Source of the DNA: a virus
Lineage: Duplodnaviria; Heunggongvirae; Uroviricota; Caudoviricetes
DNA length: 64,000 nt
Strand: one strand, 5' to 3'
Virus record (IMG/VR): IMGVR_UViG_2541047712_000002
Numbering within the stretch: the stretch's first letter is position 1; every line of letters begins with the position of its first letter. Under the pieces are notes generated by a model. The model was given only the letters and a program-made list of their open reading frames with translations, was not told the DNA's origin and searched no databases. This document shows positions 1-64,000 of this stretch, piece after piece. Both the position numbers and the translations under genes were made by a program.

Positions 1-8626: not shown

Positions 8627-9964
8627 TTAGTTGAAATCCAAAGAATCAAGTTCTGCTTTAAATTTATCGACAATTTTCTCAACTTCAACAACAATTTCAT
8701 CAATCACCTTTTCTTTGTGTTGATTAGAGTTGAGTGCTAAATAGGCATTTTCTAACTTATACCTAGACAGACTATTTTTAATCTCATCAGCGAATCTATT
8801 GGTGAAACCATTGGTTAACAGAATACTTCTCTCTCGGGGGGAAATAGGATACTTATCGTTGAGTTTTATTAGCCTCTTTAAATGTTTTTCATCCTTGATC
8901 ACCCTCACTTTATTACCTGCGATTCTAAGCTCCCAGCCTATAAAACCAGGTAACAAAGAGTTGAACTCAGCTACTTTATCGGCTGCATTTTCCATCCTCA
9001 GCTCAATGCTGTTTCGCATATGCATAGGTAGGTCATTAAATCTTTGAAGCAAATGTTGTCGGCAGGGGTTGTTGTAAGACCACAGAATTGCGAACGTAGC
9101 CCTTAAATGACGGTATCTTGAATCGATTTTAGGGGGCTCACGACCTCGAACCATTTCTTCAACATAAAACTCTACATCTTTTCGGTATTCGTTATCAAAT
9201 ATCACAGCAGCATAAGAGTCCAAATAATGAACTTTCGATATTGCTTCTTCAAAAAAAAGTTGGCCTTCGAAGAAGTTATACTTGCTTAGCAGGCTGTAAA
9301 GTCTCTTTGCGTCATAGGTTTTATTAGTGTCAATATTAAGGCCGAATGTAGCTATCAGCAGGCTTACATTAGGACTAATGCTGTTGCGCAGCTGTTCTAT
9401 GTAAGCTCTCTTTTCATAATCGGCTGATGACGGCGAATAGAAGTCTTTATCTAAATAATCAAGAATTAAAACTATGTGGTTAATATATTTAATGTAAACG
9501 GAGTTTTTGGTTACATGGTAATAAATAGCCTTGATGAGATTCATTCCCAGTTTTGCATTAAGTTCCCTATCATCCTGCAAGGTCTTGTTAACATCCTCAA
9601 GTAATCTATTATGCTGTTCAAGTAATATGCCGTACCATTCCTTAAAAGAGGCTTTTTTCATTTCAAGGAGTGAAGCTGCCGTCAGCCTAGTGGCCCTCAT
9701 TGCTGCCTTTGCACTATGCCTTGCCTCGTAAGCGGCCCATGCTGTGGCGAAAAATGCAAGTGAAGTGGCAAGTGTACCTATGACCTCTACGTTTTCCTTG
9801 ACGGTATCCCAGAAAATAATCATCACTGTCCCAAGTATGAGGATTAACAAAACAGGCATTTTATCAGTGTCTTTGGTTAATTTTGAAACTGAATGATACC
9901 TAATCGACCATACCATTTCAGCTAGTTTAAAGCTGTCTTGCCGGTTCTGGTGCGTCAACCTCAC
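8627..9964 (-). CDS. membrane-anchored hypothetical protein (AT-rich orphan)
   Basis: 445-aa ORF on opposite strand to all neighbours; two predicted N-terminal TM helices then a ~360-aa domain; flanked by terminator hairpins. Confidence 0.6.
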   Translation of the reverse strand: MRLTHQNRQDSFKLAEMVWSIRYHSVSKLTKDTDKMPVLLILILGTVMIIFWDTVKENVEVIGTLATSLAFFATAWAAYEARHSAKAAMRATRLTAASLLEMKKASFKEWYGILLEQHNRLLEDVNKTLQDDRELNAKLGMNLIKAIYYHVTKNSVYIKYINHIVLILDYLDKDFYSPSSADYEKRAYIEQLRNSISPNVSLLIATFGLNIDTNKTYDAKRLYSLLSKYNFFEGQLFFEEAISKVHYLDSYAAVIFDNEYRKDVEFYVEEMVRGREPPKIDSRYRHLRATFAILWSYNNPCRQHLLQRFNDLPMHMRNSIELRMENAADKVAEFNSLLPGFIGWELRIAGNKVRVIKDEKHLKRLIKLNDKYPISPRERSILLTNGFTNRFADEIKNSLSRYKLENAYLALNSNQHKEKVIDEIVVEVEKIVDKFKAELDSLDFN

Positions 9965-10065
9965 AAAGCCATTTCTGCTTAGTAACCAAACACATTAAAT
10001 AGGTAATGACTCACTTATTCATTTTAGCTATAGTCACGACACTTACTCACTTGAAAGGACTCAAT

Positions 10066-10191
10066 ATGGGAAACAAACGTAAACAGGCGCGTCGCGCAGC
10101 TCGTCAGGCAGTGAAGTCAAAGCCACGCATCCACGGCTACGAAATTGACACAATCATCGTTAATGAACAGCAGTTGCACGAGGTGAAGTGA
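10066..10191 (+). CDS. small basic protein
   Basis: MGNKRKQARRAARQAVKSK...; stop overlaps glutaredoxin ATG (TGATG). Confidence 0.3.
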   Translation: MGNKRKQARRAARQAVKSKPRIHGYEIDTIIVNEQQLHEVK

Positions 10192-10436
10192 TGAAAGTCG
10201 TTATCTACGGACGAGATAACTGCTCATACTGCAAACGTGCGGTCGAGCTGGCGAAGCAACTAAAGGGACATGGCTACGGTGATTATGAGTACATCGACAT
10301 CACTACTGCCGGTATCGATAAGGAAAAACTTAGCGAAATTATTGGTAAACCGGTAGAGACTATCCCCCAGGTATTGATCGATGGCCAACCGATTGGCGGA
10401 TACACAGAACTTGCAGCTTACATAAATTTGTTATGA
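10191..10436 (+). CDS. glutaredoxin-like protein (NrdC/NrdH-type redoxin)
   Basis: CSYC (CxxC) active site near N-terminus, ~81 aa, glutaredoxin fold pattern. Confidence 0.8.
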   Translation: MKVVIYGRDNCSYCKRAVELAKQLKGHGYGDYEYIDITTAGIDKEKLSEIIGKPVETIPQVLIDGQPIGGYTELAAYINLL

Positions 10437-10643
10437 CTAGTATGGCCGCTAGCCACACCATCCTTGATTAAAAAAAACACAATCGTTATAAGGAGCAATC
10501 TTCATTGTTGATAAGACGACTTAACTATACTTATCCTATACCTCAGGTGTTATGTTATAACATTTGATACTTGGGGAAGATTATGTTACTTAAAGCATTA
10601 AGGATTGGATTGATCGCAGGCATCTTTTGTACGTGTACAACGT

Positions 10644-10868
10644 ATGTCGCTGGAAAAAACAGTAGATGTTAAATTCCCGTCTGAAAAAGATAAAGTAGCA
10701 TACTCGGACGTCATAAAAGGTTTTGACTATAAAACTTATAAATTTCGCGCGAAGAAGGGACAACACCTTCAGATATTACTATCAAATGAATGGAGTGAAC
10801 ATATCCATATCTCTTTGGGCCAAGCATCGAAGATTAGATTGTTCTTGATAGAAGCTCACCTTGTCTAA
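10644..10868 (+). CDS. hypothetical small protein
   Basis: 74-aa ORF in AT-rich region. Confidence 0.25.
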   Translation: MSLEKTVDVKFPSEKDKVAYSDVIKGFDYKTYKFRAKKGQHLQILLSNEWSEHIHISLGQASKIRLFLIEAHLV

Positions 10869-11042
10869 ATGAGCAAGCGAAATATATGCTTCATGAATCA
10901 GGCGTATATTAATTACGTGTAAGACAAACACGAAATAATGCAAGGGAAGATTAAAAGTAAAAATACAATATTGAACGTAAAATACACTAAGAGTTAGTTA
11001 TACAGAAAATTCAACTAAGCCGGGCAGTACTGACGTTGTGTC

Positions 11043-11073
11043 AACCTTCCATTTTCATGGAAGGTTTTTTTTT
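11043..11073 (+). terminator. Rho-independent terminator
   Basis: 10-bp stem aaccttccat/atggaaggtt, loop tttc, followed by 7-9 T. Confidence 0.7.
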
Positions 11074-11533
11074 GCTTGCGATATAACAATAGCAAACACT
11101 CATAATCTAAAAGTATTGAGTCTACATAAAACTCACGCCTTAACCTCATGACAATCAGGCAAAAATAACAATAGAAACTATTTAAAATTTTATTTTTTTT
11201 ATATTTAATCTAAACATTATTTTATCTTAACCCTTTGTTTTTTAAGAAATTCATGCAGATCACAAATATTTGAAAAACAATATTATTACCTGGCTTGTGT
11301 GTTTTTTATTGATTTTAAACACCACGATTATTGTCTTTGTCAGAATAATAGTCTAGGTTATTTGGCTTGTGCAGATCTTTTATCTATAATCGTTGTTTGA
11401 TGGGTTTATATTTTTCAGTAAACTTCAAAAAAAAACACGAATGTCTAACTAGGTTATATTCAGTTCATTTTTGTCAAATTATTAAATTATCACCTGGCTA
11501 AACTGATAACATTTACCTACTCAGGTGGCTGAA

Positions 11534-11821
11534 ATGAGGATTTCGTTAAATGAAAAAATAAAGGGAGAACGGTTTAATACGCCGGGAAACATGTCAAGGG
11601 AGCACTTTAACTTACTAATTGAGCTATCACCCATAAGTAGCGAGAAGGTAAGATTAGCTTTATACGATTTTTTCGTTGACGGAGTAACACGTAAGGAAGC
11701 GTGCACCAGACACAATGTTTCACAAGGATATTTTTCTATTAGTGTAAGAAAATTCATTCAGGTTAATGATAGAGTAACAAAGGCTGTTAAATATTACTTG
11801 CCGAAATACTTAATTGTATAG
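11534..11821 (+). CDS. PapB/FocB-family fimbrial transcriptional regulator
   Basis: NMSREHFNLLIELSPISSEKVRLALYDFFVDGVTRKEACTRHNVSQGYFSISVRKF matches the PapB family pattern; sits upstream of the fimbrial subunit gene. Confidence 0.65.
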   Translation: MRISLNEKIKGERFNTPGNMSREHFNLLIELSPISSEKVRLALYDFFVDGVTRKEACTRHNVSQGYFSISVRKFIQVNDRVTKAVKYYLPKYLIV

Positions 11822-11932
11822 CTCTGTTTTTTGATAATGGAGGTGGTTAAACAATAAAAACCGTAATATAAAACACATTCAGTTCTTAATATTTTATTTT
11901 TCCATTTAATTTTATTTAAAGATAGGTTAGAT

Positions 11933-12574
11933 ATGAAAAAGCTGACTCTTATTGCAACGTTAATGGCATCTGCTATGTCATTCTCATCTCACGCTGCTAC
12001 AACATCAGCAAGCGTGAATATTACCGGCTCGATCGTTCCATCTGCATGTGCAATTAGCGCCAGTGCAAATGGAGGTACTATTGACTTTGGGAAAATCCTT
12101 TCATCAGAACTTGGTGAGCAGGGTGTTACACGTAAGGCAAAGAACGATACTCTTACTATTACGTGTGATAAAGATACTACGGCCGTAGTAAAAGTTAGTG
12201 GAAGCAATGGTGTAGATGGCAACACTTATAATTCAGATAAAGACTTCGTTAAAATTGCTGTGCAATTTACCGACGTAAATGTCACTGGCGGTAATGCTAC
12301 AAATAAATTCCTCGTATCTAACGCAGCATCTGTAGATTTAGATAATCTGACGGCAGCAGGTTTTACCACCGCAGCAGGAAATAAACCGTTATTCCCGTTC
12401 AATGGAAACTATCTCGCCGTTGCTGATACAAACAATAGCGTTGGTACATTTAAGACATTGACTGCAAATTATAGCGTCAGCGCGGTAGTGCAAAACGCTT
12501 CTGCTAAACGAGCTCTTACCCAAGGTGAACAAACCTTCGGTGGCGCAGTTACATTCGAACTGAACTATCTATAA
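11933..12574 (+). CDS. fimbrial major subunit (chaperone-usher pilin)
   Basis: signal peptide MKKLTLIATLMASAMSFSSHA, Cys pair, C-terminal donor-strand-like ...FGGAVTFELNYL. Confidence 0.8.
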   Translation: MKKLTLIATLMASAMSFSSHAATTSASVNITGSIVPSACAISASANGGTIDFGKILSSELGEQGVTRKAKNDTLTITCDKDTTAVVKVSGSNGVDGNTYNSDKDFVKIAVQFTDVNVTGGNATNKFLVSNAASVDLDNLTAAGFTTAAGNKPLFPFNGNYLAVADTNNSVGTFKTLTANYSVSAVVQNASAKRALTQGEQTFGGAVTFELNYL

Positions 12575-12626
12575 CCCATAATTAATAAACAGTAACGGAG
12601 TAACCTCCGTTACTGTTATAAAAAAC

Positions 12627-13295
12627 ATGATCAAAAGAATATTTCTACCTATATTAATGAGCATTCCATGTTCAGTATATGCTTTAGGAATGCAACCTGA
12701 AACAACCGTTTTAATATTTAACGAAGAGAAGAATGAAGCTTCTATTTCTGTTAAGAATACAAACAGTGTGCCAAGCCTACTTCAAACAAAAATTGTGGAT
12801 ATAGGGGAAGCTGAAAATGTTCTAGTATTATCTTCACCATCAATAGTTAAAATAGAACCAGGAGAGTCTCAAATAGTAAGATTCTTTTTGAAAAAGAATT
12901 CTGATTTTGATACTCAGATACTTAAGAGAGTAAGATTTTTAGGTGTGCCTGCAAAGCAAGAAAGCAACAAAGAGAATTCATCTTTAACTTTTACAGTAGG
13001 TCAAAGTATCCCTCTTCTGATAAACCCTGTGGGGCTAAAAGTTGATCGAGAACCATGGAAACACTTAACGTATAGTTTCGATGGAAGAAATATTATTATT
13101 TCCAACCCATCTAAATATATCGTTAGAATGTATCCTGAAGTTAAAGTAAATGGAAAAAAAATAAAAGTCGAGCAGTCATATATTACCCCTAGAACAAAGC
13201 TGACCATTAAGTATGAGAGACCGCCATCTGAAATAACAATTGTACCAGTTGGTTTATATGGTGAACTTAGAGATGAATATCAAATCAAGAATTAA
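12627..13295 (+). CDS. periplasmic fimbrial chaperone (PapD-like)
   Basis: signal peptide, position between pilin and usher. Confidence 0.7.
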   Translation: MIKRIFLPILMSIPCSVYALGMQPETTVLIFNEEKNEASISVKNTNSVPSLLQTKIVDIGEAENVLVLSSPSIVKIEPGESQIVRFFLKKNSDFDTQILKRVRFLGVPAKQESNKENSSLTFTVGQSIPLLINPVGLKVDREPWKHLTYSFDGRNIIISNPSKYIVRMYPEVKVNGKKIKVEQSYITPRTKLTIKYERPPSEITIVPVGLYGELRDEYQIKN

Positions 13296-15669
13296 AATAT
13301 CTAAAAAATTATTAGCCGTTTTTATCTCTTTATATGTATCAAATGTTTACGCAGAAGCCTATTATTTTGATGATATAGAGTTGAAAACTATTGGATTATC
13401 AAAAGATGCAGGTAACACCTTATTAAAATCTGATAGATTTCAACCCGGGACTTATCATGTAAATATAGTTTTAAATAATTTGCCTACCAATTACCATGGA
13501 AAAATTCTTATTAACAATAACGGTTCTCCTTGTATCACAGGTTCGTTGCTGGAGGACATAGGAATAAATATAAGCAGGTTGGCATTCGACCATGACTTGT
13601 GTTTGAAAGAGTCTCATAAGGAAGGTGTCTTTTTTTATACTAAACCAAAAAGCCAGTCCATTGAAATATATGTCCCTATTAGTTATCTTTTATCTAATGA
13701 AAGAACATATAGCCATGGTGGTACTGCAGCTATTTTTAACTATAACATTCATGCATTAAATTCACGAGGAAAATTTGGTAACACGAATAACTACACAGCT
13801 TTTCTTACATCCGGATTTAACACTGACGATTGGATATTTCGTAACAAAACTATCGTAAGTTCCTATGATGGAAATAACGACATTAAAAACTCTGAATTAT
13901 TTGCCCAAAAAACTTTTGATGGGAGTGGTAAAACGCTAAAAGTCGGTAGTATAGATTCATTTGACCAGTTTTATGGTATGTCTTTGATTGGTTTAAATTT
14001 GAGTCCAGAATCAACATTTTCTAGTGGAATGTCCACTACAATAACAGGTTTTTCTAATGATGACTCTCAAGTGGAGATCTATCAGGCAGGGCAGCTTGTG
14101 TATGTAGGGCAAGTACGGGCAGGCCGTTATAATATTGACTCAGTACCTGTTCTTAACACTCAAACCCCTTTCGAGGTTGTTTTAGTTAATCAAAATGGAA
14201 CGAGATCAAAAAGAACAATAACAACTGCGGAGGCACTTATAAACTTAAAACAAAAACAAAGCAATGGCTTTTCATTGTCTATTGGAAAAGCGAACGATTT
14301 TAAAAGCTCAATATTTAATGAACCTGTTGTATTAACTACGAATTATGGTTGGGATACCCTTGGTAATTACACTTTTAGCAGTGGCAGCTTAATTACAAAT
14401 CAATTCTATTCATTGGCTGGCAGTGTTACATACTCATCATCGAGTAAGAATAATATTACTTTAACTAATTATGTGTCGTATTTAGATTTCAAAGATAATT
14501 TGAATAAAAAACGTATTGGAAACAGTTCAAGCATAACTCTTTCAAATCAATTTTACGACAATGTTAAAATGACGAACGCTTTTATTTATAGAACAAGTGG
14601 CTATAGAGGGATTGAAGATTTAAGCTCAGATGATTTCTGGAATTATAAATGGCAACAAACTAATAGTATATTTGCATCGTTGAAAAGTTTTGGCACCTTT
14701 GGTCTTACATATTCATTGAATGAGAGAAGTGGTCATCGTGAAAACAGCTACGGTGTGTCATGGGGAACAAACATCTATAAAGCTTATTTGAGCACAAGCA
14801 TTCAAAAGCAGCGTGTAAAATATAAAGATGATTATTCTAATGAAACTAGGTTTTATGCCCAGCTATCAATTCCTTTATCCAATAACCAAGGGATAAACTC
14901 GTCATATTCTTCTGGCAAAAAATGGAGTCGGACTGCTGTTGACTATCGGCAATATAATAGTAACACATTTAACTATGGCCTCGGTTATGCAAATGAGCAA
15001 TATGCTTCCACATCTATCAATGCAGGTTACATAGAGGCATCTAAAACATTCAGGACAACTCATGTTGGAGCAAGATACAATTTTAACCAAAACTATAAAT
15101 CACTAGCAAGTTATGCAAGCGGTGGATTACTGATAAATAATAATGCAATCACTTTATCGCCATATGAAATTGGTGACACCTTTGCCTTGATAAGAGTTGG
15201 AAATTATCCCGGTATAGAATTACAAACACCAAACGGTAAGGTATGGACTGATAATCGAGGTAATGCTGTAGCCTCTAACTTGAATCCATATACTGCAAAC
15301 CAAATTCAAGTAGTACCAGAAAACTCACCTCGTAATATAGATGTAATGCAAGGCATAAAAAAGTCGACTCCATTTAAAGGAAGCGTTAATCAAATAAGAT
15401 TTGATGCTAAGAAAGTCCAGAGATTATTGGTATATGCAGTAGACGCGCTGAATAAACCTTTACCTTACAACGCCGAAGTAGTAAATCTGGATGATAACAC
15501 AATTATGGGATTTGTAGATCATGATGGTTTAATATTCTTCAGTGACATACCATCAAAAGCTGTTAAGGTAAATATCACACAAAATCAAAGTTGCATAATT
15601 GATTTTAGCAAGTATAAAAAAACAGAAGTTAATGAAATATTTAGCACGACACATCTAACTTGTAAATAA
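13273..15669 (+). CDS. outer-membrane fimbrial usher
   Basis: ~800 aa, signal peptide, N-terminal YYFDD...FQPGTYHVNIVLNN usher motif, C-terminal Cys pair; start taken at ATG 13273 rather than the overlapping track start 13240. Confidence 0.8.
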   Translation: MNIKSRIKISKKLLAVFISLYVSNVYAEAYYFDDIELKTIGLSKDAGNTLLKSDRFQPGTYHVNIVLNNLPTNYHGKILINNNGSPCITGSLLEDIGINISRLAFDHDLCLKESHKEGVFFYTKPKSQSIEIYVPISYLLSNERTYSHGGTAAIFNYNIHALNSRGKFGNTNNYTAFLTSGFNTDDWIFRNKTIVSSYDGNNDIKNSELFAQKTFDGSGKTLKVGSIDSFDQFYGMSLIGLNLSPESTFSSGMSTTITGFSNDDSQVEIYQAGQLVYVGQVRAGRYNIDSVPVLNTQTPFEVVLVNQNGTRSKRTITTAEALINLKQKQSNGFSLSIGKANDFKSSIFNEPVVLTTNYGWDTLGNYTFSSGSLITNQFYSLAGSVTYSSSSKNNITLTNYVSYLDFKDNLNKKRIGNSSSITLSNQFYDNVKMTNAFIYRTSGYRGIEDLSSDDFWNYKWQQTNSIFASLKSFGTFGLTYSLNERSGHRENSYGVSWGTNIYKAYLSTSIQKQRVKYKDDYSNETRFYAQLSIPLSNNQGINSSYSSGKKWSRTAVDYRQYNSNTFNYGLGYANEQYASTSINAGYIEASKTFRTTHVGARYNFNQNYKSLASYASGGLLINNNAITLSPYEIGDTFALIRVGNYPGIELQTPNGKVWTDNRGNAVASNLNPYTANQIQVVPENSPRNIDVMQGIKKSTPFKGSVNQIRFDAKKVQRLLVYAVDALNKPLPYNAEVVNLDDNTIMGFVDHDGLIFFSDIPSKAVKVNITQNQSCIIDFSKYKKTEVNEIFSTTHLTCK

Positions 15670-15683
15670 GCTTTGAGGATCTC

Positions 15684-16199
15684 ATGTTTAAATTTTTTAT
15701 ATTGACATGCTCTTTGTTTTTATGCACAACCTGTTTTGCAGCAGAGTGTTCTATAACCAGCTCGCCAAATAATATATCTTTAGGTGATTTTTCCTTTGGT
15801 TCTCTAACTAAGGAAAAGGTAGCAGATCGATATTATTACACCATGAAAAAAGATATTATGATTAGTGCAAAATGTAGGAATGCATCTAACATATCATTTG
15901 TCTATTCTGCACCATATAACGGTATGGGTTTTACAATTGGTGGTGTTGATGGTTATTATACAATCAAAGTAAATAAGTTTATAGTTAATGGGGTTAGTAG
16001 GGAAGTTAGGTATGTAGACACTAACAAGAAAGTTGATTTTATTTTACCTGAGACCGCAGTTCACACTGCGATTGGAGGTGAAGATTATAGCGTTGACGTT
16101 AACTTAATGCTAAACATAGCTTTCTATTTTAATCCAAATACATCCTTAGGCAATTACAGTATTTTTACAACTGGCGAGTTTCATCTCCAAGCTCTTTAA
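15684..16199 (+). CDS. fimbrial minor subunit / putative tip adhesin
   Basis: signal peptide MFKFFILTCSLFLCTTCFA, last gene of the chaperone-usher operon. Confidence 0.6.
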   Translation: MFKFFILTCSLFLCTTCFAAECSITSSPNNISLGDFSFGSLTKEKVADRYYYTMKKDIMISAKCRNASNISFVYSAPYNGMGFTIGGVDGYYTIKVNKFIVNGVSREVRYVDTNKKVDFILPETAVHTAIGGEDYSVDVNLMLNIAFYFNPNTSLGNYSIFTTGEFHLQAL

Positions 16200-16462
16200 T
16201 AGGAGCTTTTCGGCCATGATTTAACCACTATATTATGGCCATTTTTTACCCCCCCCCTTATCTTCACTGAAAAATTTTGATAGCACGCAATAAGGGTTAG
16301 GAGTGATGTTAGATTTTCTTCAGGCCCATAGAATGATTCCATACTTACTATGTATGGAATCATTACTAAAAATGAGTTACTTTGACTCTTGATCCTATAA
16401 GAATCTATGCCTAATATACTGTTTACTTATACAGTGTATCGACGTAACTCGGTGATTGTCAT

Positions 16463-17566
16463 ATGAAAAATAGCTTTGACAGAGCACGCGCAGCGGAGAA
16501 CACCTCAAAAGAGGCGATTGAGTATCTCGAAAGAGCATCTCAAATGCAGGCCGTTATGATCTCGCAGGTTAGCAATGACATGAGATTCTCAGACGCATTC
16601 ATGTTATTCACTCGCTTATCTCTGCTGATAACAAGACGTCGACCAGAGATCGCTGTTCATTGTATTTTGATACATGTTTTGCCGCACATTGCAGATATAA
16701 AAGTAAGTGACATTAATAGGTTCATGGTGAACCAACTGGTCAACCCACTAATACTGGATGGCAAAATTGTTATGGGCCGCCGCGTTTTCTCTCTGATGAA
16801 GCAGTTCCTTAGCTGGTGTGCCTTCCAGGGGATGATCGACGTATCACCATTAAACGATATGTCACTGAATAAAGTTGCCGGTGGCGCAAAGCCAACACCT
16901 CGCGAACGGAAGCTGACCGACGCAGAGGTATGGGTGTTCTGGAATATCTGGGACTACTTCAATGTGTGCGCAGGTACAAAATGGGCAGCCAGGCTATGTC
17001 TTGTATCCGCAAGACGACCTGATGAAGTACTGCGGGCCAGAAAAAGTGAGTTCAACCTTCAGCGTGGAGTTTGGAATCAAGGCAAGAGGAACAAATCTGC
17101 CCGTGAGCATTCGCTGCCTTTAAGCACATTAATGCGCACATGTATTGAAGAGTTGTTCGAATATGGTAAAGACAGCCAGTGGCTTGTGCCTTCGAATAAA
17201 AAAATCGGGAAAGACCTTCCTATGTCTAAAGTGGCAATAGCCCAGGCATTACGTCGTATTCTGGAACGACCAGAACTGATGGAGCTTGAGCCATTTACAC
17301 CCCGAGATTTGCGCCGTACTGCGCGTAGTTACTTCCCAGCATTAGGCATAAGCCAGGAGGTATCACGTAAAATCATGAACCACAGTCTTGAGGGGATAGA
17401 TCGGGTCTACGACCGGCACGATTATATGGACGAGATGCGAGACGCCTTAGAAAGTTTCTCGACGTACATCGCATCAATCGTAGAGCAACCCGATTTAGAC
17501 GAAATTGACCACAAATTTAAGGGAGATCGTCTATCAACAGAGCTTATTCGTGTAAATTTTTCATAG
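16463..17566 (+). CDS. tyrosine recombinase / integrase (P4-like)
   Basis: C-terminal catalytic region ...FTPRDLRRTARSYF...NHSLEGIDRVYDRHDY; first His of the HxxR box is replaced by Arg. Confidence 0.75.
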   Translation: MKNSFDRARAAENTSKEAIEYLERASQMQAVMISQVSNDMRFSDAFMLFTRLSLLITRRRPEIAVHCILIHVLPHIADIKVSDINRFMVNQLVNPLILDGKIVMGRRVFSLMKQFLSWCAFQGMIDVSPLNDMSLNKVAGGAKPTPRERKLTDAEVWVFWNIWDYFNVCAGTKWAARLCLVSARRPDEVLRARKSEFNLQRGVWNQGKRNKSAREHSLPLSTLMRTCIEELFEYGKDSQWLVPSNKKIGKDLPMSKVAIAQALRRILERPELMELEPFTPRDLRRTARSYFPALGISQEVSRKIMNHSLEGIDRVYDRHDYMDEMRDALESFSTYIASIVEQPDLDEIDHKFKGDRLSTELIRVNFS

Positions 17567-17947
17567 AGACTTTATGGCCTCAACAACCTTTTGTGATGCG
17601 CCTTTCTCTTTACCGAATCGCTCGTTATATGCAGCAAGAACCTGTTTTTCGTCCTCGTTAAGAGGAGCAGTGCCTTCTTTGTATAAAAATGCTGCGAGTT
17701 CGGGTTGGCGTTCTTCCAGCACCATCATCATAAGACGACTTGGCTCAATACCCAGTGCCAGCGCCAGCGGACGAACCTTATCGATAGGCAAAGGAATTTT
17801 GCCGCTTTTAATTAAAGAAAGGTTGTTGGCGTTTTTATACCCAATTGTTTTGGCTATCTGGGCCTGGCTCATAGGTGAGGATTCAATCAACCCTGCGATA
17901 AAAGCAGCGTAGCGACTTTCTATAAATTCAATCTTGTTATCAGACAT
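17561..17947 (-). CDS. helix-turn-helix DNA-binding protein (XRE/Cro-like regulator)
   Basis: HTH segment SQAQIAKTIGYKNANNLSLIKSGK; convergent with integrase. Confidence 0.55.
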   Translation of the reverse strand: MSDNKIEFIESRYAAFIAGLIESSPMSQAQIAKTIGYKNANNLSLIKSGKIPLPIDKVRPLALALGIEPSRLMMMVLEERQPELAAFLYKEGTAPLNEDEKQVLAAYNERFGKEKGASQKVVEAIKSL

Positions 17948-18198
17948 GGTTACAACCTTTGCGCGTTCAATTCTCTCTGGTAAGTGCTTACCGATATTAC
18001 ATCAAAGGTTAGGGTTGTAAAGCTATTATCATTTTTTTCGATAGGCACTTAAAAGACCGGTTAAAGGCCATTGCACGGAGAAAAATTAGCCCAAAACAGG
18101 TAAGAAAATCAACTTGCATATGATATGAATGTATTCAGTATTGATACAAATTTTAGTAGTATTCCTTACCATAGTATAAGTTAGAATGGATTGATTGA

Positions 18199-18411
18199 AT
18201 GAACACCACTATTTCCAGCCTAATCGCTCTTGAGATCGGACACGTACAGAAATTAGCTGATGAGTGTGTAGCTGACATCCTCACCGATCTACCGAATGAG
18301 CAGATTCAGGTTGGTGTGAATGACACAACTGGATTTATATTCGAACTTAACAACAAACGCTTCACGCTTCTCAATACCGGCTCCGGGTCTTTAGCCGTCA
18401 GAATCTGTTAA
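18199..18411 (+). CDS. hypothetical small protein
   Basis: 70-aa ORF. Confidence 0.3.
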   Translation: MNTTISSLIALEIGHVQKLADECVADILTDLPNEQIQVGVNDTTGFIFELNNKRFTLLNTGSGSLAVRIC

Positions 18412-18509
18412 CCCCTCTTCTCCCTGCGCGAATGGCTTAGTTCCCTGTTCGCGCAGTGCTACATTAAACACACTAGTAAATAATTTGTTTTCATAACAAA
18501 GGATTAGCC

Positions 18510-20618
18510 ATGTCTAAAAAACGTTCCATCAAAGAGGTTCAGGACTTCCGTGACAGTGTAAAACGAGTAGTCGCTCTCCTTTCAGGTAAAAACATCCCTG
18601 TTGCAGAACGAGGGGACGACGCTTATGTACGCTATAACGATGATGGAGAGCCAATTCTCGTAAACATCCCATCAATCCCGGATAACGCAACACCGGCATT
18701 GATGAATGCTGTGCGCGGATTTCTCGATCATGAGGTTGCTCACATTTTGTTTACCGATATTCGTGTGTCCAACAAAATGAGAGAAAAAGGACGCGTTCCT
18801 TCCTGGTCGCTATGGAATGCCTTAGAAGACGTGTTCATCGAGCGAAAAATGGGTCAGGTCTTTAACGGAACAAGACGTAATCTGATGGCAACTCAGCGCC
18901 TTATAATCGAAAAAGTCTTTAAACCAAAGGCTTCAGAGGCTATTGCTTATTGTGGCAAAGATCAGCGCGCGCTTTTTCTAAACTTCTTTCTCTGTCCGGT
19001 TGTAAGAGCCTGGGATGGCCAAGCACCGTTCGTAGATTTCATGGATGAATATTGGCCTGTCATTGAGAAACCAATTTCATTATTAAAAGAACATGGTATC
19101 GATGTGGCCGTGCGTAACATGTCTTGCACCGAGGATTGTGTAAAGGTGGCTGCGACCATAGCTAAGATCCTCAAAGACACTGAAAGTGAAAGCAAAGGTA
19201 AGGAGTCAGCTCCGGGAAAAACTTCCGATCCTTCAGACGCTGACCAGACGGATGCCTCTGGAGAAAACAATGAAGACAACGAAGATCATGAGACACCCTC
19301 ATCGTTAGATAATCACAAATCTATTAAATCAGAGTCACATAGTAAGCACAAACATGATAATAACGAAAGTGATGGTTCAGATAATCCTGAATCATCAGAA
19401 ACAATATTCGATGATACAGAAAATGATAAAGCGGTATCAGATTCTGATGCTTCTGATAACGCGGCGTCAGAATCATTAACCGCTGACCACGAAAAAAGAA
19501 AAACGACAGAAGACGGCCCTTCAGACATTCCAACTCCGTCAAAAATGAGTCTGGAAGAGGCTTTAGAGGAGTTGGATAGCATGGAAGATGAAGTCGGAGG
19601 CATGACAGAAGATGCGCTATCCGAAACGATTAAAAGCGAGTTAACAGAAAGCTCGAAAAGCGAATACAGGCCATACAATCGCTCATACGACTTCATCGGC
19701 TCGATTGATCAGGCAGAAGCCCATATCAAACGGCTTATTAAAACATTCTCCGATATTGATTTAGGTGGATATCCAATCAGCCGTTATCGCATCGTTCCTG
19801 AAGGCAACCAACTCTTCGACAAATATATTGAAAAGCACCTTTCGTCAGGTGTTTCGTCGACGCTGGCAAAAGACCTGGAACGTGCAATAGCAAGCAGAAA
19901 CAGAGTTCAGTTTATACCTGGCCAGCGTCGGGGGCGCATTCATGGTTCAAGTATCTACAGATTAACAATGAATGATGATCGCGTGTTTCGTAAAAAAGAA
20001 GAATCTAAAGCCGTTAACGCCTGTGTTCAACAAGTGATTGATTTATCGGGTTCAATGAGTGGCAAAACGATAAAACTAGCTCTTGCAAGTGCATATACCA
20101 TCGCCGATGCACTTGATCGAATAAATGTTCCCAACATTATCACCGGCTTCACTACATTTGGCAGTCATATGGCAGCAGGAGAACTTAAGGCTATCAAATA
20201 TGAGTTCTCTCGCTTTGAATCTTTAATGCTACCTATCATCAAAAATTGGAATGAAAAAGCAAATTCTCGCGAAGTTCGCTCACGTATGGGGTGCGTAGGC
20301 TACACATTCCCACTTCTTAATAACGTGGATGGTGAAAGCATAGCCAGCCTTGCATCGTTATTTTCCGGTCGCTTGGAGGACAGGAAGATCATGCTTGTTC
20401 TGAGCGATGGCGCGCCGTGGGCTGTTGGGAGAGGTTTTGACGCCCATTTGCGTTCGGTTACGAAGCAAATTGAAACGCAGACTGACATTGATTTGATGGC
20501 AATTGGCATCATGACTGATGCACCGGAGAGATTTTACGCAAATCATGCCCTGGTAACTAGTGTTGATAGTCTTGGTTCATCTGTAGTTACTGAACTATCT
20601 CGTATCATTTTGAAGTAA
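18510..20618 (+). CDS. vWA-domain protein (CobT-like)
   Basis: MIDAS motif DLSGSMSG in C-terminal domain; long acidic Ser/Asp/Glu-rich low-complexity linker. Confidence 0.7.
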   Translation: MSKKRSIKEVQDFRDSVKRVVALLSGKNIPVAERGDDAYVRYNDDGEPILVNIPSIPDNATPALMNAVRGFLDHEVAHILFTDIRVSNKMREKGRVPSWSLWNALEDVFIERKMGQVFNGTRRNLMATQRLIIEKVFKPKASEAIAYCGKDQRALFLNFFLCPVVRAWDGQAPFVDFMDEYWPVIEKPISLLKEHGIDVAVRNMSCTEDCVKVAATIAKILKDTESESKGKESAPGKTSDPSDADQTDASGENNEDNEDHETPSSLDNHKSIKSESHSKHKHDNNESDGSDNPESSETIFDDTENDKAVSDSDASDNAASESLTADHEKRKTTEDGPSDIPTPSKMSLEEALEELDSMEDEVGGMTEDALSETIKSELTESSKSEYRPYNRSYDFIGSIDQAEAHIKRLIKTFSDIDLGGYPISRYRIVPEGNQLFDKYIEKHLSSGVSSTLAKDLERAIASRNRVQFIPGQRRGRIHGSSIYRLTMNDDRVFRKKEESKAVNACVQQVIDLSGSMSGKTIKLALASAYTIADALDRINVPNIITGFTTFGSHMAAGELKAIKYEFSRFESLMLPIIKNWNEKANSREVRSRMGCVGYTFPLLNNVDGESIASLASLFSGRLEDRKIMLVLSDGAPWAVGRGFDAHLRSVTKQIETQTDIDLMAIGIMTDAPERFYANHALVTSVDSLGSSVVTELSRIILK

Positions 20619-20713
20619 TTAAAACAGCCTTAATGATAAGTAACTACTTACCATAGTTAATGGTATATTTATATAAGAACTTGAACGCTCATTAGAGAAC
20701 AAAGGAAAAGCGC

Positions 20714-21949
20714 ATGACTACTACTGCACTGCAAAATGATAAAAATCCTTCTGATTACCTTGTTTGCAAGTGGTGCGGCAAATCATTTCACTATTTTAAG
20801 TCCCATGTAGCCAATGGTAATTGCGAGGGCATTCCTGAGTCAGTAAAAGATGCCGATCCTGACACCGTACTGAAAATGTACACAACGCAGTTTCCAGATG
20901 AACCAACGCTATCGAAAAAGGCACTTGATGCAATTCAAGCTAAACGTGCCGAGCAAAAAAGCGAAATGGCGAAATCTTCTGGCTTGACCAGTAGCCCAGG
21001 CTACACAGGCACAGTTGAGTACAAGACAGATCTGGTCGCAGCTCACGAACTGCTAAACGTAACGGTGGAAGAACTCGGAACAAAACGTGGGACGCCGCTC
21101 ATGGTTAGCGTCAACGTCAATACGCCGTATCCAGAGTTCGTTCCAGAAGTGAAGAAGGGCTACGTATATGGCGACTTCGAACTGATCAAAGATATTTTCA
21201 TGATGCTTGAACTTGGCATACCTGGCTATTTGTGGGGTCATGCAGGAACAGGCAAATCGTCATTGCCTACACAGCTATGTGCTTTGCTCAATCGTCCGTT
21301 GATCCGTGCCCAACATACAGCATCAATGGAAGAGGCTCATGTTACGGGACAAATTCTGGCGCGTGATGGCTCTACGTATTTCGAGCCTGGCTTGCTTGCG
21401 CTCGCAATGAAGCATGGCTGGGTTTACCTCGCGGATGAATACGACTTTGCGTTTCCACAAATTCTTGGCGTGTATCAGCCAGTGCTGGAAGGTGAAGCGT
21501 TAGTCATCAAAGAGGCAACTCCAGAATGGCGTCGCATTACTCCGCATGAACGGTTTGCTTTCATTGGCACTGGCAACACGAACGGATCTGGTGATGAAAC
21601 CGGCTTGTACCAGGGTACAAACATCCAGAACGCCGCGAACTTTTCGCGTTTTGGCATCGTTTCGAATGTGAAATACATGAGCAAAGAGGCAGAGATCAAC
21701 ATGTTGATAAATGCCGGTATCGTGGATGAATACGCAGAAAAGATGGTTAAGTTTGCCGGTATCGTTCGCGATGGATACGAAGAACACCTTATCAGTCAGC
21801 CAATTGGCCCTCGTGAACTTTTGTTGTCGGCCAAGATTGGAATGATGCGAGGCGACTTTGTGACAGGTATTGAGCGTTCTTTCATTAACAAACTCCCTTC
21901 AGCTTCTGCACAAGCGGCTCGTGAAGTTGTTCAAAAAATATTTGGTTGA
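20714..21949 (+). CDS. AAA+ ATPase (CobS/MoxR-like), partner of the vWA protein
   Basis: Walker A GHAGTGKSS, Walker B YLADEYDFA; N-terminal Cys/His-rich segment CKWCGKSFHYFKSH. Confidence 0.7.
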   Translation: MTTTALQNDKNPSDYLVCKWCGKSFHYFKSHVANGNCEGIPESVKDADPDTVLKMYTTQFPDEPTLSKKALDAIQAKRAEQKSEMAKSSGLTSSPGYTGTVEYKTDLVAAHELLNVTVEELGTKRGTPLMVSVNVNTPYPEFVPEVKKGYVYGDFELIKDIFMMLELGIPGYLWGHAGTGKSSLPTQLCALLNRPLIRAQHTASMEEAHVTGQILARDGSTYFEPGLLALAMKHGWVYLADEYDFAFPQILGVYQPVLEGEALVIKEATPEWRRITPHERFAFIGTGNTNGSGDETGLYQGTNIQNAANFSRFGIVSNVKYMSKEAEINMLINAGIVDEYAEKMVKFAGIVRDGYEEHLISQPIGPRELLLSAKIGMMRGDFVTGIERSFINKLPSASAQAAREVVQKIFG

Positions 21950-22129
21950 TCGTGCGTAAAGGATGTTTCGGCTCTCTTATCGCTGCTTCTGAAACTGGTA
22001 AGGCTTGTCTGGTATGTCCAGACAAGCCCGATTGTCACCAATCAGCAAAAGAAGTTGCGATTTCGATGTATGGGAAGTTCGTAGGCTTCCCCAATGACAA
22101 AATCAAAAAAACCATAAAGGTAAAAACAC

Positions 22130-25100
22130 ATGAAAGCACTGATGGTTCGAACTGACTTCTCACTTGGGGAGTCGGCTCTAAAAGCAGAAAACGCGGTGAA
22201 GATTGCCAGAGAAGCTGGCTACACCGCTGTAATTTCAGCAGATAGCATGAATATTGCGAGTGTTATTCCACTACAACGTGCCGCTGGTGACGACATGGCG
22301 GTTATTTGTGGTGTGAAACTAAATATCGTTGATGATCCCACATACGAGCACCGGGCTAAACTTGCTAAAGAATCTATGAGATGTATGGAATCATTAGAGC
22401 GGGGACGTAACTACTCGTTTACCGCTCTAATTAAAAATGAGCAAGGATATCGCGACATCTGCGAACTAATGACGGTGGCCAACACACGAGAACAGTTCTA
22501 CTTTGTACCGCGTCTCTCGCTCGAACAGTTGGTTTCTACATATGCCAAAGGCAACATCATCCTGCTCACTTCCGACATCGGTAGCGTGTTCCAACGCAAC
22601 GATTTTGCAAAAATCATAAGCTCACTGATTACAGCGGGCGGGAAAGACAACTTCTATAGCGTGGTTTATCCGCACCCTACCCCATTCTACGACCAGATTA
22701 ACGTCCGAGCGATGAAAGTAGCCAGCGCACTGAAAATAGAGCCAGTAGCGTTCTATCCCGCTTATTACGAATCGATCGACGATGCAGACATTAAAGACAT
22801 TGCGCACATGGTTACGAACAACATAAAAATCGACCAGCCGCATCGTCTGCGTATCCCCCACCAGCGAGATAACGCCATCAATGGTCGTCGCCATCTCCTT
22901 GAGGCGCTTAAAGCCTTCTCCGTTCGCATGGATGTGCCGGTAACAGCTGCAATGGCCTCAACAACGCAGGACTCCATTATCGATGCCTGCACATGGCGCT
23001 GGCATGAATTGCCACCAGCACTGCCCAAGATGGCAGACGACGAACCTGCAACGCTGATGAAACTGGCTGTTGCAGGGCTGCGTAAACGTCTTACCACAAA
23101 AGAGTTTGGATACACACCACCTGCTTCTGAGAACAGGGTTTATGTTGAGCGGCTAAAGTACGAAATGAACACGCTGACTCGCCTGGGATTTTGTGGTTAC
23201 TTCCTGATGGTACGCGATCTGATGAATCACAGCCGTGAAACTGGCATTCCTGTCGGGCCTGGTCGTGGTTCCTCTGCCGGTTCTCTGGTGGCGTGGTGCA
23301 TAGGCATAACCAACGTCGACCCAATCCGTCACGGTCTTCTGTTTGAGCGTTTCATCAACCCTGAGCGTCTCGACTTGCCGGATGCGGACTTGGACTTCAG
23401 CCAGGCACGTCGCCATGAGGTGATCGAGTATCTGAATGAACGCTACGGCGAAGATTACGTTGCAGGCATTCCGAACTTCACCTACCTGGGCGCAGCCTCT
23501 GCACTACGTGACACCGCTCGTATTTATGGTGTGGAGTCCGCAGATATGGCGGTATCAAAAGAACTGAAGAACGTCGAGGATGATAGCCTTCCATTGGAAG
23601 AGCTGCGCGAACAACTGGCAAGTCTCGACAAATACGCAACAAAATATCCTGATGCATTCAATGCAGCCTGCAAGTTACAAAGCCTTATGCGTGGCTTTGG
23701 TAGACATGCGGCAGGGATGATTGTAGCAGGTGTTCCTCTGACAGAACGTACACCGGTTGAGCGCCGTGGTGACGCGCGTTGTATCGCATTTGACAAGCGT
23801 TACTGCGAGGCTATGGGCCTAATTAAGCTGGACGTGCTTGGCCTGGCAACTCTCGATTTGCTCGATAGTGCAAAACGCTACATAAAAGAGAACACAGGTG
23901 AAGATATCAATCTTGATGCCATTTCTCTTGAAGATCGCAAGGTGCTGGATGGTTTTGCTGCAGGGTATACACAGGGCGTATTCCAGCTGGAGTCCGGCCC
24001 CATGCGCAAGCTGCTTAAAGATCTAGGCGGTGGCATTGAGCCAATGAGCTTTAAAACCGTTGTCGCCACGACCGCACTCTTCCGACCTGGCCCGATCCAA
24101 TCCGGCATGTTGGACGACTATGTTTCTGTCGCCAAAGGCTTTATGACGCCGGAATCATTACACCCCGTTCTTGATGAACTTACCGCGGAAACAAATGGCG
24201 TGATTCTCTATCAGGAACAGACGATGAACGCGACTCGATTGCTTGCCGGCTTCACAATGGCTGAAGCTGACGGTGTGCGTTCCGCAATCGGTAAGAAGAA
24301 CATGGAAAAAATGAAGAGCATGGGCGAGAAGTTCATCGTTCAGGCTCAAGCTGGCTGGATAGACGTTGAGCTGGAAGATGGCACTACACAGCGCATTCAC
24401 CGTGCGGAACATTTTAAATGCGAAGACGGAACTCTGAAAACTGTCGAAGAGGCACTTGAGCACGGCGCAAAACTACCTATAAACGCAGTACGCGTTACAG
24501 CGTCACATCCAGGGCTATCAGAGATGAAAGCGAAGGAGATCTGGACCGCATTCGAAAAAAATGGTGCCTACCAGTTCAATAAATCACACTCCGTTGCTTA
24601 TTCTTTAATCAGTTATCAGTCTATGTGGCTAAAGACGCACTACCCTGCTGAGTTCTTCGCAGCTGCGCTCACCATTCTGGGCGAGGATAAGCATCAGGGG
24701 CTGGTGAAGGATGCGCTGACCTATGGCATTCGCGTATTGCCACCAGACGTTAATGTGTCATCTAACCGAATTGAGATCCGCACACTCGAAGACGGCAGTC
24801 AGGCACTGTATGCGCCATTCTCTGCTGTGAAAGGCTGTTCTGAAAATGGTTGTCAGGCAATTATGCGTGCGCGTGAGAAAGTTGGTGGCAAATTCGAGTC
24901 AGTGGCACAATTCGATGAAGCGGTCGAGAAGCGTGCATGTAACAGTCGTGTACGCGAGTCGCTTCATAAAGTAGGGGCTTTTGCGTCAATTGAGCCAGGC
25001 AGTCTGCCAGCAACTGATCCTGAACGACTGCGCGACCAGGCTGAGCTGATGGGCAATCTCATCATTGACGCTGTTAAAGCATCACGTCCGTTCGAAATGA

Positions 25101-25648
25101 ATCCTAAGCGTTCTGCCGAAATCAACGTACTCATGACACGTATGGCGGCTGAAATGGGCTTGGGTGAGGAGTTGATACGCCCGACTATTGGTATTAAACC
25201 CAAAATCATGATCATTCTGGACAATGCGAACGGCAATGACGCTCGTACCGGCTACTTCATGGAGAACGGATACGACGACTTTAAGGCAAAACTACTGACA
25301 GTTGGAGATCTGCGCATGGGCGATCTTTATGTCACGGGTGTTTGTAAGAAGGTTAAGGACAAAGAGAAAGACTATACCAAAGACGAGATAGGCCAGTTCA
25401 CAGACTTTATGCGGGAAGAAATTAATCTTGTACGACCAACCTACATTTTGACGTGTGGTAGTCGTTCAACCGCACTATTTAACAATAAGAGTAAACCATC
25501 AGATCTGATTGGTCGTAAGGAGTACTTCCCAGAGCTTGATGCAACCGTCTTCTACGGATTTAACCCGAATATCCTGTACTTCCGACCGGAAGAAGGAGAG
25601 CGACTGGAGGCCATTCTGGCTGATATCGCGGAGACAATAAATAAGTAA
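22130..25648 (+). CDS. dnaE: DNA polymerase III alpha subunit (DnaE family)
   Basis: 1172 aa; N-terminal PHP domain; GPGRGSSAGSLVAWCIGITNVDP and FERFINPERLDLPDADLDF palm motifs. Confidence 0.9.
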   Translation: MKALMVRTDFSLGESALKAENAVKIAREAGYTAVISADSMNIASVIPLQRAAGDDMAVICGVKLNIVDDPTYEHRAKLAKESMRCMESLERGRNYSFTALIKNEQGYRDICELMTVANTREQFYFVPRLSLEQLVSTYAKGNIILLTSDIGSVFQRNDFAKIISSLITAGGKDNFYSVVYPHPTPFYDQINVRAMKVASALKIEPVAFYPAYYESIDDADIKDIAHMVTNNIKIDQPHRLRIPHQRDNAINGRRHLLEALKAFSVRMDVPVTAAMASTTQDSIIDACTWRWHELPPALPKMADDEPATLMKLAVAGLRKRLTTKEFGYTPPASENRVYVERLKYEMNTLTRLGFCGYFLMVRDLMNHSRETGIPVGPGRGSSAGSLVAWCIGITNVDPIRHGLLFERFINPERLDLPDADLDFSQARRHEVIEYLNERYGEDYVAGIPNFTYLGAASALRDTARIYGVESADMAVSKELKNVEDDSLPLEELREQLASLDKYATKYPDAFNAACKLQSLMRGFGRHAAGMIVAGVPLTERTPVERRGDARCIAFDKRYCEAMGLIKLDVLGLATLDLLDSAKRYIKENTGEDINLDAISLEDRKVLDGFAAGYTQGVFQLESGPMRKLLKDLGGGIEPMSFKTVVATTALFRPGPIQSGMLDDYVSVAKGFMTPESLHPVLDELTAETNGVILYQEQTMNATRLLAGFTMAEADGVRSAIGKKNMEKMKSMGEKFIVQAQAGWIDVELEDGTTQRIHRAEHFKCEDGTLKTVEEALEHGAKLPINAVRVTASHPGLSEMKAKEIWTAFEKNGAYQFNKSHSVAYSLISYQSMWLKTHYPAEFFAAALTILGEDKHQGLVKDALTYGIRVLPPDVNVSSNRIEIRTLEDGSQALYAPFSAVKGCSENGCQAIMRAREKVGGKFESVAQFDEAVEKRACNSRVRESLHKVGAFASIEPGSLPATDPERLRDQAELMGNLIIDAVKASRPFEMNPKRSAEINVLMTRMAAEMGLGEELIRPTIGIKPKIMIILDNANGNDARTGYFMENGYDDFKAKLLTVGDLRMGDLYVTGVCKKVKDKEKDYTKDEIGQFTDFMREEINLVRPTYILTCGSRSTALFNNKSKPSDLIGRKEYFPELDATVFYGFNPNILYFRPEEGERLEAILADIAETINK

Positions 25649-25654
25649 TAAAGA

Positions 25655-25679
25655 AAACCCGCCTGTTGGCGGGTTTATA
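25655..25679. terminator. terminator hairpin after dnaE
   Basis: aaacccgcc-tgtt-ggcgggttt hairpin then T/A-rich. Confidence 0.55.
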
Positions 25680-25951
25680 AAGAATTATGGCGCTTGTTGA
25701 GGAAGTCACTCCTCTTACGCACTTTGTTTTGCCATGCCGGCAGTTAGCTTCTGCCTTTGACTATTCATGCGGCAACCCCGCATTTCGCCACAATGGGCAA
25801 TTCACTTTTATGGAATAAACTGGCCGTTGTGTCGATTTAATTAGCATGGCCTTACCATGCTAATTTATTCAACTTGTACAATCCTACAAATCTATCCACT
25901 CAGGCTTACACCGTCTTCGTTATTGTAGAAATGAGGATCATCAGCGTTGAA

Positions 25952-26167
25952 TCAGCTTAGAGCAACGACATTTGCTGCTGCTGGGCCTTTAGCACCATTC
26001 TCGATAGAGAATTCGACCTGCTGGCCTTCTTCCAAAGTGCGGAAATTATTACTCTGAATTGCCGAAAAATGTACAAAAACATCTTTACTGCCATCAGCAG
26101 GAGAAATAAAGCCAAAGCCTTTATCAGAGTTAAACCATTTTACTAAACCAGTCATTTTATTAGACAT
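25952..26167 (-). CDS. cold-shock protein (CspA family)
   Basis: [21 protein letters not shown]...[11 protein letters not shown] motifs; ATG at 26167 with RBS, rather than the longer track ORF. Confidence 0.85.
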
Positions 26168-26471
26168 AGATATTACCTTCTTAATTTTGTGAGCCACATA
26201 GTGCGGCGAGAATTTGATCTGTATAGATTGGGACTTACTTAGGCACTTAAGGAGGAGACTCACGAAGAAGGGAAATCAGAAGATAACACTGAACTGAGAC
26301 TGCTTTACTAAAACTGCTTACATAAGGTCTGTCTTGCAAACCAACGATGCTATTAACGCATACCCCTTCTTTTCATGCAACCTTTATTTTTCAAAGATAA
26401 CTAATTTTTGTCACCATTGGTTTAGTAAACGTTAACGAACCAGACGATGCCAGACACCTTTACAGAGAACA

Positions 26472-26495
26472 GATGCCCGCCAATTGGCGGGCATC
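26472..26495 (-). terminator. terminator-like hairpin
   Basis: 10-bp stem gatgcccgcc/ggcgggcatc, loop aatt, immediately downstream of the minus-strand gene stop. Confidence 0.5.
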
Positions 26496-26496
26496 A

Positions 26497-27060
26497 TTAT
26501 GCGCATTTCGCAATATCTTTGCGGCGTTTAATCAGTTTCTCCGCAATTTGCTCTATTTCGTTGAAATCTTTCGAGACGCTGTTTCGAAGCGCCAGATTCC
26601 ATTTACTCAAAGTTCGGGCATTTTGGACAATTTGATCGCCCTCTTTAAGTCGTCCGTTATTCATGAGCCATTCAGCCACATCAGCCCAATCCCAGAGAGG
26701 AGACTGGCCTTTTATGCGTTGTACAGGGCAAGGGAAGTCGCCGCTTCCGCGCTTACCGTCTTTGAGCAACGCCACTGCCTGGCGAGACAGGTCTGTCAGT
26801 TCCGCGATATCGCTTAAGCCCACAAGAGCCGAGTCGACGGATTCAACAATTGCACCGATACCGGCTGATTCAATATTATCGACCGCAGATGCGATAGCTG
26901 CATCAAGTGATTGTGCTTCGCGGTCAAATTCTACATAGACGGAGTTTCCATATGCGCAAATTAGCGCATCGTCACAGCCGTTTTGGTACAGCGCGTCTTC
27001 CAGTCCTTCCGTCTCATACGATACGCCTGAGAGCGTCAGAGTGAAGTTATAAAGCGCCAT
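26497..27060 (-). CDS. hypothetical DNA-binding protein (possible HicB-like antitoxin)
   Basis: 187 aa from ATG 27060 with AAGGAAA RBS; C-terminal HTH-like segment; downstream partner of the small ORF. Confidence 0.45.
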   Translation of the reverse strand: MALYNFTLTLSGVSYETEGLEDALYQNGCDDALICAYGNSVYVEFDREAQSLDAAIASAVDNIESAGIGAIVESVDSALVGLSDIAELTDLSRQAVALLKDGKRGSGDFPCPVQRIKGQSPLWDWADVAEWLMNNGRLKEGDQIVQNARTLSKWNLALRNSVSKDFNEIEQIAEKLIKRRKDIAKCA

Positions 27061-27120
27061 AGTTTTCCTTTGAAGATAGTTGGACAGTTTCTGCAAAAGG
27101 CGGCTAATGCCGCCTTGAAA

Positions 27121-27345
27121 TCATTTACAACGATCAACCATTCGTTTGATCTGTTTGGCATGGTTTTCGGGATTACCCGGAGTCGACCATACGCTCATTT
27201 GGTGAGTTTTGTGTTCACCTTCTGGATTACCGCATCGCAGTCTGCAAAAACAATGTGCAGCACCACCAGCAGCTACCCAGATCCAGCCTTTACTTAATGC
27301 ATAGTCAATGGCTGCTTGAATATGCTTATTCGGATGTTGCTTCAT
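27121..27345 (-). CDS. small protein, possible HicA-like toxin
   Basis: 74 aa, strong GGAGG RBS; KGWIWVAAGGAAHCF...H pattern loosely resembles the HicA GW...GSHH signature. Confidence 0.35.
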   Translation of the reverse strand: MKQHPNKHIQAAIDYALSKGWIWVAAGGAAHCFCRLRCGNPEGEHKTHQMSVWSTPGNPENHAKQIKRMVDRCK

Positions 27346-27599
27346 TCGCCTCCGATAATAGTATTCTATTCACAGTGTTGACATCTGTCAACGGCGACTG
27401 AATTTCATCCGTTCATGCCACACCCCCATCCATCTCATGTATGTGACCTAAAGATGGTCAGCACAGCTTACCAAAATAAGACAACTAATTATCTTCGGTG
27501 ATCTCAATATCTTCCCCTGAACAAAGTTGACATGACGCCATAAACCCGTTCTCTGTTTGATATAATTGATACAGATTTTATAAGTAGGAACCTATTAGA

Positions 27600-28031
27600 G
27601 TGAACACTGATATTTTTTCTAAAATCATGGCCGATCTGGAGTTCGACCGCGACAACCTTGAGGAAGTATGGCGTAAACAGCCACGGCTTTTAATGGAGTA
27701 TGGGTCAAAACTAGCGCAGGCAGATCGAGATGTCGCAGAGGCAAAACTTAACCTTGAAGCTGTTGAAGCAAAGCTATACGACACAGAGCGTAAGAACTTG
27801 AGTATGAACGGCATTAAGTTCAACGAGTCTGTACTGGACGCTAAGGTTAAAACAAACCCACAGTATCTGTCTAAACGGCAGAAGTTGGATGAAGCACGGC
27901 ACATCGCAGACATATACAAACATGCTGTCGCCGCCTTTTCGCATCGCCGAGACATGATCGTTCAGGCGTCAAAGATGGCCATCGTTGAATTAGAGCGATT
28001 AGGCTCTGAACGCTTTATTACTCCCCGTTGA
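27600..28031 (+). CDS. hypothetical coiled-coil protein
   Basis: 143-aa ORF upstream of SSB; start uncertain (GTG 27600 or ATG 27627). Confidence 0.4.
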   Translation: MNTDIFSKIMADLEFDRDNLEEVWRKQPRLLMEYGSKLAQADRDVAEAKLNLEAVEAKLYDTERKNLSMNGIKFNESVLDAKVKTNPQYLSKRQKLDEARHIADIYKHAVAAFSHRRDMIVQASKMAIVELERLGSERFITPR

Positions 28032-28148
28032 TTTTTGATAGATAATAAGTAAGTACTGATCTATCATTTAACAGCTCGAAAGAGCCACGAATGAACGAAA
28101 GCCCAACGCGCATAGCGCCATCGGCCAAATCACAACAAGGAGAAACAC

Positions 28149-29177
28149 ATGTCTAAGACATTACTTGATTTGCTTAACAAAACTCGTGAAGACATTGCCG
28201 CCAAACGTGGTAACAACGTTGATCTGACTCGCTTAAAAGACGGCGTCAACTATATCCGCATCTTCCCGAATAAAGACGACCCAAACGGTAAGTTCTTCCA
28301 GACTTTCGGTATGCACTACGTTAAGTATCAGAACGAGGAAGGTAAAGAAGCAACCAACGCTTATATTTGTGAGCAACATACTCACGGTCGCGCTTGTCAG
28401 CTATGCGAAATGGTGATGGAAGGTCGCGCTCGTCACAAGGGTAACAAAGCAATGGAAGAACGCATCGGTCAAATGCGTGCCACTCCTCGCTACCTGGTCA
28501 ACGGCATTCTTTCTGCTCGTGAGGATTTCGCAGATGCTGAGAAATGCCAGTTAATCGAGCTGCCGTCTACTGTATTCGATGATATCTGCAAAGCAATCAC
28601 CGAAGACATCGCTGATGATATCGGCAATCCACTGAGCAAAGAGGAAGGCTACGCATTCCTGATTAAACGTACTGGCTCTGGTCGCGATACCAAATATGAC
28701 GTCTCGCCTAAGCGTAAAGTCTACAAAGGCGATATCGAAGATAAATTCTGGAACACCCAGCATGATCTGATCGCATACGCAAATCAGGCTGATGAAACTC
28801 GTCTTCTGTCGACAGTTCGCACTATGGGTCGTCTGATTGGCATCGCTGCACCAACTGCCGCAGCATCTGCACCAGCAATTTCCTCAACCGCGAAAACATC
28901 GGCTGCGGCACTACCTGGATTTGGCTCTGTCACTGGTCATACAGAAGGAGCGACGGCTGTAGCAACCGCGCACACACCGGCTTCTGAACCAACCAGTCTG
29001 GTTGATGAAGAAATCCTCCGTGCCGTTGAAACTGAATTTAAACCAGAGGCAAGTTCCGCTGCCGTTGCCGTATCAGTCAAAGAGTCTGAAGCAGTCGCAG
29101 CGACATCTGTAGCAACCGCATCTGCGACGGAAGATGAAGGTCTGGATGACCTACTGAGAGAGCTGGACTCTCTGTAA
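28149..29177 (+). CDS. ssDNA-binding protein (T4 gp32-like), tentative
   Basis: Cys/His cluster CEQHTHGRACQLC, Ala/Ser/Thr-rich linker, acidic C-terminus DDLLRELDSL. Confidence 0.5.
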   Translation: MSKTLLDLLNKTREDIAAKRGNNVDLTRLKDGVNYIRIFPNKDDPNGKFFQTFGMHYVKYQNEEGKEATNAYICEQHTHGRACQLCEMVMEGRARHKGNKAMEERIGQMRATPRYLVNGILSAREDFADAEKCQLIELPSTVFDDICKAITEDIADDIGNPLSKEEGYAFLIKRTGSGRDTKYDVSPKRKVYKGDIEDKFWNTQHDLIAYANQADETRLLSTVRTMGRLIGIAAPTAAASAPAISSTAKTSAAALPGFGSVTGHTEGATAVATAHTPASEPTSLVDEEILRAVETEFKPEASSAAVAVSVKESEAVAATSVATASATEDEGLDDLLRELDSL

Positions 29178-29237
29178 TCCCATTACGTGACCAGTAAGGC
29201 GTCTACGGACGCCTTACTTTTTGGAAGGAATGTACCG

Positions 29238-30182
29238 GTGAATTATCTCTTCGTAGATGGCAATAGCCTGGGTTATTACCACCAACAATCTGACAAATTG
29301 CACAACGGCGAAATGGAAGTACAGGCTGCTTTCGGCTTTGTTAAGAACGTCCGTCGTTATGCCTCCATCCTCCATGTCCGACCTATGATTCTTTGGGATG
29401 GATTTAGTGACAAGCGTCGCGACTTTTACCCGGACTACAAAGCAAATCGCGACGACGATCCTGATATGAAAAAGATGAAGGAAGGCTTTGCTATCCAGAA
29501 GCCATACATCCTCAAAATGATGACCGCGCTTGGAGTTACCCAACTCATTGCAAAAGATGCAGAAGCGGATGATCTGGCCGGGCTGCTGGTATCCCGCATG
29601 GCACCGCAGCCAACCGTTGAACACATCTATCTGTTAACAGGCGATAGCGACTGGCTTCAGTTAGTTCGTGAAAACGTAAGCTGGGTAAGCCTGCGTGAAG
29701 ACGCCAAAAACAAGCAGGTTAATTTTGAGCAATTTGCGGAGCTGACAGGATTCGCCACGCCTCGCTCATTTTTGGAAGCAAAAGCATTACAAGGCGATAA
29801 ATCGGACAACATTAGCGGTGTTGGTGGCATTGGTGCTGGCGGTGCGAAAGAGCTGCTGCATGAATGGGGAAGTGTCGCAACGATGGTACGCGGCATCAAC
29901 GACGGCTCAATCGTGGTTGACAAAGGACGCCATAAGACCGCCTTCAACAAACTAGCGAAGAATGCCTTCAACGAGAAAACAGGCTGTCGAATGCTCGAAG
30001 CGTTCAAGAGAAACATCACGCTAATGAACCTGATTGAGACGAAGTTTCCGCCTACCGAAATCGAAACAATCAAAGGCAATCGTGACGTGAAAGCATTCGA
30101 GCAACTGTGCTACGAGCTGAATTTCCGTTCGTTCCTTGAAGACCTTGAAGTGTTTGTTCTTCCATTCGAAAGGTATTGCTAA
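29238..30182 (+). CDS. 5'-3' exonuclease / flap endonuclease (FEN, T4 RNase H-like)
   Basis: FVDGNSLGYY, LLTGDSDWLQL, QGDKSDNISGVGGIG motifs; start taken at in-frame GTG 29238 after AAGGAA. Confidence 0.8.
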   Translation: MNYLFVDGNSLGYYHQQSDKLHNGEMEVQAAFGFVKNVRRYASILHVRPMILWDGFSDKRRDFYPDYKANRDDDPDMKKMKEGFAIQKPYILKMMTALGVTQLIAKDAEADDLAGLLVSRMAPQPTVEHIYLLTGDSDWLQLVRENVSWVSLREDAKNKQVNFEQFAELTGFATPRSFLEAKALQGDKSDNISGVGGIGAGGAKELLHEWGSVATMVRGINDGSIVVDKGRHKTAFNKLAKNAFNEKTGCRMLEAFKRNITLMNLIETKFPPTEIETIKGNRDVKAFEQLCYELNFRSFLEDLEVFVLPFERYC

Positions 30183-30448
30183 TGCTTAAATCGATTATTA
30201 ATGGCGCTACAACCACCCCTACCCAACTGGCAAAAGAGATTGTCTTTTATCACGGTGAGTACGCTGTCATCGCACTGCCGTCAATTCTAGGCGCTGCCGG
30301 AATGAAAGCGACAGATCGCGAGTTTGGATTAGTCAGCGAGCAGGTCGTAAAAATCCTCGCTCGTGTATCCAGACTCCTTAACCACGATGCGATTGTATTC
30401 GACGAATCCGCCGCTTTAAAACGAATCAACGAAACAAAAGGAGCCTGA
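30176..30448 (+). CDS. hypothetical protein
   Basis: 90-aa ORF between exonuclease and recombinase. Confidence 0.35.
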   Translation: MLMLKSIINGATTTPTQLAKEIVFYHGEYAVIALPSILGAAGMKATDREFGLVSEQVVKILARVSRLLNHDAIVFDESAALKRINETKGA

Positions 30449-30450
30449 TC

Positions 30451-32790
30451 ATGGCAAAAGGAAAATCCGCACTGGCACTTGCTCTGAAAAAGAAAATCGG
30501 TAGCAACGACGAAATTCAGAAAGTAACTCATTGGATTGACACAGGCTTTCCTCCGTTAAACAAAGCGATTTCCGGTCGTTACGATGGCGGTTTCCCATGT
30601 GGTCGTATCGTAGAAGTATTCGGGCCACCAAGCGCGGGGAAATGTGTTACCGCAGACACCATGCTGCTGACGGAGCGTGGAATGGTAACAGTGAAAGAGT
30701 TGTTTGAGATTGAAGGGTACAAAGCGACATGCACTACTCGCGATGTAGAGCATAACGTTGGACTCATCAATGAAAATGGCGTGATAGAGAAGACCTCACA
30801 CCTGACATGGAACAACCGTCGCAAATTCAAGCGTATTAAGCTGGCATCAGGCGGTTACATCGAGGCTACGTTCCGTCACCCAATTCGTGTGGTTGACGAC
30901 TTAGGCAATATCGTCTGGCGGTATGCTGAAAAAATCAGTGTAGGCGACACGATTCCTTCAATGGTTGGCACACATCAATTCGGCGATCAGCACTTGGATG
31001 CCAATATCGCAAAACTGATGGGCTATTTAATTGCTGACGGATACGTGGCCTCTGAAAATTCTGTGCATTTTTCTAACACAGATCCATTCATCAAGGATGA
31101 GTACTACCGCCTCATTTCGCTGGTATCAGACAAGATGCCAGTTGCGAGAAAACATAACGGCTCGGAAGACCATGTGCTGTTTAGCAAAGAGGTGCGTTCG
31201 CTGCTTTTTAAAGAATATGGTCTGGAGTATGAGAAAGCTGCTGGCAAGCAGGTTCCGTTGAGTGTGCGTCGCGCCAATAGCGAGGCTCAAATTGCATTCC
31301 TTCGCGGCTACTTTGAGCTGGAATGCCACGTCAATGATGGTCGCTGCATTGAGGTTGTGAGCGCGAGTGGGCTGCTGCTACAGCAAATTCGCCTCATGCT
31401 CCTGAATCTGGGGATTACGTCAACTATCTCTGAAAAACACGTCGCGGGTTATGAAAATACATATTACCGGCTGTCATTCAGTGGCTCTAATTACGACCTT
31501 TTTCTGTCAACGATTGGTTTCGAATCTCCGGCACGTTTATCAGTGGCAACCAAACGGGACATTGGTTTTGACCGCACTTACTCAGGCTATGTTCCGCACA
31601 TCAGCGGCTTAGTGAAATCACTCTACGAGTCGCTCACCAAGACCACCCGTGAAGACTACGCTCTGGTAGACCACGTTATTGGCCGCGGCGATCGTGTCGG
31701 AATAGACAAACTGCGAGAAATCTATGTCTCCTTCATTGGCAGAAAGAATCGTTTTAACGAGCATCTGTTTGCACAACTGGCAGCGGTAATTGGCTCTAAC
31801 TTGTTCTACGACGAAGTCGTGGCTATTGAGGAAGGTGAAGCACCAACGTTCGACGTAGCGATGCCGGAAACACACTCTTTCTGGTCTAACGGGATTATCA
31901 GCCACAACACATTCCTTGCAACAGCAGCGATGATCTCCGCTCAAAAACAAGATGGTCTGGCGGTATTCCTCGATCATGAAAACAGTTTTGACGTTGGCCT
32001 GGCTGTCGCCAATGGCCTGAACGCAGATGAGGATGACGGTCAGTGGGTATACAAGCAGCCAGATACCTTCGAAGACTCTGTAGAGTTGATCGGCACAATA
32101 CTTAAATTGGTTCGTGATGAAGAGCTTATCCCCGAATCAGCACCAATCTGTATCGTGGCTGACTCTCTTGCGTCTATGGTTCCGAACTCCAAAGCCGAGA
32201 AGTTCGAAAAGATGGCTGAAGGCACAGCCAAAGACAAAGATCAGCTAAACATGAACGACAATACAGCACTGGCTCGTGCGACGAGTGCGAACTTCCCTAC
32301 TCTGGCTTTGTGGGCACGCAAATACAACGCCTGCATCATCTTCTTGAATCAGGTTCGCACAAAAATCGGTGTAATGTTTGGCGACCCTACTACGTCTCCA
32401 GGCGGCGATTCACCGAAGTTTTACGCTTCTGTGCGCATCCGTCTCGGTGCATCGGTGATGAAGGATGGGAAAGAGAAGATCGGCCAGGACGTAGGCGCAG
32501 AATGCATCAAAAACAAAGTTGCACCACCGTATGGCAAATGCACCTGGAAATTCTACTTCGATCCTACTCGTGGCCTCGACGTTATCGAATCGCTCGTCGA
32601 GTACATGCTGGAAGAAGGATACCTGCCAAAGAACGCCAGCGGGCGAGTTGAAATTGGTGACAAGAAATACACCAAATCGCAGATCGTCGAGATGTATCGG
32701 GAGAAGCCACTGGCTGAAATCATTGCGGCTTTGCAGGCAATCGACGACCGAAGAGCAAAAGACAACCCCACCGAGTCAGTAGAAGAGTAA
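30451..32790 (+). CDS. RecA-family recombinase (UvsX/Sak4-like) interrupted by an intein
   Basis: Walker A GPPSAGK is followed by Cys and ~422 inserted aa, then T resumes the P-loop; extein about 357 aa. Confidence 0.8.
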   Translation: MAKGKSALALALKKKIGSNDEIQKVTHWIDTGFPPLNKAISGRYDGGFPCGRIVEVFGPPSAGKCVTADTMLLTERGMVTVKELFEIEGYKATCTTRDVEHNVGLINENGVIEKTSHLTWNNRRKFKRIKLASGGYIEATFRHPIRVVDDLGNIVWRYAEKISVGDTIPSMVGTHQFGDQHLDANIAKLMGYLIADGYVASENSVHFSNTDPFIKDEYYRLISLVSDKMPVARKHNGSEDHVLFSKEVRSLLFKEYGLEYEKAAGKQVPLSVRRANSEAQIAFLRGYFELECHVNDGRCIEVVSASGLLLQQIRLMLLNLGITSTISEKHVAGYENTYYRLSFSGSNYDLFLSTIGFESPARLSVATKRDIGFDRTYSGYVPHISGLVKSLYESLTKTTREDYALVDHVIGRGDRVGIDKLREIYVSFIGRKNRFNEHLFAQLAAVIGSNLFYDEVVAIEEGEAPTFDVAMPETHSFWSNGIISHNTFLATAAMISAQKQDGLAVFLDHENSFDVGLAVANGLNADEDDGQWVYKQPDTFEDSVELIGTILKLVRDEELIPESAPICIVADSLASMVPNSKAEKFEKMAEGTAKDKDQLNMNDNTALARATSANFPTLALWARKYNACIIFLNQVRTKIGVMFGDPTTSPGGDSPKFYASVRIRLGASVMKDGKEKIGQDVGAECIKNKVAPPYGKCTWKFYFDPTRGLDVIESLVEYMLEEGYLPKNASGRVEIGDKKYTKSQIVEMYREKPLAEIIAALQAIDDRRAKDNPTESVEE
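30643..31908 (+). mobile_element. intein with LAGLIDADG homing-endonuclease domain
   Basis: starts with Cys codon tgt at 30643 right after the P-loop Lys; ends ...SHN at 31908 followed by Thr; LAGLIDADG-type blocks LMGYLIADGYV and FLRGYFELECHV. Confidence 0.7.
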
Positions 32791-32882
32791 ACACAAGGCG
32801 TCCACAGGACGCCTTTTTTATCTCTTGAAAATATATAGGTACTTACTTATTATTTTCGCATAACAACCACATAGGAAAACAC

Positions 32883-33083
32883 ATGATCAAAATCTATCTA
32901 TTGGCAGTAACCACAGGCCTTTCAGTGGCTCTCATCTACGGTTTACTGGTTCCGTCGCTGATTTCTACCAAGAGTGATTTAGCCGTCATGTTTGGAGTTA
33001 TCGTTGGTTTTGGTGCTCCTGTAATCGGTCTTATTGCTGGTCGTAAGTTTATCAACTCATTAATCAAAGCAAAGGGGAAATAA
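32883..33083 (+). CDS. small two-helix membrane protein
   Basis: 66 aa, two hydrophobic segments; immediately precedes the SPFH gene. Confidence 0.4.
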   Translation: MIKIYLLAVTTGLSVALIYGLLVPSLISTKSDLAVMFGVIVGFGAPVIGLIAGRKFINSLIKAKGK

Positions 33084-33086
33084 GTA

Positions 33087-33917
33087 ATGAAGAAAGGTTT
33101 ACTTGCAGTTGCTCTGGCGGCTATTTGCACAATGGGTCTTACTGGCTGCGATCGCGTGGAGCCTGGATACGTTGGCATCAAAGTAAACAAATTAGGTGAA
33201 GACAAAGGGATTGGTGAAGTGGTTGGCGTTGGTCGCCAATGGACAGGTCTTAACACCGAACTTTACGTATTCCCGACCTTCAAACAAATGAAGACCTACG
33301 ACGAGCCGTTCACATTCCAGATGAGTGACGGTACTGCTATTGGTCACAAAATTGGCGTTGCGTATCTGGTTAATCGTGACAAGGTAACGACGGTGTTCCA
33401 GACCTATCGCAAAGGCGTAGACGATATCACCGAATCAGATCTGCGTCAGAAAATTGCCGACTCTCTAAACCGTTTGGCCAGCCGTATGACCACTGACTCA
33501 TTTATCGACGGTGGTAAGGCACAATTGCTGGACAACGCACTGAAAGATATTCAGAAAGAGATGTCTCCGGTTGGTATTGAGGTACTGAGCCTGTCATGGG
33601 TTGGAAAGCCTGATTACCCAAAAACTGTCATTGAATCTATTAACGCCAAAGTAACGGCTAACCAGCGTACTCTGCAACGTCAGCAGGAAGTTGAACAACG
33701 TAAAGCTGAGGCGAATATGCTACGTGAACAGGCTAATGGTGAAGCTGATGCTATCCGTGCTCGTGCGCAAGCAGAAGCAGACGCCATTCGTCTGCGCGGT
33801 GAAGCTCTGCGTCAAAACCCGAACGTTATGGAACTGGAAGCCATCAATAAATGGAATGGCCAGTTACCGCAGTACATGACTCAAGGGGCTAACACTCCTT
33901 TCATTACAGTGAAATAA
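33087..33917 (+). CDS. SPFH/band-7 (prohibitin/stomatin-like) lipoprotein
   Basis: lipobox LTGC after signal peptide; SPFH-like core; C-terminal Ala/Glu/Arg-rich coiled coil. Confidence 0.55.
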   Translation: MKKGLLAVALAAICTMGLTGCDRVEPGYVGIKVNKLGEDKGIGEVVGVGRQWTGLNTELYVFPTFKQMKTYDEPFTFQMSDGTAIGHKIGVAYLVNRDKVTTVFQTYRKGVDDITESDLRQKIADSLNRLASRMTTDSFIDGGKAQLLDNALKDIQKEMSPVGIEVLSLSWVGKPDYPKTVIESINAKVTANQRTLQRQQEVEQRKAEANMLREQANGEADAIRARAQAEADAIRLRGEALRQNPNVMELEAINKWNGQLPQYMTQGANTPFITVK

Positions 33918-34008
33918 CTCCCCTAAAAAGTTCAGGCGTCCAGTTGGACGCCTTTTTTATCGCAATTATCTTATTAAGAAAACAATTTGTTTAAAAGGAT
34001 AAGAAAAC

Positions 34009-34434
34009 ATGACAGCTATTAAGAAACTCTACGATGCCGCAAACGTGGCTCTGGATGTTATTGATGATGAAGTAGCAAAAGGCTTTCCTGAACCTGATTG
34101 GGCGCATCAGCTACGAAACGCTATCGCAGAAATGACCCCACCAGATCCAACCCCCGACGAGACAGACTGGCAGCGATTCATCCGTATGTACGCTCAGGAA
34201 ATAGGTCCAACGCCAACGGCAGAGCAGGCAATGCTGCTGAAATACTTCAAAGAGGCGGGAGAGGATTTACCAATTGATGACTCAGCATATTGGTTCCACT
34301 GCGCATGGCGTAAGTATGACGTGATATTCACACAAGGCATGGGAAGCAAAGATATGGTTGTGTGGCATCTACTCCATATAGACACAGCCGTTGACAGAGT
34401 TATTGAACAGTTTTTCCCTAAACAAGAAGATTGA
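34009..34434 (+). CDS. hypothetical protein
   Basis: 141-aa ORF preceded by AACAATTTGTTTAAAA and AAGAAAACATG context. Confidence 0.45.
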   Translation: MTAIKKLYDAANVALDVIDDEVAKGFPEPDWAHQLRNAIAEMTPPDPTPDETDWQRFIRMYAQEIGPTPTAEQAMLLKYFKEAGEDLPIDDSAYWFHCAWRKYDVIFTQGMGSKDMVVWHLLHIDTAVDRVIEQFFPKQED

Positions 34435-34489
34435 TCGCCTATTCATAACTAACAAAATAAGTAAACACTAACCACAAAAGGAAAAACAC

Positions 34490-34765
34490 ATGAGAGTTTT
34501 AGTTCGAATCGTTACCAGCACTGTCTATGACGTGTTTCCGCTTTTTATGGTCAAAGCCGATGGCCTTAACGACGAAGAAACTGACGCGCTGATCCAGCGT
34601 ATTCTCGTTGAATATACAGGTCATGACGCTGATTCAGTGATGGTTGATGATGATGGTGTTTGTTGGCATAACGGCAACTGTTGGTACGTAGAAGAGACTC
34701 AACAAATCAGTGATGAAGATGCCGAACATCTTGAGCGTATTTTAAGCATCAGCACTTTTGAGTGA
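34490..34765 (+). CDS. hypothetical acidic protein
   Basis: 91-aa ORF with AAAGGAAAAACACATG context. Confidence 0.4.
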   Translation: MRVLVRIVTSTVYDVFPLFMVKADGLNDEETDALIQRILVEYTGHDADSVMVDDDGVCWHNGNCWYVEETQQISDEDAEHLERILSISTFE

Positions 34766-34804
34766 GTTTACAGTAAAATTTATATAAGTTAGTATCTACC
34801 TATC

Positions 34805-34984
34805 ATGAAGATTTTTATTGAATACTTGTTACTCATCGTTTCAATAGCTTTTGTCATCGACTGCATTTTCACTGGTGTCATTCGTAAAGTCTTTTCCCCG
34901 GTGCACGACGTAGTCATAAACGCTTTGGCTATCGTGCTCGTATTTAATTCAGCATTTGATGTAATCAAAGAGGTGGCAGCATGA
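34805..34984 (+). CDS. small membrane protein (59 aa, not in ORF track)
   Basis: hydrophobic MKIFIEYLLLIVSIAFVIDCIF...; stop overlaps next ATG. Confidence 0.25.
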   Translation: MKIFIEYLLLIVSIAFVIDCIFTGVIRKVFSPVHDVVINALAIVLVFNSAFDVIKEVAA

Positions 34985-35316
34985 AGGCCATCCCATTCGC
35001 GCTGTTGTTCCTTTCTTCGATCGTTGTGGCCGACACCACTGTTTATCAGTGTGAAATGTCTGTAGCCGACGTTAAGAATGGCGCTCTTACCGACGTCATA
35101 AAAGCACCATATGGAGCGATGGTCGTAGACAGCGGCGACCAGTTCTATGTTGTGCGTGACGATCGAGTGTTGTCATCCCCATATCTCACAAATCGTAATG
35201 GCAAATTAACCGGCGTCGGAGAAGACCACTTCGTATACAACAAATACAAGGGCTTCTATGGCGTTCACGCTTCTCAGCAAAGCTACCTTTTCGATGACTG
35301 CAAGGAGGTTGGATAA
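34981..35316 (+). CDS. secreted/periplasmic small protein
   Basis: signal peptide MKAIPFALLFLSSIVVA, two Cys. Confidence 0.45.
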   Translation: MKAIPFALLFLSSIVVADTTVYQCEMSVADVKNGALTDVIKAPYGAMVVDSGDQFYVVRDDRVLSSPYLTNRNGKLTGVGEDHFVYNKYKGFYGVHASQQSYLFDDCKEVG

Positions 35317-35528
35317 TGGCATTAACACTGGCAGGTCTGGAAATCGAGAAAACAAGCGGCTACTGGCGTGCTAAGGGTTTCAAGCAGCCTGGCATTCTTG
35401 AGCGTCTGGAACGTGAAGATGGGTATATCGTCCACCAGCGGCGTGAATGGCGTATGTACGATCCAGAAACAGGAAAACTGACTACAAAAGCCGGAACACT
35501 TTGGGGTCTGTTGAAGAAAATACACTAA
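35316..35528 (+). CDS. hypothetical protein
   Basis: 70-aa ORF, ATGG overlap with previous stop. Confidence 0.35.
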   Translation: MALTLAGLEIEKTSGYWRAKGFKQPGILERLEREDGYIVHQRREWRMYDPETGKLTTKAGTLWGLLKKIH

Positions 35529-35536
35529 TAGCACCA

Positions 35537-36012
35537 ACCACTGCGGTGAGTAGTCTGCTCACCGCATTCGTATCCAGCTCATTATCCACTGTAGTCAGTA
35601 ACAAAACCTTCCTACATATCTGCTAACCACTGTAGCGAGTAGACAGCCTTTCATTCGCATCAAACAACCACTATGGTGAGTATTGGAGTGAGATGTCCAG
35701 CGGGTATCCACTATGGTGAGTAAGCCTTTGCTGTTTTCAGTGGATATCCACTCGCCACAGTGGATACGCTCAAAGATGAGGGCGACAACAACCACTATAG
35801 ACAGTAAATTTTCCAAGATACCCAGTGACCACTAACCTCGCAGCCCTTGTTTCATCAGTGTTAGTGATCACTAACATTTAATTCAGTATTTGCATTCTAC
35901 TGCCTACAGTGGTTATCAACAGATAACGATACTCACTATAGTGGATAGCGAATTACAGATATAAGTGAGGCTCACTACAGTGGATAGTGAGCCTTACTAC
36001 TAACTACAGTGG
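35537..36012. repeat. iteron cluster downstream of repA (incA-like)
   Basis: at least 12 copies of core CCACTRYRG / CYRYAGTGG; about 8 in one orientation (35537-35830) and 4 inverted (35903-36012). Confidence 0.75.
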
Positions 36013-36017
36013 TTGGG

Positions 36018-37073
36018 CTATTTGCGAGTCTTTGCCTTGCGCAACTCTTCGAGAAGCGCCAGTTCTTCTTTACTCAACATGACCATTTTGCCTTCTTTTT
36101 CGTCAGGCACAACGTCGATAATGTCATCTTGATTCTCATCTGGGAGGCTATATTCCGTCTCATCATTATCGGTTTTTGTTGATATTTGTGCCTGGCGTAA
36201 CTTTGGCCGCCTATAGTGGATGACGAAGTAGACCGAGTTTCCGCGCTTAACTTCCGTGTAATCGAGATATCCTATCTCTCGCAGCTGTTCCATAGCCTTT
36301 CTTACCGTCGCATTCTGAGTAATAGTGCGACTTGTCAGATTAAGTCTGGCGCGTAAACGGGCTAGTGATATTGGTGCCGGATCAGGCGGCAAACTTTCAA
36401 TAAAAGTATAAAGCGCCTGAGCGGATTCTTTTCTTGAGAGTTCGTTTATAGCCCGGAGTTGCAGAAGAACCTTTTTGTCGAACTGGTAGAGTTCGAAAAT
36501 CTTGGGATCTGCTTTCAGTTCGACCGTATCGTGCTTGACACTATATTTTGCCGTTTGCACAAGATGCGTTACGTAAAACTCATCAGAGCCTTTGCTACGG
36601 AACGAGATGGTATTTGTGGCAATACGGCTTAGCGAACTGTCCAGGCGTTTGCGTAACTTCGCTGATGACCTGGCGGTCGGAATGCCACACAGCCTTACAA
36701 ACTCAACGAACGGCAACGTGACAGTATCGCCAACAACCTTGTGTTTGGCAAACGCGTGGATTATTCCCACCCACGTTTTAAAGTCGTTATCCATATCAAG
36801 CCGAAGGCCAGAGATCCTTATGTCTTCGTACCCTTCGGCTTTTGCCAGAGACAGCTGTTTGAGTTCAGCAGAGGCATCCATAGAGACCATTTGCCCCTTT
36901 CTTCCTCTGGATGTCGATTTCAGCGTCGGAACGAAGAGGCCCAGACGCATCAAAGCAACAGGCTGAACAGTGTTATTAGTGTTAGGAACCAACGTAACAA
37001 CTTCGCCTGTCTTTTTATCTGTTTCTGAAAATGCTTCAACGATCGCTATGTTTTTATTGCCGTTTTCGCTCAT
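36018..37073 (-). CDS. repA: iteron-binding replication initiator (RepA-like)
   Basis: 351-aa ORF flanked on both sides by iteron arrays sharing the same core; assignment is by context, no diagnostic protein motif. Confidence 0.65.
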
Positions 37074-37107
37074 TCCAAATGTCTCTTGTTATTCGACGGC
37101 TTTGGTG

Positions 37108-37222
37108 GCCTTTGCTGATTACAGTGGATAGTAGCACTCATCACAGCGGTTATCCTACCGTCTATAGTGGTTTTTCTCCTCTCTATAGTGGTTGCTTTGC
37201 TCCCTATAGTGGATTATTCGCT
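37108..37222. repeat. origin iteron array I: six direct repeats at 21-22 bp spacing
   Basis: TTACAGTGG 37108, TCACAGCGG 37130, CTATAGTGG at 37151, 37172, 37193, 37214. Confidence 0.8.
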
Positions 37223-37272
37223 CTCTATAGTGGATATCGATCATGTCTGAAGGCAGATGGCACAACGGTTTG

Positions 37273-37345
37273 AGGTGGGCGGGGATCTTATTGGGTCTTT
37301 ATGGGTCTCTTTGGTTCTCTTTGTGATCTGAATTACTGGATCGGG
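37273..37345. promoter_or_regulatory. GATC sites and DnaA box between the iteron arrays
   Basis: GATC at 37273, 37314, 37328; perfect DnaA box TGTGGATAA at 37337-37345; 8/9 box tgtggatat at 37384; AT-rich stretch 37420-37500. Confidence 0.6.
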
Positions 37346-37519
37346 CCTGTGGATAAAAATCAGAGGATTTCAAGAACAGGTAACTCTACTCTTCTGTGGA
37401 TATTTAAGGACATAAGAATCATGACTAAGAGTAGAGTTTAAAATATATCTATGTATATCAGTATGTTAATGAAGAATTAAGTCATTAAGTTATCCATAAA
37501 AGACAATGTGCTCTACTCT

Positions 37520-37614
37520 CTACAGTGGATATATACAGCTCTCCAGAGTGGTTGTTTTACTCTTCATAGCGGTTATTCAGCTCTCTACAGAGGTTTCTTT
37601 GCTCTCCATAGTGG
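37520..37614. repeat. origin iteron array II: five direct repeats at 21-23 bp spacing
   Basis: CTACAGTGG 37520, CCAGAGTGG 37543, TCATAGCGG 37564, CTACAGAGG 37585, CCATAGTGG 37606. Confidence 0.75.
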
Positions 37615-37657
37615 ATGGCAACACCCTTTCAGACCAGTAACCGCAACGGCTAGAGGC

Positions 37658-37729
37658 GATCGGGGATCTCTTTGGATCTTCTATTTGATCTTACTTGGGA
37701 TCTCTTATTTGGATCTATCCAGTGGATAA
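37658..37729. promoter_or_regulatory. dense GATC cluster plus DnaA-box-like site
   Basis: six GATC within 58 bp (37658-37715), then AGTGGATAA at 37721-37729. Confidence 0.6.
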
Positions 37730-37816
37730 CTGGGATAAGTAAAACAGGCAAATGCAGATTAAGGTATGCCTAATGAGTTATCGTAGCATCGGCCAATAAC
37801 TACTGAAAAAACGATT

Positions 37817-38461
37817 ATGGATCTAAAACGCACGCGCTGGGTTCGTCGTCTTGAGGACGGCTCCTACACTATCGAATCAAATTCCAACCTGAATAAGCAG
37901 AAGTTACTTTGTGATATCTGCGGTATAGCGGCGAAGTGCCCGATCTACGAAACCAGAATTAAACTTGATAAGGCTGGTGTGAACTTTCATTTGAATAGTT
38001 GTATCAGGTACGTTCCATTGCTCGCATTTCGTAAACCGATCATCGGATTGGATGCGCCCTACTTCAACACACTCCGTTCAGGAGTAACGTGGCGAGATCG
38101 TTTATCACCAGACAAACTGATTTGCCTTGTATCCGCAGATACAGGAAAAATCATTCGTTTTGGGAAAGTAGACAAGGTTTACTCAGGCCCAGTTGACGAG
38201 ATGTTGCGGAAACACAGCCGGTTTAATCACCTCTGCATGGGTGGTGAGAAAATCGAGAAGGTTGAAGAAGTGATCCGCAAATCCTACGGACACTTCCTGA
38301 CCAAAGATAGCCTGCTCACTGCAATCTACATCAGACATGTAAAACGTGAGTTCGACCTTGAATACCATAGCGAAGAAGAACTGAACCTTGTCGATCCACG
38401 TCCTAAAGCTGGCGTCATAAGCATAAATGCAGCGCGTAAAAAGCCCACTGACGCGCTGTAA
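37817..38461 (+). CDS. hypothetical protein adjacent to the origin
   Basis: 214-aa ORF; no Walker motif, so not a ParA. Confidence 0.4.
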   Translation: MDLKRTRWVRRLEDGSYTIESNSNLNKQKLLCDICGIAAKCPIYETRIKLDKAGVNFHLNSCIRYVPLLAFRKPIIGLDAPYFNTLRSGVTWRDRLSPDKLICLVSADTGKIIRFGKVDKVYSGPVDEMLRKHSRFNHLCMGGEKIEKVEEVIRKSYGHFLTKDSLLTAIYIRHVKREFDLEYHSEEELNLVDPRPKAGVISINAARKKPTDAL

Positions 38462-38715
38462 CCCTCCAGATCGTATATTGGCGTAGATAGAATCTACGCC
38501 CCCTCAAAATAGCTCTCATAGCGTTCTACAGTGATCCTGTCTTATTTTTAGTCATACAGACAAGCAAAGTTGCGCCACGATAAATAGGTATATACTTACT
38601 TATAAATTTTGTATATTAAGGCGCTCGTTTCATTCCTAACATACCGTTATGCATAGTTGTTTACCTCCTCATTGCTCTTAGAATTTGTATCAAAATAACC
38701 ACAAAGGAAAAACAC

Positions 38716-39801
38716 ATGACTTTGCCATACGGCGTCATTTCTGACTGCCACTACCACAAATGGGATGCGTTCTCCACGACGAACGCTGAGGGGCTTAACT
38801 CCAGACTTGAAATACAGTTGGAAGCAACGAAAGAAGCAGCCATCGCCATGAAGAAGGCCGGTTGTAAGTACATGTTGGTTGCCGGTGATACATTTCACGT
38901 CCGAGGAACTGTGTCCCCTTCTGTTTTGCATTACGTAACTGAAACGTACAAGTGGATTATCAACGAGCTTGATCTGACAGTAGTAATGCTGGCCGGTAAT
39001 CACGATCTTGAAACCAACGATTCAGTATATAGCGCCAACGCAGCAGCATCGCTGAGTTCTATCGGCGTGGTAATCGTATGTGGCAAGCGCCCACACTCAA
39101 TAAAAATTGGTGATGTGACTGTCCACCTGATTAGCTGGCGTAACAATCATGCGGAGCTTATCAGCGATCTGAAAGCATTACGTAAGAGCGTAGAAGGTGA
39201 TAATCATGACGTTGTTATCCATACATCCATTAACAAAGCCATTCCAACAATGCCTGACGTCGGTATCGATGCGCAGGAGTTAAAGGATATCGGCTTTCGT
39301 CTCGTGCTTAGTGGGCATTACCACAACCACAAAGAGGTCATTCCTGGAGTTATCAGTGTCGGTGCACTGACTCATCAAAATTGGGGAGATGTTGGATCTC
39401 TGGCTGGCTACATGATCGTAAACCCGGACGGCAGTTTCAGTCACTACGAAACCAGTGCGCCTAAATTCATTAACCTGGAAGATGATGTTGCTGATGACCA
39501 AATTCGCGGCAACTACGTGCGTTTCCGCGCCGTAATTGAGAACGATGAAGAAGGCATTAAGTACCAGAACATCCTCAAAACAATGGGTGCAAAAGGTGTC
39601 GTGTGCAACTTCATCCGTAAGTCATCAATGATGGAAGGGACAGCCAGCACAACTGAAACCAGCAAAATCGATAGCCTGGGAGAGTCGGTATCTGCTTATT
39701 GCAAGATTGTCCACGATACTGACGGCGGATTTGATCTGAGCAAATTGGATATTTTGTGTCAGGAAATCCTCACCGAAGCGGAGAGTTCGGAGGCTGTGTG
39801 A
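38716..39801 (+). CDS. SbcD/Mre11-family nuclease (T4 gp47-like)
   Basis: calcineurin-like phosphoesterase motifs SDCHYH, LVAGDTFH, LAGNHD, SGHYHN. Confidence 0.85.
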   Translation: MTLPYGVISDCHYHKWDAFSTTNAEGLNSRLEIQLEATKEAAIAMKKAGCKYMLVAGDTFHVRGTVSPSVLHYVTETYKWIINELDLTVVMLAGNHDLETNDSVYSANAAASLSSIGVVIVCGKRPHSIKIGDVTVHLISWRNNHAELISDLKALRKSVEGDNHDVVIHTSINKAIPTMPDVGIDAQELKDIGFRLVLSGHYHNHKEVIPGVISVGALTHQNWGDVGSLAGYMIVNPDGSFSHYETSAPKFINLEDDVADDQIRGNYVRFRAVIENDEEGIKYQNILKTMGAKGVVCNFIRKSSMMEGTASTTETSKIDSLGESVSAYCKIVHDTDGGFDLSKLDILCQEILTEAESSEAV

Positions 39802-40030
39802 AGCAAAGTCGTTATGGGAGCTTTCGAGACTTTGCCATCACGATGAAAAGACTTGAACGAGGCCAGACGGTGATGTTTCACAAGCCCTACCCGCCACAAG
39901 GAAATCCCGTAGCGTTTTATCTTGGAAGGTTAACAAGAAAAGGCGTATTGAGGCGCAGATCCTTCCCGGCGCATACGGAGTTCAGATTGAAAGAAGGCCA
40001 AAAGCTAACACGCGGTATCAGAGGTGTTAT

Positions 40031-41947
40031 ATGAAGTTTTTAAAGCTCCAGGTTGAGAATTTTATGGCTATCGCCAGCGCGGAGGTCGAGTTAGATCAGC
40101 GTGGTTTAGTGCTTATTCAGGGTGTTAATAGTGATGATAGTTCCGCATCAAGTAATGGCTCTGGAAAGTCAACTCTAATGAATAGCCTGATGTGGTGTCT
40201 TTATGGCGAAACAGCTCATGGTGTGAAGGGTGACGATGTGTTGTCTACCGACCATGAAAAGAACTGTCGTGTTGCAGTAACCATCGAGGATGAAGGCAAG
40301 AGATACGCAATCATTCGTCACCGTAAACACAAAGAGTTCAAAAATCGTCTTATCGTTCGTGGTGAAGATGGCGATATGACGAAAGGCAAAGATGCGCTGA
40401 CGCAGGAGTTCGTCGAGCGTCTGATCGGTGCATCTAAAGAGGTTTTCATGGCTTCCATCTATGCGAGCCAAGAAGCTATGCCAGATTTACCTGGAATGTC
40501 CGACAAAAACCTCAAAACCATCGTAGAAGAAGCCGCTGGCGTTGACAGACTGACACGCGCCTACGCTATTGCTCGTGAGCGAGCTAATGCAGCTGCCGCA
40601 CGTATGGATGTGGTTAAAACCAAATTGGAGTCGACAATCTCGACCATTGAGGCAACACAGTCAGAAATTGAGTCAGCGAAAGCCTCCTCTGAATCATGGG
40701 AGCAAGAGCGTTCTAAACGTTATGACGATGCCCTGGCTGGGCTGGCCAGTGCCGAAGTTGAGTTAACGGAAGTTGAACTTGAGATCCGCACTCTTCCCGA
40801 ACAGATACGTGATACCGAGAAGGCAATCGAAAGTGAGCGCAAAAAGTTAGCCTCAAAAGAAGAACATGACGCCAAGTTGCTCAAAGTTCGTGGTGCGATA
40901 ACTGATATTCGGGCAAGCATCAAAGCTACAGAAAATAGTCAGGCTGATGCAATGAACCGCGCGCGTAATTTTAAGACCAAAGCAGAAGAGGTTGGTACTA
41001 AAGTGGGATCACCATGCCCTACTTGTGGCAAAGCCTACTGCGAAGAAGATCTATCAACGGTGAAGGAGAGTTTCATTGAACAAGCACGTCAGGAAATTGG
41101 TCAGGCGAAGACACTTGCAGAGGCAATGGCTAAACACAAAACGAATCTTGAGAAAGCGTTAAGCATTGAGTCTGCCCTTGTTAAAACGACACCTGATGTA
41201 ACGGCTATCATTGCCCGGATTGAAGAGCTTACGAAACAACTCTCATCTTTGCGTCATCGTGAGAAGGAGGTTGTTGCTATTGAGTCTCTTGTGACTCGTG
41301 CTCGTACTGAGGTCGATCGTATATCAAAAGAGATTAATCCGTTTATTGCTCTTATCGCCAGACACGAAGATAACTTGGTATCCAGTAAGTCTACCTTCAA
41401 GTCCTTAAAAGATGAGTTGAAGGCTATTCAGGAACAAACGTTGCTATTGGAAAAAGCTCGTCAGGTCTACTCTCCTGCCGGGGTGCGTTCTCATATTTTG
41501 ACGTCTGTTACGCCTTTCCTGAATACACGCACTGCCGAGTATCTCAATACGTTGTCTGACGGGAATATTACTGCTGAGTGGTCGACGATGGATGTCACTA
41601 AAAAAGGTGAGTATCGCGACAAATTCAACATTAGTGTGCAGAAGAAAGGTTCAAGTAAGTCGTTCCAGACCCTCTCTGGTGGTGAGAAGCGGAAGGTTCG
41701 CATTGCGTGTTCTTTGGCATTGCAGGATCTGGTTAGTAACCGGGCGAGTAAAAACATCGATTTGTTTATCGGCGACGAAATTGACGATGCACTCGATACA
41801 GCCGGTCTTGAACGCCTCATGGGTATTCTGGAGTCCAAAGCTCGCGAGCGAGGTACTGTGCTGATTATCTCCCATAAAGAGATGAAGTCATGGTTCCGGG
41901 AAACTATTACGCTGGAAGTTAAAGAGGGGCGCAGCTATGTCGTTTAA
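40031..41947 (+). CDS. SbcC/Rad50-family ATPase (T4 gp46-like)
   Basis: Walker A NGSGKST, long coiled coil with CPTCGK zinc-hook-like motif, signature LSGGEKRKV, Walker B LFIGDEIDDALD. Confidence 0.85.
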   Translation: MKFLKLQVENFMAIASAEVELDQRGLVLIQGVNSDDSSASSNGSGKSTLMNSLMWCLYGETAHGVKGDDVLSTDHEKNCRVAVTIEDEGKRYAIIRHRKHKEFKNRLIVRGEDGDMTKGKDALTQEFVERLIGASKEVFMASIYASQEAMPDLPGMSDKNLKTIVEEAAGVDRLTRAYAIARERANAAAARMDVVKTKLESTISTIEATQSEIESAKASSESWEQERSKRYDDALAGLASAEVELTEVELEIRTLPEQIRDTEKAIESERKKLASKEEHDAKLLKVRGAITDIRASIKATENSQADAMNRARNFKTKAEEVGTKVGSPCPTCGKAYCEEDLSTVKESFIEQARQEIGQAKTLAEAMAKHKTNLEKALSIESALVKTTPDVTAIIARIEELTKQLSSLRHREKEVVAIESLVTRARTEVDRISKEINPFIALIARHEDNLVSSKSTFKSLKDELKAIQEQTLLLEKARQVYSPAGVRSHILTSVTPFLNTRTAEYLNTLSDGNITAEWSTMDVTKKGEYRDKFNISVQKKGSSKSFQTLSGGEKRKVRIACSLALQDLVSNRASKNIDLFIGDEIDDALDTAGLERLMGILESKARERGTVLIISHKEMKSWFRETITLEVKEGRSYVV

Positions 41948-42680
41948 ATTAAGCCGCTCGCAGTTTTTGCAGGTATTTGCAGTGATGCAGTCGATAAAAC
42001 TGATCAATGGGCATACTTCCAATGGTGCGGCTCCACGTATTCTGTGGGGCAGCAACAATATTGACGGAGTACAATTCGCCGCGTTGCTTGGTCTAATATC
42101 CGAGACGCCATTGATGCAAAGTTTGAAATCACTACCACCTGGATGTATTGCGCCGATCCTGATTAATCCTTTTGTTGAGGGGGGATATCTTCCCAACGTC
42201 GGGCCTGGGTTTATTGCATCCCATGAAACTGAAGATCTTAACATTAATAGCGAAGGGTTCTTTGGGGGAATGGGTGCGCATCACTGTATGGCTTTCACGA
42301 ACCTTATTCGACTTGCCAATAAGCGGGTGGATAGTTTGGCATCGCCAGGTGATGCTTTTACTGGTTTCCTTATCCAAAGGAGGGATAAAAAGTACAGTGC
42401 GGACAAACTACAGTTTGTTGGTAAGTATGGAGAAATGGTAGAAATCGAACTTCAGCTCCCTCATGTTTTAGCAAACGATAGTGCAGACAGTCGGAGGCTA
42501 TTGGGCATCATGCGTCATTTCATAGCAAGTGGTGTTAAACATGCCGCAGATAAACGTGTCACGCAGGAAAATGAGTATTCAGACTTTGCAAACTATCCCC
42601 AACCAACGTTGCAAACGGCAATAGTAGCCAATTCGTTGGAGGCGAGATTATTGGAAAACCCTATATGGGGAACATGGTAA
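41937..42680 (+). CDS. hypothetical protein
   Basis: 247-aa ORF overlapping the SbcC-like stop. Confidence 0.4.
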   Translation: MSFKLSRSQFLQVFAVMQSIKLINGHTSNGAAPRILWGSNNIDGVQFAALLGLISETPLMQSLKSLPPGCIAPILINPFVEGGYLPNVGPGFIASHETEDLNINSEGFFGGMGAHHCMAFTNLIRLANKRVDSLASPGDAFTGFLIQRRDKKYSADKLQFVGKYGEMVEIELQLPHVLANDSADSRRLLGIMRHFIASGVKHAADKRVTQENEYSDFANYPQPTLQTAIVANSLEARLLENPIWGTW

Positions 42681-42689
42681 GGAGACTAT

Positions 42690-43259
42690 ATGAGTAAAAA
42701 AATCAGCGTAGTTGGTGTTGATCCCTCAATGAGCAACTTTGGGCTTGCTGTGGGCACTTTAGACCTTGAGACGGACGAACTTGAGATTCACGGCCTTACT
42801 CTTGTTGAGACTAAAGCGGGGAGTAACAAAAAGACCGTTCGTGTGAACAGTGACGATCTGCGCCGCGCCAGTGAAATATGGCGTGTTGCGAAGCCAATCA
42901 TTGATAAGGCAAATATGGTTTTTTGTGAGCTACCGGTTGGGAGCCAAAACTCTCGTTCGCAGACGTCTTACGGTATTTGTATCGGTGTACTTGCGTGTGT
43001 GGATAAGCCATTGATCCAGGTTACTCCAAACGAAATCAAGCATTTTGTCGGCAATAAACTTACTACATCGAAAGAAGAGATTATCCAGTGGGCTACGAAA
43101 AAACACCCTAAAGCACCGTGGCTGCGTCGTAAGCAATCTGGACAGGATGTTCTCGTGAACAAAAACGAACATTTGGCTGATGCGGTGGCTGCCATCCATA
43201 CCGGTATGCAAACAGATCAGTTCCGCCAGGTGCGCGATGTTCTTAAGTCTCTCATTTGA
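42690..43259 (+). CDS. RuvC-like Holliday-junction resolvase, tentative
   Basis: VVGVDPS (Asp), FCELP (Glu), HLADAVAAIH (Asp) spaced like RuvC catalytic residues. Confidence 0.55.
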   Translation: MSKKISVVGVDPSMSNFGLAVGTLDLETDELEIHGLTLVETKAGSNKKTVRVNSDDLRRASEIWRVAKPIIDKANMVFCELPVGSQNSRSQTSYGICIGVLACVDKPLIQVTPNEIKHFVGNKLTTSKEEIIQWATKKHPKAPWLRRKQSGQDVLVNKNEHLADAVAAIHTGMQTDQFRQVRDVLKSLI

Positions 43260-43293
43260 TTTCATTGATAGGTAAGTGCTTATCTATTAACAT

Positions 43294-43322
43294 GGGCCAC
43301 TATATTTAGTGGCCCTCTTTAT
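43294..43322 (+). terminator. terminator hairpin
   Basis: gggccac-tatattt-agtggccc hairpin then T-rich tract. Confidence 0.5.
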
Positions 43323-43332
43323 TTGGTGATAC

Positions 43333-45648
43333 ATGATAAGCATCGTAAAACGTAACGGCCAAACAGAGCCGTTATCCGAAGAAAAATACAACCGCGTCGT
43401 AATGTATGGCGTAGAAGGCATTCGTGGTGTAAGCGCATCCGCTGTAGCAATGGGAGCTGCGGCCAGCATTTTTGATGGGATTACCACCAGCCAGTTGCAT
43501 GAGGCTTTGGTTAAATCTGCCGCTGATTTGATCTCACCAGAAGCACCAAATTACTCACAGGTGGCTGCCCGCCTGAACATTTTTAAAATCCGCAAAGATG
43601 CCTTCGGTCGTTACGACTATCCGAACTTCTACCAACACATTGTCAAGAACGTTAACAAGGGCGTTTATGACAAGGATTTGCTGACACATTATTCGTTTGA
43701 AGAGATCGAAGAACTCGGCAATTACATTAAGCCGAAACGTGACGATCTTTTTGGCTATGCAGCTACGGTGCAGTTGCAAAGCAAATACCTCGTTCAAAAC
43801 CGTGTTACTGGTGAGATTCATGAGGGGCCGCAACATATCTATATGCTGGTAGGCATGTGTCTGTTCCAGAATTGGGAAGACGACTGCGCTGGCAAAACAC
43901 GTATGGAGATGGTCAAAGGTTTCTATGACGTTACAAGTACGTTCAAACTGTCTCTGCCCACACCAATCATGGCCGGCGTCCGTACTCCAACCCGTCAGTT
44001 CTCCAGTTGTGTGCTGATTGAGTCTGGCGATAGTCTGAAAGGGATTAGTGCAGCTTCAGCCGCAATTATCGACTACGTTTCACGTCGTGCTGGAATTGGT
44101 ATTGGTTTTGGCCGTATCCGTGCGCTGGGCAGCGAGATCCGCAATGGTGAAGCCACCCATACTGGAGTTATTCCATTCCTGAAGCATTTCCAGACGGCTG
44201 TTAAATCTTGTTCGCAAGGTGGTGTTCGTGGTGGCGCAGCAACAGCGTTTTACCCGATCTGGCATCTTGAAGTTGAAAGTCTGCTGGTGGTGAAAAATAA
44301 CCGTGGTATTGATGAAAACCGCGTTCGCCATCTTGATTACGGCGTCATGAGTAACCGTCTAATGTACCGTCGACTCGTCAGAAGCGAGAACATCACTCTG
44401 TTCAGCCCGCATGATGTGCCTGATATGTACGAAGCCTTCTTCACAGACCAGGATCTGTTTGAAAAGCTGTACCATAAATACGAAGCCGATGATTCAATTC
44501 GCAAGAAGTCAGTACCTGCCATTGAGCTGTTCTCATCTCTGATGCAGGAACGAGCGTCCACGGGCCGAATTTATATTGCGAACGTCGATCATATTAACGA
44601 GCATGGCGCTTTCATTCCTGCTCTTGCACCTGTTCGCCAGTCAAACCTGTGCATGGAGATCACTCTACCCACCCGTCCACTGGCATTTACCGACGACCCG
44701 AACGGTGAGATCGCGCTATGCACTTTATCCGCTTTTAACCTCGGAGCCATCCGTTCACTGGAGTCTCTTAAAGAGGTGGCGTTCTATGCCGTTGCTGCAC
44801 TGGATTCGTTACTGGATTATCAAGACTATCCGATGGAGGCAGCCGAAGTGCCTGCCAAAGCTCGTCGTAGCCTGGGAATTGGTGTAACCAACTTTGCTTA
44901 TTACCTGGCAAAGAATGGCGTTCGTTATTCTGATACCGCTGGCAATAAACTGGTGCATGAAACGTTCGAAGCTATCCAGTATTACCTTCTTGACGCCAGC
45001 TGCCGACTTGCTGAAGCAAAAGGTGAGTGTGACTGGTTTGAGCAGACCAAATACGCAATTGGTCAGTTGCCGATCGACCATTACCGTTCTTCATTAGACG
45101 AAAGCGGCGAAACCAACTTTGAGTTAAAGATGCCGTGGGAAGAACTGCGTGAACGTATTGCAAAATACGGCCTTCGCAACTCCACTCTGACGGCACAAAT
45201 GCCATGCGAGACTTCCAGCCAGATCACTAATTCCACCAACGGCATCGAACCGCCTCGTGGCCCGGTGTCGGTGAAATCTTCTAAGGACGGCATCGTTAAG
45301 ATGGTCGTGCCTGAGTTTGAAAAACTGAAGGAACAGTATGAATACCTGTGGGATATGCCGGACAACCGCGGCTATCTGACAAAGGTGGCGATCATCCAGA
45401 AGTTCTTTGACCAGGCTATTTCAGCTAATACCAACTATGACCCTTCTCGCTTTGAAGGCGATAAAGTCCCAATGATGACGCTACTGTCAGATTTGCTTCT
45501 CGCCTACAAGATGGGAGTTAAAACGCTTTACTACCACAACACCAGAGATGGTGCAGGAAAGCGTGATGACGACGAAGCGCAGAATCCACTTACGCAAGCT
45601 GTAGCCGTCGAGCCAGAAGATGAGTGCGACGGAGCCTGCAAAATCTGA
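43333..45648 (+). CDS. nrdA: ribonucleotide reductase class Ia large subunit
   Basis: 771 aa, N-terminal ATP-cone, strong E. coli NrdA-like blocks, C-terminal CDGAC tail. Confidence 0.9.
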   Translation: MISIVKRNGQTEPLSEEKYNRVVMYGVEGIRGVSASAVAMGAAASIFDGITTSQLHEALVKSAADLISPEAPNYSQVAARLNIFKIRKDAFGRYDYPNFYQHIVKNVNKGVYDKDLLTHYSFEEIEELGNYIKPKRDDLFGYAATVQLQSKYLVQNRVTGEIHEGPQHIYMLVGMCLFQNWEDDCAGKTRMEMVKGFYDVTSTFKLSLPTPIMAGVRTPTRQFSSCVLIESGDSLKGISAASAAIIDYVSRRAGIGIGFGRIRALGSEIRNGEATHTGVIPFLKHFQTAVKSCSQGGVRGGAATAFYPIWHLEVESLLVVKNNRGIDENRVRHLDYGVMSNRLMYRRLVRSENITLFSPHDVPDMYEAFFTDQDLFEKLYHKYEADDSIRKKSVPAIELFSSLMQERASTGRIYIANVDHINEHGAFIPALAPVRQSNLCMEITLPTRPLAFTDDPNGEIALCTLSAFNLGAIRSLESLKEVAFYAVAALDSLLDYQDYPMEAAEVPAKARRSLGIGVTNFAYYLAKNGVRYSDTAGNKLVHETFEAIQYYLLDASCRLAEAKGECDWFEQTKYAIGQLPIDHYRSSLDESGETNFELKMPWEELRERIAKYGLRNSTLTAQMPCETSSQITNSTNGIEPPRGPVSVKSSKDGIVKMVVPEFEKLKEQYEYLWDMPDNRGYLTKVAIIQKFFDQAISANTNYDPSRFEGDKVPMMTLLSDLLLAYKMGVKTLYYHNTRDGAGKRDDDEAQNPLTQAVAVEPEDECDGACKI

Positions 45649-45653
45649 CATAT

Positions 45654-45685
45654 GGTGGGGTATATCCCCACCTTATCTTTGATTT
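45654..45685 (+). terminator. terminator hairpin between nrdA and nrdB
   Basis: ggtgggg-tatat-ccccacc hairpin followed by TTATCTTTGATTTG. Confidence 0.55.
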
Positions 45686-45748
45686 GTAAGCCTTGTTTAA
45701 ACACATAAGATAACAACTTGTTTAAACACATCAAAAAAGGAAAAACAC

Positions 45749-46891
45749 ATGTCATATTCAACGTTCCGTTTGGGTGCTAATGATGCAACCAAAGAGCCTA
45801 TGTTCCTCGGACAATCTGTCAACGTGGCTCGTTACGATCAACAAAAATACCGTGATTTTGAAAAGTTGATTGAACGTCAATTGTCTTTCTTCTGGCGGCC
45901 GGAAGAAGTTGATATTTCGAGCGATCGCATCGACTTCAATACGAAGCTGCGGGACCACGAACGCCACATTTTCCTGAGTAATCTCCGTTATCAAACGTTG
46001 CTCGATTCAGTTCAGGGACGTAGCCCAAACGCAACTCTGCTGCCGCTTATCTCTATTCCTGAACTGGAAACGTGGGTTGAAACGTGGTCTTTCTCTGAGA
46101 CTATCCATAGCCGCAGCTACACCCACATTATTCGTGGCATGGTGGACGATCCGAGTATTGTTTTTGACGGTATTGTTACGGATGAAGAAATCATCAACCG
46201 AGCCATCAGTATCTCTGCTGAATATGACAGGCTTTATGGGATGACCTGCGATCGCCAGTCGTTAGGCGAGAAGGAATTTGAGCGTCTGTACGTAAATGAA
46301 TATGGCTGGGAGCCATATCCTTTGCACCGTCAGCTTTTCCGCACGTTAGTGTCCATTAATGCGCTTGAGGCGATCCGTTTCTATGTAAGTTTTGCATGTA
46401 CGTTTGCCTTTGGCGAACGGAAGTTGCTTGAGGGTAACACCAAAATTATGCGCTTTATTGCCCGTGATGAAGCTCTGCATTGCGAAGGAACTGAACGCAT
46501 GATCCGCTTCATGCGTACCGGTCGCGAAGGTTTATTGTGGAAAGAGATTGCTGCTGATGAAGAAAACGTCATTTACGACACCATGAAATCAGTCGCCGAA
46601 CAAGAAATGAACTGGGCAGACTATCTCTTCAAAGACGGTTCGATGATTGGTTTAAACGCGGATACTCTGAAGACCTATGTAAAATACCGAACCAATCTGG
46701 CTATGAATCGTCTTGGCCTGAAGGCTTTATTTCCAGAAGTTACCACTGATCCGCTGGTCTGGATGAACAAGTGGTTGTTAACCGACACACTGCAAATTGC
46801 ACCACAAGAGGCAGAGCAAAGCACATATCTGGTAGGTCAGATCGATTCTACCGTGGACAAGGCTTCTCTAAGCCAGTTTGCAGACCTGTAA
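45749..46891 (+). CDS. nrdB: ribonucleotide reductase small subunit
   Basis: 380 aa following nrdA, ferritin-like diiron pattern; AAAGGAAAAACACATG context. Confidence 0.9.
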
Positions 46892-46968
46892 ACCGATACA
46901 AAGCATTATGTGGCCTGGCAACGCTGGGCCACAATGGATCACAAGAATTAAGAAGGAACAAAACTAGC

Positions 46969-47838
46969 ATGAACTTTACCAAACTGACTGACCACCTGAA
47001 ACTTGCCACCGATCGACTCATTGGATTTAAGCCAGAACCATATGAGTTGCATGAAGGCCATGGTGTAGCCACTGAAAGTATTTACAAGATGGTCGATCAG
47101 TTTCATGAACTCTTCCAGCATCCGAGACGCGTTATGCCGACACCAGAGCTGCTTCGTCTCCGTGCAAGCCTGATTCATGAAGAAGCTGTAGTGGAAGGTA
47201 TTCCAGCCGCAATGAATGGGGATATTGAGCAACTGCTGGATGCAATGGCCGACTTTTTATACGTTGGTGTTGGTACGATGGTCTCCATCAAAGGTGGTAT
47301 TTCTACCGGCATGACCTATTACACGCAGGAGCAGAGCATTGATCGCTTTATGCAGACAATTTTTGTGCCCGGTAACACTGTTTTCGATGATATGGCAATG
47401 CCATTTCAGGAAGCTCGTGAGGCGTCATGTATGCTCGAAGAGCTGGCAGATAAACTTGAGAAGAAGACTGTTAAGGATTCTGAGCTGATTCAGGAACTGC
47501 GCCGTGTAATGAACAAAATCTATGTGGCGTGCATGATGACTTATCGACTGGCTGATTTCCTCGGTATCAATGTCGTCGAGCTGGTTGGCGAAATTCATCG
47601 GTCTAACATGACAAAATTATGGCCTGCTGATGTTGAGGAACGTCGCCAGGCTGTGGCCAACTGCAAATACGACTCTTCAGATCTGGGATTCCGCCATGCT
47701 GATGGCACCGATAAGATGATCGGTTTTCGAATTTCCGATGGAAAGATTCTGAAGTCTCCAACCTATAGTGATGTCGATTTATCCTCCTTTGTTGAGCAAG
47801 CTAAAGCCTCAGCAATGTACGGAATGATCAAAAAATAA
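46969..47838 (+). CDS. MazG-like all-alpha NTP pyrophosphohydrolase, tentative
   Basis: two EExxE...D-type helices (IHEEAVVEG...IEQLLDAMADFLYV and LEELADKLEK...VVELVGEIHRSNMTKL); ATG 46969 with AGAAGGAA RBS used instead of the track start that overlaps nrdB. Confidence 0.45.
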   Translation: MNFTKLTDHLKLATDRLIGFKPEPYELHEGHGVATESIYKMVDQFHELFQHPRRVMPTPELLRLRASLIHEEAVVEGIPAAMNGDIEQLLDAMADFLYVGVGTMVSIKGGISTGMTYYTQEQSIDRFMQTIFVPGNTVFDDMAMPFQEAREASCMLEELADKLEKKTVKDSELIQELRRVMNKIYVACMMTYRLADFLGINVVELVGEIHRSNMTKLWPADVEERRQAVANCKYDSSDLGFRHADGTDKMIGFRISDGKILKSPTYSDVDLSSFVEQAKASAMYGMIKK

Positions 47839-47905
47839 TTGTAGGTAGTTATCTATCTGTGTATATTTAACATGCGTAATAAAACTCTGGAATGACTATT
47901 CGTTT

Positions 47906-47930
47906 TGGTGGCCTATGGCCACCATTTTTT
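47906..47930 (+). terminator. Rho-independent terminator
   Basis: ggtggcc-tat-ggccacc hairpin followed by ATTTTTTT. Confidence 0.65.
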
Positions 47931-48008
47931 TATCTGTCTGGTCTTGTTCTCTCAATGAATGTAAACTCACACGATGAATAAGTAATTACTTATCTTTGTG
48001 AGGTTTTT

Positions 48009-49112
48009 GTGTCACTCCTTTTGAATCGAGAGCATACGAACGGTCAGGTAACAAACGCATCGTATGCAAAAGTTATTGAGACGGTGCTTAAAAGCGGCGT
48101 GCAGGCTGATGATCGCACAGGCACTGGCACTTTAAGCACCTGCTACGTTCCCTCTTACTACATGCTTACTGGTGGGACTGTGCCGCTTATTTCTGGAAAG
48201 GCGGTAAATCTTAAGCCACTACTTGTCGAACTTGAGTGGTATCTGAAAGGCACGGGCAACATCCAATTTCTCAAGGATAACGGCGTTAAGATTTGGGATG
48301 CATGGGCCGATGAGAATGGCGATTTGGGGCCGGTTTACGGTAAGCAGTGGCGTCGATGGGAAGATACCCGCATCGTGAGCCATAGTGAATATCTGAGCAA
48401 GATCGCTACTTTCCGTGAACGCGGGTACAAAGTCGAGGGATACCTGGGTATCAGTGAAGATCGCGTAGTGCTGTCCCGTGAAATCGATCAGCTACAGCGT
48501 ATTGTCGATACACTGCGCACGAACCCTACCGATCGTCGCATCATGCTTAACGCATGGAACGTAGGCGAGCTTGAGGATATGAAACTGCCACCTTGCCACT
48601 TTGTCTTCTCTTTGTGGAGTCGTGAGCTGGATTTTGAAACCCGTTTAACGATGGCAACTGACATTGGTCTTCAACACAGTCGCCTCGGTTACGAGTCTAT
48701 CTACACCAAGATGCTATACGATCTGGAGATGGACGGCAGTGTTACTGAAGCTGAACTGGATGAACTTGGAATCCCCAAACGCATCCTCAACTCCTGCCTC
48801 GTACAGCGTAGCGTAGACACTTTTGTTGGTATGCCATTCAATATTGCTGGCTATGGCATTCTCACTCATTTTCTCGCGAAGATTACGGGTCACATGGCCG
48901 GTGCATTTGTGCATTTTGGCTTTGACGTGCATTTGTACAACAACCACATGGAAGGTGTGTGTGAGCTAATGAAACGACAGGCTCCAGAGCATTCAGATCC
49001 GGTCGTTATTTTCCCTCATGAATGGTCAGAGTTGGATGATTTCAAATGGGACGAGGTTTTAATTCTTGGCTATGACCCTCTACCGTGGATCAAGGTTCCA
49101 GTGGCGGTGTGA
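48009..49112 (+). CDS. thyA: thymidylate synthase (ThyA family) with two internal insertions
   Basis: DRTGTGT, WADENGDLGPVYGKQWR, AWNVGEL, PPCH catalytic Cys, PFNIAGY (uracil-specifying Asn), GYDPLPWIKVPVAV; 367 aa versus about 264 typical; GTG start. Confidence 0.85.
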   Translation: MSLLLNREHTNGQVTNASYAKVIETVLKSGVQADDRTGTGTLSTCYVPSYYMLTGGTVPLISGKAVNLKPLLVELEWYLKGTGNIQFLKDNGVKIWDAWADENGDLGPVYGKQWRRWEDTRIVSHSEYLSKIATFRERGYKVEGYLGISEDRVVLSREIDQLQRIVDTLRTNPTDRRIMLNAWNVGELEDMKLPPCHFVFSLWSRELDFETRLTMATDIGLQHSRLGYESIYTKMLYDLEMDGSVTEAELDELGIPKRILNSCLVQRSVDTFVGMPFNIAGYGILTHFLAKITGHMAGAFVHFGFDVHLYNNHMEGVCELMKRQAPEHSDPVVIFPHEWSELDDFKWDEVLILGYDPLPWIKVPVAV

Positions 49113-49113
49113 T

Positions 49114-49527
49114 ATGGCAAGAGGTATGTATGTCTTATGCGAAATTGAAGGTGTGCTGGCAAATGCCAGCCATCGTAAATCAGTATCTGACGCGGATGCA
49201 GGCCAGCTCATTGCCGGTGATGAACTCATTTTCCCCACCAGCCGTATGTTGCGTGGTTTTGCTCGCTCAGGGGCTGAAGTGGTGCTTATCAGTAGCCGCT
49301 CTGAAACTCTTGAAGCGCCAACTAAACGATGGCTGAAAGATTTTGGCGTTGATTATGACTGGCTTCATCTCGTACCGAATGGCACCAGTTATGAGAAGCA
49401 TATTAAGCGCACATTAGCGGAGCATAAAGGCGATCTGCTTATCGCTGCGCTGGTGCACGATCCTCGACTCCGTGCCGCTTTAGCCGACTCTCACCATCGA
49501 CCGGTCATCTATGAGGTGAGCAAATGA
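49114..49527 (+). CDS. hypothetical protein (nucleotide-metabolism operon member)
   Basis: 138 aa between thyA and the DHFR gene, translationally coupled (ATGA overlap with DHFR start). Confidence 0.4.
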   Translation: MARGMYVLCEIEGVLANASHRKSVSDADAGQLIAGDELIFPTSRMLRGFARSGAEVVLISSRSETLEAPTKRWLKDFGVDYDWLHLVPNGTSYEKHIKRTLAEHKGDLLIAALVHDPRLRAALADSHHRPVIYEVSK

Positions 49528-50000
49528 AGATGATCGCTGCTGTTGGCCGTAACTATGAGATCGGCATAGCGAACGAACTGCCCTGGCGTTGTTCTACCGA
49601 TCTGAAGCTATTTAAGAGACTCACCAAAAACGCCACTGTCGTTATGGGGCGTAAAACGATGGAAAGTCTCAAACGCCCTCTTCCAGAGCGTCATAACCTC
49701 GTTTTGACGCGCTCTCATGGCTTTGTACCAAATGGATTCTACCCTGCTGGTGTGGATGATGTGTTGCGATTACCAGAGCCTGTGTGGGTGATTGGCGGGG
49801 AACAAATTTACTCGCTATTCATGCCGCATGTTGAAGAGATTTGGCTCTCCCACATCGGCGTTGATGTACCAAACGCCGATGCATTCTTCCCGGCAAGCAT
49901 GATGCGTAACTTAGGCTTTGTGCCTGTTGAAACAGCTTATACCCAACGAGCCAGCGAGGAAGAGCCTGGCTTTTCGCAGATCGTATACAGAAGGTCGTAA
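49524..50000 (+). CDS. dihydrofolate reductase
   Basis: MIAAVGRNYEIGIANELPW..., VMGRKT, VIGGEQIY DHFR signatures. Confidence 0.85.
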   Translation: MKMIAAVGRNYEIGIANELPWRCSTDLKLFKRLTKNATVVMGRKTMESLKRPLPERHNLVLTRSHGFVPNGFYPAGVDDVLRLPEPVWVIGGEQIYSLFMPHVEEIWLSHIGVDVPNADAFFPASMMRNLGFVPVETAYTQRASEEEPGFSQIVYRRS

Positions 50001-50644
50001 TGGATTACCGGATTGGGATCACTGGTGCTCAGGGCAGTGGGAAAACAACCCTGGCTAAATATATCGACAAACATTACGGAATCCCTTACGTGGATGCTGG
50101 TGTCGGAAGTTTGATGAGCCGCCTCGGTGTTCGAGTAGGTGAGTCTATGCCTCTATATGAGCGGCTTCAGATTCAAATGGAAATAGCAAAGCATATAGAG
50201 CTACTTACACGTGGTGTTGAAGGCTTTGTTATCGATCGCACACCTGCTGATGTTATGGCCTACACGTTGGATTTGGTTGGCCATACAAATGAAGATCGGT
50301 GTATTGAGTTAGCCCTCGATATCGAAAAGTTTTGCCACAAAACTGCTATTTCAAACTTTAACGCCATTGCTGGCCTACGCCCGGGGGTCGCTCTCTCAGA
50401 GCGAGATTACTTGCGATCACAACGAGCATCATTAGACCGTCTGTATGTCGCTCGTATTGATGCGTTGATGTGCGGGGAACTGACAAAAATTCACCTGCAT
50501 CCGCAAAGGGGAGATCTGCAAACCTTCGTCGTTTCCAACCGATATCGCACGGTTGAAGCAAGAGCCAGATCAGTGATGAGAATGCTAGATAACGCTGTAG
50601 AAAAGATAGAAAACCGGTTCTGTGGCCGAGTAACCGTTCATTAG
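50000..50644 (+). CDS. P-loop nucleotide kinase (dNMP-kinase-like), tentative
   Basis: Walker A GITGAQGSGKTT at N-terminus, about 214 aa, TAATG coupling to the DHFR gene. Confidence 0.5.
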   Translation: MDYRIGITGAQGSGKTTLAKYIDKHYGIPYVDAGVGSLMSRLGVRVGESMPLYERLQIQMEIAKHIELLTRGVEGFVIDRTPADVMAYTLDLVGHTNEDRCIELALDIEKFCHKTAISNFNAIAGLRPGVALSERDYLRSQRASLDRLYVARIDALMCGELTKIHLHPQRGDLQTFVVSNRYRTVEARARSVMRMLDNAVEKIENRFCGRVTVH

Positions 50645-50705
50645 AAATTGTTCGCCTCTTCGACATTGCGACAATAAAACTCTCAAAATGGGTTAAGGAT
50701 AAAAA

Positions 50706-51125
50706 ATGTTTAGTGAAATGTTACTTGAAGATGAACTGGATCGGAAAACAACAGAGGCTTTGATTCGTGTAGCGGACGAACATTCCCGGTCGCTTATGAG
50801 CGATCGAGAGGCTCGTCTGGCTATTCGTACCGTATTCGAAATTGCGCAAGGGCTTGTTGGCGCACAAGTAGGTGAAGCCATTAACATCGCCATGTCTCAG
50901 TTCAGTGAAGACAGTAAAAAGCCTCTGTTTCCTATGCATTTGATGCTGGCTGGTGGCACGGTGCTTTATATCTCTGTTTGTCTGGATAGCAACCAAATCA
51001 ATATTCTCAACACTGCGTCAGGTAAGTGGAAAGATCCGATTGTCTGTGAAACCAGTGAAGAAACTTTGAAAAAAGCGGCTCAATTTGTACGTAGCGCACT
51101 ACTTAAGGGCGCTAAGAAGTTGTAA
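50706..51125 (+). CDS. hypothetical protein
   Basis: 139-aa ORF. Confidence 0.4.
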   Translation: MFSEMLLEDELDRKTTEALIRVADEHSRSLMSDREARLAIRTVFEIAQGLVGAQVGEAINIAMSQFSEDSKKPLFPMHLMLAGGTVLYISVCLDSNQINILNTASGKWKDPIVCETSEETLKKAAQFVRSALLKGAKKL

Positions 51126-51134
51126 GGAGTTCTG

Positions 51135-51689
51135 ATGACAACGATTGTTGCAGGCATCGATATCGAGTCTACGGGACTGGATTTCCTTGCTGGTCATAAA
51201 ATTATTGAAATCGCAATTACCCGCTATGAACTGGAGACACAGACAATGGTTGATAGTTTTGTAATGCGGTTCAACCCGCGTCGCAGTATCGATCCGAAAG
51301 CGCAAGCGGTACACGGCATCAGTCTTGAAGATTTAGCCGCCGAGCCGTTACTAGCCGATCACGCTTCATCTGTCGCTTCGTATCTCTCTTCTTCCGATAT
51401 TTGGATAGCCCACAACGGCGAAGCGTTCGATATTCCGTTTATTAGGCATGAGCTGAAAAGTTACGGTTTTTCGCTTCCAGACATCCCATTGATTGACACT
51501 ATATTTTCCCTGTGGGCCACAGAAGACGGTAAACGTCCCCGCCTTGAAGAGTTGGCCTTCTCTCTTGGCTTTATGTACGATCATACTAAAGCACATAGTG
51601 CCTTATATGACACAAACTTAATGATGCAATGCTTCTTTAAGGCACGTAATAAGTACGGATTTTTTAAATTACCCTCTGAAATTGTGTAA
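51135..51689 (+). CDS. DnaQ-like 3'-5' exonuclease (DEDDh)
   Basis: Exo I GIDIESTG, Exo II AHNGEAFDIPF, Exo III HSALYDT. Confidence 0.8.
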   Translation: MTTIVAGIDIESTGLDFLAGHKIIEIAITRYELETQTMVDSFVMRFNPRRSIDPKAQAVHGISLEDLAAEPLLADHASSVASYLSSSDIWIAHNGEAFDIPFIRHELKSYGFSLPDIPLIDTIFSLWATEDGKRPRLEELAFSLGFMYDHTKAHSALYDTNLMMQCFFKARNKYGFFKLPSEIV

Positions 51690-51849
51690 AACAAAAGCCT
51701 GCTTTAAAGAGAGTTTAAAGCAGGCTTTCTTTTAAAGAACAGCCGCCTTTCAATCATTTCCTGCCTGTATTTAATACTTTTCCGCCTGATAGGTTTAGTC
51801 AAAATGTAGCTATCGAAACGCAAATGTAACCAAGCAGAAGGAGACTTAC

Positions 51850-52659
51850 ATGAGTTCGGTTGAAAATGTAATGACAAATGATGATCTGGACGAGCTGACA
51901 GCCATGTTGCAATCACTTGATGAACCAGTAAAAAAAGCCGCACAGGTTGAAAATACTGATGATATTGACGATCTGCTGCTCGGCCTCGATGCTGGCGTAG
52001 CCATGAGTTCTGATGATGTTGCCGAAGAACTGTTCAATGAAGAAAAAGCAGGTGATTTCAGCTCTGCTTTAAATGAGTTGGAGTTAGCGCATGAGCCTAT
52101 AAACGTAATTAACGCTGAAAGTGTTGAATCTGCCGAAAACGAGCCAGAACAATTGGGATTGATTGAGGTTGAAGAGTGTGTTGATGTTAATGATGAATTA
52201 AAAGTTCAACAGTCAAATGATAGCAACACAAATAAAAAAGCGCGTACTGCAAGAGGTCCTCGTTTTACTTTAAGTGATAAAGATGATTCGTTTTTCAATA
52301 AAGCAGGATTAGAAACAGATATTTTCTTAGACGCTTACGAAAACGCGCCTGTCAAAGCAAAGGATAAGATATTAAACCTTCTTAATTGGTTTAGCGGAGG
52401 TCCAGATATTAGTGTTTACACGGTAATTTCCATGAGACACCTTCTCACAGAAAAGAAGGCTACAAGTAATAGTATTAAGATTGCTTTAATGAGCAATCCA
52501 GAAAAACCGTATCCGCTTAACACTGCGTCAACTCAGGCTGGGCAAATGATGGCTGTATTTCCAGCGACAGGAGTTGCCGTTAGAGACGGTGGAAATCTAA
52601 CATTGAACGAAGAATCACCGATCGTTAAGAAGTTTGTAGCGGAGTACACTATTGGATGA
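51850..52659 (+). CDS. acidic protein (possible DNA-mimic / anti-restriction), tentative
   Basis: N-terminal half very rich in Asp/Glu; sits directly upstream of the Dam-like MTase. Confidence 0.4.
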   Translation: MSSVENVMTNDDLDELTAMLQSLDEPVKKAAQVENTDDIDDLLLGLDAGVAMSSDDVAEELFNEEKAGDFSSALNELELAHEPINVINAESVESAENEPEQLGLIEVEECVDVNDELKVQQSNDSNTNKKARTARGPRFTLSDKDDSFFNKAGLETDIFLDAYENAPVKAKDKILNLLNWFSGGPDISVYTVISMRHLLTEKKATSNSIKIALMSNPEKPYPLNTASTQAGQMMAVFPATGVAVRDGGNLTLNEESPIVKKFVAEYTIG

Positions 52660-52746
52660 CGTCCCCCTACTGAAAATAAAGCCCATAGAGAGCTTTATAG
52701 TGCTGGGTAAGCCAATCACATATCCAGCACCACAAAAACGCGCCAG

Positions 52747-52792
52747 AGAGCTTCTCGTTTGCATTTCTGGCGCGTTTTATTTGATTGCCAGA
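52747..52792 (+). terminator. terminator hairpin
   Basis: 11-bp stem aacgcgccaga/tctggcgcgtt followed by TTATTTG. Confidence 0.5.
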
Positions 52793-52842
52793 CATAAAAT
52801 CAAATGCAAAAATAGGTAATCACTTACCTATCGAGAAAGAAG

Positions 52843-53436
52843 ATGATTGCAGCCGAAAAAATCAAACAGCGAAAGCGCGACAACTCTCTTCGTGACCTCT
52901 GGAGAACACCTGATTGGCTGTTTTCTGCCATTCAACGTTATCTTGGAGTGACATTTGATGTTGACGTTGCCTGCAACAAGGACAACGCAAAGCTGCCTAA
53001 TTTCATAGGCATTGAGCGTGATGCTTTGAAATCTGAATGGGGACAGCCAGGTACAATTGCCTTCCTCAATCCACCCTACTCCAAAATCTCCCCCTGGATT
53101 GATGCTGCTATACGTGAGCAGGCTCGCGGAGTTACAACAGTGATGCTAATTCCTCAATCCCTCGATACAAAGTGGTATGAGCGTGCAACAGAGTATGCGA
53201 ATGAGACGATTATTCTGTCTGGTGGCCGCGTAGCGTTTGTCGAGCCTGACGTCAATTTGGGTCAGGTAGAAGTAAACATCAACCCCGGTGGCAGTATGCT
53301 CGTTGTTTTTCGAGGATTCTGTCAGGACGCTGGGCACTCTATAAGCAAGATCCCTTTGGACGTCATGAAAAGTCTGGGAGGGTATGATCCTGCGAATGTG
53401 ATCAGGAAAAAAAGACCATCAAAGAAGGCTGCTTAG
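52843..53436 (+). CDS. DNA N6-adenine methyltransferase (small phage Dam-like)
   Basis: NPPY catalytic motif (AFLNPPYSK), N-terminal LWRTPDWLF pattern, 197 aa. Confidence 0.65.
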   Translation: MIAAEKIKQRKRDNSLRDLWRTPDWLFSAIQRYLGVTFDVDVACNKDNAKLPNFIGIERDALKSEWGQPGTIAFLNPPYSKISPWIDAAIREQARGVTTVMLIPQSLDTKWYERATEYANETIILSGGRVAFVEPDVNLGQVEVNINPGGSMLVVFRGFCQDAGHSISKIPLDVMKSLGGYDPANVIRKKRPSKKAA

Positions 53437-53597
53437 TTTGTTCTGGCGTCTGTAATTAGCCTGCTTCTGTATATATAAATAACTACATATTAATTATTAA
53501 TATACGGAAGCAGGCTGTTTTGTATCAGAGACTCCAGACCTGAACATCACTACAGAATCCACTAGAACCCCTTCCCAGACGCTTTAAAATCGATTTT

Positions 53598-53852
53598 ATG
53601 AACCACTTTAAGGAAACCAACATGTCATACCCGACTAATGTCGTTGCGCTCGTAGAGAGCGATTTTCTGGCCCAGGCTCGTGAAATGATGAAAGATCGTG
53701 AGCAGGCTTTCAACTTGTACGAGTGGGCAATTAAGTGCTTGCATCTTGGCGAGCATCGCGAACTTGTTGAACAGCTTTTAGGTGAGTTGATCAATGAGGT
53801 GTTTGCCTTGAATGTTCAACTACATGGTCGAGAAAATAATCAATCACAATGA
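53598..53852 (+). CDS. hypothetical protein
   Basis: 84-aa ORF. Confidence 0.35.
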   Translation: MNHFKETNMSYPTNVVALVESDFLAQAREMMKDREQAFNLYEWAIKCLHLGEHRELVEQLLGELINEVFALNVQLHGRENNQSQ

Positions 53853-53879
53853 TAGATAAGTACAAACTATTTATAAAGT

Positions 53880-54380
53880 GAATTGTAAGTGCTAAGATCT
53901 GATAGTTTCCAGTCGTAGACTGGAGACTCGACCTGATGGGTGGGGGTAAGCGTCACTGGCGTCAGGTTTAAAAAAGCTCACTACCAGCGTAGAACCGGTG
54001 CCGTTTAGGTGTCGGGGAAGGGGGAACCAAAGTGAGCAGAGACAAGGGTCACTTTATGATTGTCGAGTCTGGGGTGTTTCGAGAGGTTGAATCCAGTACT
54101 CCCCTTCATAAAGTGTGGGAAGATCTCGGTTCTGGGGTGCTGTCATCCATAACTTCCCAAGTCTAAGCTGGCAGTAGACTTAGACCATAGCTTTTCAGGT
54201 TATGAAACGACCAGGTTGGTGAGGAATTTTATACTCACCTCCCTGGGAGAGTATTACCTGAAAAGACAACCTCTCACTTCGTTCGAGGTGAACTTCACTC
54301 ACTTCGTTCGTTCAGTTCAGGTTTATAAAAACCTGTTCTGGGAAGTAATTTGTTTATTTTAATAATTATTAACACGCACG
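53880..54380. other. ORF-free ~500-nt region with local hairpins; candidate structured ncRNA
   Basis: no ORF of 60 aa or more on either strand; several short inverted repeats and a tandem cacttcgttcg repeat. Confidence 0.2.
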
Positions 54381-54434
54381 CGTGTGCGCACGCGCGAGGA
54401 AAAAATCGGCGCGGCGCTTGATTCAGGAGTTTAT

Positions 54435-55028
54435 ATGACGACGAAGACACCAGCCCGATCGCAAGCAAAAACTCGCAAAAAAGCCAAAAACAAAAAATCT
54501 CCCCGCACCAATCCCACAACGCCTGTCGTAGAGTTCAATCCCCAGCTCAAAACCGTGAAAATCTTTAGTGATGGCTCTTGCCTTAAAAATCCGGGTGGCC
54601 CGGGCGGTTACGGTATCGTTCTCCAGTATCGTGGTGAGGAACGCGAGTTCTCAGATGGTTTTCATAGCACCACCAATAACCGCATGGAGATGATGGGCGC
54701 ACTTATCGGGCTGGAGCGTTTGAAATATCCATGCAACGTTATTTTGTACTCTGATAGCCAGTATCTGAAAAACGGCATGACACAGTGGATGAAATGGTGG
54801 AAACGTAATGGATGGATGACTTCTGATAAAAAACCGGTAAAGAATGTTGATCTGTGGAAACGTCTGGATGAGGCCGCAAGTCGACATAATGTTCGCTGGA
54901 AGTGGGTTAAAGGTCACGCCGGGCATCGTGAAAATGAAATATGTGATCGACTCGCGAAGATCGCAGCTTTTTCAGCAGCAGATATGCCTCACAAGAAAGA
55001 TATTGGTTTTGTTTATAACAAGTGGTAA
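54435..55028 (+). CDS. rnhA: ribonuclease HI with N-terminal basic extension
   Basis: [20 protein letters not shown]..., [31 protein letters not shown] match RNase HI; about 40 Lys/Arg/Thr/Pro-rich residues precede the core; start taken at ATG 54435. Confidence 0.85.
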
Positions 55029-55173
55029 GTAAGTGTTTACCTATCATTTTAAATCATGTATCTTATCAGCGTCAGGATGACAATGTGTCGGTAAGACACA
55101 GTTCCAGGATGGAACGAGAAAGGCGGCTGGCAATCGCCAGCCGCAACTCTTTCTGACACTGGATGGAGTCCAC

Positions 55174-55668
55174 ATGGCACGTCAAACCTATTTCACTTCT
55201 GCAACTAAACGTCCTCGTTCTTTACGTCAAATTTTGGCCGAATTGTTTAGCGGTCGTGTTATGTCACGTCTTGATGAACTAGAGACTACCGTTCGGTTGC
55301 TGAATGAACGTTTAGATAATCAAGCGTCAGTTGTTGCGAACGTGGGGGCGATTGTTGCCTCTGGTTCTTCACGCGAAGCGAAAAGTACACGGCCTTTAGT
55401 GAAGGAGAAAAACAACAAGGACAGTTCGAATGGAAAATTTTCAAAGAAAGAGGCTGAAACCAATGGCCTACGTTCTCATTATAGTTTCACTGGCGACGGT
55501 AGCCGTTCCAGCCGGCCAGAGCCTTTTGATGCCGGGTTCATCCATCACCACACCTCCGTCGACGACAATTACCACCACTCCAGTAGAGCGTCCTGTCACT
55601 CTGGATGGGATGACGGTGGATGCGATACCTCAAGTTCATCCGGTTACTCAGGATCATGCTGTGACTAA
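55174..55668 (+). CDS. hypothetical protein with Cys/His/Ser-rich C-terminal tail
   Basis: 164 aa; tail HHHTSVDDNYHHSSRASCHSGWDDGGCDTSSSSGYSGSCCD; an alternative-frame ORF 55430..55681 overlaps it. Confidence 0.35.
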   Translation: MARQTYFTSATKRPRSLRQILAELFSGRVMSRLDELETTVRLLNERLDNQASVVANVGAIVASGSSREAKSTRPLVKEKNNKDSSNGKFSKKEAETNGLRSHYSFTGDGSRSSRPEPFDAGFIHHHTSVDDNYHHSSRASCHSGWDDGGCDTSSSSGYSGSCCD

Positions 55669-55677
55669 GGCGGTTGT

Positions 55678-55866
55678 ATGAACTGGTTTTCAAATCACTT
55701 TGGAAAAATTTGGCTGGCAATTCTTGCCCTCATGGCCGCCGGTTGGGTATCGAACATTATAAAACTTGTTTGCTCTGGCGATCTCCAGTTTCAGGCTGGC
55801 ATGACCTTGGCTCGTGTAGTTGGGATTTTTGTTTTTCCAGTCGGTTCGGTACTTGGTTATTTCTGA
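55678..55866 (+). CDS. small membrane protein
   Basis: 62 aa, two hydrophobic helices. Confidence 0.35.
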   Translation: MNWFSNHFGKIWLAILALMAAGWVSNIIKLVCSGDLQFQAGMTLARVVGIFVFPVGSVLGYF

Positions 55867-55959
55867 CGGCTGTTAGTGCATATGCATTGACCATCTTTGC
55901 GTAAGCAATTTATGAAACTATAAAACAACTTGTTTTGACAAATAACAAAAGGAAAACAC

Positions 55960-56385
55960 ATGTTAGGTTTCTTCAAAAAGAAAACTCGTAAAGCAGTTAT
56001 CGAAGTCAAAAAAATGGAGAACCGTGATGCGGTTGAGGCCACCGTGTGGGGCGCGTACATGATCTCCTATGCCGACGGCACATGTGACGCAAAAGAAATT
56101 GCCATTCTTGAGAAGACAATTGCAGCTCTGCCTGCGTTTTCTCCGTTTGCTGGTGAAATTGCCCAAATGAGCGCCAATATCCGAGCTCGTTACGAAGCGT
56201 CCCCTCGTTCTGCTAATGCACAGGCTATTCGTGAGCTGTCTGATATTGCGGGTACTCCAGAGGCGGTCGATGTTCTGTGTCTGTGCCTTGATATTGCCGA
56301 TCAGGATGGCATTGGTGAACAAGAAGAGCAGGCACTGAAAAAGATCGCCCAGGCGCTTCAGTTGTCACTGGATGCTTATCTCTAA
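55960..56385 (+). CDS. TerB-like domain protein, tentative
   Basis: YMISYADGTCDAKEIAILEKTIAAL and LCLCLDIADQDGIGEQEEQALKKIAQALQL repeat pattern typical of TerB. Confidence 0.5.
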   Translation: MLGFFKKKTRKAVIEVKKMENRDAVEATVWGAYMISYADGTCDAKEIAILEKTIAALPAFSPFAGEIAQMSANIRARYEASPRSANAQAIRELSDIAGTPEAVDVLCLCLDIADQDGIGEQEEQALKKIAQALQLSLDAYL

Positions 56386-56546
56386 TGCTTGAGAGATTCC
56401 GGCTTGTGATCGTCATTGCTCTTCTGGTGATGGCGGTGTTGGTGGATTTTACGGGAAAGATGATGTCTGTCATTTCTGATGGCGTCCTCATTGGTTTGGC
56501 GATCTACTTCGCTTATCCGCTAGTCCGTAAAGCAACGTGTTAATGA
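56385..56546 (+). CDS. small membrane protein (53 aa, not in ORF track)
   Basis: TAATG overlap with the TerB-like stop; hydrophobic MLERFRLVIVIALLVMAVLV... Confidence 0.3.
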
Positions 56547-56682
56547 CAAGGGCCAAATGGCCCTTGTGTTTCGTTGACCGAAATAGAGAGTTTGCACCTT
56601 TACGTTTAGCTTGCTCCCCTTTTATGCCACATCACAATAAAGCCAATAAGAAAACAACTTGTTTAAGCATTAGGAAAAACAC

Positions 56683-57252
56683 ATGTGCAAGAAATGCAAA
56701 GCGATAGCTGATGAACAAAACGCCTTATTCGAAGAAATGGATGCTAATGAACTGGTCAAAATGTTAGCCATTCTTCGAGGAATAGAAGACGTTTCCATAT
56801 TTGAGAGAGTGGTTACAGCACTTAATTTTGAGTCCACCTTTGAAGAGCCAACTCAGGTTGTAGCTTTAGCACATCATTTCGGTGTTCATTATCTTGCTGA
56901 AAAAGAGCGCGCTGATAAGTTGCAGGCGACTTTGGATATGGTGAGCGAGACTCAACGAACTGATGACACTAACAAGAGTGAGGCGATTATTGCCAGCAAA
57001 GATCGTGAAATTGCTGGGCTTAAATCCTCTCTAACGATGTTGATGTCTGCGTTCAATCTTATGTCTTCTCAGGCGGGTTATAAAATGCCATCACTAAACA
57101 GCGATGATCCGATGGCCGTTCGTCAGCTTTTGGGAGCAATGGCCGACCAACTCGACGACACAAAGAGTCGCCTTGAAGACATGATGCGTGAGTTAAGCCA
57201 TCGACATAATCTCGCAACACAACCACACAAAGTCTTTCAAAGCTCTAATTGA
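56683..57252 (+). CDS. hypothetical protein
   Basis: 189-aa ORF with AACAACTTGTTTAAG and GGAAAAACACATG upstream context. Confidence 0.45.
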   Translation: MCKKCKAIADEQNALFEEMDANELVKMLAILRGIEDVSIFERVVTALNFESTFEEPTQVVALAHHFGVHYLAEKERADKLQATLDMVSETQRTDDTNKSEAIIASKDREIAGLKSSLTMLMSAFNLMSSQAGYKMPSLNSDDPMAVRQLLGAMADQLDDTKSRLEDMMRELSHRHNLATQPHKVFQSSN

Positions 57253-57306
57253 TCTGATATGGCCGCATGATCGGCCATATTGTGTTGATAAAAACAAGGG
57301 TGAAAA

Positions 57307-57588
57307 ATGTCATACGGTACAGGGATTTACAACAATAAAGGAATTAACGTTACTGGCTTCCTTACACCTATTTTTTTTCTTGATCGATTTACGGCGTCAT
57401 CAGGCTCTAAGACGTACTCTAATCCGCCACCGGGTAAATCACTACATGCCGTGTGGTCATTAATGCCTCTTAACAACGACAACTACATCAATTTACCTGT
57501 TCCAAATGTTACTATTAATGGAAATACGGTTAGTTGGTCAAATTTATATACGGGGCTTGGTTCTTACATATACACATACTGGGGATAA
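57307..57588 (+). CDS. hypothetical protein (AT-rich)
   Basis: 93-aa ORF, low GC. Confidence 0.35.
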   Translation: MSYGTGIYNNKGINVTGFLTPIFFLDRFTASSGSKTYSNPPPGKSLHAVWSLMPLNNDNYINLPVPNVTINGNTVSWSNLYTGLGSYIYTYWG

Positions 57589-57590
57589 TT

Positions 57591-58205
57591 ATGTTCGGGA
57601 TGTCAATTACTCAATCAGATGGAAGTTTGTGGATGAGTCCAGAATTTACTCCGCAAAATCTTATTAATAAAGGGACAATGTCTACATCTAAAGGTTCTGT
57701 TTTTCAAACATCAATCCCATCAAACAAATCATGTTTTTTTTTCATAAAAAGCAGTAATAAGGCGAACATGATGTTTATTCATGAGCATAGTAACGGATAC
57801 AATGCTCTCAGATTGCATCAGGTAAATGGTAGCCCCGGAACAATAACAGTTTATGCTTTTTCTGATATGGTGTTACCACATTCTGGCTATGGCATTGCCA
57901 TGTATAACAGCGCAGGCGCAATGGTGTATCACGGTGAGATGATGCCCCTTGATGCGAAACTTATCACTATTTCTGACCCTCAATTTACAATAGATATGGG
58001 GTATCCATGTGCGGTAATGCCTGCTATGGTTGGAGTATATAACTATAGACGAACCGATTACGACAGACCTGTCTATGTAACAATGACAGGTGCAACTGGA
58101 AACCAAGTATATAACGGTCAATGGTATTCCGGTAATGTCACATGGGATATTAAGAAGATTTATACAAACAAAATTCTGGTGATAAATACCTCCAAGTATG
58201 ATTAG
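57591..58205 (+). CDS. hypothetical protein (AT-rich)
   Basis: about 204 aa from ATG 57591 after the preceding stop; low GC. Confidence 0.4.
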   Translation: MFGMSITQSDGSLWMSPEFTPQNLINKGTMSTSKGSVFQTSIPSNKSCFFFIKSSNKANMMFIHEHSNGYNALRLHQVNGSPGTITVYAFSDMVLPHSGYGIAMYNSAGAMVYHGEMMPLDAKLITISDPQFTIDMGYPCAVMPAMVGVYNYRRTDYDRPVYVTMTGATGNQVYNGQWYSGNVTWDIKKIYTNKILVINTSKYD

Positions 58206-58308
58206 CCAATGCCTTTATTTGAAGGATTGCCTGTTTATTTCTATTTAGTACCTTTTCATTTTTGAAATAATTGCACCATTAAACAAATCACTTCTTAATG
58301 GTGCAATT

Positions 58309-59994
58309 ATGAATACAGCCCTTTCCATCATCGACGATGCCAACTCAAACACTGCTATCGACTATCGGCAGGAAATGAACGTCATCCACGAAATTGTGGC
58401 CGAGTGCGAGAAAGAGATCGCCTTCATGTATCAGGTTCACGACTTCGTTTATGGCGACGAACGCCACAACATGATTAATCGCCTGCTGAGACTAAACCAT
58501 CGACCAGATGAAGATCGCTCGCGTTTAAATCGAGGTTGGTTGGATAAAGTCGATCTGGAATGGGTGAAACAGAATATTTGGGCCGAGTACTGGAGGAAGG
58601 TCACGGACATGACTAACGTTTTGCTGATCATGCCAGCTTCCCGTCGAGATGAGTGGCGCGAGCAGTTTATAGAGGGCAAACAGGAAGTCATCAAAACTGA
58701 CAGAACCGGCTACCAGATGAAGGTTAAAGAGTTCGTTGGTGTACCGGAGTTCAAAGCAGAAACGGTCATACCCACGATGCTTAATTTGCTGAATGACAGG
58801 CACAAATATCTCTCTGAGCGCGTGTATGGCTTGTTTAAGGCGCTGAGTCCTGCGCACAAGACAAATAAGACAAACGGTTTCAGCGAGCGTCTGATAATCG
58901 CTGACTGCATTTCTGATTTCTGGCGGGACAGCGTTAGCGTGAACTATCGCAAAGAGGACTACATCGACGATCTGCGTGTCTTGCTTCATTTCTTCGCGCA
59001 CAAAGAATTTATTACCATCAACCGCACTGCTGAGGTGCTATCAGCTGCGTATCGGGCAAACGACTGCCAGACCGGTGACTGGATGAACGTCGATGGAAAT
59101 CTGATGCGCGTGAAGATGTTCAAGAACGGCAACGTTCACTTTGAAATACATCCTGACGTGGCCTGGAAGTTGAATGAGGTGCTGGCTTACAGTATGCCTG
59201 CTGCAATTCCCGCGCCATGCCGAACTGCGCCAAAAACACGGGCACCAAAGCAGTTCGGGTTAATCCAGAAGACGATCTCCGTGCCGGTTCGCACTGCGCT
59301 TCGTGACGGGCGATTGAGCAAAGACAAAGGCGTATGGTACTTCTCTGATTCAGCTCTCCAGAAGTCGCAGGTGGAAGAGCTTGAGCGCACACTGAGCTTC
59401 ATTGGCGGCGTGCAGGAGAAAAAGCACTGGCAGTTCCCGTATGAGATCGGCCATACGCTAAATACGATTGTGGCTACCGGATTAATACCGGATACAAAAT
59501 CACACCAGTTCTACCCTACCCCACGCTTGATTGCTGAGTACGTTGCCAGAGCCACTGAATTGAAGTCTGGTGAGAAGCTGCTGGAGCCTCAAGCCGGACG
59601 TGGGGATCTTCTGGCCTATATCAACGCCGATCTGGAAGATGTTACCTGCATAGAAATCGCACCTCTCTTCGCTGATATCCTGCGCGGAAAAGGGTATACG
59701 AACACGATTTGCTGCGACTTCATAAAGTGGTCTGAGGACAACGTAGGTTATCAGTTCGACAAAATCGTTATGAACCCGCCGTACTCGCTTGGTCGTCATA
59801 GAGAGCACACGCTGGCTGCGCTGGGGCATCTGAAAGTCGGCGGGCGTCTTGTAGCAGTATTGCCGGGCACTGCGCCAATACTGGACTGGATGACGATGGA
59901 TAATTACGTTTATGCCAGAGGGAAGTCGTTTACCAACGAGTTTGAAGACACAGGGATCACAGTCAGCGTATACGTTTTCAAACGCGTTAAATGA
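58309..59994 (+). CDS. DNA methyltransferase (NPPY type) with large N-terminal domain of unknown function
   Basis: C-terminal motif I LLEPQAGRGDLL and motif IV VMNPPY; about 390 N-terminal residues unassigned. Confidence 0.6.
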   Translation: MNTALSIIDDANSNTAIDYRQEMNVIHEIVAECEKEIAFMYQVHDFVYGDERHNMINRLLRLNHRPDEDRSRLNRGWLDKVDLEWVKQNIWAEYWRKVTDMTNVLLIMPASRRDEWREQFIEGKQEVIKTDRTGYQMKVKEFVGVPEFKAETVIPTMLNLLNDRHKYLSERVYGLFKALSPAHKTNKTNGFSERLIIADCISDFWRDSVSVNYRKEDYIDDLRVLLHFFAHKEFITINRTAEVLSAAYRANDCQTGDWMNVDGNLMRVKMFKNGNVHFEIHPDVAWKLNEVLAYSMPAAIPAPCRTAPKTRAPKQFGLIQKTISVPVRTALRDGRLSKDKGVWYFSDSALQKSQVEELERTLSFIGGVQEKKHWQFPYEIGHTLNTIVATGLIPDTKSHQFYPTPRLIAEYVARATELKSGEKLLEPQAGRGDLLAYINADLEDVTCIEIAPLFADILRGKGYTNTICCDFIKWSEDNVGYQFDKIVMNPPYSLGRHREHTLAALGHLKVGGRLVAVLPGTAPILDWMTMDNYVYARGKSFTNEFEDTGITVSVYVFKRVK

Positions 59995-60055
59995 TAGGTA
60001 AATACTTACCTAATTTGTGTAAGAATGTAGTTACTAAACGATAAGAGAAAAACAC

Positions 60056-60760
60056 ATGAACAACCTCCAGTTAGAGCATTTTAACGTCACAGGCCATTCT
60101 GATTTTCCTTTCAAGTTTACATTGAAAGGTTATGCAGAGGATACGGTAGGCCAGATCATTATTGATAAAGGCATCGTTAAGTTTGAGGGGAATTTTGATG
60201 AATCCGCGAAAACATTCATAGACTTCGTTGCCAAACGTTGGAGCGAGCAATGGAAAGGCCTGGAAAAGCGCGCTAATGAGTTTGATCGGTTCATGGATGC
60301 AATGGATACAGCAAAAGAGGCTCTTGCTGCCGGGACTCCGTTAGATCTGGAGTCACTTTTCAACGGCGAAGTGGCCTCTGCGATGTTCGCCACCATGTTC
60401 GCGGGTGAGTTCGTCCGCAGCGGTGCCAAAAACTACCTTGAGCTGGATTACAACGTCCCTGCAATTGGCGATTTCGTCGTTACCATCCAACGCAAAGAAG
60501 GTAAGACGCCAGGTGAACGCGTCGCAGAACTTGAGGCTGTTGTGGATCAGCGTAACGGAGAGTGTGACCGTTTGATCAACGAGCTTCATGCACTTCGGGA
60601 AGAAAGAATATGCGAGGGTAGTAATACACGTAATGCAGCGGATATCTACTTCCAGTTAGTTGAGGAATGCCAGATTCCACCAGGTGGCTCTCTTGTCGAT
60701 TACGTCGGACATTTAATGGCGGAAGTTAACTCCAGCCATAAAGATGGTGAGGTGCGCTGA
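60056..60760 (+). CDS. hypothetical protein
   Basis: 234-aa ORF with GAGAAAAACACATG context. Confidence 0.45.
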   Translation: MNNLQLEHFNVTGHSDFPFKFTLKGYAEDTVGQIIIDKGIVKFEGNFDESAKTFIDFVAKRWSEQWKGLEKRANEFDRFMDAMDTAKEALAAGTPLDLESLFNGEVASAMFATMFAGEFVRSGAKNYLELDYNVPAIGDFVVTIQRKEGKTPGERVAELEAVVDQRNGECDRLINELHALREERICEGSNTRNAADIYFQLVEECQIPPGGSLVDYVGHLMAEVNSSHKDGEVR

Positions 60761-61140
60761 TGTTTGGCATTGACGCACAGCGTATAGCCGCTTTTGCAAA
60801 AAGCCCTCTTGATAATCCCTTGTCTCGTAGTGAGCAAATGGAGCTGGCAAGGCTTTTTCTTCACATTCAAAAACAGGCAGACATTTTCAATAACATGCCT
60901 AATCAACCTATTCTGGATGGCCACATCCAGATGGTCATTAACAGTCATGAGAAAGGCTGGGCTGCAATCGTCCCCTGCACAATTACATACAAGTTGGCGA
61001 AAGAGGTTCAAGAGTTTCGAAAAGCCAGTGTCGAATCGGAGTCTACCAAAGCCGCAATAAACACTCTTATTCGCATGGGGTTCACATGGACCGGTGGAGC
61101 CTACTGGCAAGCACCTCACCCCATTTTATCCGGCAATTAG
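60760..61140 (+). CDS. hypothetical protein
   Basis: 126-aa ORF, ATGA-coupled to the previous gene; last phage-like ORF before host-type genes. Confidence 0.4.
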   Translation: MFGIDAQRIAAFAKSPLDNPLSRSEQMELARLFLHIQKQADIFNNMPNQPILDGHIQMVINSHEKGWAAIVPCTITYKLAKEVQEFRKASVESESTKAAINTLIRMGFTWTGGAYWQAPHPILSGN

Positions 61141-61290
61141 ACGCTACAAATCCTTCGGCATGAATAAATAAAGGCCATAAGTTGTGGCCTTAAATAAATT
61201 GTTTTCTACCTTTTCTTATTTGTGAAAATAACGTTCCTTTGTCTGGTGCTATGTACCGATCAGTTGCACTGAGTGAGCTTCTTTCATGTA

Positions 61291-61310
61291 TACTGTATAA
61301 ATGAACAGTA
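61291..61310. promoter_or_regulatory. LexA (SOS) box
   Basis: TACTGTATAAATGAACAGTA: CTGT-N8-ACAG palindrome about 17 nt upstream of the umuD'-like start. Confidence 0.7.
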
Positions 61311-61326
61311 TTGAGGGCAAAACGCT

Positions 61327-61716
61327 ATGGGCTTCCCTTCTCCTGCGGCGGATTATGCTGAGAGCCGTATTTCTCTTGATCAGCAGATAATTAGACATCC
61401 TTCAGCGACCTACTTCATGAGGGCAGCTGATAGTCATCATCGTGAGGGAATATTACAGGGTGCATTGCTGGTGGTCGATTCCTCACTTACCCCGGTTGAT
61501 GGTTCTCTGCTTGTATGCGCTCTGGATGGGGAATATCGCGTAAAAAGATACCGGAAGTACCCACGTCAGCATCTGGAGGATTTAAGAACCGGTAAGAAGG
61601 AAGCATTGCCAAAGGATGACGATGGATGCACGGGCAGCAATGCCGTGTTTGGTGTGATCACTCACATTATCAACGACGCAAGAAGTGGCGAGTTTGATGA
61701 TTGTCCCGTGATGTAG
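61327..61716 (+). CDS. UmuD'-like S24 peptidase-family protein lacking the N-terminal arm
   Basis: starts MGFPSPAADY, matching UmuD from Gly25 onward (after the Cys24-Gly25 cleavage site); Ser and Lys of the S24 dyad retained; in-frame TGA immediately upstream excludes a longer N-terminus. Confidence 0.7.
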   Translation: MGFPSPAADYAESRISLDQQIIRHPSATYFMRAADSHHREGILQGALLVVDSSLTPVDGSLLVCALDGEYRVKRYRKYPRQHLEDLRTGKKEALPKDDDGCTGSNAVFGVITHIINDARSGEFDDCPVM

Positions 61717-61753
61717 GAGAACTGATTAGGCGGTGCAATGCACCGCCTTTTTA

Positions 61754-62854
61754 TCACACTGCGCGGAATGCGATTTCGCCAGGTATTACTTCACCTTGCC
61801 AATACATTTGGGCAGCAACGCGATCTGCGAGGTCACGATAAATAGCCGTAAATTCGCTATCTGGACGACTAATAACGGTTGGTGTTCCGTTATCCAGATC
61901 TTCACGAAGAGAGATATGAAGTGGCATTTGGCCTAACAACTGCGTGTTGTATTTCTCGGCCAGTTTCTGTGCGCCACCGGTGCCAAAAATTGGCTCGTGA
62001 TGACCGCAGTTACTGCAAATATGCACACTCATGTTTTCGACGATACCCAGTACCGGCACTTCGACTTTTTCGAACATCACAATGCCTTTCTTCGCATCGA
62101 TCAGCGCGATGTCTTGCGGCGTAGTTACCACAACCGCACCAGTTACAGGAATGTTCTGCGCCAGTGTCAATTGAATGTCACCGGTGCCTGGCGGCATGTC
62201 GAGCACCAGATAATCCAGATCCGGCCATAAGGTTTCTTGCAACATTTGCATCAACGCCTTGCTCGCCATCGGGCCACGCCACACCATCGCGTTGTCGTCA
62301 GTGACCAGATAACCAATTGAGTTGGTTGCCAGGCCATGAGACATGATAGGTGCCATGTGAGTGCCGTCCGGTGAGGTTGGACGTTGGTTTTCCGCACCCA
62401 GCATGGTTGGAATTGATGGACCGTAGATATCGGCATCCAAAATACCGACTTTCGCACCTTCAGCAGCCAACGCCAGTGCCAAGTTTACTGCTGTGGACGA
62501 TTTGCCTACACCGCCCTTGCCTGAGCTGACGGCGATAATGTTCTTAACGCCATTAATGCCTGGTTGGTTTTTGACGCGCTTAAGCGTGGCAATGTTGTAC
62601 GACAGCTTCCAGTCAATAGCCTTTGCGCCAGTGATACGGAGCAGATCACCACTACATTGCTCTTTCAGGTCTTCAAAAGGCTTATTCCACACGAAAGGCA
62701 TGATTAGTTCGACATGCAGTGTGTCATCCATCAACGCAACATGGTGTAACGCTTTAAGCGTAGTCAGGTTGTGTTTCAGGGTTGGGTGCTGAAAATTAGC
62801 CAGCGTACCGGCTACCATTGCTCTCAGGGCATCCGGCGATTTGGACTCGCTCAT
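61754..62854 (-). CDS. apbC: Fe-S cluster carrier ATPase Mrp/ApbC
   Basis: near-identical to enterobacterial Mrp across its length (P-loop KGGVGKSS, CSNC motif). Confidence 0.9.
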   Translation of the reverse strand: MSESKSPDALRAMVAGTLANFQHPTLKHNLTTLKALHHVALMDDTLHVELIMPFVWNKPFEDLKEQCSGDLLRITGAKAIDWKLSYNIATLKRVKNQPGINGVKNIIAVSSGKGGVGKSSTAVNLALALAAEGAKVGILDADIYGPSIPTMLGAENQRPTSPDGTHMAPIMSHGLATNSIGYLVTDDNAMVWRGPMASKALMQMLQETLWPDLDYLVLDMPPGTGDIQLTLAQNIPVTGAVVVTTPQDIALIDAKKGIVMFEKVEVPVLGIVENMSVHICSNCGHHEPIFGTGGAQKLAEKYNTQLLGQMPLHISLREDLDNGTPTVISRPDSEFTAIYRDLADRVAAQMYWQGEVIPGEIAFRAV

Positions 62855-63011
62855 CCCGTCTCCTTTATTTTAATTTGCGCAATTGTCGCCTTGTAGTGTA
62901 CTCCAGCTACGACATTTAATCATTTATGAGAAATGCTGTTATCACATGGCAGACATAAGGCCATTTTGTTACTATCAAGCCCCTTTTCACTACAAAGAAG
63001 TAATGCCTACT

Positions 63012-64000
63012 ATGACCCAAGTCGCGAAGAAAATTCTGGTGACGTGCGCGCTGCCGTACGCTAACGGCTCAATCCACCTCGGCCATATGCTGGAGCACAT
63101 CCAGGCTGATGTCTGGGTTCGTTACCAGCGAATGCGCGGCCACGAGGTTAATTTCATCTGTGCCGACGATGCCCACGGTACGCCGATCATGCTGAAAGCA
63201 CAGCAGCTTGGTATCACACCGGAGCAGATGATTGGCGAAATGAGTCAGGAACACCAGACTGATTTCGCAGGCTTTAATATCAGCTACGACAACTATCACT
63301 CGACGCACAGCGAAGAGAACCGTCAGTTGTCTGAGCTTATCTATACTCGCCTGAAAGAGAACGGTTTTATTAAAAACCGCACCATCTCTCAGTTGTACGA
63401 CCCGGAAAAAGGTATGTTTCTGCCGGATCGTTTTGTAAAAGGCACCTGCCCGAAATGTAAAGCGCCAGATCAATACGGCGATAACTGTGAAGTCTGCGGC
63501 GCAACATATAGCCCGACTGAATTGATCGAGCCGAAATCGGTGGTTTCTGGCGCTACCCCGGTAATGCGTGATTCCGAACACTTCTTCTTTGATCTGCCTT
63601 CTTTCAGCGAAATGTTGCAGGCATGGACCCGCAGCGGCGCGTTGCAGGAGCAGGTGGCGAACAAAATGCAGGAATGGTTTGAATCCGGCCTGCAACAGTG
63701 GGATATCTCCCGAGATGCGCCTTACTTCGGTTTTGAAATTCCGAACGCGCCGGGCAAATATTTCTACGTCTGGCTGGACGCGCCGATTGGCTACATGGGT
63801 TCCTTCAAGAATCTGTGCGACAAGCGCGGCGATACCACCAGCTTCGATGAATACTGGAAGAAAGACTCCACCGCCGAGCTGTACCACTTCATCGGTAAAG
63901 ATATTGTTTACTTCCACAGCCTGTTCTGGCCTGCCATGCTGGAAGGCAGCAACTTCCGCAAGCCGACCAACCTGTTTGTTCACGGCTATGTGACGGTGAA
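63012..64000 (+). CDS. metG: methionyl-tRNA synthetase, 5' portion (runs off the window)
   Basis: [35 protein letters not shown] with HIGH motif; absent from the ORF track because no stop lies in the window. Confidence 0.9.

Follow-up and report, generated by a model that had tools for sequence, protein, structure and literature searches.

A CobT-like/CobS-like gene pair with an HExxH motif in an SSU5-like phage-plasmid of Escherichia coli

Locus and genetic element

We present here an analysis of two adjacent, co-oriented genes, encoding a CobT-like protein and a CobS-like AAA+ ATPase, in a 64,000-nucleotide stretch of phage DNA (the window). Both open reading frames (ORFs) were found exactly where the first-pass annotation had placed them (Table 1), and their products match phrog_1576 (E 8e-301) and phrog_249 (E 2e-106), respectively. 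The same two proteins were found in thousands of database sequences, so the pair cannot be a chance finding. The window is part of an E. coli SSU5-like phage-plasmid, with 97.7% identity to phage Cyrano and 80.6% to SSU5, and its gene order is that of SSU5-group elements. E. coli plasmids of 108 to 113 kb are 98.9 to 99.9% identical to it, the 99.9% match being measured over window positions 6200 to 16500. SSU5-type phage-plasmids are well known to carry this CobT/CobS gene pair, and the feature in the window is ordinary and already sequenced. A 2026 preprint on phage-plasmid heteroresistance concerns another family, of 49 kb, and does not mention these genes.

The co-oriented block opens with a 70-amino acid (aa) ORF whose homologue in Cyrano, CYRAN_46, shows strong induction in macrophages. 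Divergent from it lies an HTH (XRE-type) regulator, annotated in Cyrano as a putative repressor, with a homologue in 58 of 80 distant viral loci (see below). A 69-aa Cys-rich ORF, with no match in Pfam or NCBIfam, overlaps both the CobS-like stop codon and the start of a DnaE gene, which lies directly downstream of the pair on the same strand. The region adjoining the pair carries variable cargo. A promoter and terminator scan returned fewer sites than in shuffled controls and was uninformative on operon structure.

Table 1. Genes and features at the locus, in window coordinates
Feature	Position	Strand	Basis or match
Divergent HTH (XRE-type) regulator	17561..17947	-	Pfam HTH_19, weak
70-aa ORF, opens co-oriented block	18199..18411	+	phrog_2627
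CobT-like protein, 702 aa (zincin-like N-domain, acidic disordered linker, VWA-MIDAS C-domain)	18510..20618	+	ATG start; Pfam CobT and CobT_C
N-domain, residues 1-232 (one helix, three-stranded sheet, helical bundle)	18510..19205	+	Homologous to CobT N-domain
Putative HExxH zinc-binding/catalytic motif, H74-E75-V-A-H78, preceded by D73	18729..18743	+	Conservation
E106-D107-x-x-x-E111, holding candidate third zinc ligand	18825..18842	+	Conservation; next helix
Acidic Ser/Asp/Glu-rich disordered linker, residues 233-345	19206..19544	+	Composition, pLDDT
Segment aligning with Brucella CobT "shaft" (Q373-R413), residues ~462-503	19893..20018	+	Profile and MAFFT alignments
VWA domain with MIDAS	19983..20612	+	Pfam CobT_C, conservation, structural matches
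CobS-like AAA+ ATPase, 411 aa	20714..21949	+	ATG start; Pfam AAA_5
N-terminal extension, residues 1-140	20714..21133	+	Alignment of relatives
Walker A, G175-HAGTGK181-S	21236..21259	+	Invariant alignment columns
Walker B, D241-E242	21434..21439	+	Invariant alignment columns
Cys-rich ORF, 69 aa	21946..22155	+	phrog_6337, E 2e-44
DnaE-type DNA polymerase III alpha subunit	22130..25648	+	Pfam PHP, DNA_pol3_alpha, finger, HHH_6

CobT-like protein

The CobT-like protein matches the Pfam CobT N-domain over residues 9 to 291 (E 5.8e-26) and the CobT_C VWA domain over residues 492 to 701 (E 2.2e-83), and its AlphaFold model has a pLDDT of 84.4. The linker is 19% S, 17% D, and 11% E, with a net charge of -21, and is disordered in the model (pLDDT below 50 for residues 252 to 337); its counterpart in Brucella CobT is a disordered linker of about 90 residues. 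The shaft-equivalent segment was aligned by profile to 9uka_G and has conserved G471, G475, L482, and F493. In Brucella CobT, the shaft inserts into the pore of the CobS ring (bioRxiv 10.64898/2026.07.21.739949). The MIDAS residues form a complete set, D511-x-S513-G514-S515 (nucleotides 20040 to 20054), T548/T549, and D633, and are invariant or nearly so in 70 relatives of 27 to 62% identity. The closest structures to the VWA domain are the NorD VWA domain in NorQD (E 1.4e-8) and the MIDAS domain of midasin. The vWA-MIDAS domain and acidic linker described in the first-pass annotation were borne out by these results; the intact HExxH zincin motif of the N-domain, which tells us more than any other feature, had been missed.

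The CobT N-domain was termed M48C-peptidase-like in the Brucella preprint cited above. In the window protein, the zincin motifs fall on consecutive helices after the three-stranded sheet, the active-site helix at residues 62 to 81 and the next at 98 to 117. D73, H74, E75, H78, E106, D107, and E111 are all invariant among the same 70 relatives, and the conservation marks E106 or E111 as a candidate third zinc ligand. HExxH is kept in 148 of the 150 top cluster representatives and occurs also in the "peptidase" of cyanophage S-RIM14 and in the CobT-like proteins of Vibrio phage ICP2 and a Rhizobium phage. The sole Pfam family matched by the N-domain at E values up to 10 is CobT, and phmmer against PDB sequences returned chance matches only. 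Comparison of the N-domain with zincin folds gave modest fold scores, and Foldseek gave no match.

Three cellular CobT genes, from Rhizobium, Cereibacter, and Pandoraea, were taken from plasmid records and aligned directly with the window protein, since the profile aligned the canonical CobT N-domain only from residue 100 on. HExxH is absent in all three, which have D-S/A-M/F/A-A-L-R/Q in the columns that read DHEVAH in the window protein. The His ligands are also lost in a conserved lineage (DQEVAK) carried by 128 plasmids of Acinetobacter baumannii, as well as in one further representative. Loss of the zinc site thus need not entail loss of the pair, and the predicted proteolysis may not be its core activity.

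CobS-like ATPase

The CobS-like protein matches Pfam AAA_5 over residues 173 to 293 (E 2.1e-15), and its residues 142 to 411 align with residues 39 to 315 of Brucella CobS (E 1.8e-25). Sensor-1 N288, Arg finger R312, and sensor-2 R367 are invariant and align with N186, R210, and R271 of Brucella CobS. The N-terminal extension, which the cellular CobS proteins lack (three fetched proteins are 323 to 345 aa long), holds a zinc-knuckle-like C18-x2-C21-x4-H26-x4-H31 (nucleotides 20765 to 20806) and a second conserved motif, Y56..P61..S67..A70. C-x2-C-x4-H-x4-H is present in 76 of the 80 distant viral loci, and the other four have C-x2-D. No Pfam family matched the extension at E values up to 10, and a database search with these 140 residues alone returned fragments of the same protein and no other domain architectures. 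The Walker A/B motifs and N-terminal Cys/His segment read by the first-pass annotation were found, with the Cys/His residues conserved.

Relatives, gene neighborhoods, and expression

Searches led by the window protein, alone or in an alignment, returned only near-identical SSU5-like loci; the 80 distant viral loci came from a search in which a distant member headed the alignment. Both genes were detected in 74 of these loci, always adjacent and with the CobT-like gene first, separated by a median of 110 bp. A co-oriented DnaE gene lies downstream in 67 of the 80 distant loci and likewise in Rhizobium phage RHph_X66. In S-RIM14 the pair adjoins a sliding clamp and clamp loader, and in ICP2 a primase, a helicase, and PolA; DnaE is not in the neighborhoods examined in these two phages. 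The 80 environmental loci have many replication genes in common, and their DnaE synteny is therefore largely a matter of shared ancestry; proximity to replication genes in the three other lineages may reflect only early/middle gene placement. In myo-cyanophages, cobS belongs to the core genome as a single-copy gene. AAA_5 matches in Staphylococcus Kayvirus and Listeria phages were set apart as a different system. The large neighboring protein in phage 812 lacks both HExxH and MIDAS. That the pair is known from phages, as the first-pass annotation held, agrees with the literature, in which it is widespread, with no tested function reported.

These neighborhoods bear on a role in virion assembly, which was proposed by Iyer et al. 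in 2021 (PMC7824862) for group 2.2 jumbo phages carrying a MoxR AAA+ and vWA pair in which the vWA protein has an N-terminal metallopeptidase domain. The pair would help structural proteins, such as those of the tail or tail fibers, to fold and assemble, with processing by the peptidase. The same paper cites Acidianus two-tailed virus, whose tail development needs a MoxR-vWA system, and an intact zincin site fits a processing protease. However, in every context examined the pair lies in or at the head of a replication or early block, outside the structural module. Gene position is weak evidence on function, and we regard virion assembly as unlikely while giving it some weight.

In a lysogen of the near-identical Cyrano, the pair is almost silent, with normalized counts of 7.8 for the CobT-like gene and 6.7 for the CobS-like gene, compared with 10.1 for DnaE, 96 for the repressor, and a floor of 5. 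This near-background expression argues against a system that defends the host. MoxR-vWA modules are found in conflict systems, and the pair could be such a system carried among the variable cargo of the adjoining region, or a protease that destroys host defense proteins. PADLOC returned no meaningful match, its one hit being DrmE (E 8.1e-4) over the CobT-like linker region, with none for the ATPase, and the pair is core in strictly lytic cyanomyoviruses. A defense or counter-defense function is in our judgment very unlikely. The resemblance to defense-island MoxR-vWA modules noted in the first-pass annotation holds only at the level of the class, the single PADLOC match being marginal and unrelated and the pair almost silent in the lysogen. 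A counter-defense protease is conceivable and overlaps the explanation preferred below if the client is a host protein.

Relationship to cobaltochelatase

Pfam, NCBIfam, and Brucella alignments all agree with the CobT-like and CobS-like assignment made from the sequence in the first pass. The scores against the NCBIfam equivalogs are 70.3 bits for TIGR01651 (CobT; cutoff, 759) and 84.9 bits for TIGR01650 (CobS; cutoff, 558.6), neither of which passes. The AAA+ catalytic residues, the shaft, and the MIDAS of the cobaltochelatase are all present; they are common to the wider MoxR-VWA class and alone do not establish cobaltochelatase membership. By sequence comparison, the pair is homologous, not orthologous, to cobaltochelatase CobT/CobS. 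No cob genes are annotated in the two window-matching parts of the 99.9%-identical plasmid record. Clear orthology to CobST and a complete cob operon nearby, which the first-pass annotation had named as evidence against its reading, were both looked for, and neither is present.

The usual annotation is that of auxiliary metabolic genes: phage CobS and CobT would replace or supplement the host subunits, engage CobN, and boost cobalamin for nucleotide synthesis. The hypothesis has been put forward for archaeal and bacterial tailed viruses (PMC8651126), and comparable suggestions have been made in other papers. The homology to CobS and CobT is real, and the MIDAS and shaft, through which CobT is coupled to CobS and CobN, are conserved. 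Against it, the scores reach about a tenth (CobT) to a seventh (CobS) of the equivalog cutoffs, no cobN or other cob gene is annotated on the element, and the element's own ribonucleotide reductase is the B12-independent class Ia NrdAB. The phage clade also has a zincin site that is missing in the three true CobTs, and a zinc-knuckle extension on CobS. To our knowledge, Vibrio cholerae, whose phages also carry the pair, lacks the aerobic cobalamin pathway. E. coli is without CobN and the aerobic cob pathway and cannot make the CobN substrate; its production of B12 required heterologous cobN, cobS, and cobT and about 30 other genes (PMC6249242). A role in B12 synthesis is scarcely credible and, for an E. 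coli host, close to refuted.

Proposed function

An AAA_5 ATPase with invariant K181, D241, E242, N288, R312, and R367 and an adjacent, co-oriented VWA gene with a complete MIDAS are the features of the MoxR class. We favor, at slightly better than even confidence, a phage MoxR-class motor-adaptor that serves the lytic replication program of the SSU5-type phage-plasmid and acts on a client protein rather than a corrin. The zinc-protease motif is intact, unlike that of true B12 CobT, so the pair probably remodels or cuts a protein in phage replication and does not make B12. By analogy with Brucella CobS-CobT, the CobS-like ATPase would form a hexameric ring, on which the CobT-like protein would dock with its conserved shaft segment in the pore. 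The VWA-MIDAS face of the adaptor would capture the client protein, which ATP hydrolysis would then remodel. Since HExxH...E is intact in the phage adaptor and lost in cellular CobT, the client is probably also cleaved; that it is instead given a metal from this site is less likely.

The latter possibility belongs to a different account, in which the pair opens a phage metalloenzyme for cofactor loading, as NorQD does for iron in NorB, CbbQO for Rubisco, and CobST for CobN. Candidate metalloenzymes are NrdB, the DnaE PHP domain, and an SbcD-like phosphoesterase, and HExxH...E would hold the metal and not cut peptides. All of the closest characterized relatives and structural matches are pairs that insert metals or activate metalloenzymes, and the element encodes several metalloenzymes and an apbC Fe-S carrier. 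The absence of HExxH from cellular CobT also coincides with a CobN that bears the proposed cobalt-binding active site, so the metal site of the phage adaptor could substitute for a CobN-like partner. No one metalloenzyme, however, was seen beside the pair in every lineage (the S-RIM14 and ICP2 neighborhoods examined have no DnaE), the invariance of E75 points to a catalytic base rather than to a ligand set alone, and the Acinetobacter lineage retains the pair without the His ligands. We consider metal-center maturation quite unlikely.

A stronger form of the client-protein reading, distinctly improbable in our view, makes the pair a zinc protease, driven by ATP and targeted by the MIDAS, that works as phage DNA replication begins. 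The C2H2-like knuckle would tether it to DNA or the replisome, a specific host or phage protein would be extracted and cleaved, and cellular CobT would be a peptidase-dead descendant recruited to cobalt chelation. Clients that can be imagined for such a protease are an obstacle at the replication fork, a host factor of replication or of the nucleoid, or a defense protein. Phages would then have their own equivalent of systems that join a protease to an AAA+ unfoldase, such as Spartan/Wss1 with p97.

Virome surveys routinely count phage cobS and cobT as vitamin B12 auxiliary metabolic genes, and cobS also serves as a marker of marine cyanomyoviruses. Should the pair be a core remodeler or protease of the replication phase, B12 metabolic inferences would be wrong for many hosts, and H74/E75, K181/E242, and D511 would offer concrete mutations for a widespread, conserved phage machine. 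The intact phage zinc site and the dead site of cellular CobT suggest how the cobaltochelatase adaptor may have arisen.

Comparison with known systems

Gluzincins of the M48, M56, and minigluzincin types (Ste24/ZMPSTE24, BlaR1, and projannalysin) and SprT/Spartan have no detectable sequence similarity to the CobT-like protein. Unlike them, it has no transmembrane segments, is fused to a VWA domain, and is paired with an AAA+ motor.

NorQ/NorD and CbbQ/CbbO, which are MoxR pairs of the CGN type, consist, as here, of an AAA_5 ATPase and an adjacent VWA-MIDAS adaptor, and NorQ and CbbQ are weak sequence matches to the CobS-like ATPase. The NorQ and CbbQ ATPases are shorter (about 270 to 281 aa), without the zinc-knuckle extension, and these systems act on defined cellular metalloenzymes, NorB and Rubisco. 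We know of no zincin N-domain in the NorD and CbbO adaptors. Structures of NorQ/NorD are available (PDB 9qh6, 9qhd, and 9qhe).

In Brucella melitensis CobSTN (PDB 9ujv and 9uka; bioRxiv 10.64898/2026.07.21.739949), the AAA+ catalytic residues are those of the CobS-like ATPase, and CobT likewise consists of an N-domain, a disordered acidic linker, a shaft, and a VWA-MIDAS domain. The pairwise E values are 1.8e-25 for CobS and 2.2e-17 for CobT. The shaft-contacting R147 of Brucella CobS corresponds to F247 in the CobS-like ATPase. The gene order is T then S in the phage and S then T in the cellular cobaltochelatase; in the phage, CobN and the cob pathway are missing, HExxH is kept, and a CobS N-extension of 140 residues is added.

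The pair of the jumbo phages (PMC7824862) has the same three-part architecture, a likeness drawn from its description, from which sequence identity with the family may be supposed. The context differs: here the pair belongs to the replication module of a temperate phage-plasmid of 110 kb. With the jumbo-phage description dating from 2021, the feature is a known one, and the cyanophage "peptidase" and CobS pair also matches this architecture.

The two genes lie exactly where the first-pass annotation had placed them, and its assignment to a CobT-like vWA protein and a CobS-like AAA+ ATPase is borne out by Pfam CobT and CobT_C domains on the first open reading frame (ORF) and an AAA_5 domain on the second. 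By sequence, the nearest solved structures come from Brucella: CobS (E 1.8e-25; residues 142-411 aligned to 39-315) and CobT (E 2.2e-17; C-terminal half). The genes belong to a co-oriented block ordered 70-aa ORF, CobT-like, CobS-like, 69-aa Cys-rich ORF, and DnaE-type polymerase.

Features of the co-oriented block, its surroundings, and the domains of the two proteins
Feature	Position	Strand	Details
PapB/FocB-type regulator			fimbrial operon
DUF1120 subunit	11933-12574		fimbrial operon
Chaperone	12627-13295		fimbrial operon
Usher	13240-15669		fimbrial operon
171-aa subunit	15684-16199		fimbrial operon
Tyrosine integrase	16463-17566		upstream of block
Divergent HTH regulator	17561-17947	-	upstream of block
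70-aa ORF	18199-18411	+	phrog_2627; upstream of CobT-like gene
CobT-like gene	18510-20618	+	702 aa
CobT N-domain (Pfam)	residues 9-291		CobT-like protein; E 5.8e-26
CobT_C VWA domain (Pfam)	residues 492-701		CobT-like protein; E 2.2e-83
CobS-like gene	20714-21949	+	411 aa
AAA_5 domain (Pfam)	residues 173-293		CobS-like protein; E 2.1e-15
69-aa Cys-rich ORF	21946-22155	+	phrog_6337; downstream of CobS-like gene; C7, C21, C24, C30
DnaE-type polymerase	22130-25648	+	downstream end of block
Terminator-like hairpin	25655-25676	-	9-bp stem, 6 GC pairs
779-aa ORF	30451-32790	+	
apbC/mrp copy	61754-62854	-	Fe-S cluster carrier
metG copy	63069-63983	-	methionyl-tRNA synthetase

The 69-aa ORF shares 4 nt with the end of the CobS-like gene, at its stop codon, and 26 nt with the start of DnaE; such overlaps suggest translational coupling. 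Among distant relatives, its place in the CobS-like-to-DnaE gap (median, ~1.45 kb) is taken by other genes. The terminator-like hairpin just past the DnaE stop codon is the strongest in the region; its score is for the minus strand, and it may be bidirectional. In LF82 transcriptome sequencing (RNA-seq) data, log2 values from LB to 6 h in macrophages rise from 4.3 to 10.8 for CYRAN_46, the homologue of the 70-aa ORF, and from 5.6 to 10.3 for the integrase, but only from 3.2 to 5.9 for the CobT-like gene, and DnaE is nearly flat.

Region 18000-26000 shares 97.7% identity with Escherichia phage Cyrano, 94-95% with other E. coli SSU5-like phages, 80.6% with Salmonella phage SSU5, and 98.9% with E. 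coli plasmids of 108-113 kb (784 matching plasmid records). Positions 6200-16500 are 99.9% identical to plasmid pTHO-010-2. Gene order in the matching phage and plasmid records is the same too. The window thus belongs to a common SSU5-type phage-plasmid. The clusters holding the two proteins contain thousands of database sequences, annotated as "cobaltochelatase CobT-related protein," "porphyrin biosynthesis protein," or "AAA family ATPase."

A chaperone-usher fimbrial operon, inserted between the integrase and grxA, occupies a low-GC block (8000-16300; GC, 0.34-0.35) and looks like adhesin cargo. This stretch is covered to at least 80% in only six related plasmids, three of them at 99-100%, and is absent from pMB5646_2 and Cyrano. 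Copies of the chromosomal housekeeping genes apbC/mrp and metG have an E. coli-like GC of 0.51, and in ~200 E. coli SSU5-like plasmids they lie beside an S24 peptidase gene. The 779-aa ORF carries the annotation "RecA" in Cyrano but "LAGLIDADG family homing endonuclease" in the plasmids; it probably encodes a recombinase into which an intein or homing endonuclease has inserted.

Clear orthology to cellular CobST beside a cob operon, which the first-pass annotation had named as evidence against its own reading, was not what we found. Both proteins miss the equivalog models widely (70.3 bits for CobT, where the cutoff is 759; 84.9 for CobS, where it is 558.6), and in pTHO-010-2 the two record segments matching the window have no annotated cob genes. 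The ribonucleotide reductase of the element is the B12-independent class Ia NrdAB, and B12 production in E. coli needed heterologous cobN, cobS, and cobT plus ~30 further genes (PMC6249242). On these grounds the earlier reading stands: the pair is homologous to cobaltochelatase CobT/CobS but non-orthologous, and it is very probably not a cobaltochelatase in this host. Viral CobST has been read as a cobalamin auxiliary metabolic gene set that hijacks host CobN (PMC8651126). The same evidence renders that reading inapplicable in this host, and we consider it highly improbable. Among the cellular loci used for comparison (set L083-L085), cobS-cobT of the Rhizobium and Cereibacter plasmids adjoins genes for a J-domain protein and a BolA-family protein and not other cob genes, and that of Pandoraea follows the urease accessory genes ureD/ureG.

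The CobT-like N-domain contains an intact HExxH motif (HEVAH, residues 74-78), which the first-pass description left out. A PHROG "peptidase" family matches residues 72-128 weakly. A search with the N-domain alone against 1.84 billion cluster representatives returned 1138 relatives; the motif is kept in 148 of the best 150, the exceptions being one fragment and one HQVAL sequence. Across 70 aligned full-length relatives (27-62% identity), no variation occurs at D73, H74, E75, H78, E106, D107, and E111 or in the MIDAS motif D511-x-S513-G514-S515. Three unrelated phages also have HExxH in their CobT-like proteins: RHph_X66 (Rhizobium), S-RIM14 (a cyanophage; protein annotated "peptidase"), and ICP2 (Vibrio). 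AlphaFold models the full protein (pLDDT, 84.4) as an N-domain (residues 1-232), a disordered linker (pLDDT <50 at 252-337), and a VWA C-domain. Modelled alone (pLDDT, 92.3), the N-domain is predicted to run from a helix through a three-stranded sheet to helix 62-81, bearing HExxH, and helix 98-117, bearing E106/E111; in this model, the order of elements is as expected for a gluzincin.

The motif is absent from all three bacterial proteins fetched for comparison (Rhizobium, Cereibacter, and Pandoraea), each carrying a CobT or cobalt chelatase annotation and encoded beside annotated cobS. In a joint alignment these have S/A, M/F/A, and R/Q at the H74, E75, and H78 columns and keep Glu at E106 and E111. 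A preprint on the Brucella CobSTN structures likens the CobT N-domain to an M48C peptidase domain (bioRxiv 10.64898/2026.07.21.739949). By this likeness and the alignment, the three cellular CobTs have a domain of peptidase type that lacks the zinc-binding motif, which is intact in the phage clade. A conserved Acinetobacter baumannii lineage on 128 plasmids (110-117 kb; e.g., NZ_CP038645.1), seen also in viral contigs L152-L164, has DQEVAK instead of DHEVAH. Both zinc-binding His residues are gone, and the rest of both proteins is kept, including the MIDAS and the adjacent "MoxR family ATPase." This lineage and the HQVAL representative indicate that the pair can persist without the His ligands, like cellular CobT, so N-domain scaffolding may be the conserved core and catalysis an addition. 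That the zinc site works as a protease is, in our judgement, about as likely as not. The HExxH site might instead be a metal donor for the maturation of a metal centre, in the manner of NorQD, CbbQO, and CobNST. That would suit the known functions of the family and the metalloenzymes of the element, but no common client is seen across lineages, and we regard it as unlikely.

In 20 ATPase relatives (44-81% identity), Walker A G175...K181, Walker B D241/E242, N288, R312, and R367 are invariant, the last three aligning with sensor-1 N186, Arg finger R210, and sensor-2 R271 of Brucella CobS. The CobS-like N terminus has 140 extra residues relative to cellular CobS (323-345 aa in the three fetched). 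This extension carries a near-invariant C18-x2-C21-x4-H26-x4-H31 motif and a conserved patch (Y56/P61/S67/A70). Of 80 distant viral loci, 76 carry the motif and the remaining 4 show C-x2-D. The extension matched no Pfam family, and a database search with it alone returned only fragments of the same protein. In Brucella, the CobT shaft (Q373-R413, just ahead of MIDAS D422) enters the CobS ring once nucleotide is bound; the small AAA+ subdomain is held by the CobT N-domain, and CobN lies between the two CobT domains near the MIDAS (same preprint). Since the shaft-aligned segment of the CobT-like protein (~residues 462-503) is well conserved across the phage clade, a ring-and-shaft assembly of the phage pair may reasonably be inferred by analogy. 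The shaft-contacting R147 of Brucella CobS is replaced by F247 at the aligned position, so details of the coupling differ.

The 80 distant loci are environmental viral sequences whose ATPase is 39-47% identical to that of the window. The CobT-like ORF was found in 74, always directly upstream of the ATPase on the same strand (median gap, 110 bp), and DnaE lies downstream of the pair in 67. These loci also have the SSB, UvsY-like, exonuclease, RecA, and ligase genes of the window; they form one broad lineage and thus are not independent evidence. Independent phage lineages are more telling. The order is XRE, hypothetical, CobT, CobS, sigma factor, hypothetical, and DnaE in RHph_X66; "peptidase," hypothetical, CobS, hypothetical, and then the gp45 clamp and clamp loader in S-RIM14; and CobT, CobS, and then primase, helicase, and PolA in ICP2. 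In a Cyrano lysogen grown overnight in LB (PMC9928086, S1 Table), the pair is nearly silent: RNA-seq counts are 7.8 for CobT-like, 6.7 for CobS-like, and 10.1 for DnaE (floor, 5), versus 96 for the putative repressor and 141-294 for HicAB. In myo-cyanophages, cobS is a near single-copy core gene whose function is stated as unknown (PMC9983427). Together, these data suggest that the pair functions in the lytic phase, in connection with the replication/early block.

Context and expression speak against a moron, a role in plasmid maintenance, or a defence system expressed in the lysogen; defence or counter-defence in general is poorly supported here and quite improbable. A chaperone and protease for virion assembly, the role suggested in 2021 for this architecture in jumbo phages (PMC7824862), is the strongest rival because only gene position opposes it, though we hold it to be fairly unlikely. 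A MoxR-type motor-adaptor pair is strongly favored. Somewhat better than even is the fuller proposal that a MoxR-class motor and a VWA-MIDAS adaptor bearing a zinc peptidase act on a protein client in lytic replication. The CobS-like hexamer would assemble with the CobT-like shaft, the client would be captured via the MIDAS face of the adaptor, and the peptidase would cleave it as replication proceeds.

The feature itself is already known. The pair has been on record in phage genomes since at least 2011, a 2021 study described the vWA-metallopeptidase architecture and its MoxR partner (PMC7824862), and the peptidase-like fold of canonical CobT comes from the 2026 Brucella preprint. A limited literature search did not find the intact-versus-lost zinc-site contrast stated. 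Our analysis contributes that contrast, drawn between the phage clade and three cellular CobTs, along with the conserved zinc-knuckle-like extension of the ATPase and a case against the B12 reading in this host.

Follow-up and report, generated by a model that had tools for sequence, protein, structure and literature searches.

The best-described modules with which the present locus can be compared are the hicAB toxin-antitoxin systems, in which the mRNA interferase HicA is paired with the antitoxin HicB. Gerdes' survey of HicA contexts began from verified HicA sequences, and its description of canonical HicB gives the N-terminal domain as a beta-beta-beta-alpha-beta partial RNase H fold; in the overview of that survey, none of the 14 HicA classes has a ferredoxin-like, AlpA-type partner (PMC10865869). 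A catalogue entry, PDC-M06, is one of 145 'phage defence candidates'; it was selected on the ground that copies of the cassette lie within BREX, DISARM, type I R-M or Hma systems, and it is listed as CAS_00046 with the remark 'Assign as candidate PDC-M06' and a supplementary table count of 497 (Payne et al. 2024, bioRxiv 10.1101/2024.01.29.577857). PDC-M06 is a catalogue entry only, for which the paper gives no fold, mechanism or experiment. A full-text literature search returned no paper naming PDC-M06, and searches of the literature on PDC-M06 and on HicA-like systems tested in SSU5/pHCM2 elements brought up no experimental work. Two further points of reference are the AlpA-type excisionases (Xis, MerR-like; for example the GIsul2 excisionase 8c3t and SSU5_054) and MqsRA, in which the toxin gene comes first and encodes a RelE-like toxin, and the antitoxin binds zinc and carries a C-terminal helix-turn-helix.

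The cassette described here consists of a small first gene, A, and a larger second gene, B, and lies in a window of 64,000 nucleotides, by which we mean the whole stretch of DNA that was analysed. Over 1301 nt, the 1.3-kb region around the cassette and Escherichia phage Cyrano (OV696614.1, 108,379 bp) were 99.8% identical, and the window corresponds one-to-one to Cyrano from 24616 onward. The window is the phage-plasmid Cyrano (pLF82) of E. coli LF82, and the plasmid 'unnamed' of that strain (NC_011917.1) encodes an A protein identical to that of the cassette. Cyrano is an SSU5-like phage-plasmid (PMC9928086). Genes of replication and recombination flank the cassette: those for DNA polymerase III alpha, UvsY, a gp32-type SSB, an exonuclease and RecA, together with a cold-shock gene. 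In SSU5 the pair occupies the same place, as SSU5_055/054 between dnaE and the recombination genes, with 57% identity for A. The preliminary description read the two genes as resembling a HicA/HicB-type toxin-antitoxin, an idea that is not new but already in the public record: CYRAN_51 ('HicA toxin protein') and CYRAN_50 ('putative antitoxin HicB') of OV696614.1 have the same coordinates as A and B, and the HicA/HicB names were already used for the pair by Misson et al. 2023 (PMC9928086). The LF82 lysogen is reported to express both genes, at 30-fold (A) and 14-fold (B) over the local background (PMC9928086 Table 1). RefSeq names the genes 'hypothetical protein' and, in newer records, 'helix-turn-helix transcriptional regulator', and we consider these labels under-informative.

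Table 1. Features of the A-B cassette, in coordinates of the window
Feature	Position	Strand	Remarks
ORF A	27121..27345	-	74 aa, ATG start
ORF B	26497..27060	-	187 aa counted from ATG
B N-terminal domain, residues 1-77	26830..27060	-	acidic ferredoxin-like; predicted A-neutralising part
B central winged helix-turn-helix, residues ~78-135	26656..26829	-	AlpA/excisionase type; predicted operator-binding part
B C-terminal pair of long helices, residues 136-187, and stop codon	26497..26655	-	possibly dimerisation (conjectural)
Sigma-70-type promoter	27363..27391	-	-35 TTGACA 27391..27386, 17-nt spacer, -10 TAGAAT 27368..27363
Operator candidate GTTGACAGATGTCAAC (GTTGAC-AGAT-GTCAAC)	27377..27392	.	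perfect palindrome overlapping -35 hexamer
GGAGG ribosome-binding site of A	27349..27353	-	read from sequence
Stem-loop AAGGCGGC-ATTA-GCCGCCTT, then TT	27097..27116	-	GC-rich, between A and B
Terminator-like hairpin GATGCCCGCC-AATT-GGCGGGCATC	26472..26495	-	directly after B stop codon

The layout given in the preliminary description was borne out: both minus-strand reading frames, the GGAGG ahead of A and the terminator hairpin after B were recovered (Table 1), and the spacing from the A stop codon to the B ATG is exactly 60 nt. A mechanical ORF list stretches B to a TTG at 27096; the MALYNF N-terminus, conserved in 39 aligned homologues, supports the ATG at 27060 as the start of B. The promoter of the cassette matches the consensus at 11 of 12 positions, in a region where a scan returned 4 promoter-like sites as against 2.2 +/- 1.4 in shuffles, and the GGAGG upstream of A is kept in most Enterobacterales homologues. 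The terminator-like hairpin has a 10-bp stem with 8 GC pairs, a 4-nt loop and a T-rich tail.

With 723 relatives of A among 50%-identity cluster representatives and 273 relatives of B (E<=1e-3 in both cases), neither gene is a chance ORF. A family set of 129 diverse members was drawn from the best 150 of the 723 representatives, and in this set H4, K7, W21, H31, C38, T55, P56, H62 and C73 were near-invariant. W21 was present in 126 and H31 in 123 of the 129 members, so that the GW...G..AH.F pattern singled out in the preliminary description as a loose reminder of HicA does sit on near-invariant residues. The AlphaFold2 model of A (pLDDT 88.8) shows a helix at 7-18, strands at 21-25, 32-38 and 49-53, and a helix at 59-72. 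This modelled topology is that of HicA, and the label 'HicA-like fold' is defensible for A. A Gly/Ser-rich loop precedes H31, which opens strand 2 at the beta1-beta2 turn, a position that we take to be where the catalytic histidine of HicA sits.

Assignment of A to the HicA family, which the preliminary description had suggested, was not supported at the sequence or profile level. A did not match the Pfam HicA_toxin profile PF07927 at E<=1, nor did any of the 129 family members, whereas in the same database the profile matched most E. coli-type HicA homologues, which served as a positive control. A matched nothing in NCBIfam, and phmmer as well as profiles of 42 and 129 sequences run against all PDB sequences found no HicA for A; no sequence or profile similarity was detected between A and the HicAB reference set, made up of PF07927 and the structures 6hpb, 6g26, 5yrz, 4p78 and 1whz. 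E. coli HicA itself retrieved no other HicA structure from the PDB sequences at E<=10, so that silence of a sequence search is weak evidence in the HicA family. An hhalign comparison of A as a single sequence with E. coli HicA gave no usable alignment (6% probability), and one with a 27-sequence E. coli-type HicA profile aligned 17 columns at 68% probability, pairing the N-terminal 'RHPNKEI' of A with the 'PRHPxxEI' of HicA ahead of helix 2 and leaving the H31 region unaligned. This match was not counted as homology, since it lacks colinearity with the fold match. Weak hits to the RuBisCO small subunit in 14 of the 129 members (best 0.0023, all far under the Pfam cut-off) were dismissed as noise.

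A also differs from HicA by an extra beta2-beta3 loop and by a conserved cluster of C38, C-or-H48 and C73 (plus H45 or H75). Position 48 is Cys in 106 and His in 18 of the 129 members; a C-x-H tail occurs in 66 of the 129, with H45 instead in the Enterobacterales subgroup; and the two sequences without C38 are also without C73. Zinc sites are typically recognised by exchange of Cys for His together with alternative fourth ligands, and we know of no such Cys/His cluster in canonical HicA. Judged from the model, C38, C/H48 and C73 should meet at the other end of the sheet, away from H31, with H4, K7, H31 and H62 forming a His/Lys cluster at the end opposite to them. The conservation pattern suggests that the Cys/His residues probably form a zinc-binding clip that ties the beta2-beta3 loop to the C-terminus. 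By analogy with HicA, A most likely cuts or binds RNA; that it is specifically an RNase is possible on the same analogy, but we would sooner doubt it than assume it.

The model of B (pLDDT 87) comprises an N-terminal domain (1-77), a winged helix-turn-helix (~78-135) and two long helices (143-162 and 166-186). The N-domain has the beta-alpha-beta-beta-alpha-beta topology of a ferredoxin-like fold, and the winged helix resembles those of AlpA-family excisionases and the DNA-binding domains of small terminases. The label of PHROG 2620, 'excisionase and transcriptional regulator', and the AlpA-like annotation of SSU5_054 agree on the DNA-binding part of B. The helix-turn-helix that the preliminary description had placed towards the C-terminus of B is therefore present but central, being followed by the two long helices, and is not strictly C-terminal. 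Pfam gave only a sub-threshold CagE_TrbE_VirB hit (0.011) and the HicB profile was not matched; nothing was found for B in NCBIfam, phmmer and hmmsearch comparisons with PDB sequences turned up no HicB, and a Pfam domain was precomputed for none of the 120 B homologues among the matches listed. The modelled N-domain is ferredoxin-like rather than the partial RNase H fold of HicB, and in place of an Xre-HTH or RHH the protein has an AlpA/MerR-type winged helix for DNA binding. On the model, B is thus not a HicB, as had been proposed for it, but an acidic ferredoxin-like domain joined to an AlpA-type winged helix and a helical tail. Compared with the AlpA/excisionase proteins, B adds the N-terminal ferredoxin-like domain and the C-terminal helical pair, and is obligately paired with A.

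This pairing was examined in a locus set obtained by a degenerate-peptide scan with one genome per species, which yielded 64 loci. At these loci the next gene on the strand of A was B or one for the B N-domain only, with two exceptions: one locus at which both genes are destroyed and one at which B runs off the contig end. The A-B pair was likewise present in 58 of 58 viral contigs, and the paired loci span several phyla. The partner of A takes three forms, namely the N-domain only, the N-domain with the winged helix-turn-helix, and both of these with the long helices. B is ~180-195 aa in Enterobacterales; it is shorter (146-154 aa) and without the helical tail in Pasteurellaceae and a Neisseria MAG; and Planctomycetota, Verrucomicrobiales, Nitrospinota, Rhodothermales and Achromatium have as partner of A the N-domain alone, of 80-117 aa. 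Because the N-domain may be the only partner, the conserved core of the module is A plus the ferredoxin-like domain. Partner forms with and without a DNA-binding domain recall Class 1 as against Class 3 in the scheme outlined by Gerdes (PMC10865869). The two proteins are complementary in charge, A being basic (median pI 9.5) and the B N-domain acidic (pI 4.05, charge -11.5; pI 4.4 for stand-alone N-domain partners), which, with the presence of the N-domain in every partner form, would fit direct binding of A by B. Chromosomal copies lie mostly among metabolic genes, and their flanks are mutually unrelated, indicating that the A-B pair moves as a unit; adjacent, co-oriented genes that travel together are what is generally seen in type II toxin-antitoxin modules. 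The proteins encoded nearby, 148 in number from 30 loci, were pooled and scanned with Pfam and PADLOC; few gave a defence match, and most were metabolic. The few hits were scattered, and an enrichment of the pair in defence islands was discarded as an explanation.

The palindrome GTTGACAGATGTCAAC is the sole match in the 64-kb window, where 0.19 were expected. The same 6-N4-6 palindrome was found 35-59 nt upstream of A in 42 of the 49 loci with an HTH-bearing B and in 0 of the 15 loci with an HTH-less B (Fisher p=1e-9 over the 64 genome loci). Across these loci the arms are conserved and the spacer is variable, and both half-sites change symmetrically, to GTTTAC/GTAAAC in Pasteurellaceae and to GTAGAC/GTCTAC at an Alteromonadaceae locus. 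Taken together, the position of the palindrome over the -35 box, its correlation with the HTH and the symmetric half-site changes argue strongly that B represses its own operon through this palindrome, which we regard as very probable. By comparative evidence, then, the cassette has the palindromic operator in its promoter that is generic to type II toxin-antitoxin modules. By contrast with AlpA-type excisionases, the putative site of B is a palindrome in its own promoter and not an attachment-site array.

Decay of the cassette was asymmetric. At seven loci B was intact but A carried a frameshift, a stop within the frame, a truncation or an internal deletion, and in E. coli plasmid pYLMB53a, the eighth case, B is likewise intact and a palindromic element has taken the place of A codons 14-68. 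At another locus A was truncated C-terminally. The sole reverse case is a locus at which B is without its start and first 15 codons and the A frame is open. With the null weighted by gene length, 8 losses of A versus 1 of B gives p=3e-4, B being a 2.5x larger mutational target than A. The decay loci were found via the A N-terminus, so that broken copies of B were not selected against. Harm done by A in the absence of B would be expected to leave such an asymmetry, which would also be seen if A is merely dispensable and B has another job; it is compatible with both.

In PLSDB the cassette was found in 299 plasmids, 273 of which are predicted to be non-mobilisable, and those among the matches listed are ~95-111 kb in size. 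By genus, Enterobacter (81), Escherichia (80), Yersinia (63), Citrobacter (20) and Klebsiella (13) carry it. Among 5426 complete E. coli genomes, 110 (~2%) have the cassette, always plasmid-borne and single-copy. A matches six PADLOC PDC-M06A models (best 1.2e-19, PDLC04383) and B matches the PDC-M06B model PDLC04388 at 1.3e-32, so that the cassette consists of adjacent genes matching the A and B models; it belongs to the same family by sequence and has the same A-then-B order. It differs from the PDC-M06 cases in sitting on a phage-plasmid backbone and not inside a defence system.

We reasoned that the two genes of the cassette form a self-contained module on Cyrano/pLF82 that represses itself and is of the type II toxin-antitoxin kind, an explanation that we hold, taken as a whole, to be somewhat better supported than not. 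In this model one sigma-70 promoter would drive A and then B; the central AlpA/excisionase-type winged helix of B would bind GTTGAC-N4-GTCAAC as a dimer and repress the operon; and the acidic ferredoxin-like N-domain of B would bind and neutralise A, the putative harmful component acting on a presumed cellular target. If the plasmid were lost or another phage infected the cell, so that B was lost or titrated, A would be set free and stop growth, and this arrest could stabilise the phage-plasmid and/or abort competing infections. The cassette would thus be carried as a lysogeny-expressed 'moron' of an SSU5-like phage-plasmid, probably serving to maintain that phage-plasmid and/or to keep out other phages. 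That A is toxic and is neutralised by B is itself a claim that the comparative patterns incline us to accept with modest confidence. A bolder proposal, for which the balance falls slightly short of even, is that A and B found a new toxin-antitoxin or defence family, in which a zinc-clipped HicA-like toxin is joined by an acidic ferredoxin-like antidote that gained an AlpA-type winged helix-turn-helix in Gammaproteobacteria, and which forms a conserved module of the SSU5-like backbone giving stable inheritance and/or phage exclusion. Among known systems, MqsRA offers a parallel in its upstream toxin gene, its two-domain partner with a toxin-binding N-terminal and a DNA-binding C-terminal part, its palindromic operator and its one Cys-based metal site. 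However, the zinc site lies in the antitoxin there and the Cys/His cluster in the small protein here, the folds differ, and no homology to MqsRA was detected.

The toxin-antitoxin model has to be weighed against the reading already deposited, in which the cassette is a canonical hicAB of HicA mRNA interferase and HicB antitoxin. What stands of this reading is the architecture: a compact operon with toxin-antitoxin hallmarks, a basic small protein encoded first and a larger modular, DNA-binding partner second, sizes that fit, a conserved histidine at the beta1-beta2 turn, and carriage on phages and plasmids. The ENA annotation also names the pair in this way, and the divergence of the HicA family leaves room for a relative that escapes sequence searches. 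However, the identity of the parts does not follow, since B is not a HicB, its modelled N-domain lacking the HicB-defining beta-beta-beta-alpha-beta arrangement, and A is without a HicA profile match under conditions in which E. coli-type homologues were mostly recognised; the empty NCBIfam search, the short non-colinear hhalign match and the conserved Cys/His cluster of A weigh in the same direction. We therefore consider a canonical hicAB improbable, and suggest that 'HicB' be dropped for B, with 'HicA-like fold' retained for A.

A non-toxic regulatory pair, with B as an AlpA/Xis-type regulator of transcription or excision and A as a small zinc-binding co-factor or anti-repressor, would account for the resemblance of the B winged helix to AlpA-family excisionases and small-terminase domains, for the PHROG 2620 and SSU5_054 labels, for the retention of B where A decays, as if B had a function of its own, and for the one locus with an open A frame next to a truncated B. 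Yet five distant lineages have an N-domain partner without the DNA-binding part, indicating that the conserved core is not a transcription factor; the sole palindrome in the window is in the promoter of the cassette itself; for most chromosomal copies the surroundings are metabolic genes and not a prophage or integrative element; and B is almost never lost first although it is the larger target. These points make a purely regulatory pair unlikely, if less so than a canonical hicAB. Phage-plasmids often carry defence genes, and the cassette might instead be a PDC-M06 anti-phage defence system without a classical labile antitoxin, in which, for example, the ferredoxin/ACT-like domain of B would sense a phage product or small molecule and release or activate A as effector. 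The matches of both proteins to the PDC-M06 models and the embedding of the 497-count candidate in known defence systems speak for such a system. PDC-M06, however, is itself only a candidate and few of the 148 neighbours match defence models, and we give this version little credence as a separate explanation; it overlaps with the toxin-antitoxin model, and the present data do not separate the two.

SSU5-like phage-plasmids are common in clinical Enterobacteriaceae, and an addiction or defence module on their backbone would help to explain the persistence of large, mostly non-mobilisable plasmids. If the toxin-antitoxin model is true, it would provide a concrete mechanism for the PADLOC candidate PDC-M06, and a HicA-type fold with an unrelated antidote domain and a metal site would be a new case for toxin-antitoxin biology.

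A further feature of the cassette lies between the two genes, where the intergenic region has a minimum-free-energy fold of -16.1 kcal/mol. The 30:14 ratio of A to B transcript in the lysogen may reflect partial termination, or stabilisation of the A transcript, at the intergenic stem-loop; a stem-loop that lowers the B transcript relative to that of A would be slightly awkward if the module needs an excess of antidote. Many Enterobacterales homologues have a stem-loop of differing sequence at the same position between A and B, and it is absent where A and B abut or overlap.

Gene A of the cassette is disrupted in the E. coli plasmid pYLMB53a, where a palindromic element of about 58 nucleotides (cttaacttccaaagggtactcccgcc...ggcgggagtaccctttggaagttaag) stands in place of codons 14-68, while the promoter, the operator, the last codons of A and the whole of gene B are intact. 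It resembles a small hairpin insertion, either mobile or derived from repair. By contrast, the viral locus L085 is the sole counter-example to the pattern in which A decays first, with the ribosome-binding site and first 15 codons of B deleted and the A frame still open. In the subgroup to which it belongs, which includes locus L004, A seems to start from a weak TTG located two codons upstream of a CTG, and not from ATG.

Variation was also found in the palindromic operator upstream of A, which is degenerate in the Yersinia-type copies of L013, L097-L102 and L104 (GTTGACACGCGCTCAC in the Y. pestis locus L013, GTTGACAACCGTTAAC in the viral locus L097 and GTTGACAGCCGTTCAC in the viral locus L104), yet both A and B are intact in these copies. 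Autoregulation may have been loosened or retuned in this lineage. The Mannheimia indoligenes locus carries a second B-like frame about 2 kb downstream from its A-B pair, and no A-like gene was detected next to that frame; it may represent an orphan antidote or regulator paralogue.

Comparison by hhalign with residues 36-52 of an E. coli-type HicA matched the N-terminus of A ('RHPNKEIEaAI', window 27304..27342) to 'PRHPxxEIkepL', a segment that comes before HicA helix 2, with 68% probability over 17 columns. This alignment lacks colinearity with the fold match between A and HicA, and it could reflect a shared helix-capping motif or the trace of a rearrangement.

Features of the window and of compared A-B loci
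Feature	Location	Coordinates	Strand	Remark
Cold-shock gene, CspA family	window	25952..26167	-	Pfam CSD 4e-33
Promoter-like site	window	26414..26386		upstream of cold-shock gene
Toxin-antitoxin-like module	window	3575..4409	-	Cyrano record
Toxin-antitoxin-like module	window	4692..5719	+	Cyrano record
tRNA cluster (Asn, Thr, Ser)	window	14406..14653	+	Cyrano record
Gene A lesion	L127, E. coli MB53 plasmid pYLMB53a, NZ_CP073940.1	1040..1175
Deletion in B	L085, IMGVR_UViG_3300013741_000046	3215..3290
Degenerate operator	L013 (Yersinia pestis NCTC5923 contig), viral loci L097-L102 and L104			upstream of A
Second B-like frame	L036, Mannheimia indoligenes	8394..8735		39% identity to B residues 37-152

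Immediately downstream of the cassette lies the cold-shock gene, named cspG (71 aa) in RefSeq NC_011917.1 and preceded by a long leader and the promoter-like site; it is absent from the ENA annotation of the phage-plasmid Cyrano, in which there is no CDS between CYRAN_49 and CYRAN_50 (gene B). In the same Cyrano record, CYRAN_40 overlaps two of the three clustered tRNA genes on the opposite strand and may therefore be a spurious CDS. The record also annotates two further toxin-antitoxin-like modules, one in which a putative antitoxin accompanies a KacT-type acetyltransferase toxin and the other being a RelE/ParE-like gene immediately 3' of parA, and lysogen expression has been reported for both (PMC9928086 Table 1).

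Follow-up and report, generated by a model that had tools for sequence, protein, structure and literature searches.

A predicted class-1 LAGLIDADG intein interrupting the Walker A motif in a RecA-like recombinase encoded by an SSU5-like Escherichia coli phage-plasmid

Results

The window, that is the whole 64,000-nucleotide stretch of viral DNA analyzed here, is an SSU5-like phage-plasmid replicon. Its plus strand carries a recombination module (27600..30448) upstream of a gene for an intein-containing RecA-like recombinase, which is 98.5% identical to the corresponding gene of Escherichia phage PhiR41_1. Recombination genes of SSU5-like phage-plasmids comprise UvsY, SSB, exonuclease, RecA, SbcCD and RuvC. 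A PADLOC scan of the adjoining low-GC island returned zero matches. The features of the locus are as follows.

within 27600-28031, plus strand: UvsY-like mediator, named as in the annotated phage Cyrano, which is colinear
28149-29177, plus strand: gp32-like SSB, named likewise from Cyrano
29187-30182, plus strand: 5'-3' exonuclease, named likewise from Cyrano
30176-30448, plus strand: 90-aa ORF (ORF list)
30451..32790, plus strand: precursor gene for a RecA-like recombinase with a predicted intein, 779 aa plus stop (ORF list, Pfam, phrog_9666)
30451..30642, plus strand: N-extein, aa 1-64, its last residues being the Walker A stretch GPPSAGK (aligns to GPESSGK of E. coli RecA in PDB 3cmu)
30643..31908, plus strand: predicted intein, 422 aa (47.6 kDa), precursor residues 65-486 (motifs, Pfam, NCBIfam, AlphaFold model; missing in the intein-free alleles L001 and L006-L012)
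30643..30645, plus strand: Cys1 (precursor aa 65), N-terminal splicing nucleophile, block A (Cys follows GK in 101/110 full-length relatives)
30868..30879, plus strand: block B, TFRH (TxxH: T76, H79; H-P conserved in the family alignment)
31015..31047, plus strand: first LAGLIDADG motif, LMGYLIADGYV, intein aa 125-135, putative catalytic Asp132 (Pfam, solved-structure matches, family alignment)
31297..31332, plus strand: second LAGLIDADG motif, FLRGYFELECHV, intein aa 219-230, putative catalytic Glu227 assigned from the motif register (Pfam, family alignment)
31846..31908, plus strand: blocks F and G, TFDVAMPETHSFWSNG (D404, H411) and IISHN (penultimate His421, terminal Asn422) (sequence motifs, family alignment)
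31909..32790, plus strand: C-extein, 293 aa plus stop, first residue Thr+1 at 31909-31911 (ORF, Pfam, PDB 3cmu alignment)

The insert is in frame, contains no stop codon, is flanked by Cys1 and His-Asn/Thr, and lies between the Lys and the Thr of the Walker A motif, the junctions reading GPPSAGK/C...SHN/T (GPPSAGK being aa 58-64, nt 30622-30642). The original prediction had placed an insert of about 422 residues with exactly these ends at 30643-31908, which is correct to the base, and its estimates of a ~357-aa extein and of ~39- and ~47-kDa products agree with the 357 aa and 39.0 kDa that we compute for the extein after intein removal and the 422 aa and 47.6 kDa for the intein. Thr+1 has a double role, as the Walker A Thr and as the predicted C-terminal splicing nucleophile. 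Blocks F and G are the best-conserved stretch of the family (PTFDV.MPETHSFWSN..ISHN in the family alignment), and the 779-position profile phrog_9666 matches intein plus extein from end to end, residue for residue.

The proposal that the protein with the split P-loop is a RecA-like recombinase holds for the extein on its own, which matches Pfam RecA (PF00154) with 145.8 bits (cut-off 27). Its best solved relatives on alignment are bacterial RecA proteins (E 1e-34), with UvsX weaker (E 2e-9), and it matches phrog_97 ("UvsX-like") with an E value of 1e-91. The bacterial RecA equivalog TIGR02012 scores 132.6 bits, below its cut-off of 325.3, and NF007072 ("intein-containing recombinase RecA") 97.7 bits, below its cut-off of 1024. 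Judged by these sequence comparisons, the host protein is a phage-type RecA-like recombinase and not an orthologue of cellular RecA. The extein dN/dS is ~0.01 in comparisons with intein-bearing alleles included, and the host recombinase gene is therefore not decaying.

The reading of the insert as an intein, likewise put forward beforehand, is backed by Hint-domain profiles above their curated cut-offs: Pfam Intein_splicing matches residues 9-422 with 46.1 bits (cut-off 35.8), and the NCBIfam model TIGR01445 (intein_Nterm), whose cut-off is 24.5, reaches 35.3 bits. Pfam LAGLIDADG_3 matches two stretches with 66.6 bits (cut-off 22.5), and both of the LAGLIDADG-like blocks that had been pointed out are found, at intein aa 125-135 and 219-230. 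Together with the motifs, these Pfam and NCBIfam match strengths are far beyond what chance would be predicted to yield. The canonical splicing residues are all there (C1, T76, H79, D404, H411, H421, N422 and T+1). An AlphaFold model of the intein built from a 15-sequence alignment reached a pLDDT of 87.4 and a pTM of 0.88 (a single-sequence model, with a pLDDT of only 38, was discarded), and it delimits a Hint N-part (~aa 1-112), a LAGLIDADG endonuclease core (~aa 116-295), a helical region (~aa 296-385) and a Hint C-part (~aa 386-422). Foldseek matched the model to known intein structures, the best being the TliVMA intein (E 6e-26, TM 0.73), followed by PI-PfuI, PI-PkoII and PI-SceI to E 1e-10; TliVMA, PI-PkoII and PI-PfuI are also the sequence matches to solved structures. 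Matches to the Hint fold include the intein crystals 7qss, 1dq3, 2cw7 and 1vde and the mini-intein-type 1am2 and 4oz6. For the endonuclease core, target-normalised TM is 0.65-0.74 to I-DmoI and 0.64-0.74 when I-Tsp061I is included, and the order of modeled secondary-structure elements over aa 120-290 is compatible with a pseudo-dimeric alpha-beta-beta-alpha-beta-beta-alpha fold.

Both LAGLIDADG motifs retain their acidic residues, D132 and E227. The second motif has a Cys at the consensus Gly position (FELEC), and in the family alignment some relatives have no acidic residue at the E227 register (ECGC), which is why we only infer that Glu227 is catalytic. Motifs, profiles and model together identify the insert as a predicted class-1 intein that houses a homing endonuclease with two LAGLIDADG motifs, splicing and cleavage being its expected activities. 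With high confidence, we place this double-LAGLIDADG intein between Lys64 and the Thr of the Walker A motif in the RecA-like recombinase that an SSU5-like E. coli phage-plasmid encodes.

Among 5426 complete E. coli genomes, the recombinase gene is present in 250 (~4.6%), and 114 of these 250 carry the intein; all matches (252/252) are on plasmids. Carriage by the host chromosomal recA was considered and rejected, there being no chromosomal match in the 5426 genomes. In PLSDB, 666 plasmids have the recombinase gene and 248 have the intein, and there are also a few partial intein copies. SSU5-like phage-plasmids are also widespread in Klebsiella and Enterobacter.

Most homologues are precisely without the insert. 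Comparison of the insertion site, which had been suggested at the outset, found an uninterrupted GPPSAGK/TFLATAAM in all eight intein-free alleles, and in three of them (L001, L006 and L007, from sister E. coli phage-plasmids) the natural protein equals the predicted spliced extein at 357/357 residues. The original prediction would have fallen had homologues carried the inserted region as a native domain of the family; what nature provides is the opposite, alleles that encode the spliced protein directly.

Between phage-plasmids of Escherichia, Enterobacter and Klebsiella, intein DNA shows 97-100% identity, whereas the flanking exteins are 80-86% identical. An extein dS of 1.3-2.3 stands against an intein dS of 0.064-0.068. 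Across genera, the intein dS (0.064-0.083) is lower than that of the extein among E. coli alleles alone (0.187). The step in identity falls within ~25 nt of each junction in both the Enterobacter and the Klebsiella backgrounds, which diverged independently, and matches per 60-nt window rise from 43-53/60 to 54-60/60 at each junction. The junctions were compared in 13 alleles and by one 60-nt junction BLAST. The arrangement GCG GGG AAA/intein/ACA is common to 5/5 intein-bearing alleles compared, and intein-free alleles of the same lineages have different synonymous codons at -7, -4 and +3. The intein-free sequence is GGT CCT CCA AGT GCA GGG AAA ACG in the E. coli CMS-2020a type, GCT GGT AAA ACC in the Klebsiella type and GCC GGT AAA ACC in the pHCM2/Enterobacter type. 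In the intein-free E. coli allele SP15 (L006), the intein-type 5' flank is already there, which leaves +3 as the one base that has a clear link with the intein in the E. coli lineage. Exact fused intein-type flanks were found by the junction BLAST at 0 of ~280 uninterrupted PLSDB junctions, the best reaching 98.3%. The intein dN/dS is ~0.18, with 0.15-0.23 for its endonuclease part, values that are based on only 11-13 non-synonymous and 18-23 synonymous differences. Because of the contrast in identity between intein and extein, the sharp step at the junctions and the common flanks, we recognize in this locus a signature of recent homing, which suggests that the intein has lately spread laterally by means of its putative endonuclease.

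Discussion

We think it probable that the endonuclease remains active in homing today, moving among phage-plasmids that belong to different genera of enterobacteria. It is conceivable, however, that a genuine intein has by now lost its endonuclease activity and owes its distribution to vertical descent and to ordinary homologous recombination between co-resident phage-plasmids. The latter own the recombination module described above, the endonuclease activity is so far only predicted, two distant relatives (P0011 and P0016) are without the first LAGLIDADG motif, and there are the few partial intein copies in PLSDB. Yet random break-points would not be expected to end the block of identity so close to both junctions (within ~25 nt) in Enterobacter and again in Klebsiella. 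The cross-genus intein dS lies below the within-E. coli extein dS, and the endonuclease part has both motifs and their acidic residues intact and a dN/dS of 0.15-0.23. All in all, we consider an inactive endonuclease rather unlikely.

A second alternative is that the intein is genuine but splicing-defective in this window, leaving the precursor a dead end, given that splicing, too, is so far only predicted. The window precursor is identical to the E. coli MS 145-7 plasmid protein at 775 of 779 residues, and the intein differs from that of MS 145-7 by I154V, Y158H, H206N and A232T (precursor numbering). All four substitutions leave blocks A, B, F and G untouched, and the canonical set from C1 to T+1 is complete, which makes a splicing defect very improbable to our minds. 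The idea of a domain native and specific to this recombinase family, or of an independent endonuclease gene whose insertion killed the recombinase gene, could appeal to the NCBI name, which is solely "LAGLIDADG family homing endonuclease", and to TIGR02012 and NF007072 scores far below their cut-offs, but it is scarcely credible for a stop-free, in-frame insert with Cys1 and His-Asn/Thr ends and Hint matches above cut-off, and is effectively refuted by the intein-free alleles, three of them encoding the spliced product, and by an extein that is under strong purifying selection (dN/dS ~0.01).

For the favored reading, a splicing and homing intein, the individual splicing steps can be drawn from established class-1 intein chemistry. 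The 779-aa precursor, of ~87 kDa, would be ATPase-inactive because its P-loop is split. Cys1 would undergo an N-S acyl shift assisted by T76 and H79 of block B, Thr+1 would attack the resulting thioester, and Asn422 would cyclise with the assistance of His421 and of D404 and H411 in block F, the expected products being an intein of 47.6 kDa and a recombinase of 39.0 kDa whose GPPSAGKT loop is intact. When two phage-plasmids share a cell, the endonuclease (D132, E227) would cut intein-free alleles at the GK/T codons, and on repair the cut allele would then acquire a copy of the intein along with a few adjoining bases.

Since the intein splits the P-loop, splicing could also be conceived as a conditional post-translational switch on the recombinase, the intein then being more than a selfish passenger. 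At the same site in Pyrococcus horikoshii (Pho) RadA, intein splicing reportedly acts as such a switch. By this analogy, splicing in the phage-plasmid might be sensitive to DNA damage, temperature or redox conditions, and recombinase activity might be coupled to the change between maintenance as a plasmid and lytic growth; we regard the proposition as quite doubtful.

The intein as such is already known, having been catalogued in 2015. Table 1 of Topilina et al. 2015 (PMC4513877) assigns RecA/RadA insertion point c2 to residues 65-486, with E. coli strains including MS 145-7, Enterobacter cloacae, Enterobacter sp. and Salmonella enterica as hosts, and the window intein is this c2 element, with residues 65-486 in both and Walker A split between its Lys and its Thr. 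Where that paper deals with c2, it treats it as a bacterial RecA intein, its text there leaving phages unmentioned and speaking of plasmids as cloning vectors, whereas we find the c2 gene of E. coli on plasmids, in an SSU5-like phage-plasmid replicon. On c2, those same parts of the paper offer an unpublished modelling remark alone, without splicing or homing data. We found no splicing or DNA-cleavage experiment on the c2 intein in the searchable literature, and nothing relevant on inteins in connection with SSU5, phage-plasmid, LF82 or pHCM2.

The Pho RadA intein, at point c1, occupies the same place, the P-loop end of a RecA/RadA ATPase that is inactive until spliced, and c1 and c2 were judged independent invasions (PMC4513877). 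Unlike the window intein, it is a ~170-residue mini-intein without an endonuclease, from an archaeal hyperthermophile, and the sequence similarity between the two is marginal (E 0.1-0.14; PDB 4e2u, 2lqm). Homologous P-loop inteins do occur in phages, namely in the RecA of Bacillus phage fHSPT3, the UvsW-like helicase of Staphylococcus phage Twillingate/Twort and mycobacteriophage TerL1-a. They are 33-34% identical to the window intein over the full length and have the position between Lys and Thr or Ser in common (GGGK/C...HN/S in fHSPT3, NGGK/C...HN/T in Twillingate), but reside in other host proteins or clades (Herelleviridae of Firmicutes; mycobacteriophages). The nearest relative outside enterobacterial phage-plasmids is 47% identical. 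Of 110 full-length relatives from an exhaustive representative search, 101 sit at GK/C...HN/T or S, 80 of them in RecA-like exteins; a profile search of a word-indexed protein database gave 20 matches and little extra. TliVMA, PI-PfuI, PI-PkoII and PI-SceI have the same architecture, a Hint domain split by a two-motif LAGLIDADG endonuclease, but are only 10-22% identical and reside in V-ATPase, RNR or DNA polymerase of archaea or yeast. Those of Mycobacterium tuberculosis and M. leprae (points a and b) are likewise inteins within a RecA, but lie elsewhere: site a spans residues 252-691, and site b is close to residue 210, on the interface between monomers and not in the P-loop.

As an intein, the element is a textbook case, Lys/Thr being the "classic" P-loop insertion (PMC5050341). 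The present study contributes its phage-plasmid context and evidence for homing at the population level: what has been called the first E. coli intein lies not in the cellular recA but in the recombinase of SSU5-like phage-plasmids, and its DNA has a far younger history than that of the host gene. This young history and the polymorphism (114/250 in E. coli, 248/666 in PLSDB) make it a natural, genetically tractable E. coli system for homing, with conditional splicing as a possible second use; if the intein is still actively homing, it would offer a tractable E. coli model for intein homing in nature.

Annotation of the gene is inconsistent between records, which name the product "LAGLIDADG family homing endonuclease", "recombinase RecA", "hypothetical protein" or "intein-containing recombinase RecA". 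The last name is borne in RefSeq by the Enterobacter and Citrobacter orthologues, despite the low NF007072 score given above, while the whole E. coli protein is called just "LAGLIDADG family homing endonuclease" by the NCBI pipeline.

Anatomy of the precursor

With high confidence, we read the insert as a homing-endonuclease intein in the Walker A motif of a phage-plasmid RecA-like recombinase. The coordinates are the following.

30451-32790, plus strand: precursor ORF, 779 aa
Precursor residues 58-64: GPPSAGK, Walker A residues
30643-30645, precursor residue 65: Cys, first residue of the insert
31908, last nucleotide of precursor residue 486: end of the insert C-terminus, IISHN
31909-31911: Thr directly after the insert

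The original prediction, which had a Cys after GPPSAGK, an SHN end and then a Thr, was exact in coordinates and description; its approximately 422 inserted residues and approximately 357-aa extein proved to be 422 aa (47.6 kDa) and 357 aa (39.0 kDa), and the two LAGLIDADG-like blocks that it quoted span residues 125-135 and 219-230 of the intein. The set of class-1 splicing residues is complete (Cys1, T76/H79 in block B, D404/H411 in block F, H421-N422 in block G, and Thr+1). Intein residue 30 is a second Cys, which is conserved in five of the seven relatives that span this region in the family alignment A1 (ATCTT, PNCKQ, ASCST, TSCTH, ATCST); by analogy with some other inteins, a Cys30-Cys1 disulfide could conceivably serve as a redox trap.

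Family models agree in supporting all three predicted components. The intein alone exceeded the curated cut-offs of Pfam LAGLIDADG_3 (66.6 bits, cut-off 22.5), Pfam Intein_splicing (46.1, 35.8) and NCBIfam TIGR01445, the intein N-terminal region (35.3, 24.5), and the extein alone that of Pfam RecA (145.8, 27). A PDB sequence search with the intein returned the TliVMA, PI-PkoII and PI-PfuI inteins. A single-sequence AlphaFold model reached a pLDDT of 38, and one built from a 15-sequence alignment 87.4 (pTM 0.88); with the latter, Foldseek ranked TliVMA first (E 6e-26, TM 0.73), followed by PI-PfuI, PI-PkoII and PI-SceI, all of them endonuclease-containing inteins, while the endonuclease core also matched I-DmoI. 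The claim of an intein with a LAGLIDADG homing endonuclease domain was borne out by family models and structure searches alike. As for the extein, its suggested alignment to RecA and UvsX placed bacterial RecA nearest among solved structures (E about 1e-34) and UvsX much further away (E 2e-9). It missed the bacterial RecA equivalog cut-off (132.6 vs 325.3 bits) and its PHROGs class is 'UvsX-like recombinase'; judged by these comparisons, the recombinase is of the phage-type RecA-like kind.

Evidence for recent homing

A signature of lateral spread emerges when the window is placed next to the intein-bearing alleles of E. coli LF82/Cyrano, Enterobacter hormaechei, Klebsiella pneumoniae and one Klebsiella phage. 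Over three genera, DNA identity is 97-100% in the intein vs 80-86% in the exteins, and dS between E. coli and Enterobacter or Klebsiella is 0.064-0.068 vs 1.3-2.3; even inside E. coli, extein dS (0.187, window vs Escherichia phage CMS-2020a) exceeds the cross-genus intein value. A scan against the Klebsiella allele in windows of 60 nt gives 43-53/60 matches in the exteins and 54-60/60 in the intein, with the step at both junctions. The junction GCG GGG AAA/intein/ACA is common to all five intein-bearing alleles, from which intein-free alleles of the same lineages differ at -7, -4 and +3 (slash, insertion point).

Klebsiella: GCT GGT AAA/ACC
Enterobacter and pHCM2: GCC GGT AAA/ACC
E. coli: GCA GGG AAA/ACG

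Judged by these identity steps and shared junction codons, the break-points fall at the ends of the intein in backgrounds that diverged independently, and a few flanking bases appear to travel along with the intein. Such a pattern is the footprint expected when an endonuclease initiates gene conversion and the co-conversion tracts are short. The intein dN/dS of about 0.18 (0.15-0.23 in the endonuclease region), although based on small counts, fits continued selection for function. We consider the predicted endonuclease probably active today; that it is inactive and the intein spread through general recombination strikes us as rather unlikely.

A 60-nt query made of the window's two flanks fused found about 280 uninterrupted junctions in PLSDB, the best at 98.3% with one mismatch and none of them exact. 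One intein-free allele (L006, E. coli SP15 plasmid AP024133.2, junction at locus 301-1374) has the 5' flank of the intein-bearing E. coli haplotype and differs from the fused flanks solely at +3, ACG for ACA; a single mismatch also occurs in at least one further plasmid, CP025897.1. L006 could be a naive recipient haplotype, or could have lost the intein via recombination with an empty allele.

Distribution and intein-free alleles

The gene is present in 250 of 5426 complete E. coli genomes, always on a plasmid and never on the chromosome, and 114 of these 250 genomes have a match spanning 80% or more of the intein-containing query. In PLSDB, 666 plasmids carry the recombinase gene and 248 the intein, a presence/absence polymorphism that extends over several genera.

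PLSDB plasmids with the intein / with the recombinase gene
Escherichia: 123 / 189
Klebsiella: 71 / 242
Enterobacter: 41 / 90
Citrobacter: 6 / 20
Salmonella: 1 / 42
Yersinia: 0 / 63

A few PLSDB plasmids hold diverged or partial copies (CP043243.1, NZ_CP075717.1, CP057895.1); the E. albertii copy, at 93.7% identity, lacks an annotated CDS, and in two E. coli plasmids the match is limited to 46% and 19% of the intein. Decay or disruption, as predicted by the homing cycle, may explain such copies.

The gene forms an uninterrupted 357-codon ORF, reading GPPSAGKTFLATAAM, in Escherichia phage CMS-2020a and in further plasmids of E. coli, and three natural intein-free proteins match the predicted spliced extein at 357/357 residues. 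Following established intein chemistry, the unspliced precursor, with its Walker A motif split, should be inactive; Cys1, Thr+1 and Asn422 would carry out acyl shift, transesterification and succinimide formation, yielding a recombinase of 39 kDa, now intact, and an endonuclease of 47.6 kDa, which would cut the GK/T codons of intein-free alleles when two elements co-occupy a cell. The window copy very likely splices, its residue set being complete, and a splicing-dead copy is highly improbable. A native domain of the family, the outcome that would have overturned the original prediction, or a disrupted gene is scarcely credible, since intein-free E. coli alleles carry the gene uninterrupted and three equal the predicted spliced extein.

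Relation to known inteins

The Lys/Thr P-loop position has been called a 'classic' intein insertion (PMC5050341), and according to PMC4513877 and PMC4760082 inteins sit in the P-loop more commonly than anywhere else. Topilina et al. 2015 (PMC4513877) place RecA inteins at 'insertion point c2 (65-486)' in their Table 1, with eight E. coli strains, MS 145-7 among them, two strains of Enterobacter and one Salmonella as hosts. As the window protein is identical to that of the MS 145-7 plasmid at 775/779 residues, with the same intein coordinates, the element was already known. The original observation is correct and its interpretation supported, but the element has been published before and its class is very well known. 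PMC4513877 mentions no phages, the plasmid mentions examined in it concern cloning vectors, and it reports no splicing or homing data for the c2 intein; our literature search found no other paper discussing it. New here are the placement on phage-plasmids, the frequency figures for E. coli, Klebsiella and Enterobacter, and the population evidence that points to recent homing. The 779/780-aa protein bears at least five product names across RefSeq/GenBank records ('LAGLIDADG family homing endonuclease', 'recombinase RecA', 'RecA', 'hypothetical protein', 'intein-containing recombinase RecA'), and most E. coli copies are named solely by the first, which hides the recombinase.

When 1.84 billion representatives were searched exhaustively with HMMER, 1634 proteins matched at E up to 1e-10. 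Of the 110 retrieved proteins (mostly from the best 150 matches) that align over the whole length of the intein, 101 show the GK/C...HN/T or S arrangement and 80 a RecA-like extein. The nearest relatives beyond enterobacterial phage-plasmids are 47% identical; related inteins, 33-34% identical, interrupt the P-loop at this same point in two phage proteins, fHSPT3 RecA (Bacillus phage) and the Twillingate UvsW-like helicase (Staphylococcus phage). Some distant relatives have lost the first LAGLIDADG motif, whereas the window copy keeps both.

Replicon context

For the gene, identity is 98.5% with Escherichia phage PhiR41_1 and 98.3% with phage Cyrano; diverged homologues occur in Salmonella phage SSU5 and Klebsiella phages. 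By the Cyrano annotation it closes a recombination module (UvsY-like mediator, gp32-like SSB, 5'-3' exonuclease, small ORF, RecA). A full-length cspA thermoregulator RNA match (RF01766; 25927-26345, minus strand; 187.6 bits, gathering score 78) overlaps a minus-strand cold-shock-domain ORF (25952-26263, CSD E 4e-33); no gene is annotated in the Cyrano counterpart, which is flanked by hicB and the DNA polymerase III alpha gene.

The window is colinear with Cyrano except for one low-GC (about 31-40%) 8.4-kb cargo island, 7909-16331, which takes the place of a 1.9-kb Cyrano stretch bordered by the tRNA cluster and the integrase gene and contains a chaperone-usher fimbrial operon.

7912-7998: tRNA-Tyr
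8360-8446: tRNA-Ser
8627-9964, minus strand: 445-aa ORF with neither Pfam nor PADLOC match
11933-12574: fimbrial subunit (operon)
12627-13295: PapD-type chaperone (operon)
13240-15669: usher (operon)
15684-16199: 171-aa ORF (operon)

A phage-plasmid with an adhesin operon as cargo may merit attention.

Follow-up and report, generated by a model that had tools for sequence, protein, structure and literature searches.

A membrane hairpin and SPFH lipoprotein pair in an E. coli phage-plasmid: a putative periplasm-facing inner-membrane scaffold

What does a two-gene membrane module contribute to the phage-plasmid that carries it, and which face of which membrane would its products occupy? The DNA analyzed here (hereafter the window, 64,000 nt at its full length) belongs to an SSU5/pHCM2-type E. 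coli phage-plasmid, in which a gene for a small membrane protein and a gene for an SPFH protein (table 1) sit between an intein-containing recA and a Rep3-type repA, in the replication and recombination region. This agrees with an earlier note, written by a model from the letters of the window, which had placed the pair inside the replication region and had described a 66-aa two-helix membrane protein with a lipoprotein starting 4 nt further on; both open reading frames are found exactly where it had drawn them. Both genes are real and co-transcribed. The gap between them is 3 nt, the ATG of the SPFH gene lying 4 nt after the TAA stop of the 66-aa gene, and Shine-Dalgarno sequences precede both starts (AGGA at 32873-32876 for the 66-aa gene and GGGGA at 33074-33078 for the SPFH gene, the latter within the 3' end of the 66-aa gene). 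A single SPFH gene is present, flanked directly by the 2TM-protein gene upstream and by a gene for a DUF7238 protein downstream. It is already annotated in databases ("SPFH domain-containing protein"), and the module is a known fold with an undescribed partner; CYRAN_57 of phage Cyrano has the same sequence as the window SPFH protein (100% identity).

Table 1. Features of the SPFH cassette and its borders (positions in the window, except residue numbers for the parts of the SPFH protein).
Feature	Position	Strand	Description
Intrinsic terminator after recA	32795..32822	+	Stem AAGGCGTCC-aca-GGACGCCTT, T-run; upstream cassette boundary; terminator scan
Sigma-70-type promoter	32825..32853	+	-35 TTGAAA 32825-32830, 17-nt spacer, -10 TATTAT 32848-32853
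Palindromic operator-like element, 20 bp	32831..32850	.	Halves ATATATAGGT and ACTTACTTAT; occupies promoter spacer
Small membrane-protein gene	32883-33083	+	66 aa, ATG start, ORF list; phrog_1130 match; putative partner subunit
SPFH/Band_7 lipoprotein gene	33087-33917	+	276 aa, ORF list; Pfam Band_7, phrog_200, AlphaFold, Foldseek
Parts of the SPFH protein	residues 1-243		Signal peptide 1-20; lipobox LTG before C21, Asp22; SPFH core ~23-176; long helix 179-243
Intrinsic terminator after SPFH gene	33934..33961	+	AGGCGTCC-agtt-GGACGCCT, T-run; downstream cassette boundary; terminator scan

The SPFH assignment stands well clear of chance. The Pfam profile Band_7 (PF01145) aligns, through its positions 2-176 of 176, with residues 23-209 of the 276-aa protein at E 2.6e-30 and 106.2 bits (cut-off 23.6), and the PHROG family phrog_200 ("lipoprotein") matches it at E 3e-108. 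The earlier note had let its reading stand or fall with a Band_7 match, and the match is there; the SPFH-like core and long charged coiled coil that it had recognized by eye are likewise borne out by the profile and by an AlphaFold model (pLDDT 88.4, built from a 67-sequence alignment), in which an alpha/beta core with strands at residues 21-95 and 164-176 is followed by one continuous helix. Foldseek comparison of this model with the PDB returned 69 matches at E <= 0.001, and the 50 listed of these 69 are SPFH-family or vault proteins with HflK first; the top matches (HflK 7vhq_E at E 8.9e-15, HflC, PHB1/2, and erlin1/2), each of them a cage former outside the cytoplasm, all precede QmcA, which ranks 35th after HflK/C, PHB, erlin, stomatin, and flotillin entries. 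A profile search of solved structures with the SPFH family gave weak and roughly equal scores for QmcA, HflK, PHB, and HflC. Beyond the helix, a C-terminal W256-x-G258-x-x-P261 motif is kept as invariant columns in the family alignments. The legacy label "serine protease" for the SPFH gene was considered and rejected, Pfam showing Band_7 and a weak flotillin match only. The twelve-subfamily classification of SPFH proteins makes no mention of lipoprotein or phage members (PMC2636767).

Which face of the membrane the SPFH domain occupies is central to any proposal for its role. By direct reading, which upholds the lipobox LTGC that had been noticed earlier, the protein begins with MKKGLLAVALAAICTMGLTG followed by C, comprising a basic n-region, an uncharged h-region, and a lipobox L-T-G-C with the cysteine at position 21, in agreement with a general lipobox pattern (K/R in the n-region, uncharged h-region, [LVI][ASTVI][GAS]-C, Cys at 15-35). 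We therefore predict that the SPFH protein is a lipoprotein, lipid-modified at Cys21, and the lipoprotein signal peptide implies that it would be exported. Asp at position +2 of a lipoprotein is an inner-membrane retention signal (Lol avoidance) in E. coli. The SPFH protein carries Asp22, and the sequence CDRVEPG is kept in close enterobacterial relatives; more distant enterobacterial phage relatives (KpS8, S6) have Glu or Tyr at +2. Given its Asp at +2, the window protein is most likely held in the outer leaflet of the inner membrane, and outer-membrane anchoring of some other members may occur, considering the Glu or Tyr of these relatives and the vesicle report for the Pasteurella protein PM0222 (discussed below).

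Comparison across the family points the same way. Of 133 scorable cluster representatives, 117 carry the cysteine anchor, and approximately 15 have a plain N-terminal transmembrane anchor in its place; because the two anchors interchange, anchoring in the inner membrane is indicated. Approximately 18 distant representatives are natural fusions (as also seen at loci L125 and L131) in which two transmembrane segments are followed by a basic linker, a third hydrophobic segment, and the SPFH domain. Since these fusions place a third membrane pass before the SPFH domain, the domain would lie on the opposite side of the membrane from the partner's termini. All 18 fusions inspected retain a lipobox-type cysteine (16 of 16 scored, with P0184 and P0200 judged by eye). 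The SPFH domain is hence predicted to face the periplasm and not the cytoplasm.

The 66-aa partner has two hydrophobic stretches in a hydropathy scan and a basic C-terminal tail (GRKFINSLIKAKGK), and on the positive-inside rule it is predicted to be a hairpin with both termini in the cytoplasm. It matches phrog_1130 ("membrane protein") at E 2.3e-25 and no Pfam family at E <= 0.01. Its PxLIS motif (P24, S28) is located at the predicted periplasmic end of helix 1, with Pro24 invariant and Ser28 near-invariant across the partner family alignment; judged by this alignment, the protein is a member of an unnamed family in which the Pro of PxLIS never varies. The open reading frame is under purifying selection (median dN/dS 0.16, n = 128 pairs with dS > 0.1). 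The partner gene is mosaic and changes quickly, in contrast to the conserved SPFH gene. A word-indexed search with the 66-aa protein retrieved close E. coli relatives only, and the wider family was drawn from gene neighborhoods and fusions.

These neighborhoods support the small upstream gene as a conserved functional partner of the SPFH gene, as the earlier note had suggested from their adjacency. Partner and SPFH gene are neighbors in 80 of 82 viral loci and in 52 of 77 scorable loci of bacterial genomes, which contain in addition two fusions and one pair split by IS1. The hosts of paired loci range from Enterobacterales through to Leptospira and Saprospirales, and the partner is found in the N4-like phage S6, the rV5-like phage KpS8, phi1026b, and phiP27; it is ambiguous in Clew-1 and CcrSwift, where the upstream proteins have one and three helices, respectively. 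SPFH relatives occur in 377 phage records that cover temperate and lytic types, from N4-like to crAss-like, and identity across phyla is 30-47%. The family is present in 283 of 5,426 complete E. coli genomes, and among SSU5-type plasmids the pair is kept in those of the Y. pestis pMT1 type and in S. enterica plasmids of 106.7 kb (pHCM2 size). Phage P88 has the pair in its early operon, with cox on one side and the replication gene on the other. Copies in Dyella and Leptospira are surrounded by housekeeping genes in a non-prophage chromosomal context and, together with the 377 phage records of varied lifestyle, indicate a generic rather than a phage-specific role. Full-text searches of the literature turned up annotations and no work on what phage SPFH lipoproteins, or their 2TM partner, do; why a phage genome should contain the gene is described as still unclear in a phage-genome paper of 2026 (PMC13239085).

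The pair is organized as a cassette of its own. The upstream terminator has a stem that is kept in four diverged relatives and a 3' half (GGACGCCTTTTTTATC) with the same letters as the 3' half of the downstream terminator, a 16-nt repeat common to both; the downstream terminator is also kept in relatives. The promoter (10 of 12 matches in the promoter scan) is kept in relatives as well. The palindrome that occupies its spacer conforms to a consensus, ATARGTAAGTACTTACYTAT, with 15 copies in the window at <= 4 mismatches compared with 0.03 expected; all 15 are intergenic, and 14 precede a + strand gene by no more than 170 nt. The same palindrome is common to the SPFH pair and to DNA-metabolism genes of the phage-plasmid, and it may act as the operator of an early regulon. 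The window also has a repressor homologue, at 17561-17947.

Published RNA-seq of strain LF82, which carries Cyrano, indicates when the cassette is used. The Cyrano pair is at floor in LB (PMC9928086 S1 Table) and reaches log2 values of 7.3-7.7 in macrophages at 6 h, an increase of approximately 5- to 40-fold that is based on two replicates with few reads on the small gene (PMC9928086 S1 Table); the flanking genes are at background in macrophages (log2 4.06 for recA and ~4.1 for CYRAN_58; PMC9928086 S1 Table). The Cyrano pair is transcribed independently of both neighbors, and conditionally. Of the other early genes of Cyrano that bear the operator, most (SSB, RNR, SbcD) are near background in macrophages, where the pair is induced (PMC9928086), and co-regulation through the operator is therefore incomplete and the operator reading putative. 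We also considered a constitutive moron, which the anatomy of promoter, genes, and terminator resembles, and dropped it on account of the floor expression in LB, the absence of the pair from the authors' list of morons (their 5-fold criterion did not call it one in LB; PMC9928086), and the shared operator.

We hypothesize, with confidence slightly better than even, that the pair, as part of the early regulon, forms an inner-membrane scaffold that faces the periplasm and takes over an inner-membrane client or the integrity of the membrane. The 276-aa protein would be exported, lipidated at Cys21, and retained on the outer leaflet of the inner membrane, such that the long helix and the SPFH domain, which is HflK/prohibitin-like, would be periplasmic, where the protein probably assembles, as its structural relatives do, into a ring or cage enclosing an area of membrane. 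By the same analogy, cage formation is a property that we infer for it. The 66-aa protein would be a dedicated hairpin subunit with both termini cytoplasmic and with its PxLIS loop at the periplasmic membrane surface, beside the lipid-anchored SPFH domain. Together they would constitute one transcription unit running from the sigma-70-type promoter to the terminator, with the palindromic operator in the promoter spacer; because the promoter is their own and the operator is shared, the pair would be off in the quiescent plasmid state and on in early or stress-induced expression. In a cell that is induced or infected, the pair may serve to bring a client in the inner membrane, or the integrity of that membrane, under its control, and our guess, by analogy, is that modulation of FtsH-like quality control of the HflK/C type is the leading candidate. 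Binding to FtsH is proposed by analogy only, since the window has a single SPFH gene where HflK/HflC has two, and the NCBIfam equivalog models score far below threshold (hflC 30.2 bits against a cut-off of 134.4; hflK 18.7 against 159.4). A bolder extension, which we hold as possible while thinking it rather doubtful, is that the PxLIS protein and the lipid-anchored periplasmic SPFH protein constitute a distinct, undescribed system parallel to NfeD-SPFH and HflK/C, that in some lineages fused precursors are cut at the internal lipobox, and that the system is an early, general device of phages of all lifestyles for host takeover or exclusion, operating through a universal inner-membrane function such as FtsH-type quality control or DNA entry.

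Exclusion of superinfecting phages can also be proposed as the purpose in itself: the early-made scaffold and hairpin would cover or alter the inner membrane and DNA injection by a second phage would fail, with an outcome like that of T4 Imm/Sp or P22 SieA. Exclusion by lipoproteins is classic in phages (T5 Llp, Cor), the pair lies in early regions of many phage types, strictly lytic phages among them, the mosaic, fast-changing partner beside its conserved SPFH gene has a look that arms-race genes can have, and in the Vi01-like phage PhiSH19 an SPFH gene adjoins an annotated superinfection exclusion gene (PMC3220722). We nonetheless regard this as unlikely, as typical exclusion proteins are narrow and fast-evolving whereas the SPFH protein is conserved across phyla at 30-47% identity, the module is also found among housekeeping genes of non-prophage chromosomes, PADLOC-DB v2 has no match to either protein or to the four downstream genes at E <= 0.1, and we found no experimental report of exclusion in the literature. 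Lower again in probability is a surface factor of lysogenic conversion, in which the lipoprotein would act on the envelope or the animal host as a triacylated TLR1/2 agonist and vesicle cargo. The model for this is PM0222, an HflK/C-like prophage protein that signals via TLR1/2, is present in outer-membrane vesicles, and adds to virulence in mice (PMC9872710), and which may be related to the window family. The rise of the Cyrano pair in macrophages while its neighbors stay flat, the moron-like anatomy with its own promoter and terminators, and the retention of the pair in the Yersinia and Salmonella plasmids are all consistent with such a factor, but the LF82 authors did not call the pair a moron in LB, the gene is carried by many strictly lytic phages and by environmental bacteria without an animal host, and Asp at +2 predicts retention in the inner membrane rather than exposure at the surface or in vesicles.

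A role in lysis timing, with the small protein as a class II holin- or antiholin-like hairpin that the SPFH scaffold confines or releases, strikes us as improbable. Its layout, by direct reading, is that of a class II holin (~66 aa, two helices, N-in/C-in, basic C-terminal tail), SPFH cages do sequester membrane proteins (HflK/C with FtsH), and the database record of one relative is labeled "RIIB lysis inhibitor"; yet the holin, endolysin, and Rz/Rz1 cassette of Cyrano is located elsewhere (Rz and Rz1 being CYRAN_24 and 25), an endolysin gene never adjoins the pair in the loci examined, chromosomal copies stand in non-prophage contexts, and hits to holin Pfam families, seen for just 2 of 33 partners, are at noise level (E 0.15). 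A two-component spanin of the Rz/Rz1 type was considered separately and rejected: the membrane protein lacks a periplasmic domain, the lipoprotein belongs to the SPFH class and is 276 aa long, and Cyrano has its Rz/Rz1 elsewhere. The reading given in the earlier note, an operon resembling NfeD-SPFH, holds for the gene arrangement and fails for the proteins. In the canonical form, a cytoplasm-facing scaffold of the stomatin or flotillin type is paired with an NfeD partner, and the window does have a membrane-protein gene that is adjacent to, co-oriented with, and translationally coupled to the SPFH gene, with QmcA among the weak profile matches. The Pfam NfeD domain is, however, matched by none of 33 diverse partner proteins even at E <= 10, a profile of the partner searched against PDB sequences did not find YbbJ (the NfeD partner of QmcA), and 66 aa is too small for an OB-fold; the SPFH protein, moreover, has a lipoprotein signal peptide and would hence be exported and is predicted to be periplasmic, and its fold is nearer to HflK/C, prohibitin, and erlin than to QmcA. 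We consider the canonical NfeD-SPFH operon largely refuted and give it almost no weight.

The scaffold reading that we favor bears on a wider gap, as SPFH scaffolds (HflK/C, prohibitins, flotillins) are known structurally as membrane cages, while most bacterial members are without a known client and phage-borne members without any. The window pair offers tractable handles in its non-NfeD partner with an invariant motif, its putative early-regulon wiring, and its induction in macrophages. If the client were FtsH or the DNA-entry route, the pair would represent a widespread and overlooked mechanism of host takeover or exclusion; if otherwise, it would be a correctly annotated accessory membrane protein.

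Among known systems, the phage "band 7 lipoproteins" of phrog_200, with phrog_1130, are the window pair's own family and offer annotations only; examples are phi1026b gp48-gp49, Erwinia phage S6 gp045-gp044, the "putative band 7 lipoprotein" of phiCbK-like phages, and CYRAN_57-56 of Cyrano. Legacy error labels are scattered through this family ("serine protease," "RIIB lysis inhibitor," and "transposase"). PM0222, encoded by a Pasteurella multocida prophage, is possibly related: it is described as an HflK/C-like SPFH protein, its signaling via TLR1/2 is what one would expect of a lipoprotein, and among the phage-associated SPFH proteins that we met in the literature it alone comes with experimental data (PMC9872710); it is reported in outer-membrane vesicles (PMC9872710), whereas the Asp+2 of the window protein predicts inner-membrane retention.

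The best structural match of the window SPFH protein is HflK/HflC of E. coli (7vhp, 7vhq, 7wi3), with which it shares an N-terminal membrane anchor, the SPFH core, a long helix, and a short second helix, as well as, by prediction, an extracytoplasmic orientation on the inner membrane. HflK/HflC has a historical link to phage through the stability of lambda CII. Sequence identity between the two is 15-19%, and HflK/HflC is a heteromeric pair with transmembrane anchors and without a dedicated 2TM partner, whereas the window has one SPFH gene, a lipid anchor, a much shorter C-terminal region, and such a partner. Prohibitin PHB1/PHB2 and erlin1/2 (8rrh, 9o9z, 9vvj) have Foldseek scores similar to those of HflK/C; the Ala/Glu-rich helix of the window protein aligns with the prohibitin coiled coil, some members of its family are named "prohibitin family protein" by NCBI, and prohibitins and erlins also reside on the non-cytoplasmic side, but they are heteromeric pairs of eukaryotic organelle proteins without a lipoprotein anchor or 2TM partner. 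The SPFH-NfeD operons (QmcA-YbbJ, YqiK-YqiJ, FloT-YuaF; 8z5g) resemble the window in that one operon contains both an SPFH gene and the gene of a small membrane protein that is probably built into the assembly, and differ from it in their NfeD OB-fold partner and cytoplasmic SPFH domain, the window fold lying farther from QmcA than from HflK/C.

The two open reading frames proposed in the earlier note are present in the window just as it described them, 3 bases separating the stop of the partner gene from the SPFH start, and each has its own Shine-Dalgarno sequence, that of the SPFH gene lying inside the 3′ end of the partner gene. The note's SPFH/Band_7 assignment of the lipoprotein is borne out by the Pfam Band_7 profile (E 2.6e-30, 106 bits vs a cut-off of 23.6), and the protein also matches the PHROG "lipoprotein" family phrog_200 (E 3e-108). 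Its N terminus (MKKGLLAVALAAICTMGLTG followed by Cys, with Asp at +2) reads as a textbook lipoprotein signal peptide. The partner protein comprises two hydrophobic helices, connected through the short loop STKSD, and a basic C-terminal tail, features that predict an N-in/C-in hairpin, and its median dN/dS of 0.16 indicates purifying selection.

Features of the cassette and its surroundings (window positions)
Feature	Position	Strand	Remark
RecA/UvsX-like recombinase	30451-32790	+	LAGLIDADG homing endonuclease intein in P-loop (GPPSAGK/C...SHN/TFLATAAM)
16-nt identical stretch, first copy	32807-32822		GGACGCCTTTTTTATC
Partner gene	32883-33083	+	66 aa; ORF call
SPFH lipoprotein gene	33087-33917	+	276 aa; ORF call
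16-nt identical stretch, second copy	33946-33961		GGACGCCTTTTTTATC
DUF7238 protein	34009-34434	+	3′ of cassette
Run of small ORFs (phrog_2209, 2077, 804)	34805-35528	+	"P1 Cra protein" label in Cyrano
Palindrome positions	109, 3543, 7065, 9999, 17976, 20636, 28045, 32831, 34784, 38584, 43268, 47974, 52812, 55025, 59994

An AlphaFold model of the SPFH protein built from a single sequence had a pLDDT of 47; the model used here, from a 67-sequence alignment, reached 88.4. It runs from an N-terminal helix (the signal peptide) through a beta-rich SPFH core, helices and a further strand to a 65-residue helix (residues 179-243), in agreement with the long charged coiled coil that the earlier note described, and a short second helix. 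Foldseek searches of the PDB placed HflK first (7vhq_E, E 8.9e-15), with HflC, prohibitin 1/2 and erlin 1/2 also at the top, stomatin and flotillin lower and the NfeD-associated QmcA at rank 35. In sequence, the family is weakly and about equally related to QmcA, HflK, PHB and HflC, and the protein falls far short of the cut-offs of both the HflK and HflC equivalog models. Taken together, these results define a separate SPFH subfamily, nearest in kind to the extracytoplasmic cage formers. Some members carry the NCBI name "prohibitin family protein". Several older labels in database records of the family mislead ("serine protease", "RIIB lysis inhibitor", "transposase", "protein QmcA" and "HflK family protein"); Band_7 is the sole supported domain.

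The partner protein matches phrog_1130 and no Pfam family, and it is fast-evolving: a word-indexed homologue search reached close E. coli relatives only. In the P2-like phage P88, an SPFH gene 77% identical to that of the window overlaps by 4 nt the gene before it, which encodes a 67-aa two-helix protein that shares 25% identity with the window partner over 44 aligned residues. An intact two-helix ORF with an L(V/L)PxLIS motif occurs in 80 of 82 viral loci (the other two being a frameshift and a truncated contig) and in 52 of the 77 scorable loci from species-representative genomes, where two further pairs are fused and one is split by an IS1 element. The hosts of these genome loci span Enterobacterales, Sutterella, Dyella, Leptospira, Saprospirales, Dependentiae and an actinobacterium, and the partner-less loci belong mostly to a more distant Bacteroidota clade (~30% identity). 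By gene neighbourhoods, then, the two-helix protein is the constant companion of the SPFH gene. Across an alignment of 33 diverse partners, the Pro of PxLIS, at the periplasmic end of helix 1, is invariant and the Ser near-invariant. At a threshold as loose as E <= 10, Pfam NfeD matched not one of these 33, and a partner profile searched against solved structures did not find YbbJ; the likeness to NfeD-SPFH operons drawn in the earlier note thus fails, and a canonical NfeD-SPFH system is essentially refuted.

The window's partner gene is mosaic relative to that of Cyrano, an E. coli LF82 phage-plasmid (locus L002) whose SPFH protein (CYRAN_57) is 100% identical to the window's and whose partner (CYRAN_56) is only 73% identical. 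At locus L031 the SPFH protein is ~95% identical and the partner only ~59%, with synonymous divergence saturated. A recombination breakpoint appears to lie at the boundary of the two genes, with old partner alleles swapped (window vs L002, L029 and L031). In a prophage copy on an E. coli chromosome (CP178302.1; L088, 3018-4828), ORFs resembling IS1 InsA/InsB, identified by eye only, stand between the two genes, and a Shigella flexneri locus (L087) has the same arrangement, so that the pair is uncoupled. Two further loci (L035, 3739-3997, and L085) retain an intact SPFH gene beside a frameshifted or N-terminally truncated partner (a 55-aa GTG-start remnant), reflecting either decay or sequencing error.

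An exhaustive search of 1.84 billion cluster representatives returned 195 clusters at E <= 1e-30. Among the top 150, some 18 encode a single polypeptide in which the two-helix PxLIS domain is followed by a basic linker, a third hydrophobic segment and the SPFH domain (P0157, P0167, P0168, P0176, P0178, P0184, P0186, P0198, P0200, P0201, P0203, P0218, P0223, P0224, P0233, P0241, P0257 and P0273; loci L125 and L131), and the PHROG profile matched by the SPFH protein has ~80 additional N-terminal positions. These fusions establish functional coupling of the two proteins, and their domain order fixes the predicted position of the SPFH domain opposite the hairpin termini, outside the cytoplasm. A lipobox-type Cys follows the third segment in 16 of 16 scorable fusions, and in two more by eye; the precursor may be cut at this internal lipobox or the Cys may have another role. 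Among 133 scorable representatives, 117 have a Cys anchor and ~15 a plain N-terminal transmembrane segment, an interchange that argues for the inner membrane as the family's probable home. In E. coli, Asp at +2 lets lipoproteins avoid the Lol system and remain in the inner membrane, a rule with which the predicted location of the window protein agrees; some enterobacterial phage relatives have Glu or Tyr at this position.

Of 50,697 phage records, 377 carry a relative of the SPFH gene. Examples among temperate phages are phiP27, Stx2a-converting phages, P88 and phi1026b; strictly lytic examples are the N4-like S6 and Moo19, rV5-like KpS8, FelixO1-like phiEa104, Pseudomonas phage Clew-1 and its 45-kb relatives, phiCbK-like and jumbo phages and one crAss-like phage. 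The partner is found in S6 (gp044), phi1026b (gp49) and phiP27 (an unannotated ORF) and is ambiguous in Clew-1 and CcrSwift. In KpS8 (L164, 2129-3376), a 54-aa charged soluble ORF (gp224), which may be a third component in the rV5-like lineage, separates the partner (gp225) from the SPFH lipoprotein (gp223). In Dyella and Leptospira, the neighbours of the pair are genes such as those for ribonucleotide reductase and succinate dehydrogenase, and no third gene is conserved beside it; the module hence belongs to cells as well as to viruses and seems to be self-contained. Giant viruses, too, frequently have SPFH folds.

Over this region, identity is 100% with non-mobilizable E. coli plasmids of ~110 kb and 94-99% with the phage records CMS-2020a, PhiR41_1 and Cyrano, all of which are SSU5/pHCM2-type phage-plasmids. 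Matches occur in 283 of 5,426 complete E. coli genomes (195 places on plasmids, 101 on chromosomes). The cassette lies between a RecA-like recombinase gene split by a LAGLIDADG intein and a DUF7238 gene, the latter followed by several small ORFs and, on the opposite strand, a Rep3-type RepA; the recA-2TM-SPFH order is kept throughout the SSU5 supergroup, with Yersinia pestis pMT1-type and Salmonella 106.7-kb plasmids among its carriers. The intein is polymorphic among these plasmids, many relatives carrying a 358-aa recA allele that lacks it.

Intrinsic terminators with 16 identical bases in common flank the cassette on both sides. Their stems are the same and their loops differ, and four diverged relatives show this likeness as well; it may be left over from acquisition of the cassette or reflect reuse of a terminator module. 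The cassette's near-consensus sigma-70 promoter (TTGAAA-17-TATTAT) is also kept in diverged relatives, and a palindrome (ATATATAGGT/ACTTACTTAT) occupies its whole spacer. The 20-bp consensus ATARGTAAGTACTTACYTAT has 15 copies in the window at <= 4 mismatches (0.03 expected), all intergenic in a window that is ~90% coding, and 14 of them stand <=170 nt 5′ of a + strand gene, among them those for SSB, SbcD, the ribonucleotide reductase (RNR) large subunit and ThyX. Between a repressor homologue and a divergent small ORF stands a weaker copy, with 5 mismatches (17976). We infer that the palindrome may be the operator/promoter signature of an early DNA-metabolism regulon, which agrees with the position of the pair in P88, inside the early operon between cox and the replication gene, and in lytic phages, within the early region.

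Expression of the identical SPFH gene is covered by RNA-seq of E. coli LF82 (log2 normalised reads, two replicates per condition; PMC9928086, S1 Table). From LB overnight to 6 h in macrophages, CYRAN_56 rose from the floor (2.32 / 2.32) to 7.61 / 7.70 and CYRAN_57 from 4.30 / 3.02 to 7.25 / 7.42; the flanking recA (3.56 / 3.12 to about 4.06) and CYRAN_58 (2.69 / 2.32 to 4.20 / 3.94) stayed at background, so the pair is an autonomous, conditionally expressed unit. Its values in culture medium are intermediate, and it is absent from the authors' list of LB-expressed morons (PMC9928086). Nor, with floor or low LB values against macrophage induction, does it behave as a constitutive lysogenic-conversion gene. 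The next palindrome-bearing unit, CYRAN_60-62, whose window homologues follow the copy at 34784, is co-induced with the pair (log2 8.3-9.0 at 6 h in macrophages; PMC9928086). Since SSB, RNR and SbcD of Cyrano are near background (PMC9928086), co-regulation of palindrome-bearing genes is partial.

Matching public records already label the SPFH gene "SPFH domain-containing protein" or "Stomatin-like integral membrane protein" and the partner "hypothetical" or "membrane protein"; since public annotation already has both genes, Band_7 and the "lipoprotein" label, the core finding is a correct yet ordinary call. Full-text literature searches found no description of the non-NfeD PxLIS partner family and its fusions, of the pair's breadth over lytic and temperate phages or of its wiring into an early regulon, and a 2026 phage-genome paper considered it unclear why a phage genome has an SPFH gene (PMC13239085).

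The best-supported reading is a predicted periplasm-facing ring or cage, in which the SPFH protein would be anchored in the inner membrane, the two-helix protein would be a dedicated subunit and the pair would come on when the phage-plasmid enters early or stress-induced expression. Because the module is kept across phyla, lifestyles and non-viral contexts, its target is more likely to be generic than to be a phage-specific receptor. The chief rival to this reading is superinfection exclusion. Less likely are a role in lysis timing and a host-directed lipoprotein role, as for PM0222, a possibly related HflK/C-like SPFH protein of a Pasteurella multocida prophage (PMC9872710). For the ring or cage, our preferred role is to modulate FtsH-type membrane quality control or membrane integrity, as analogy with HflK/C and prohibitins would suggest. 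Phage interference with FtsH has a precedent in lambda CIII.

Follow-up and report, generated by a model that had tools for sequence, protein, structure and literature searches.

The probable replicon of an SSU5/pLF82-type phage-plasmid encodes a P1/RepFIB-family initiator and carries a tandemly duplicated oriR-like module

The stretch of viral DNA analysed here (64,000 nucleotides, hereafter the window) carries on its minus strand, at 36018-37073, a repA gene whose product of 351 aa is identified by Pfam and by homology as an iteron-binding replication initiator with WH1 and WH2 domains. Both Rep_3 profiles lie above their Pfam cutoffs: Rep3_N (WH1, PF01051) matches residues 115-225 with 42.3 bits (cutoff 22.4; E = 1.3e-10), and Rep3_C (WH2, PF21205) matches residues 236-281 with 22.6 bits, barely over its cutoff of 21.1 (E = 1.3e-4). 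The closest characterised initiators are those of the RepFIB plasmids (P307, F, pO157, pO86A1), with 61% identity to RepA of pO86A1 over 330 aa (BLASTP, E = 2e-142). P1 RepA is 49% identical over 267 aa (BLASTP, E = 5e-93), and the RepA proteins of phage SSU5 and of Yersinia pestis pFra are 91% identical to that of the window. A search of NCBIfam gave no meaningful match, and a sequence search against PDB chains returned only noise (best E = 0.29, to Csm3), so that no solved close relative of RepA was found.

The gene is flanked by iterons, as the first-pass annotation had noted, and the count stands at 11 copies upstream and 12 downstream. Their core, CTAYAGTGGWT, is confined to this locus: all 13 exact matches in the window fall within 35.5-37.75 kb, a segment that makes up 3.5% of its length, and so do 19 of the 23 matches obtained when up to one mismatch is allowed. 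The upstream copies form two arrays of direct repeats on the minus strand, and their 21-bp period was independently reported by Tandem Repeats Finder. The proximal array (37112-37239) has six iterons spaced by 21-22 bp, 60-166 nt 5' of the repA ATG, and is probably the promoter and operator of this gene. The distal array (37513-37620) has five iterons spaced by 21-23 bp, which are probably the origin (incC-equivalent) iterons, and its position is kept in SSU5, pFra, Kluyvera, and Buttiauxella. The 12 downstream copies (35533-36018) occur in both orientations, at spacings of about 20-48 bp with one gap of 111 bp, and the first of them overlaps the repA stop codon. A single further iteron lies within the coding sequence of repA, on the minus strand at 36204-36225 (exact core at 36211-36221); it is also present in SSU5, pFra, and L010-L013, and mostly absent from more distant relatives. 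Among six clade members, iteron cores are 92.7% invariant, against 69% for the spacers.

The upstream region also contains the signals expected for host factors. A perfect DnaA box, TTATCCACA (TGTGGATAA on the plus strand), lies at 37348-37356; the first-pass annotation had rightly recognised such a box and had misplaced it at 37337-37345. It belongs to a minus-strand segment (37280-37356) in which the box is accompanied by decayed phased repeats of 10-11 bp that retain GATC at 37284, 37325, and 37339. Near-consensus boxes are found at 37395-37403 and at 37721-37729. The latter, TTATCCACT, is the same as the second box of P1 and forms, with a degenerate box (TTATCCCAG), a distal minus-strand pair at 37721-37738. 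Six GATC (Dam) sites, in repeats phased at about 11 bp, occupy 37658-37715 exactly as annotated; this is the sole such cluster in the window (P = 0.001, under random placement, for any 58-bp span with at least six sites), and P1 oriR has five Dam sites that align with it. GATC sites are 97.5% invariant across the clade, against 69% for spacers, and the cluster probably serves as the element for origin unwinding and SeqA sequestration, by analogy with P1. The annotated AT-rich tract is also present, as a spacer of 22-23% GC at 37400-37490 between the two arrays. It is the least conserved segment of the region, and its AT-richness is specific to the lineage of the window, the spacers of SSU5 (43% GC against 27%) and pFra not being AT-rich; for these reasons we rejected it as a general, conserved unwinding element. 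The promoter-like matches near repA are all weak (9-10 of 12 positions): they include a sigma-70-like match inside the proximal array, read from 37240 to 37213 (9 of 12), and a site in the AT-rich spacer, TTAACA-16-TATATT, that points towards repA.

Once these features are put on the same map, the upstream region turns out to consist of an entire oriR-like module duplicated in tandem; within each copy a DnaA box is followed by GATC repeats and these by iterons. The two copies are 67% identical over 230 nt, with an alignment score of 47 against 2.2 +/- 1.4 for shuffled sequences, and the proximal DnaA/GATC part (37280-37356), collinear with the distal copy, shows almost no variation within the clade. 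The double module extends from phage-plasmids of Escherichia, Salmonella, and Yersinia to plasmids of Rahnella, Erwinia, Pantoea, Cedecea, and Xenorhabdus. It is a mildly new point, the duplicated layout being common to several enterobacterial genera.

The overall organisation is that of the P1 RepA/RepFIB family: a homologous initiator, an array of about five direct iterons two helical turns apart, an outer DnaA box with at least five GATC sites, and a downstream control array. The P1/F-style arrangement of oriR/incC and incA proposed in the first-pass annotation is thus supported by RepA homology, by the order of elements on the P1 map, and by the DNA alignment of the distal module. In P1 (IncY), as in the window, DnaA boxes are followed by phased GATC repeats, five iterons at 21-22 bp, repA, and a control array with wider spacing. 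In both, the repA-proximal copies of the control array have the orientation of the origin iterons and the distal ones are inverted, and the end of repA runs into the first control iteron. P1 oriR DNA can be aligned directly with the DnaA/GATC segment of the distal module. The two replicons differ in that the iteron sequences are unrelated, that the oriR-like module is present twice in tandem in the window (5 + 6 iterons) and once in P1, that the control iterons number 12 against nine, and that the RepA of the window has 65 extra residues, mainly in an acidic/basic C-terminal tail. Unlike P1, the window has no DnaA box beside the repA start and no parABS operon after the control array, ParA being encoded elsewhere in the related phage Cyrano. 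RepFIB likewise has origin iterons upstream, accompanied by a DnaA box and five GATC sites, and a mixed-orientation control array downstream (PMC11983097). Its upstream iterons are reported to be associated with the origin, and its downstream iterons by themselves displace FIB plasmids (PMC11983097). In classic RepFIB the upstream module is single (B C D D' D''), the iteron is CATAAGCTGTAG, and the start codon is CTG (PMC11983097); the window differs in all three respects, with a duplicated module, another iteron, and an ATG start. The layout of the 12-iteron array, with its mixed orientation and mostly wider, irregular spacing, is the same as that of P1 incA and of the RepFIB downstream arrays, and by this analogy it would be the incA/EFGHIJ equivalent, acting in copy control and incompatibility.

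The duplication raises the question of which copy is the origin. A number of arguments favour the distal module. First, none of its six GATC sites has been lost, and a comparison of 10 dual-module genomes gives five or six sites in the distal copy against two to five in the proximal one; the distal copy has at least as many in 10 of 10 genomes and more in nine. Second, in these same 10 genomes the distal copy is nearer to single-module origins than the proximal copy is. Third, the middle GATC sites of the proximal module have been lost in nearly every dual-module lineage examined, and P1-type origins depend on their Dam (GATC) sites. We therefore regard the distal module as most likely the working origin, and the proximal module, in which GATC sites are partly lost, as most likely acting mainly as the operator and promoter of repA; both assignments are read from sequence comparison. 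The roles could instead be reversed, with the proximal module (37112-37356) firing and the distal one acting as an auxiliary copy-control or enhancer array, or as a second, alternative origin. The origin iterons of P1 also contain the repA promoter, and the proximal module is placed relative to repA like the single module of P1 and of Pantoea LPP-1-like plasmids, with the DnaA box near -258 to -283 and the iterons at -145 to -60. Furthermore, no DnaA box other than that of the proximal module is perfect, the module varies hardly at all within the clade, where it is at least as conserved as the distal one, and in several Pantoea plasmids it still has four or five GATC sites. Its conservation, perfect box, and P1-like position mean that it could still fire, and although we judge this arrangement unlikely given the fate of its Dam sites, it deserves real weight.

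With the distal module as the preferred origin, homologous systems suggest how the locus might work. RepA monomers would attach to the origin array, whose 19-22 bp iterons are phased, and, together with host DnaA at the adjoining box or boxes, would open the neighbouring GATC-bearing phased repeats, leading to theta replication. Full Dam methylation of the GATC cluster would be required for this opening, and SeqA bound to hemimethylated sites would block immediate re-initiation. RepA bound to the promoter-proximal iterons would repress repA, and the 12 downstream iterons would titrate RepA and pair ("handcuff") with the origin iterons, resulting in low copy number and incompatibility. The Dam/SeqA sensitivity and copy control proposed in the first-pass annotation are thus predicted from homology, from the conservation of GATC sites, and from the likeness to P1 oriR, and the element may be expected, from the extrachromosomal state of the near-identical pLF82/Cyrano and the plasmid location of its matches in E. 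coli, to replicate autonomously at low copy with iteron-based incompatibility. Control by antisense RNA finds no sign in the locus, since 34.5-38.6 kb gave no Rfam match at E <= 1. A bioRxiv preprint on repA-linked copy-number mutants of a phage-plasmid proved inapplicable, as it concerns a different family (p-p47) with CopA/CopT antisense control.

Comparison with relatives shows that the replicon behaves as an exchangeable unit. The window belongs with the SSU5 supergroup of phage-plasmids, which includes pLF82/Cyrano, Salmonella phage SSU5, S. Typhi pHCM2, and Y. pestis pMT1/pFra, and the positions of iterons, GATC sites, and DnaA boxes in SSU5 and pFra are identical to its own. Elements of the H89/PhiR41_1/pJN2-26 type have backbones 96-98% identical to the window and carry in the same slot, between a 70-aa cra-like ORF and a 214-aa ORF, another replicon. 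This one also has a P1-family RepA and an origin with DnaA boxes, GATC sites, and iterons, but its RepA is only 49-51% identical to that of the window, its iterons are ACCGCTGACAGCATAC, there is just one module upstream, and the iterons downstream all have the same orientation. The difference between the two types is a swap of the replicon cassette. More generally, across relatives the sequence of the repeat varies with RepA and the DnaA/GATC core is retained: ACCGCTGACAGCATAC occurs in PhiR41_1 and pJN2-26, TTCACTGTAATCAG in Pantoea, and P1 has an iteron of its own. Such exchange as a unit between otherwise near-identical backbones is what one expects of a functional incompatibility determinant, and it argues against the idea that the RepA/iteron cassette is vestigial or accessory and that the prophage is maintained from another origin by a phage replisome (DnaE, helicase, primase, ligase). 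The window does encode a large set of phage replication genes, and the RepA locus has no inflection in GC skew; yet RepA is intact, there is strong conservation across genera of iterons, GATC sites, and DnaA boxes, and the same type of replicon occurs on non-phage plasmids among those surveyed, e.g., Y. pestis pFra (IncFIB) and Pantoea/Erwinia contigs of large size. Across the window, GC skew shows no switch at the replicon; it tracks gene orientation and is thus uninformative on the origin. Taken together, these observations make a dispensable cassette very improbable.

The element as a whole can also be assigned, the window being practically Cyrano/pLF82 itself. Aligned segments of the window are 97-99.9% identical to phage Cyrano (pLF82) and to circular plasmids of 107-115 kb; the replicon is 99.8% identical to that of Cyrano/pLF82, and the aligned backbone 97.7-98.5%. 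SSU5 itself is more distant (79-83% identity), and Cyrano covers only 67% of positions 1-25000 of the window. The window and Cyrano have different cargo: the former carries, at 11.5-16.2 kb, an operon for chaperone-usher fimbriae. The variable region at 8.6-16.2 kb yielded no defence genes with PADLOC. All parts of the window map, at 98-99.9% identity, onto Cyrano and onto circular, non-mobilizable E. coli plasmids of about 107-115 kb, and its backbone is collinear with SSU5/pLF82-type elements that are carried as circular plasmids. MOB-suite assigns to IncFIB pFra as well as the many circular plasmids that, like Cyrano/pLF82, are 99.8-99.9% identical to the window, and the replicon is presumably of the IncFIB(pLF82-PhagePlasmid) type. 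PlasmidFinder type names ending in pLF82-PhagePlasmid and H89-PhagePlasmid are in use in surveillance papers, and the replication genes of SSU5 (IncFIB) are included in typing tools. Cyrano/pLF82 exists outside the chromosome, with a copy number per chromosome of about 5.5 in overnight cultures, and produces virions (PMC9928086); this number exceeds the classic unit copy of P1. The replicon being already typed as IncFIB, and pLF82 being experimentally extrachromosomal, the module was already known: it is an ordinary, catalogued plasmid-replication module, made of a RepA initiator and its repeated binding sites. It is very probable, then, that the locus serves an SSU5/pLF82-type phage-plasmid as plasmid-prophage replicon, one of the P1 RepA/RepFIB family that works as its homologues suggest.

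The first-pass annotation had suggested instead that a phage-plasmid was trapped in the chromosome beside mrp-metG, or that plasmid and chromosomal sequences were misassembled. The features that prompted this are real: the window encodes a tyrosine integrase (16463-17566), and it ends in apbC(mrp)-metG (61754-64000), a gene pair conserved in the E. coli chromosome. Yet the block formed by an S24 peptidase, apbC, and metG is annotated within Cyrano itself (CYRAN_98-100); it is 97-98.5% identical in many plasmids of about 107-115 kb and only 80-90% identical in most matching records, chromosomal copies included. No junction with genuine chromosomal DNA was found at mrp-metG, the block matching plasmid copies best. 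The integrase gene belongs to the conserved backbone of Cyrano and of further SSU5-like elements, individual plasmids span positions 39001-64000 and 5-24999 each as one unbroken piece, and a search of 5,426 complete E. coli genomes placed the replicon on plasmids in 354 of 354 matches and in no chromosome, all of which leaves chromosomal capture or misassembly scarcely credible. Phage-plasmids carry the apbC(mrp)-metG pair as conserved cargo, made of diverged paralogues of the chromosomal genes; SSU5, which does not align beyond about 60.7 kb of the window, appears to be without it.

Our analysis is mainly of corrective value, in that the window is an SSU5/pLF82-type phage-plasmid and not a piece of chromosome. 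Two further points are modestly interesting for biology. Alternative RepA/iteron cassettes in one slot should decide which phage-plasmids can coexist in a cell, and the swap described above should make the type found in the window and the H89/PhiR41_1/pJN2-26 type compatible. In P1, a single iteron array is used both for origin firing and for the autoregulation of RepA. We tentatively raise the possibility that the double module represents a functionally undescribed subtype of P1/RepFIB replicons, in which these two roles are split onto paralogous arrays, or in which two origins are used under different conditions. The second point is that the oriR-like duplication, conserved across genera, offers a natural test of the uncoupling of origin function from initiator autoregulation in iteron replicons.

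On every feature that can be judged from sequence, the replicon belongs to the family of P1 (oriR/incC-repA-incA) and RepFIB. The 351-aa ORF reported in the first-pass annotation on the minus strand (36018-37073) is present, and the profile search proposed for its product, RepA, matched both Pfam Rep3_N (42.3 bits, cutoff 22.4) and Rep3_C (22.6 bits, cutoff 21.1); NCBIfam gave no meaningful match to RepA, and a PDB sequence search with it nothing useful. The experimentally studied RepA of P1 aligns with it at 49% over 267 aa (E 5e-93), the RepFIB RepA of pO86A1 at 61% over 330 aa (E 2e-142), and the RepA proteins of Salmonella phage SSU5 and of the Yersinia pestis plasmid pFra/pMT1 are 91% identical to it. 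Relative to P1 RepA, it is slightly extended at the N-terminus and carries a charged tail, about 58 aa long, at the C-terminus. The annotated order in P1 is DnaA boxes, five Dam sites, five incC iterons containing PrepA, repA, and nine incA iterons, three of which point one way and six the other in a scan of the P1 sequence. The homology to P1 and RepFIB and the same arrangement of DnaA boxes, GATC sites, and iterons on both sides of repA bear out the P1/F-style layout proposed earlier. Unlike P1 and classic RepFIB, the window has a duplicated upstream module, 12 control iterons, a longer RepA, and a replicon without a linked par operon.

The iterons said to flank repA are genuine and far above chance: the 64-kb window contains 13 exact matches to CTAYAGTGGWT, every one of them within 35.5-37.75 kb (3.5% of the window), and 19 of its 23 matches with no more than one mismatch fall there too. 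A position-weight scan found 24 copies of a repeat unit of about 19-22 bp: five in the distal upstream array (37513-37620) and six in the proximal one, nearer to repA (37112-37239), both spaced at 21-23 bp; 12 in both orientations downstream (35533-36018), where spacing is mostly wider and irregular; and one within repA, with an exact core at 36211-36221. Tandem Repeats Finder independently recovered 21-bp periods, and periods of 10-12 bp across the GATC-bearing stretches. The intragenic core is close to where the similarity with P1 RepA stops; this iteron is kept in SSU5, pFra, Kluyvera, and Buttiauxella, is mostly missing from more distant relatives, and could reflect a coding constraint or be an additional RepA site. 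From one RepA clade to another the iteron sequence changes but the DnaA/GATC core persists, as expected if RepA binds the iterons. In a comparison of six members of the window's clade, invariance is 92.7% for iteron cores and 97.5% for GATC sites, against 69% for spacers and the remaining upstream DNA.

The six GATC sites at 37658-37715 stand as described, with no other such cluster in the window (P = 0.001 for at least six GATC in any 58-bp span under random placement). The perfect DnaA box also exists, 11 nt away from the position first assigned to it, at 37348-37356; near-consensus boxes lie at 37395-37403 and 37721-37729. The AT-rich tract was likewise recovered (37400-37490, 22-23% GC). 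As the least conserved segment among the six clade members, with an SSU5 equivalent (43% GC) that is not AT-rich, it is unlikely to be the essential unwinding element. A weak promoter-like match lies within the proximal array, whose end is 60 nt from the repA ATG. The strongest sigma-70-like match of the region (TTAACA-16-TATATT, 10/12; 37442-37469, minus strand) is directed towards repA from the lineage-specific AT-rich spacer between the modules, and might serve as another promoter of repA, activate the origin through transcription, or simply reflect AT-richness. GC skew over the window was uninformative on the origin, and an Rfam search of the replicon region returned nothing useful.

By analogy with P1 and RepFIB, RepA monomers on the phased origin iterons would act with DnaA to unwind the neighbouring repeats, re-initiation would be controlled by Dam methylation and SeqA, RepA would repress its own promoter located within the iterons, and the downstream array would titrate RepA and handcuff the origin. 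In P1, re-initiation is gated by Dam methylation and SeqA. In RepFIB, plasmid displacement is brought about by the downstream block on its own and not by the upstream one, and the authors of that work favour intra- and inter-molecular handcuffing (PMC11983097). A preprint on repA-linked copy-number mutants is inapplicable, as it concerns a different phage-plasmid family under antisense-RNA control. The element encodes a predicted Dam-family N6-adenine methyltransferase (52843-53436; Pfam PF05869, E 5e-38), which might enable it to methylate its origin's GATC cluster without need of host Dam. The DUF4942 protein (58309-59994) is a possible second methyltransferase; Pfam gave DUF4942 alone, and the sole hint is an NPPY motif in its translated C-terminus.

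We charted the positions of iterons, DnaA boxes, and GATC sites in P1, RepFIB, SSU5, pFra, and a further two SSU5-like phages, and extended the mapping to 80 loci from species-representative genomes. The single module of P1 recurs in classic RepFIB, in replicons of the PhiR41_1/pJN2-26 type, and in the large Pantoea plasmids (L064-L089). Two tandem modules occur in the window, SSU5, pFra, Kluyvera, Buttiauxella, Rahnella, Erwinia, many Pantoea plasmids, Cedecea, and Xenorhabdus. In dual-module loci, the distal module runs from a DnaA box through 5-6 GATC to five iterons, and the proximal one from a DnaA box through 0-5 GATC to 5-6 iterons, leaving some 60 nt between its end and the ATG. The window's two modules are collinear, with 67% identity over 230 nt and an alignment score of 47 (shuffles, 2.2 +/- 1.4), and the distal DnaA/GATC segment can be aligned directly with P1 oriR (window TTATCCCAGTTATCCACTGGATAGATCCAAATAAGAGATCC..., P1 TTATCCACATTATCCACTGGATAGATCCAATAATCAGGTCC...). 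The distal copy is favoured as the origin proper for two reasons. First, it is richer in GATC (5-6) than the proximal copy in 9 of the 10 dual-module genomes examined; middle sites of the proximal copy are lost, having decayed to GAACC, GACCC, or GTTCC. Second, distal copies are closer to single-module origins (mean identity 0.686 versus 0.651). The position of the proximal module relative to repA and its perfect DnaA box suggest, as a less favoured alternative, that it may be the origin. Should the distal copy be the origin, the proximal array would be mainly the repA operator. Some Pantoea/Erwinia loci (L030-L036, L039-L041, L044-L045, L048-L053) carry a GATC cluster in both modules, 5-6 sites distal and 4-5 proximal; by this site content they represent a duplication intermediate, less decayed than the window's clade.

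Judged by nucleotide identity, the element is essentially pLF82/Cyrano. Escherichia phage Cyrano, present in E. coli LF82 as the phage-plasmid pLF82, is 99.8% identical over the replicon region; it is kept outside the chromosome, with about 5.5 copies for each chromosome, makes virions, and can be induced with ciprofloxacin (PMC9928086). The replicon region is matched at 99.9% by many E. coli and E. albertii plasmids that are circular, non-mobilizable, about 107-115 kb long, and typed IncFIB by MOB-suite. Among 5,426 complete E. coli genomes, all 354 matches to this region are on plasmids and none on a chromosome. Plasmid NZ_CP045191 spans 39001-64000 as a single piece (98.5%), a stretch also fully covered by Cyrano, and NZ_AP022542 spans 5-24999 as a single piece (98.8%), while Cyrano covers 67% of 1-25000 in five pieces. 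The earlier suggestion of capture in a chromosome or a chimeric contig is unsupported, given the plasmid-only matches, the one-piece plasmid coverage, and the presence of the S24 peptidase-apbC/mrp-metG block inside Cyrano (CYRAN_98-100). The integrase gene (16463-17566; Pfam Phage_integrase) belongs to the conserved backbone of Cyrano and other SSU5-like elements. The S24 peptidase-apbC/mrp-metG block is phage-plasmid cargo rather than a chromosomal junction, since it is annotated in Cyrano and is 97-98.5% identical to plasmid copies, whereas the majority of some 6,100 matching records, chromosomal copies among them, fall in the 80-90% band. In the window, diverged apbC/mrp and metG, encoding a second Fe-S carrier and a second methionyl-tRNA synthetase, lie beside the S24/LexA-like peptidase at 61327-64000; the SSU5 alignment stops at about 60.7 kb.

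The replicon cassette (35316-38461) is swapped in PhiR41_1 (L009) and pJN2-26 (L008). Their backbones are 96-98% identical to the window, yet the RepA in the same slot, between a 70-aa cra-like ORF and a 214-aa ORF, is just 49-51% identical, and their cassette differs in its iterons (ACCGCTGACAGCATAC) and in having one origin module instead of two. The swap is analogous to that of IncY/p0111 in P1-like elements (PMC7969092). Cargo varies too. A chaperone-usher fimbrial operon of low GC content (11525-16199, about 35%; PapB-type regulator, fimbrial subunit, PapD chaperone, usher, and a 171-aa ORF) lies directly upstream of the integrase; the usher is listed in plasmids covering 92-100% of window 1-25000 and is absent from Cyrano's listed features. 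Three tRNA genes (7832-8446) are Asn-GTT, Tyr-GTA, and Ser-TGA, whereas Cyrano's annotation gives Asn, Thr, and Ser at the equivalent position, so the tRNA set varies among near-identical phage-plasmids.

The SSU5 supergroup is a described group of phage-plasmids (SSU5_pHCM2, pKpn, pSLy3, pMT1; PMC7969092), SSU5 (IncFIB) replication genes are already in typing tools, and surveillance papers carry type names ending in pLF82-PhagePlasmid and H89-PhagePlasmid; the replicon finding is already known. We found no description of the conserved double-module origin in the searchable literature, a coverage that leaves out the older pMT1/pHCM2 papers, and this double-module origin is a modest lead.
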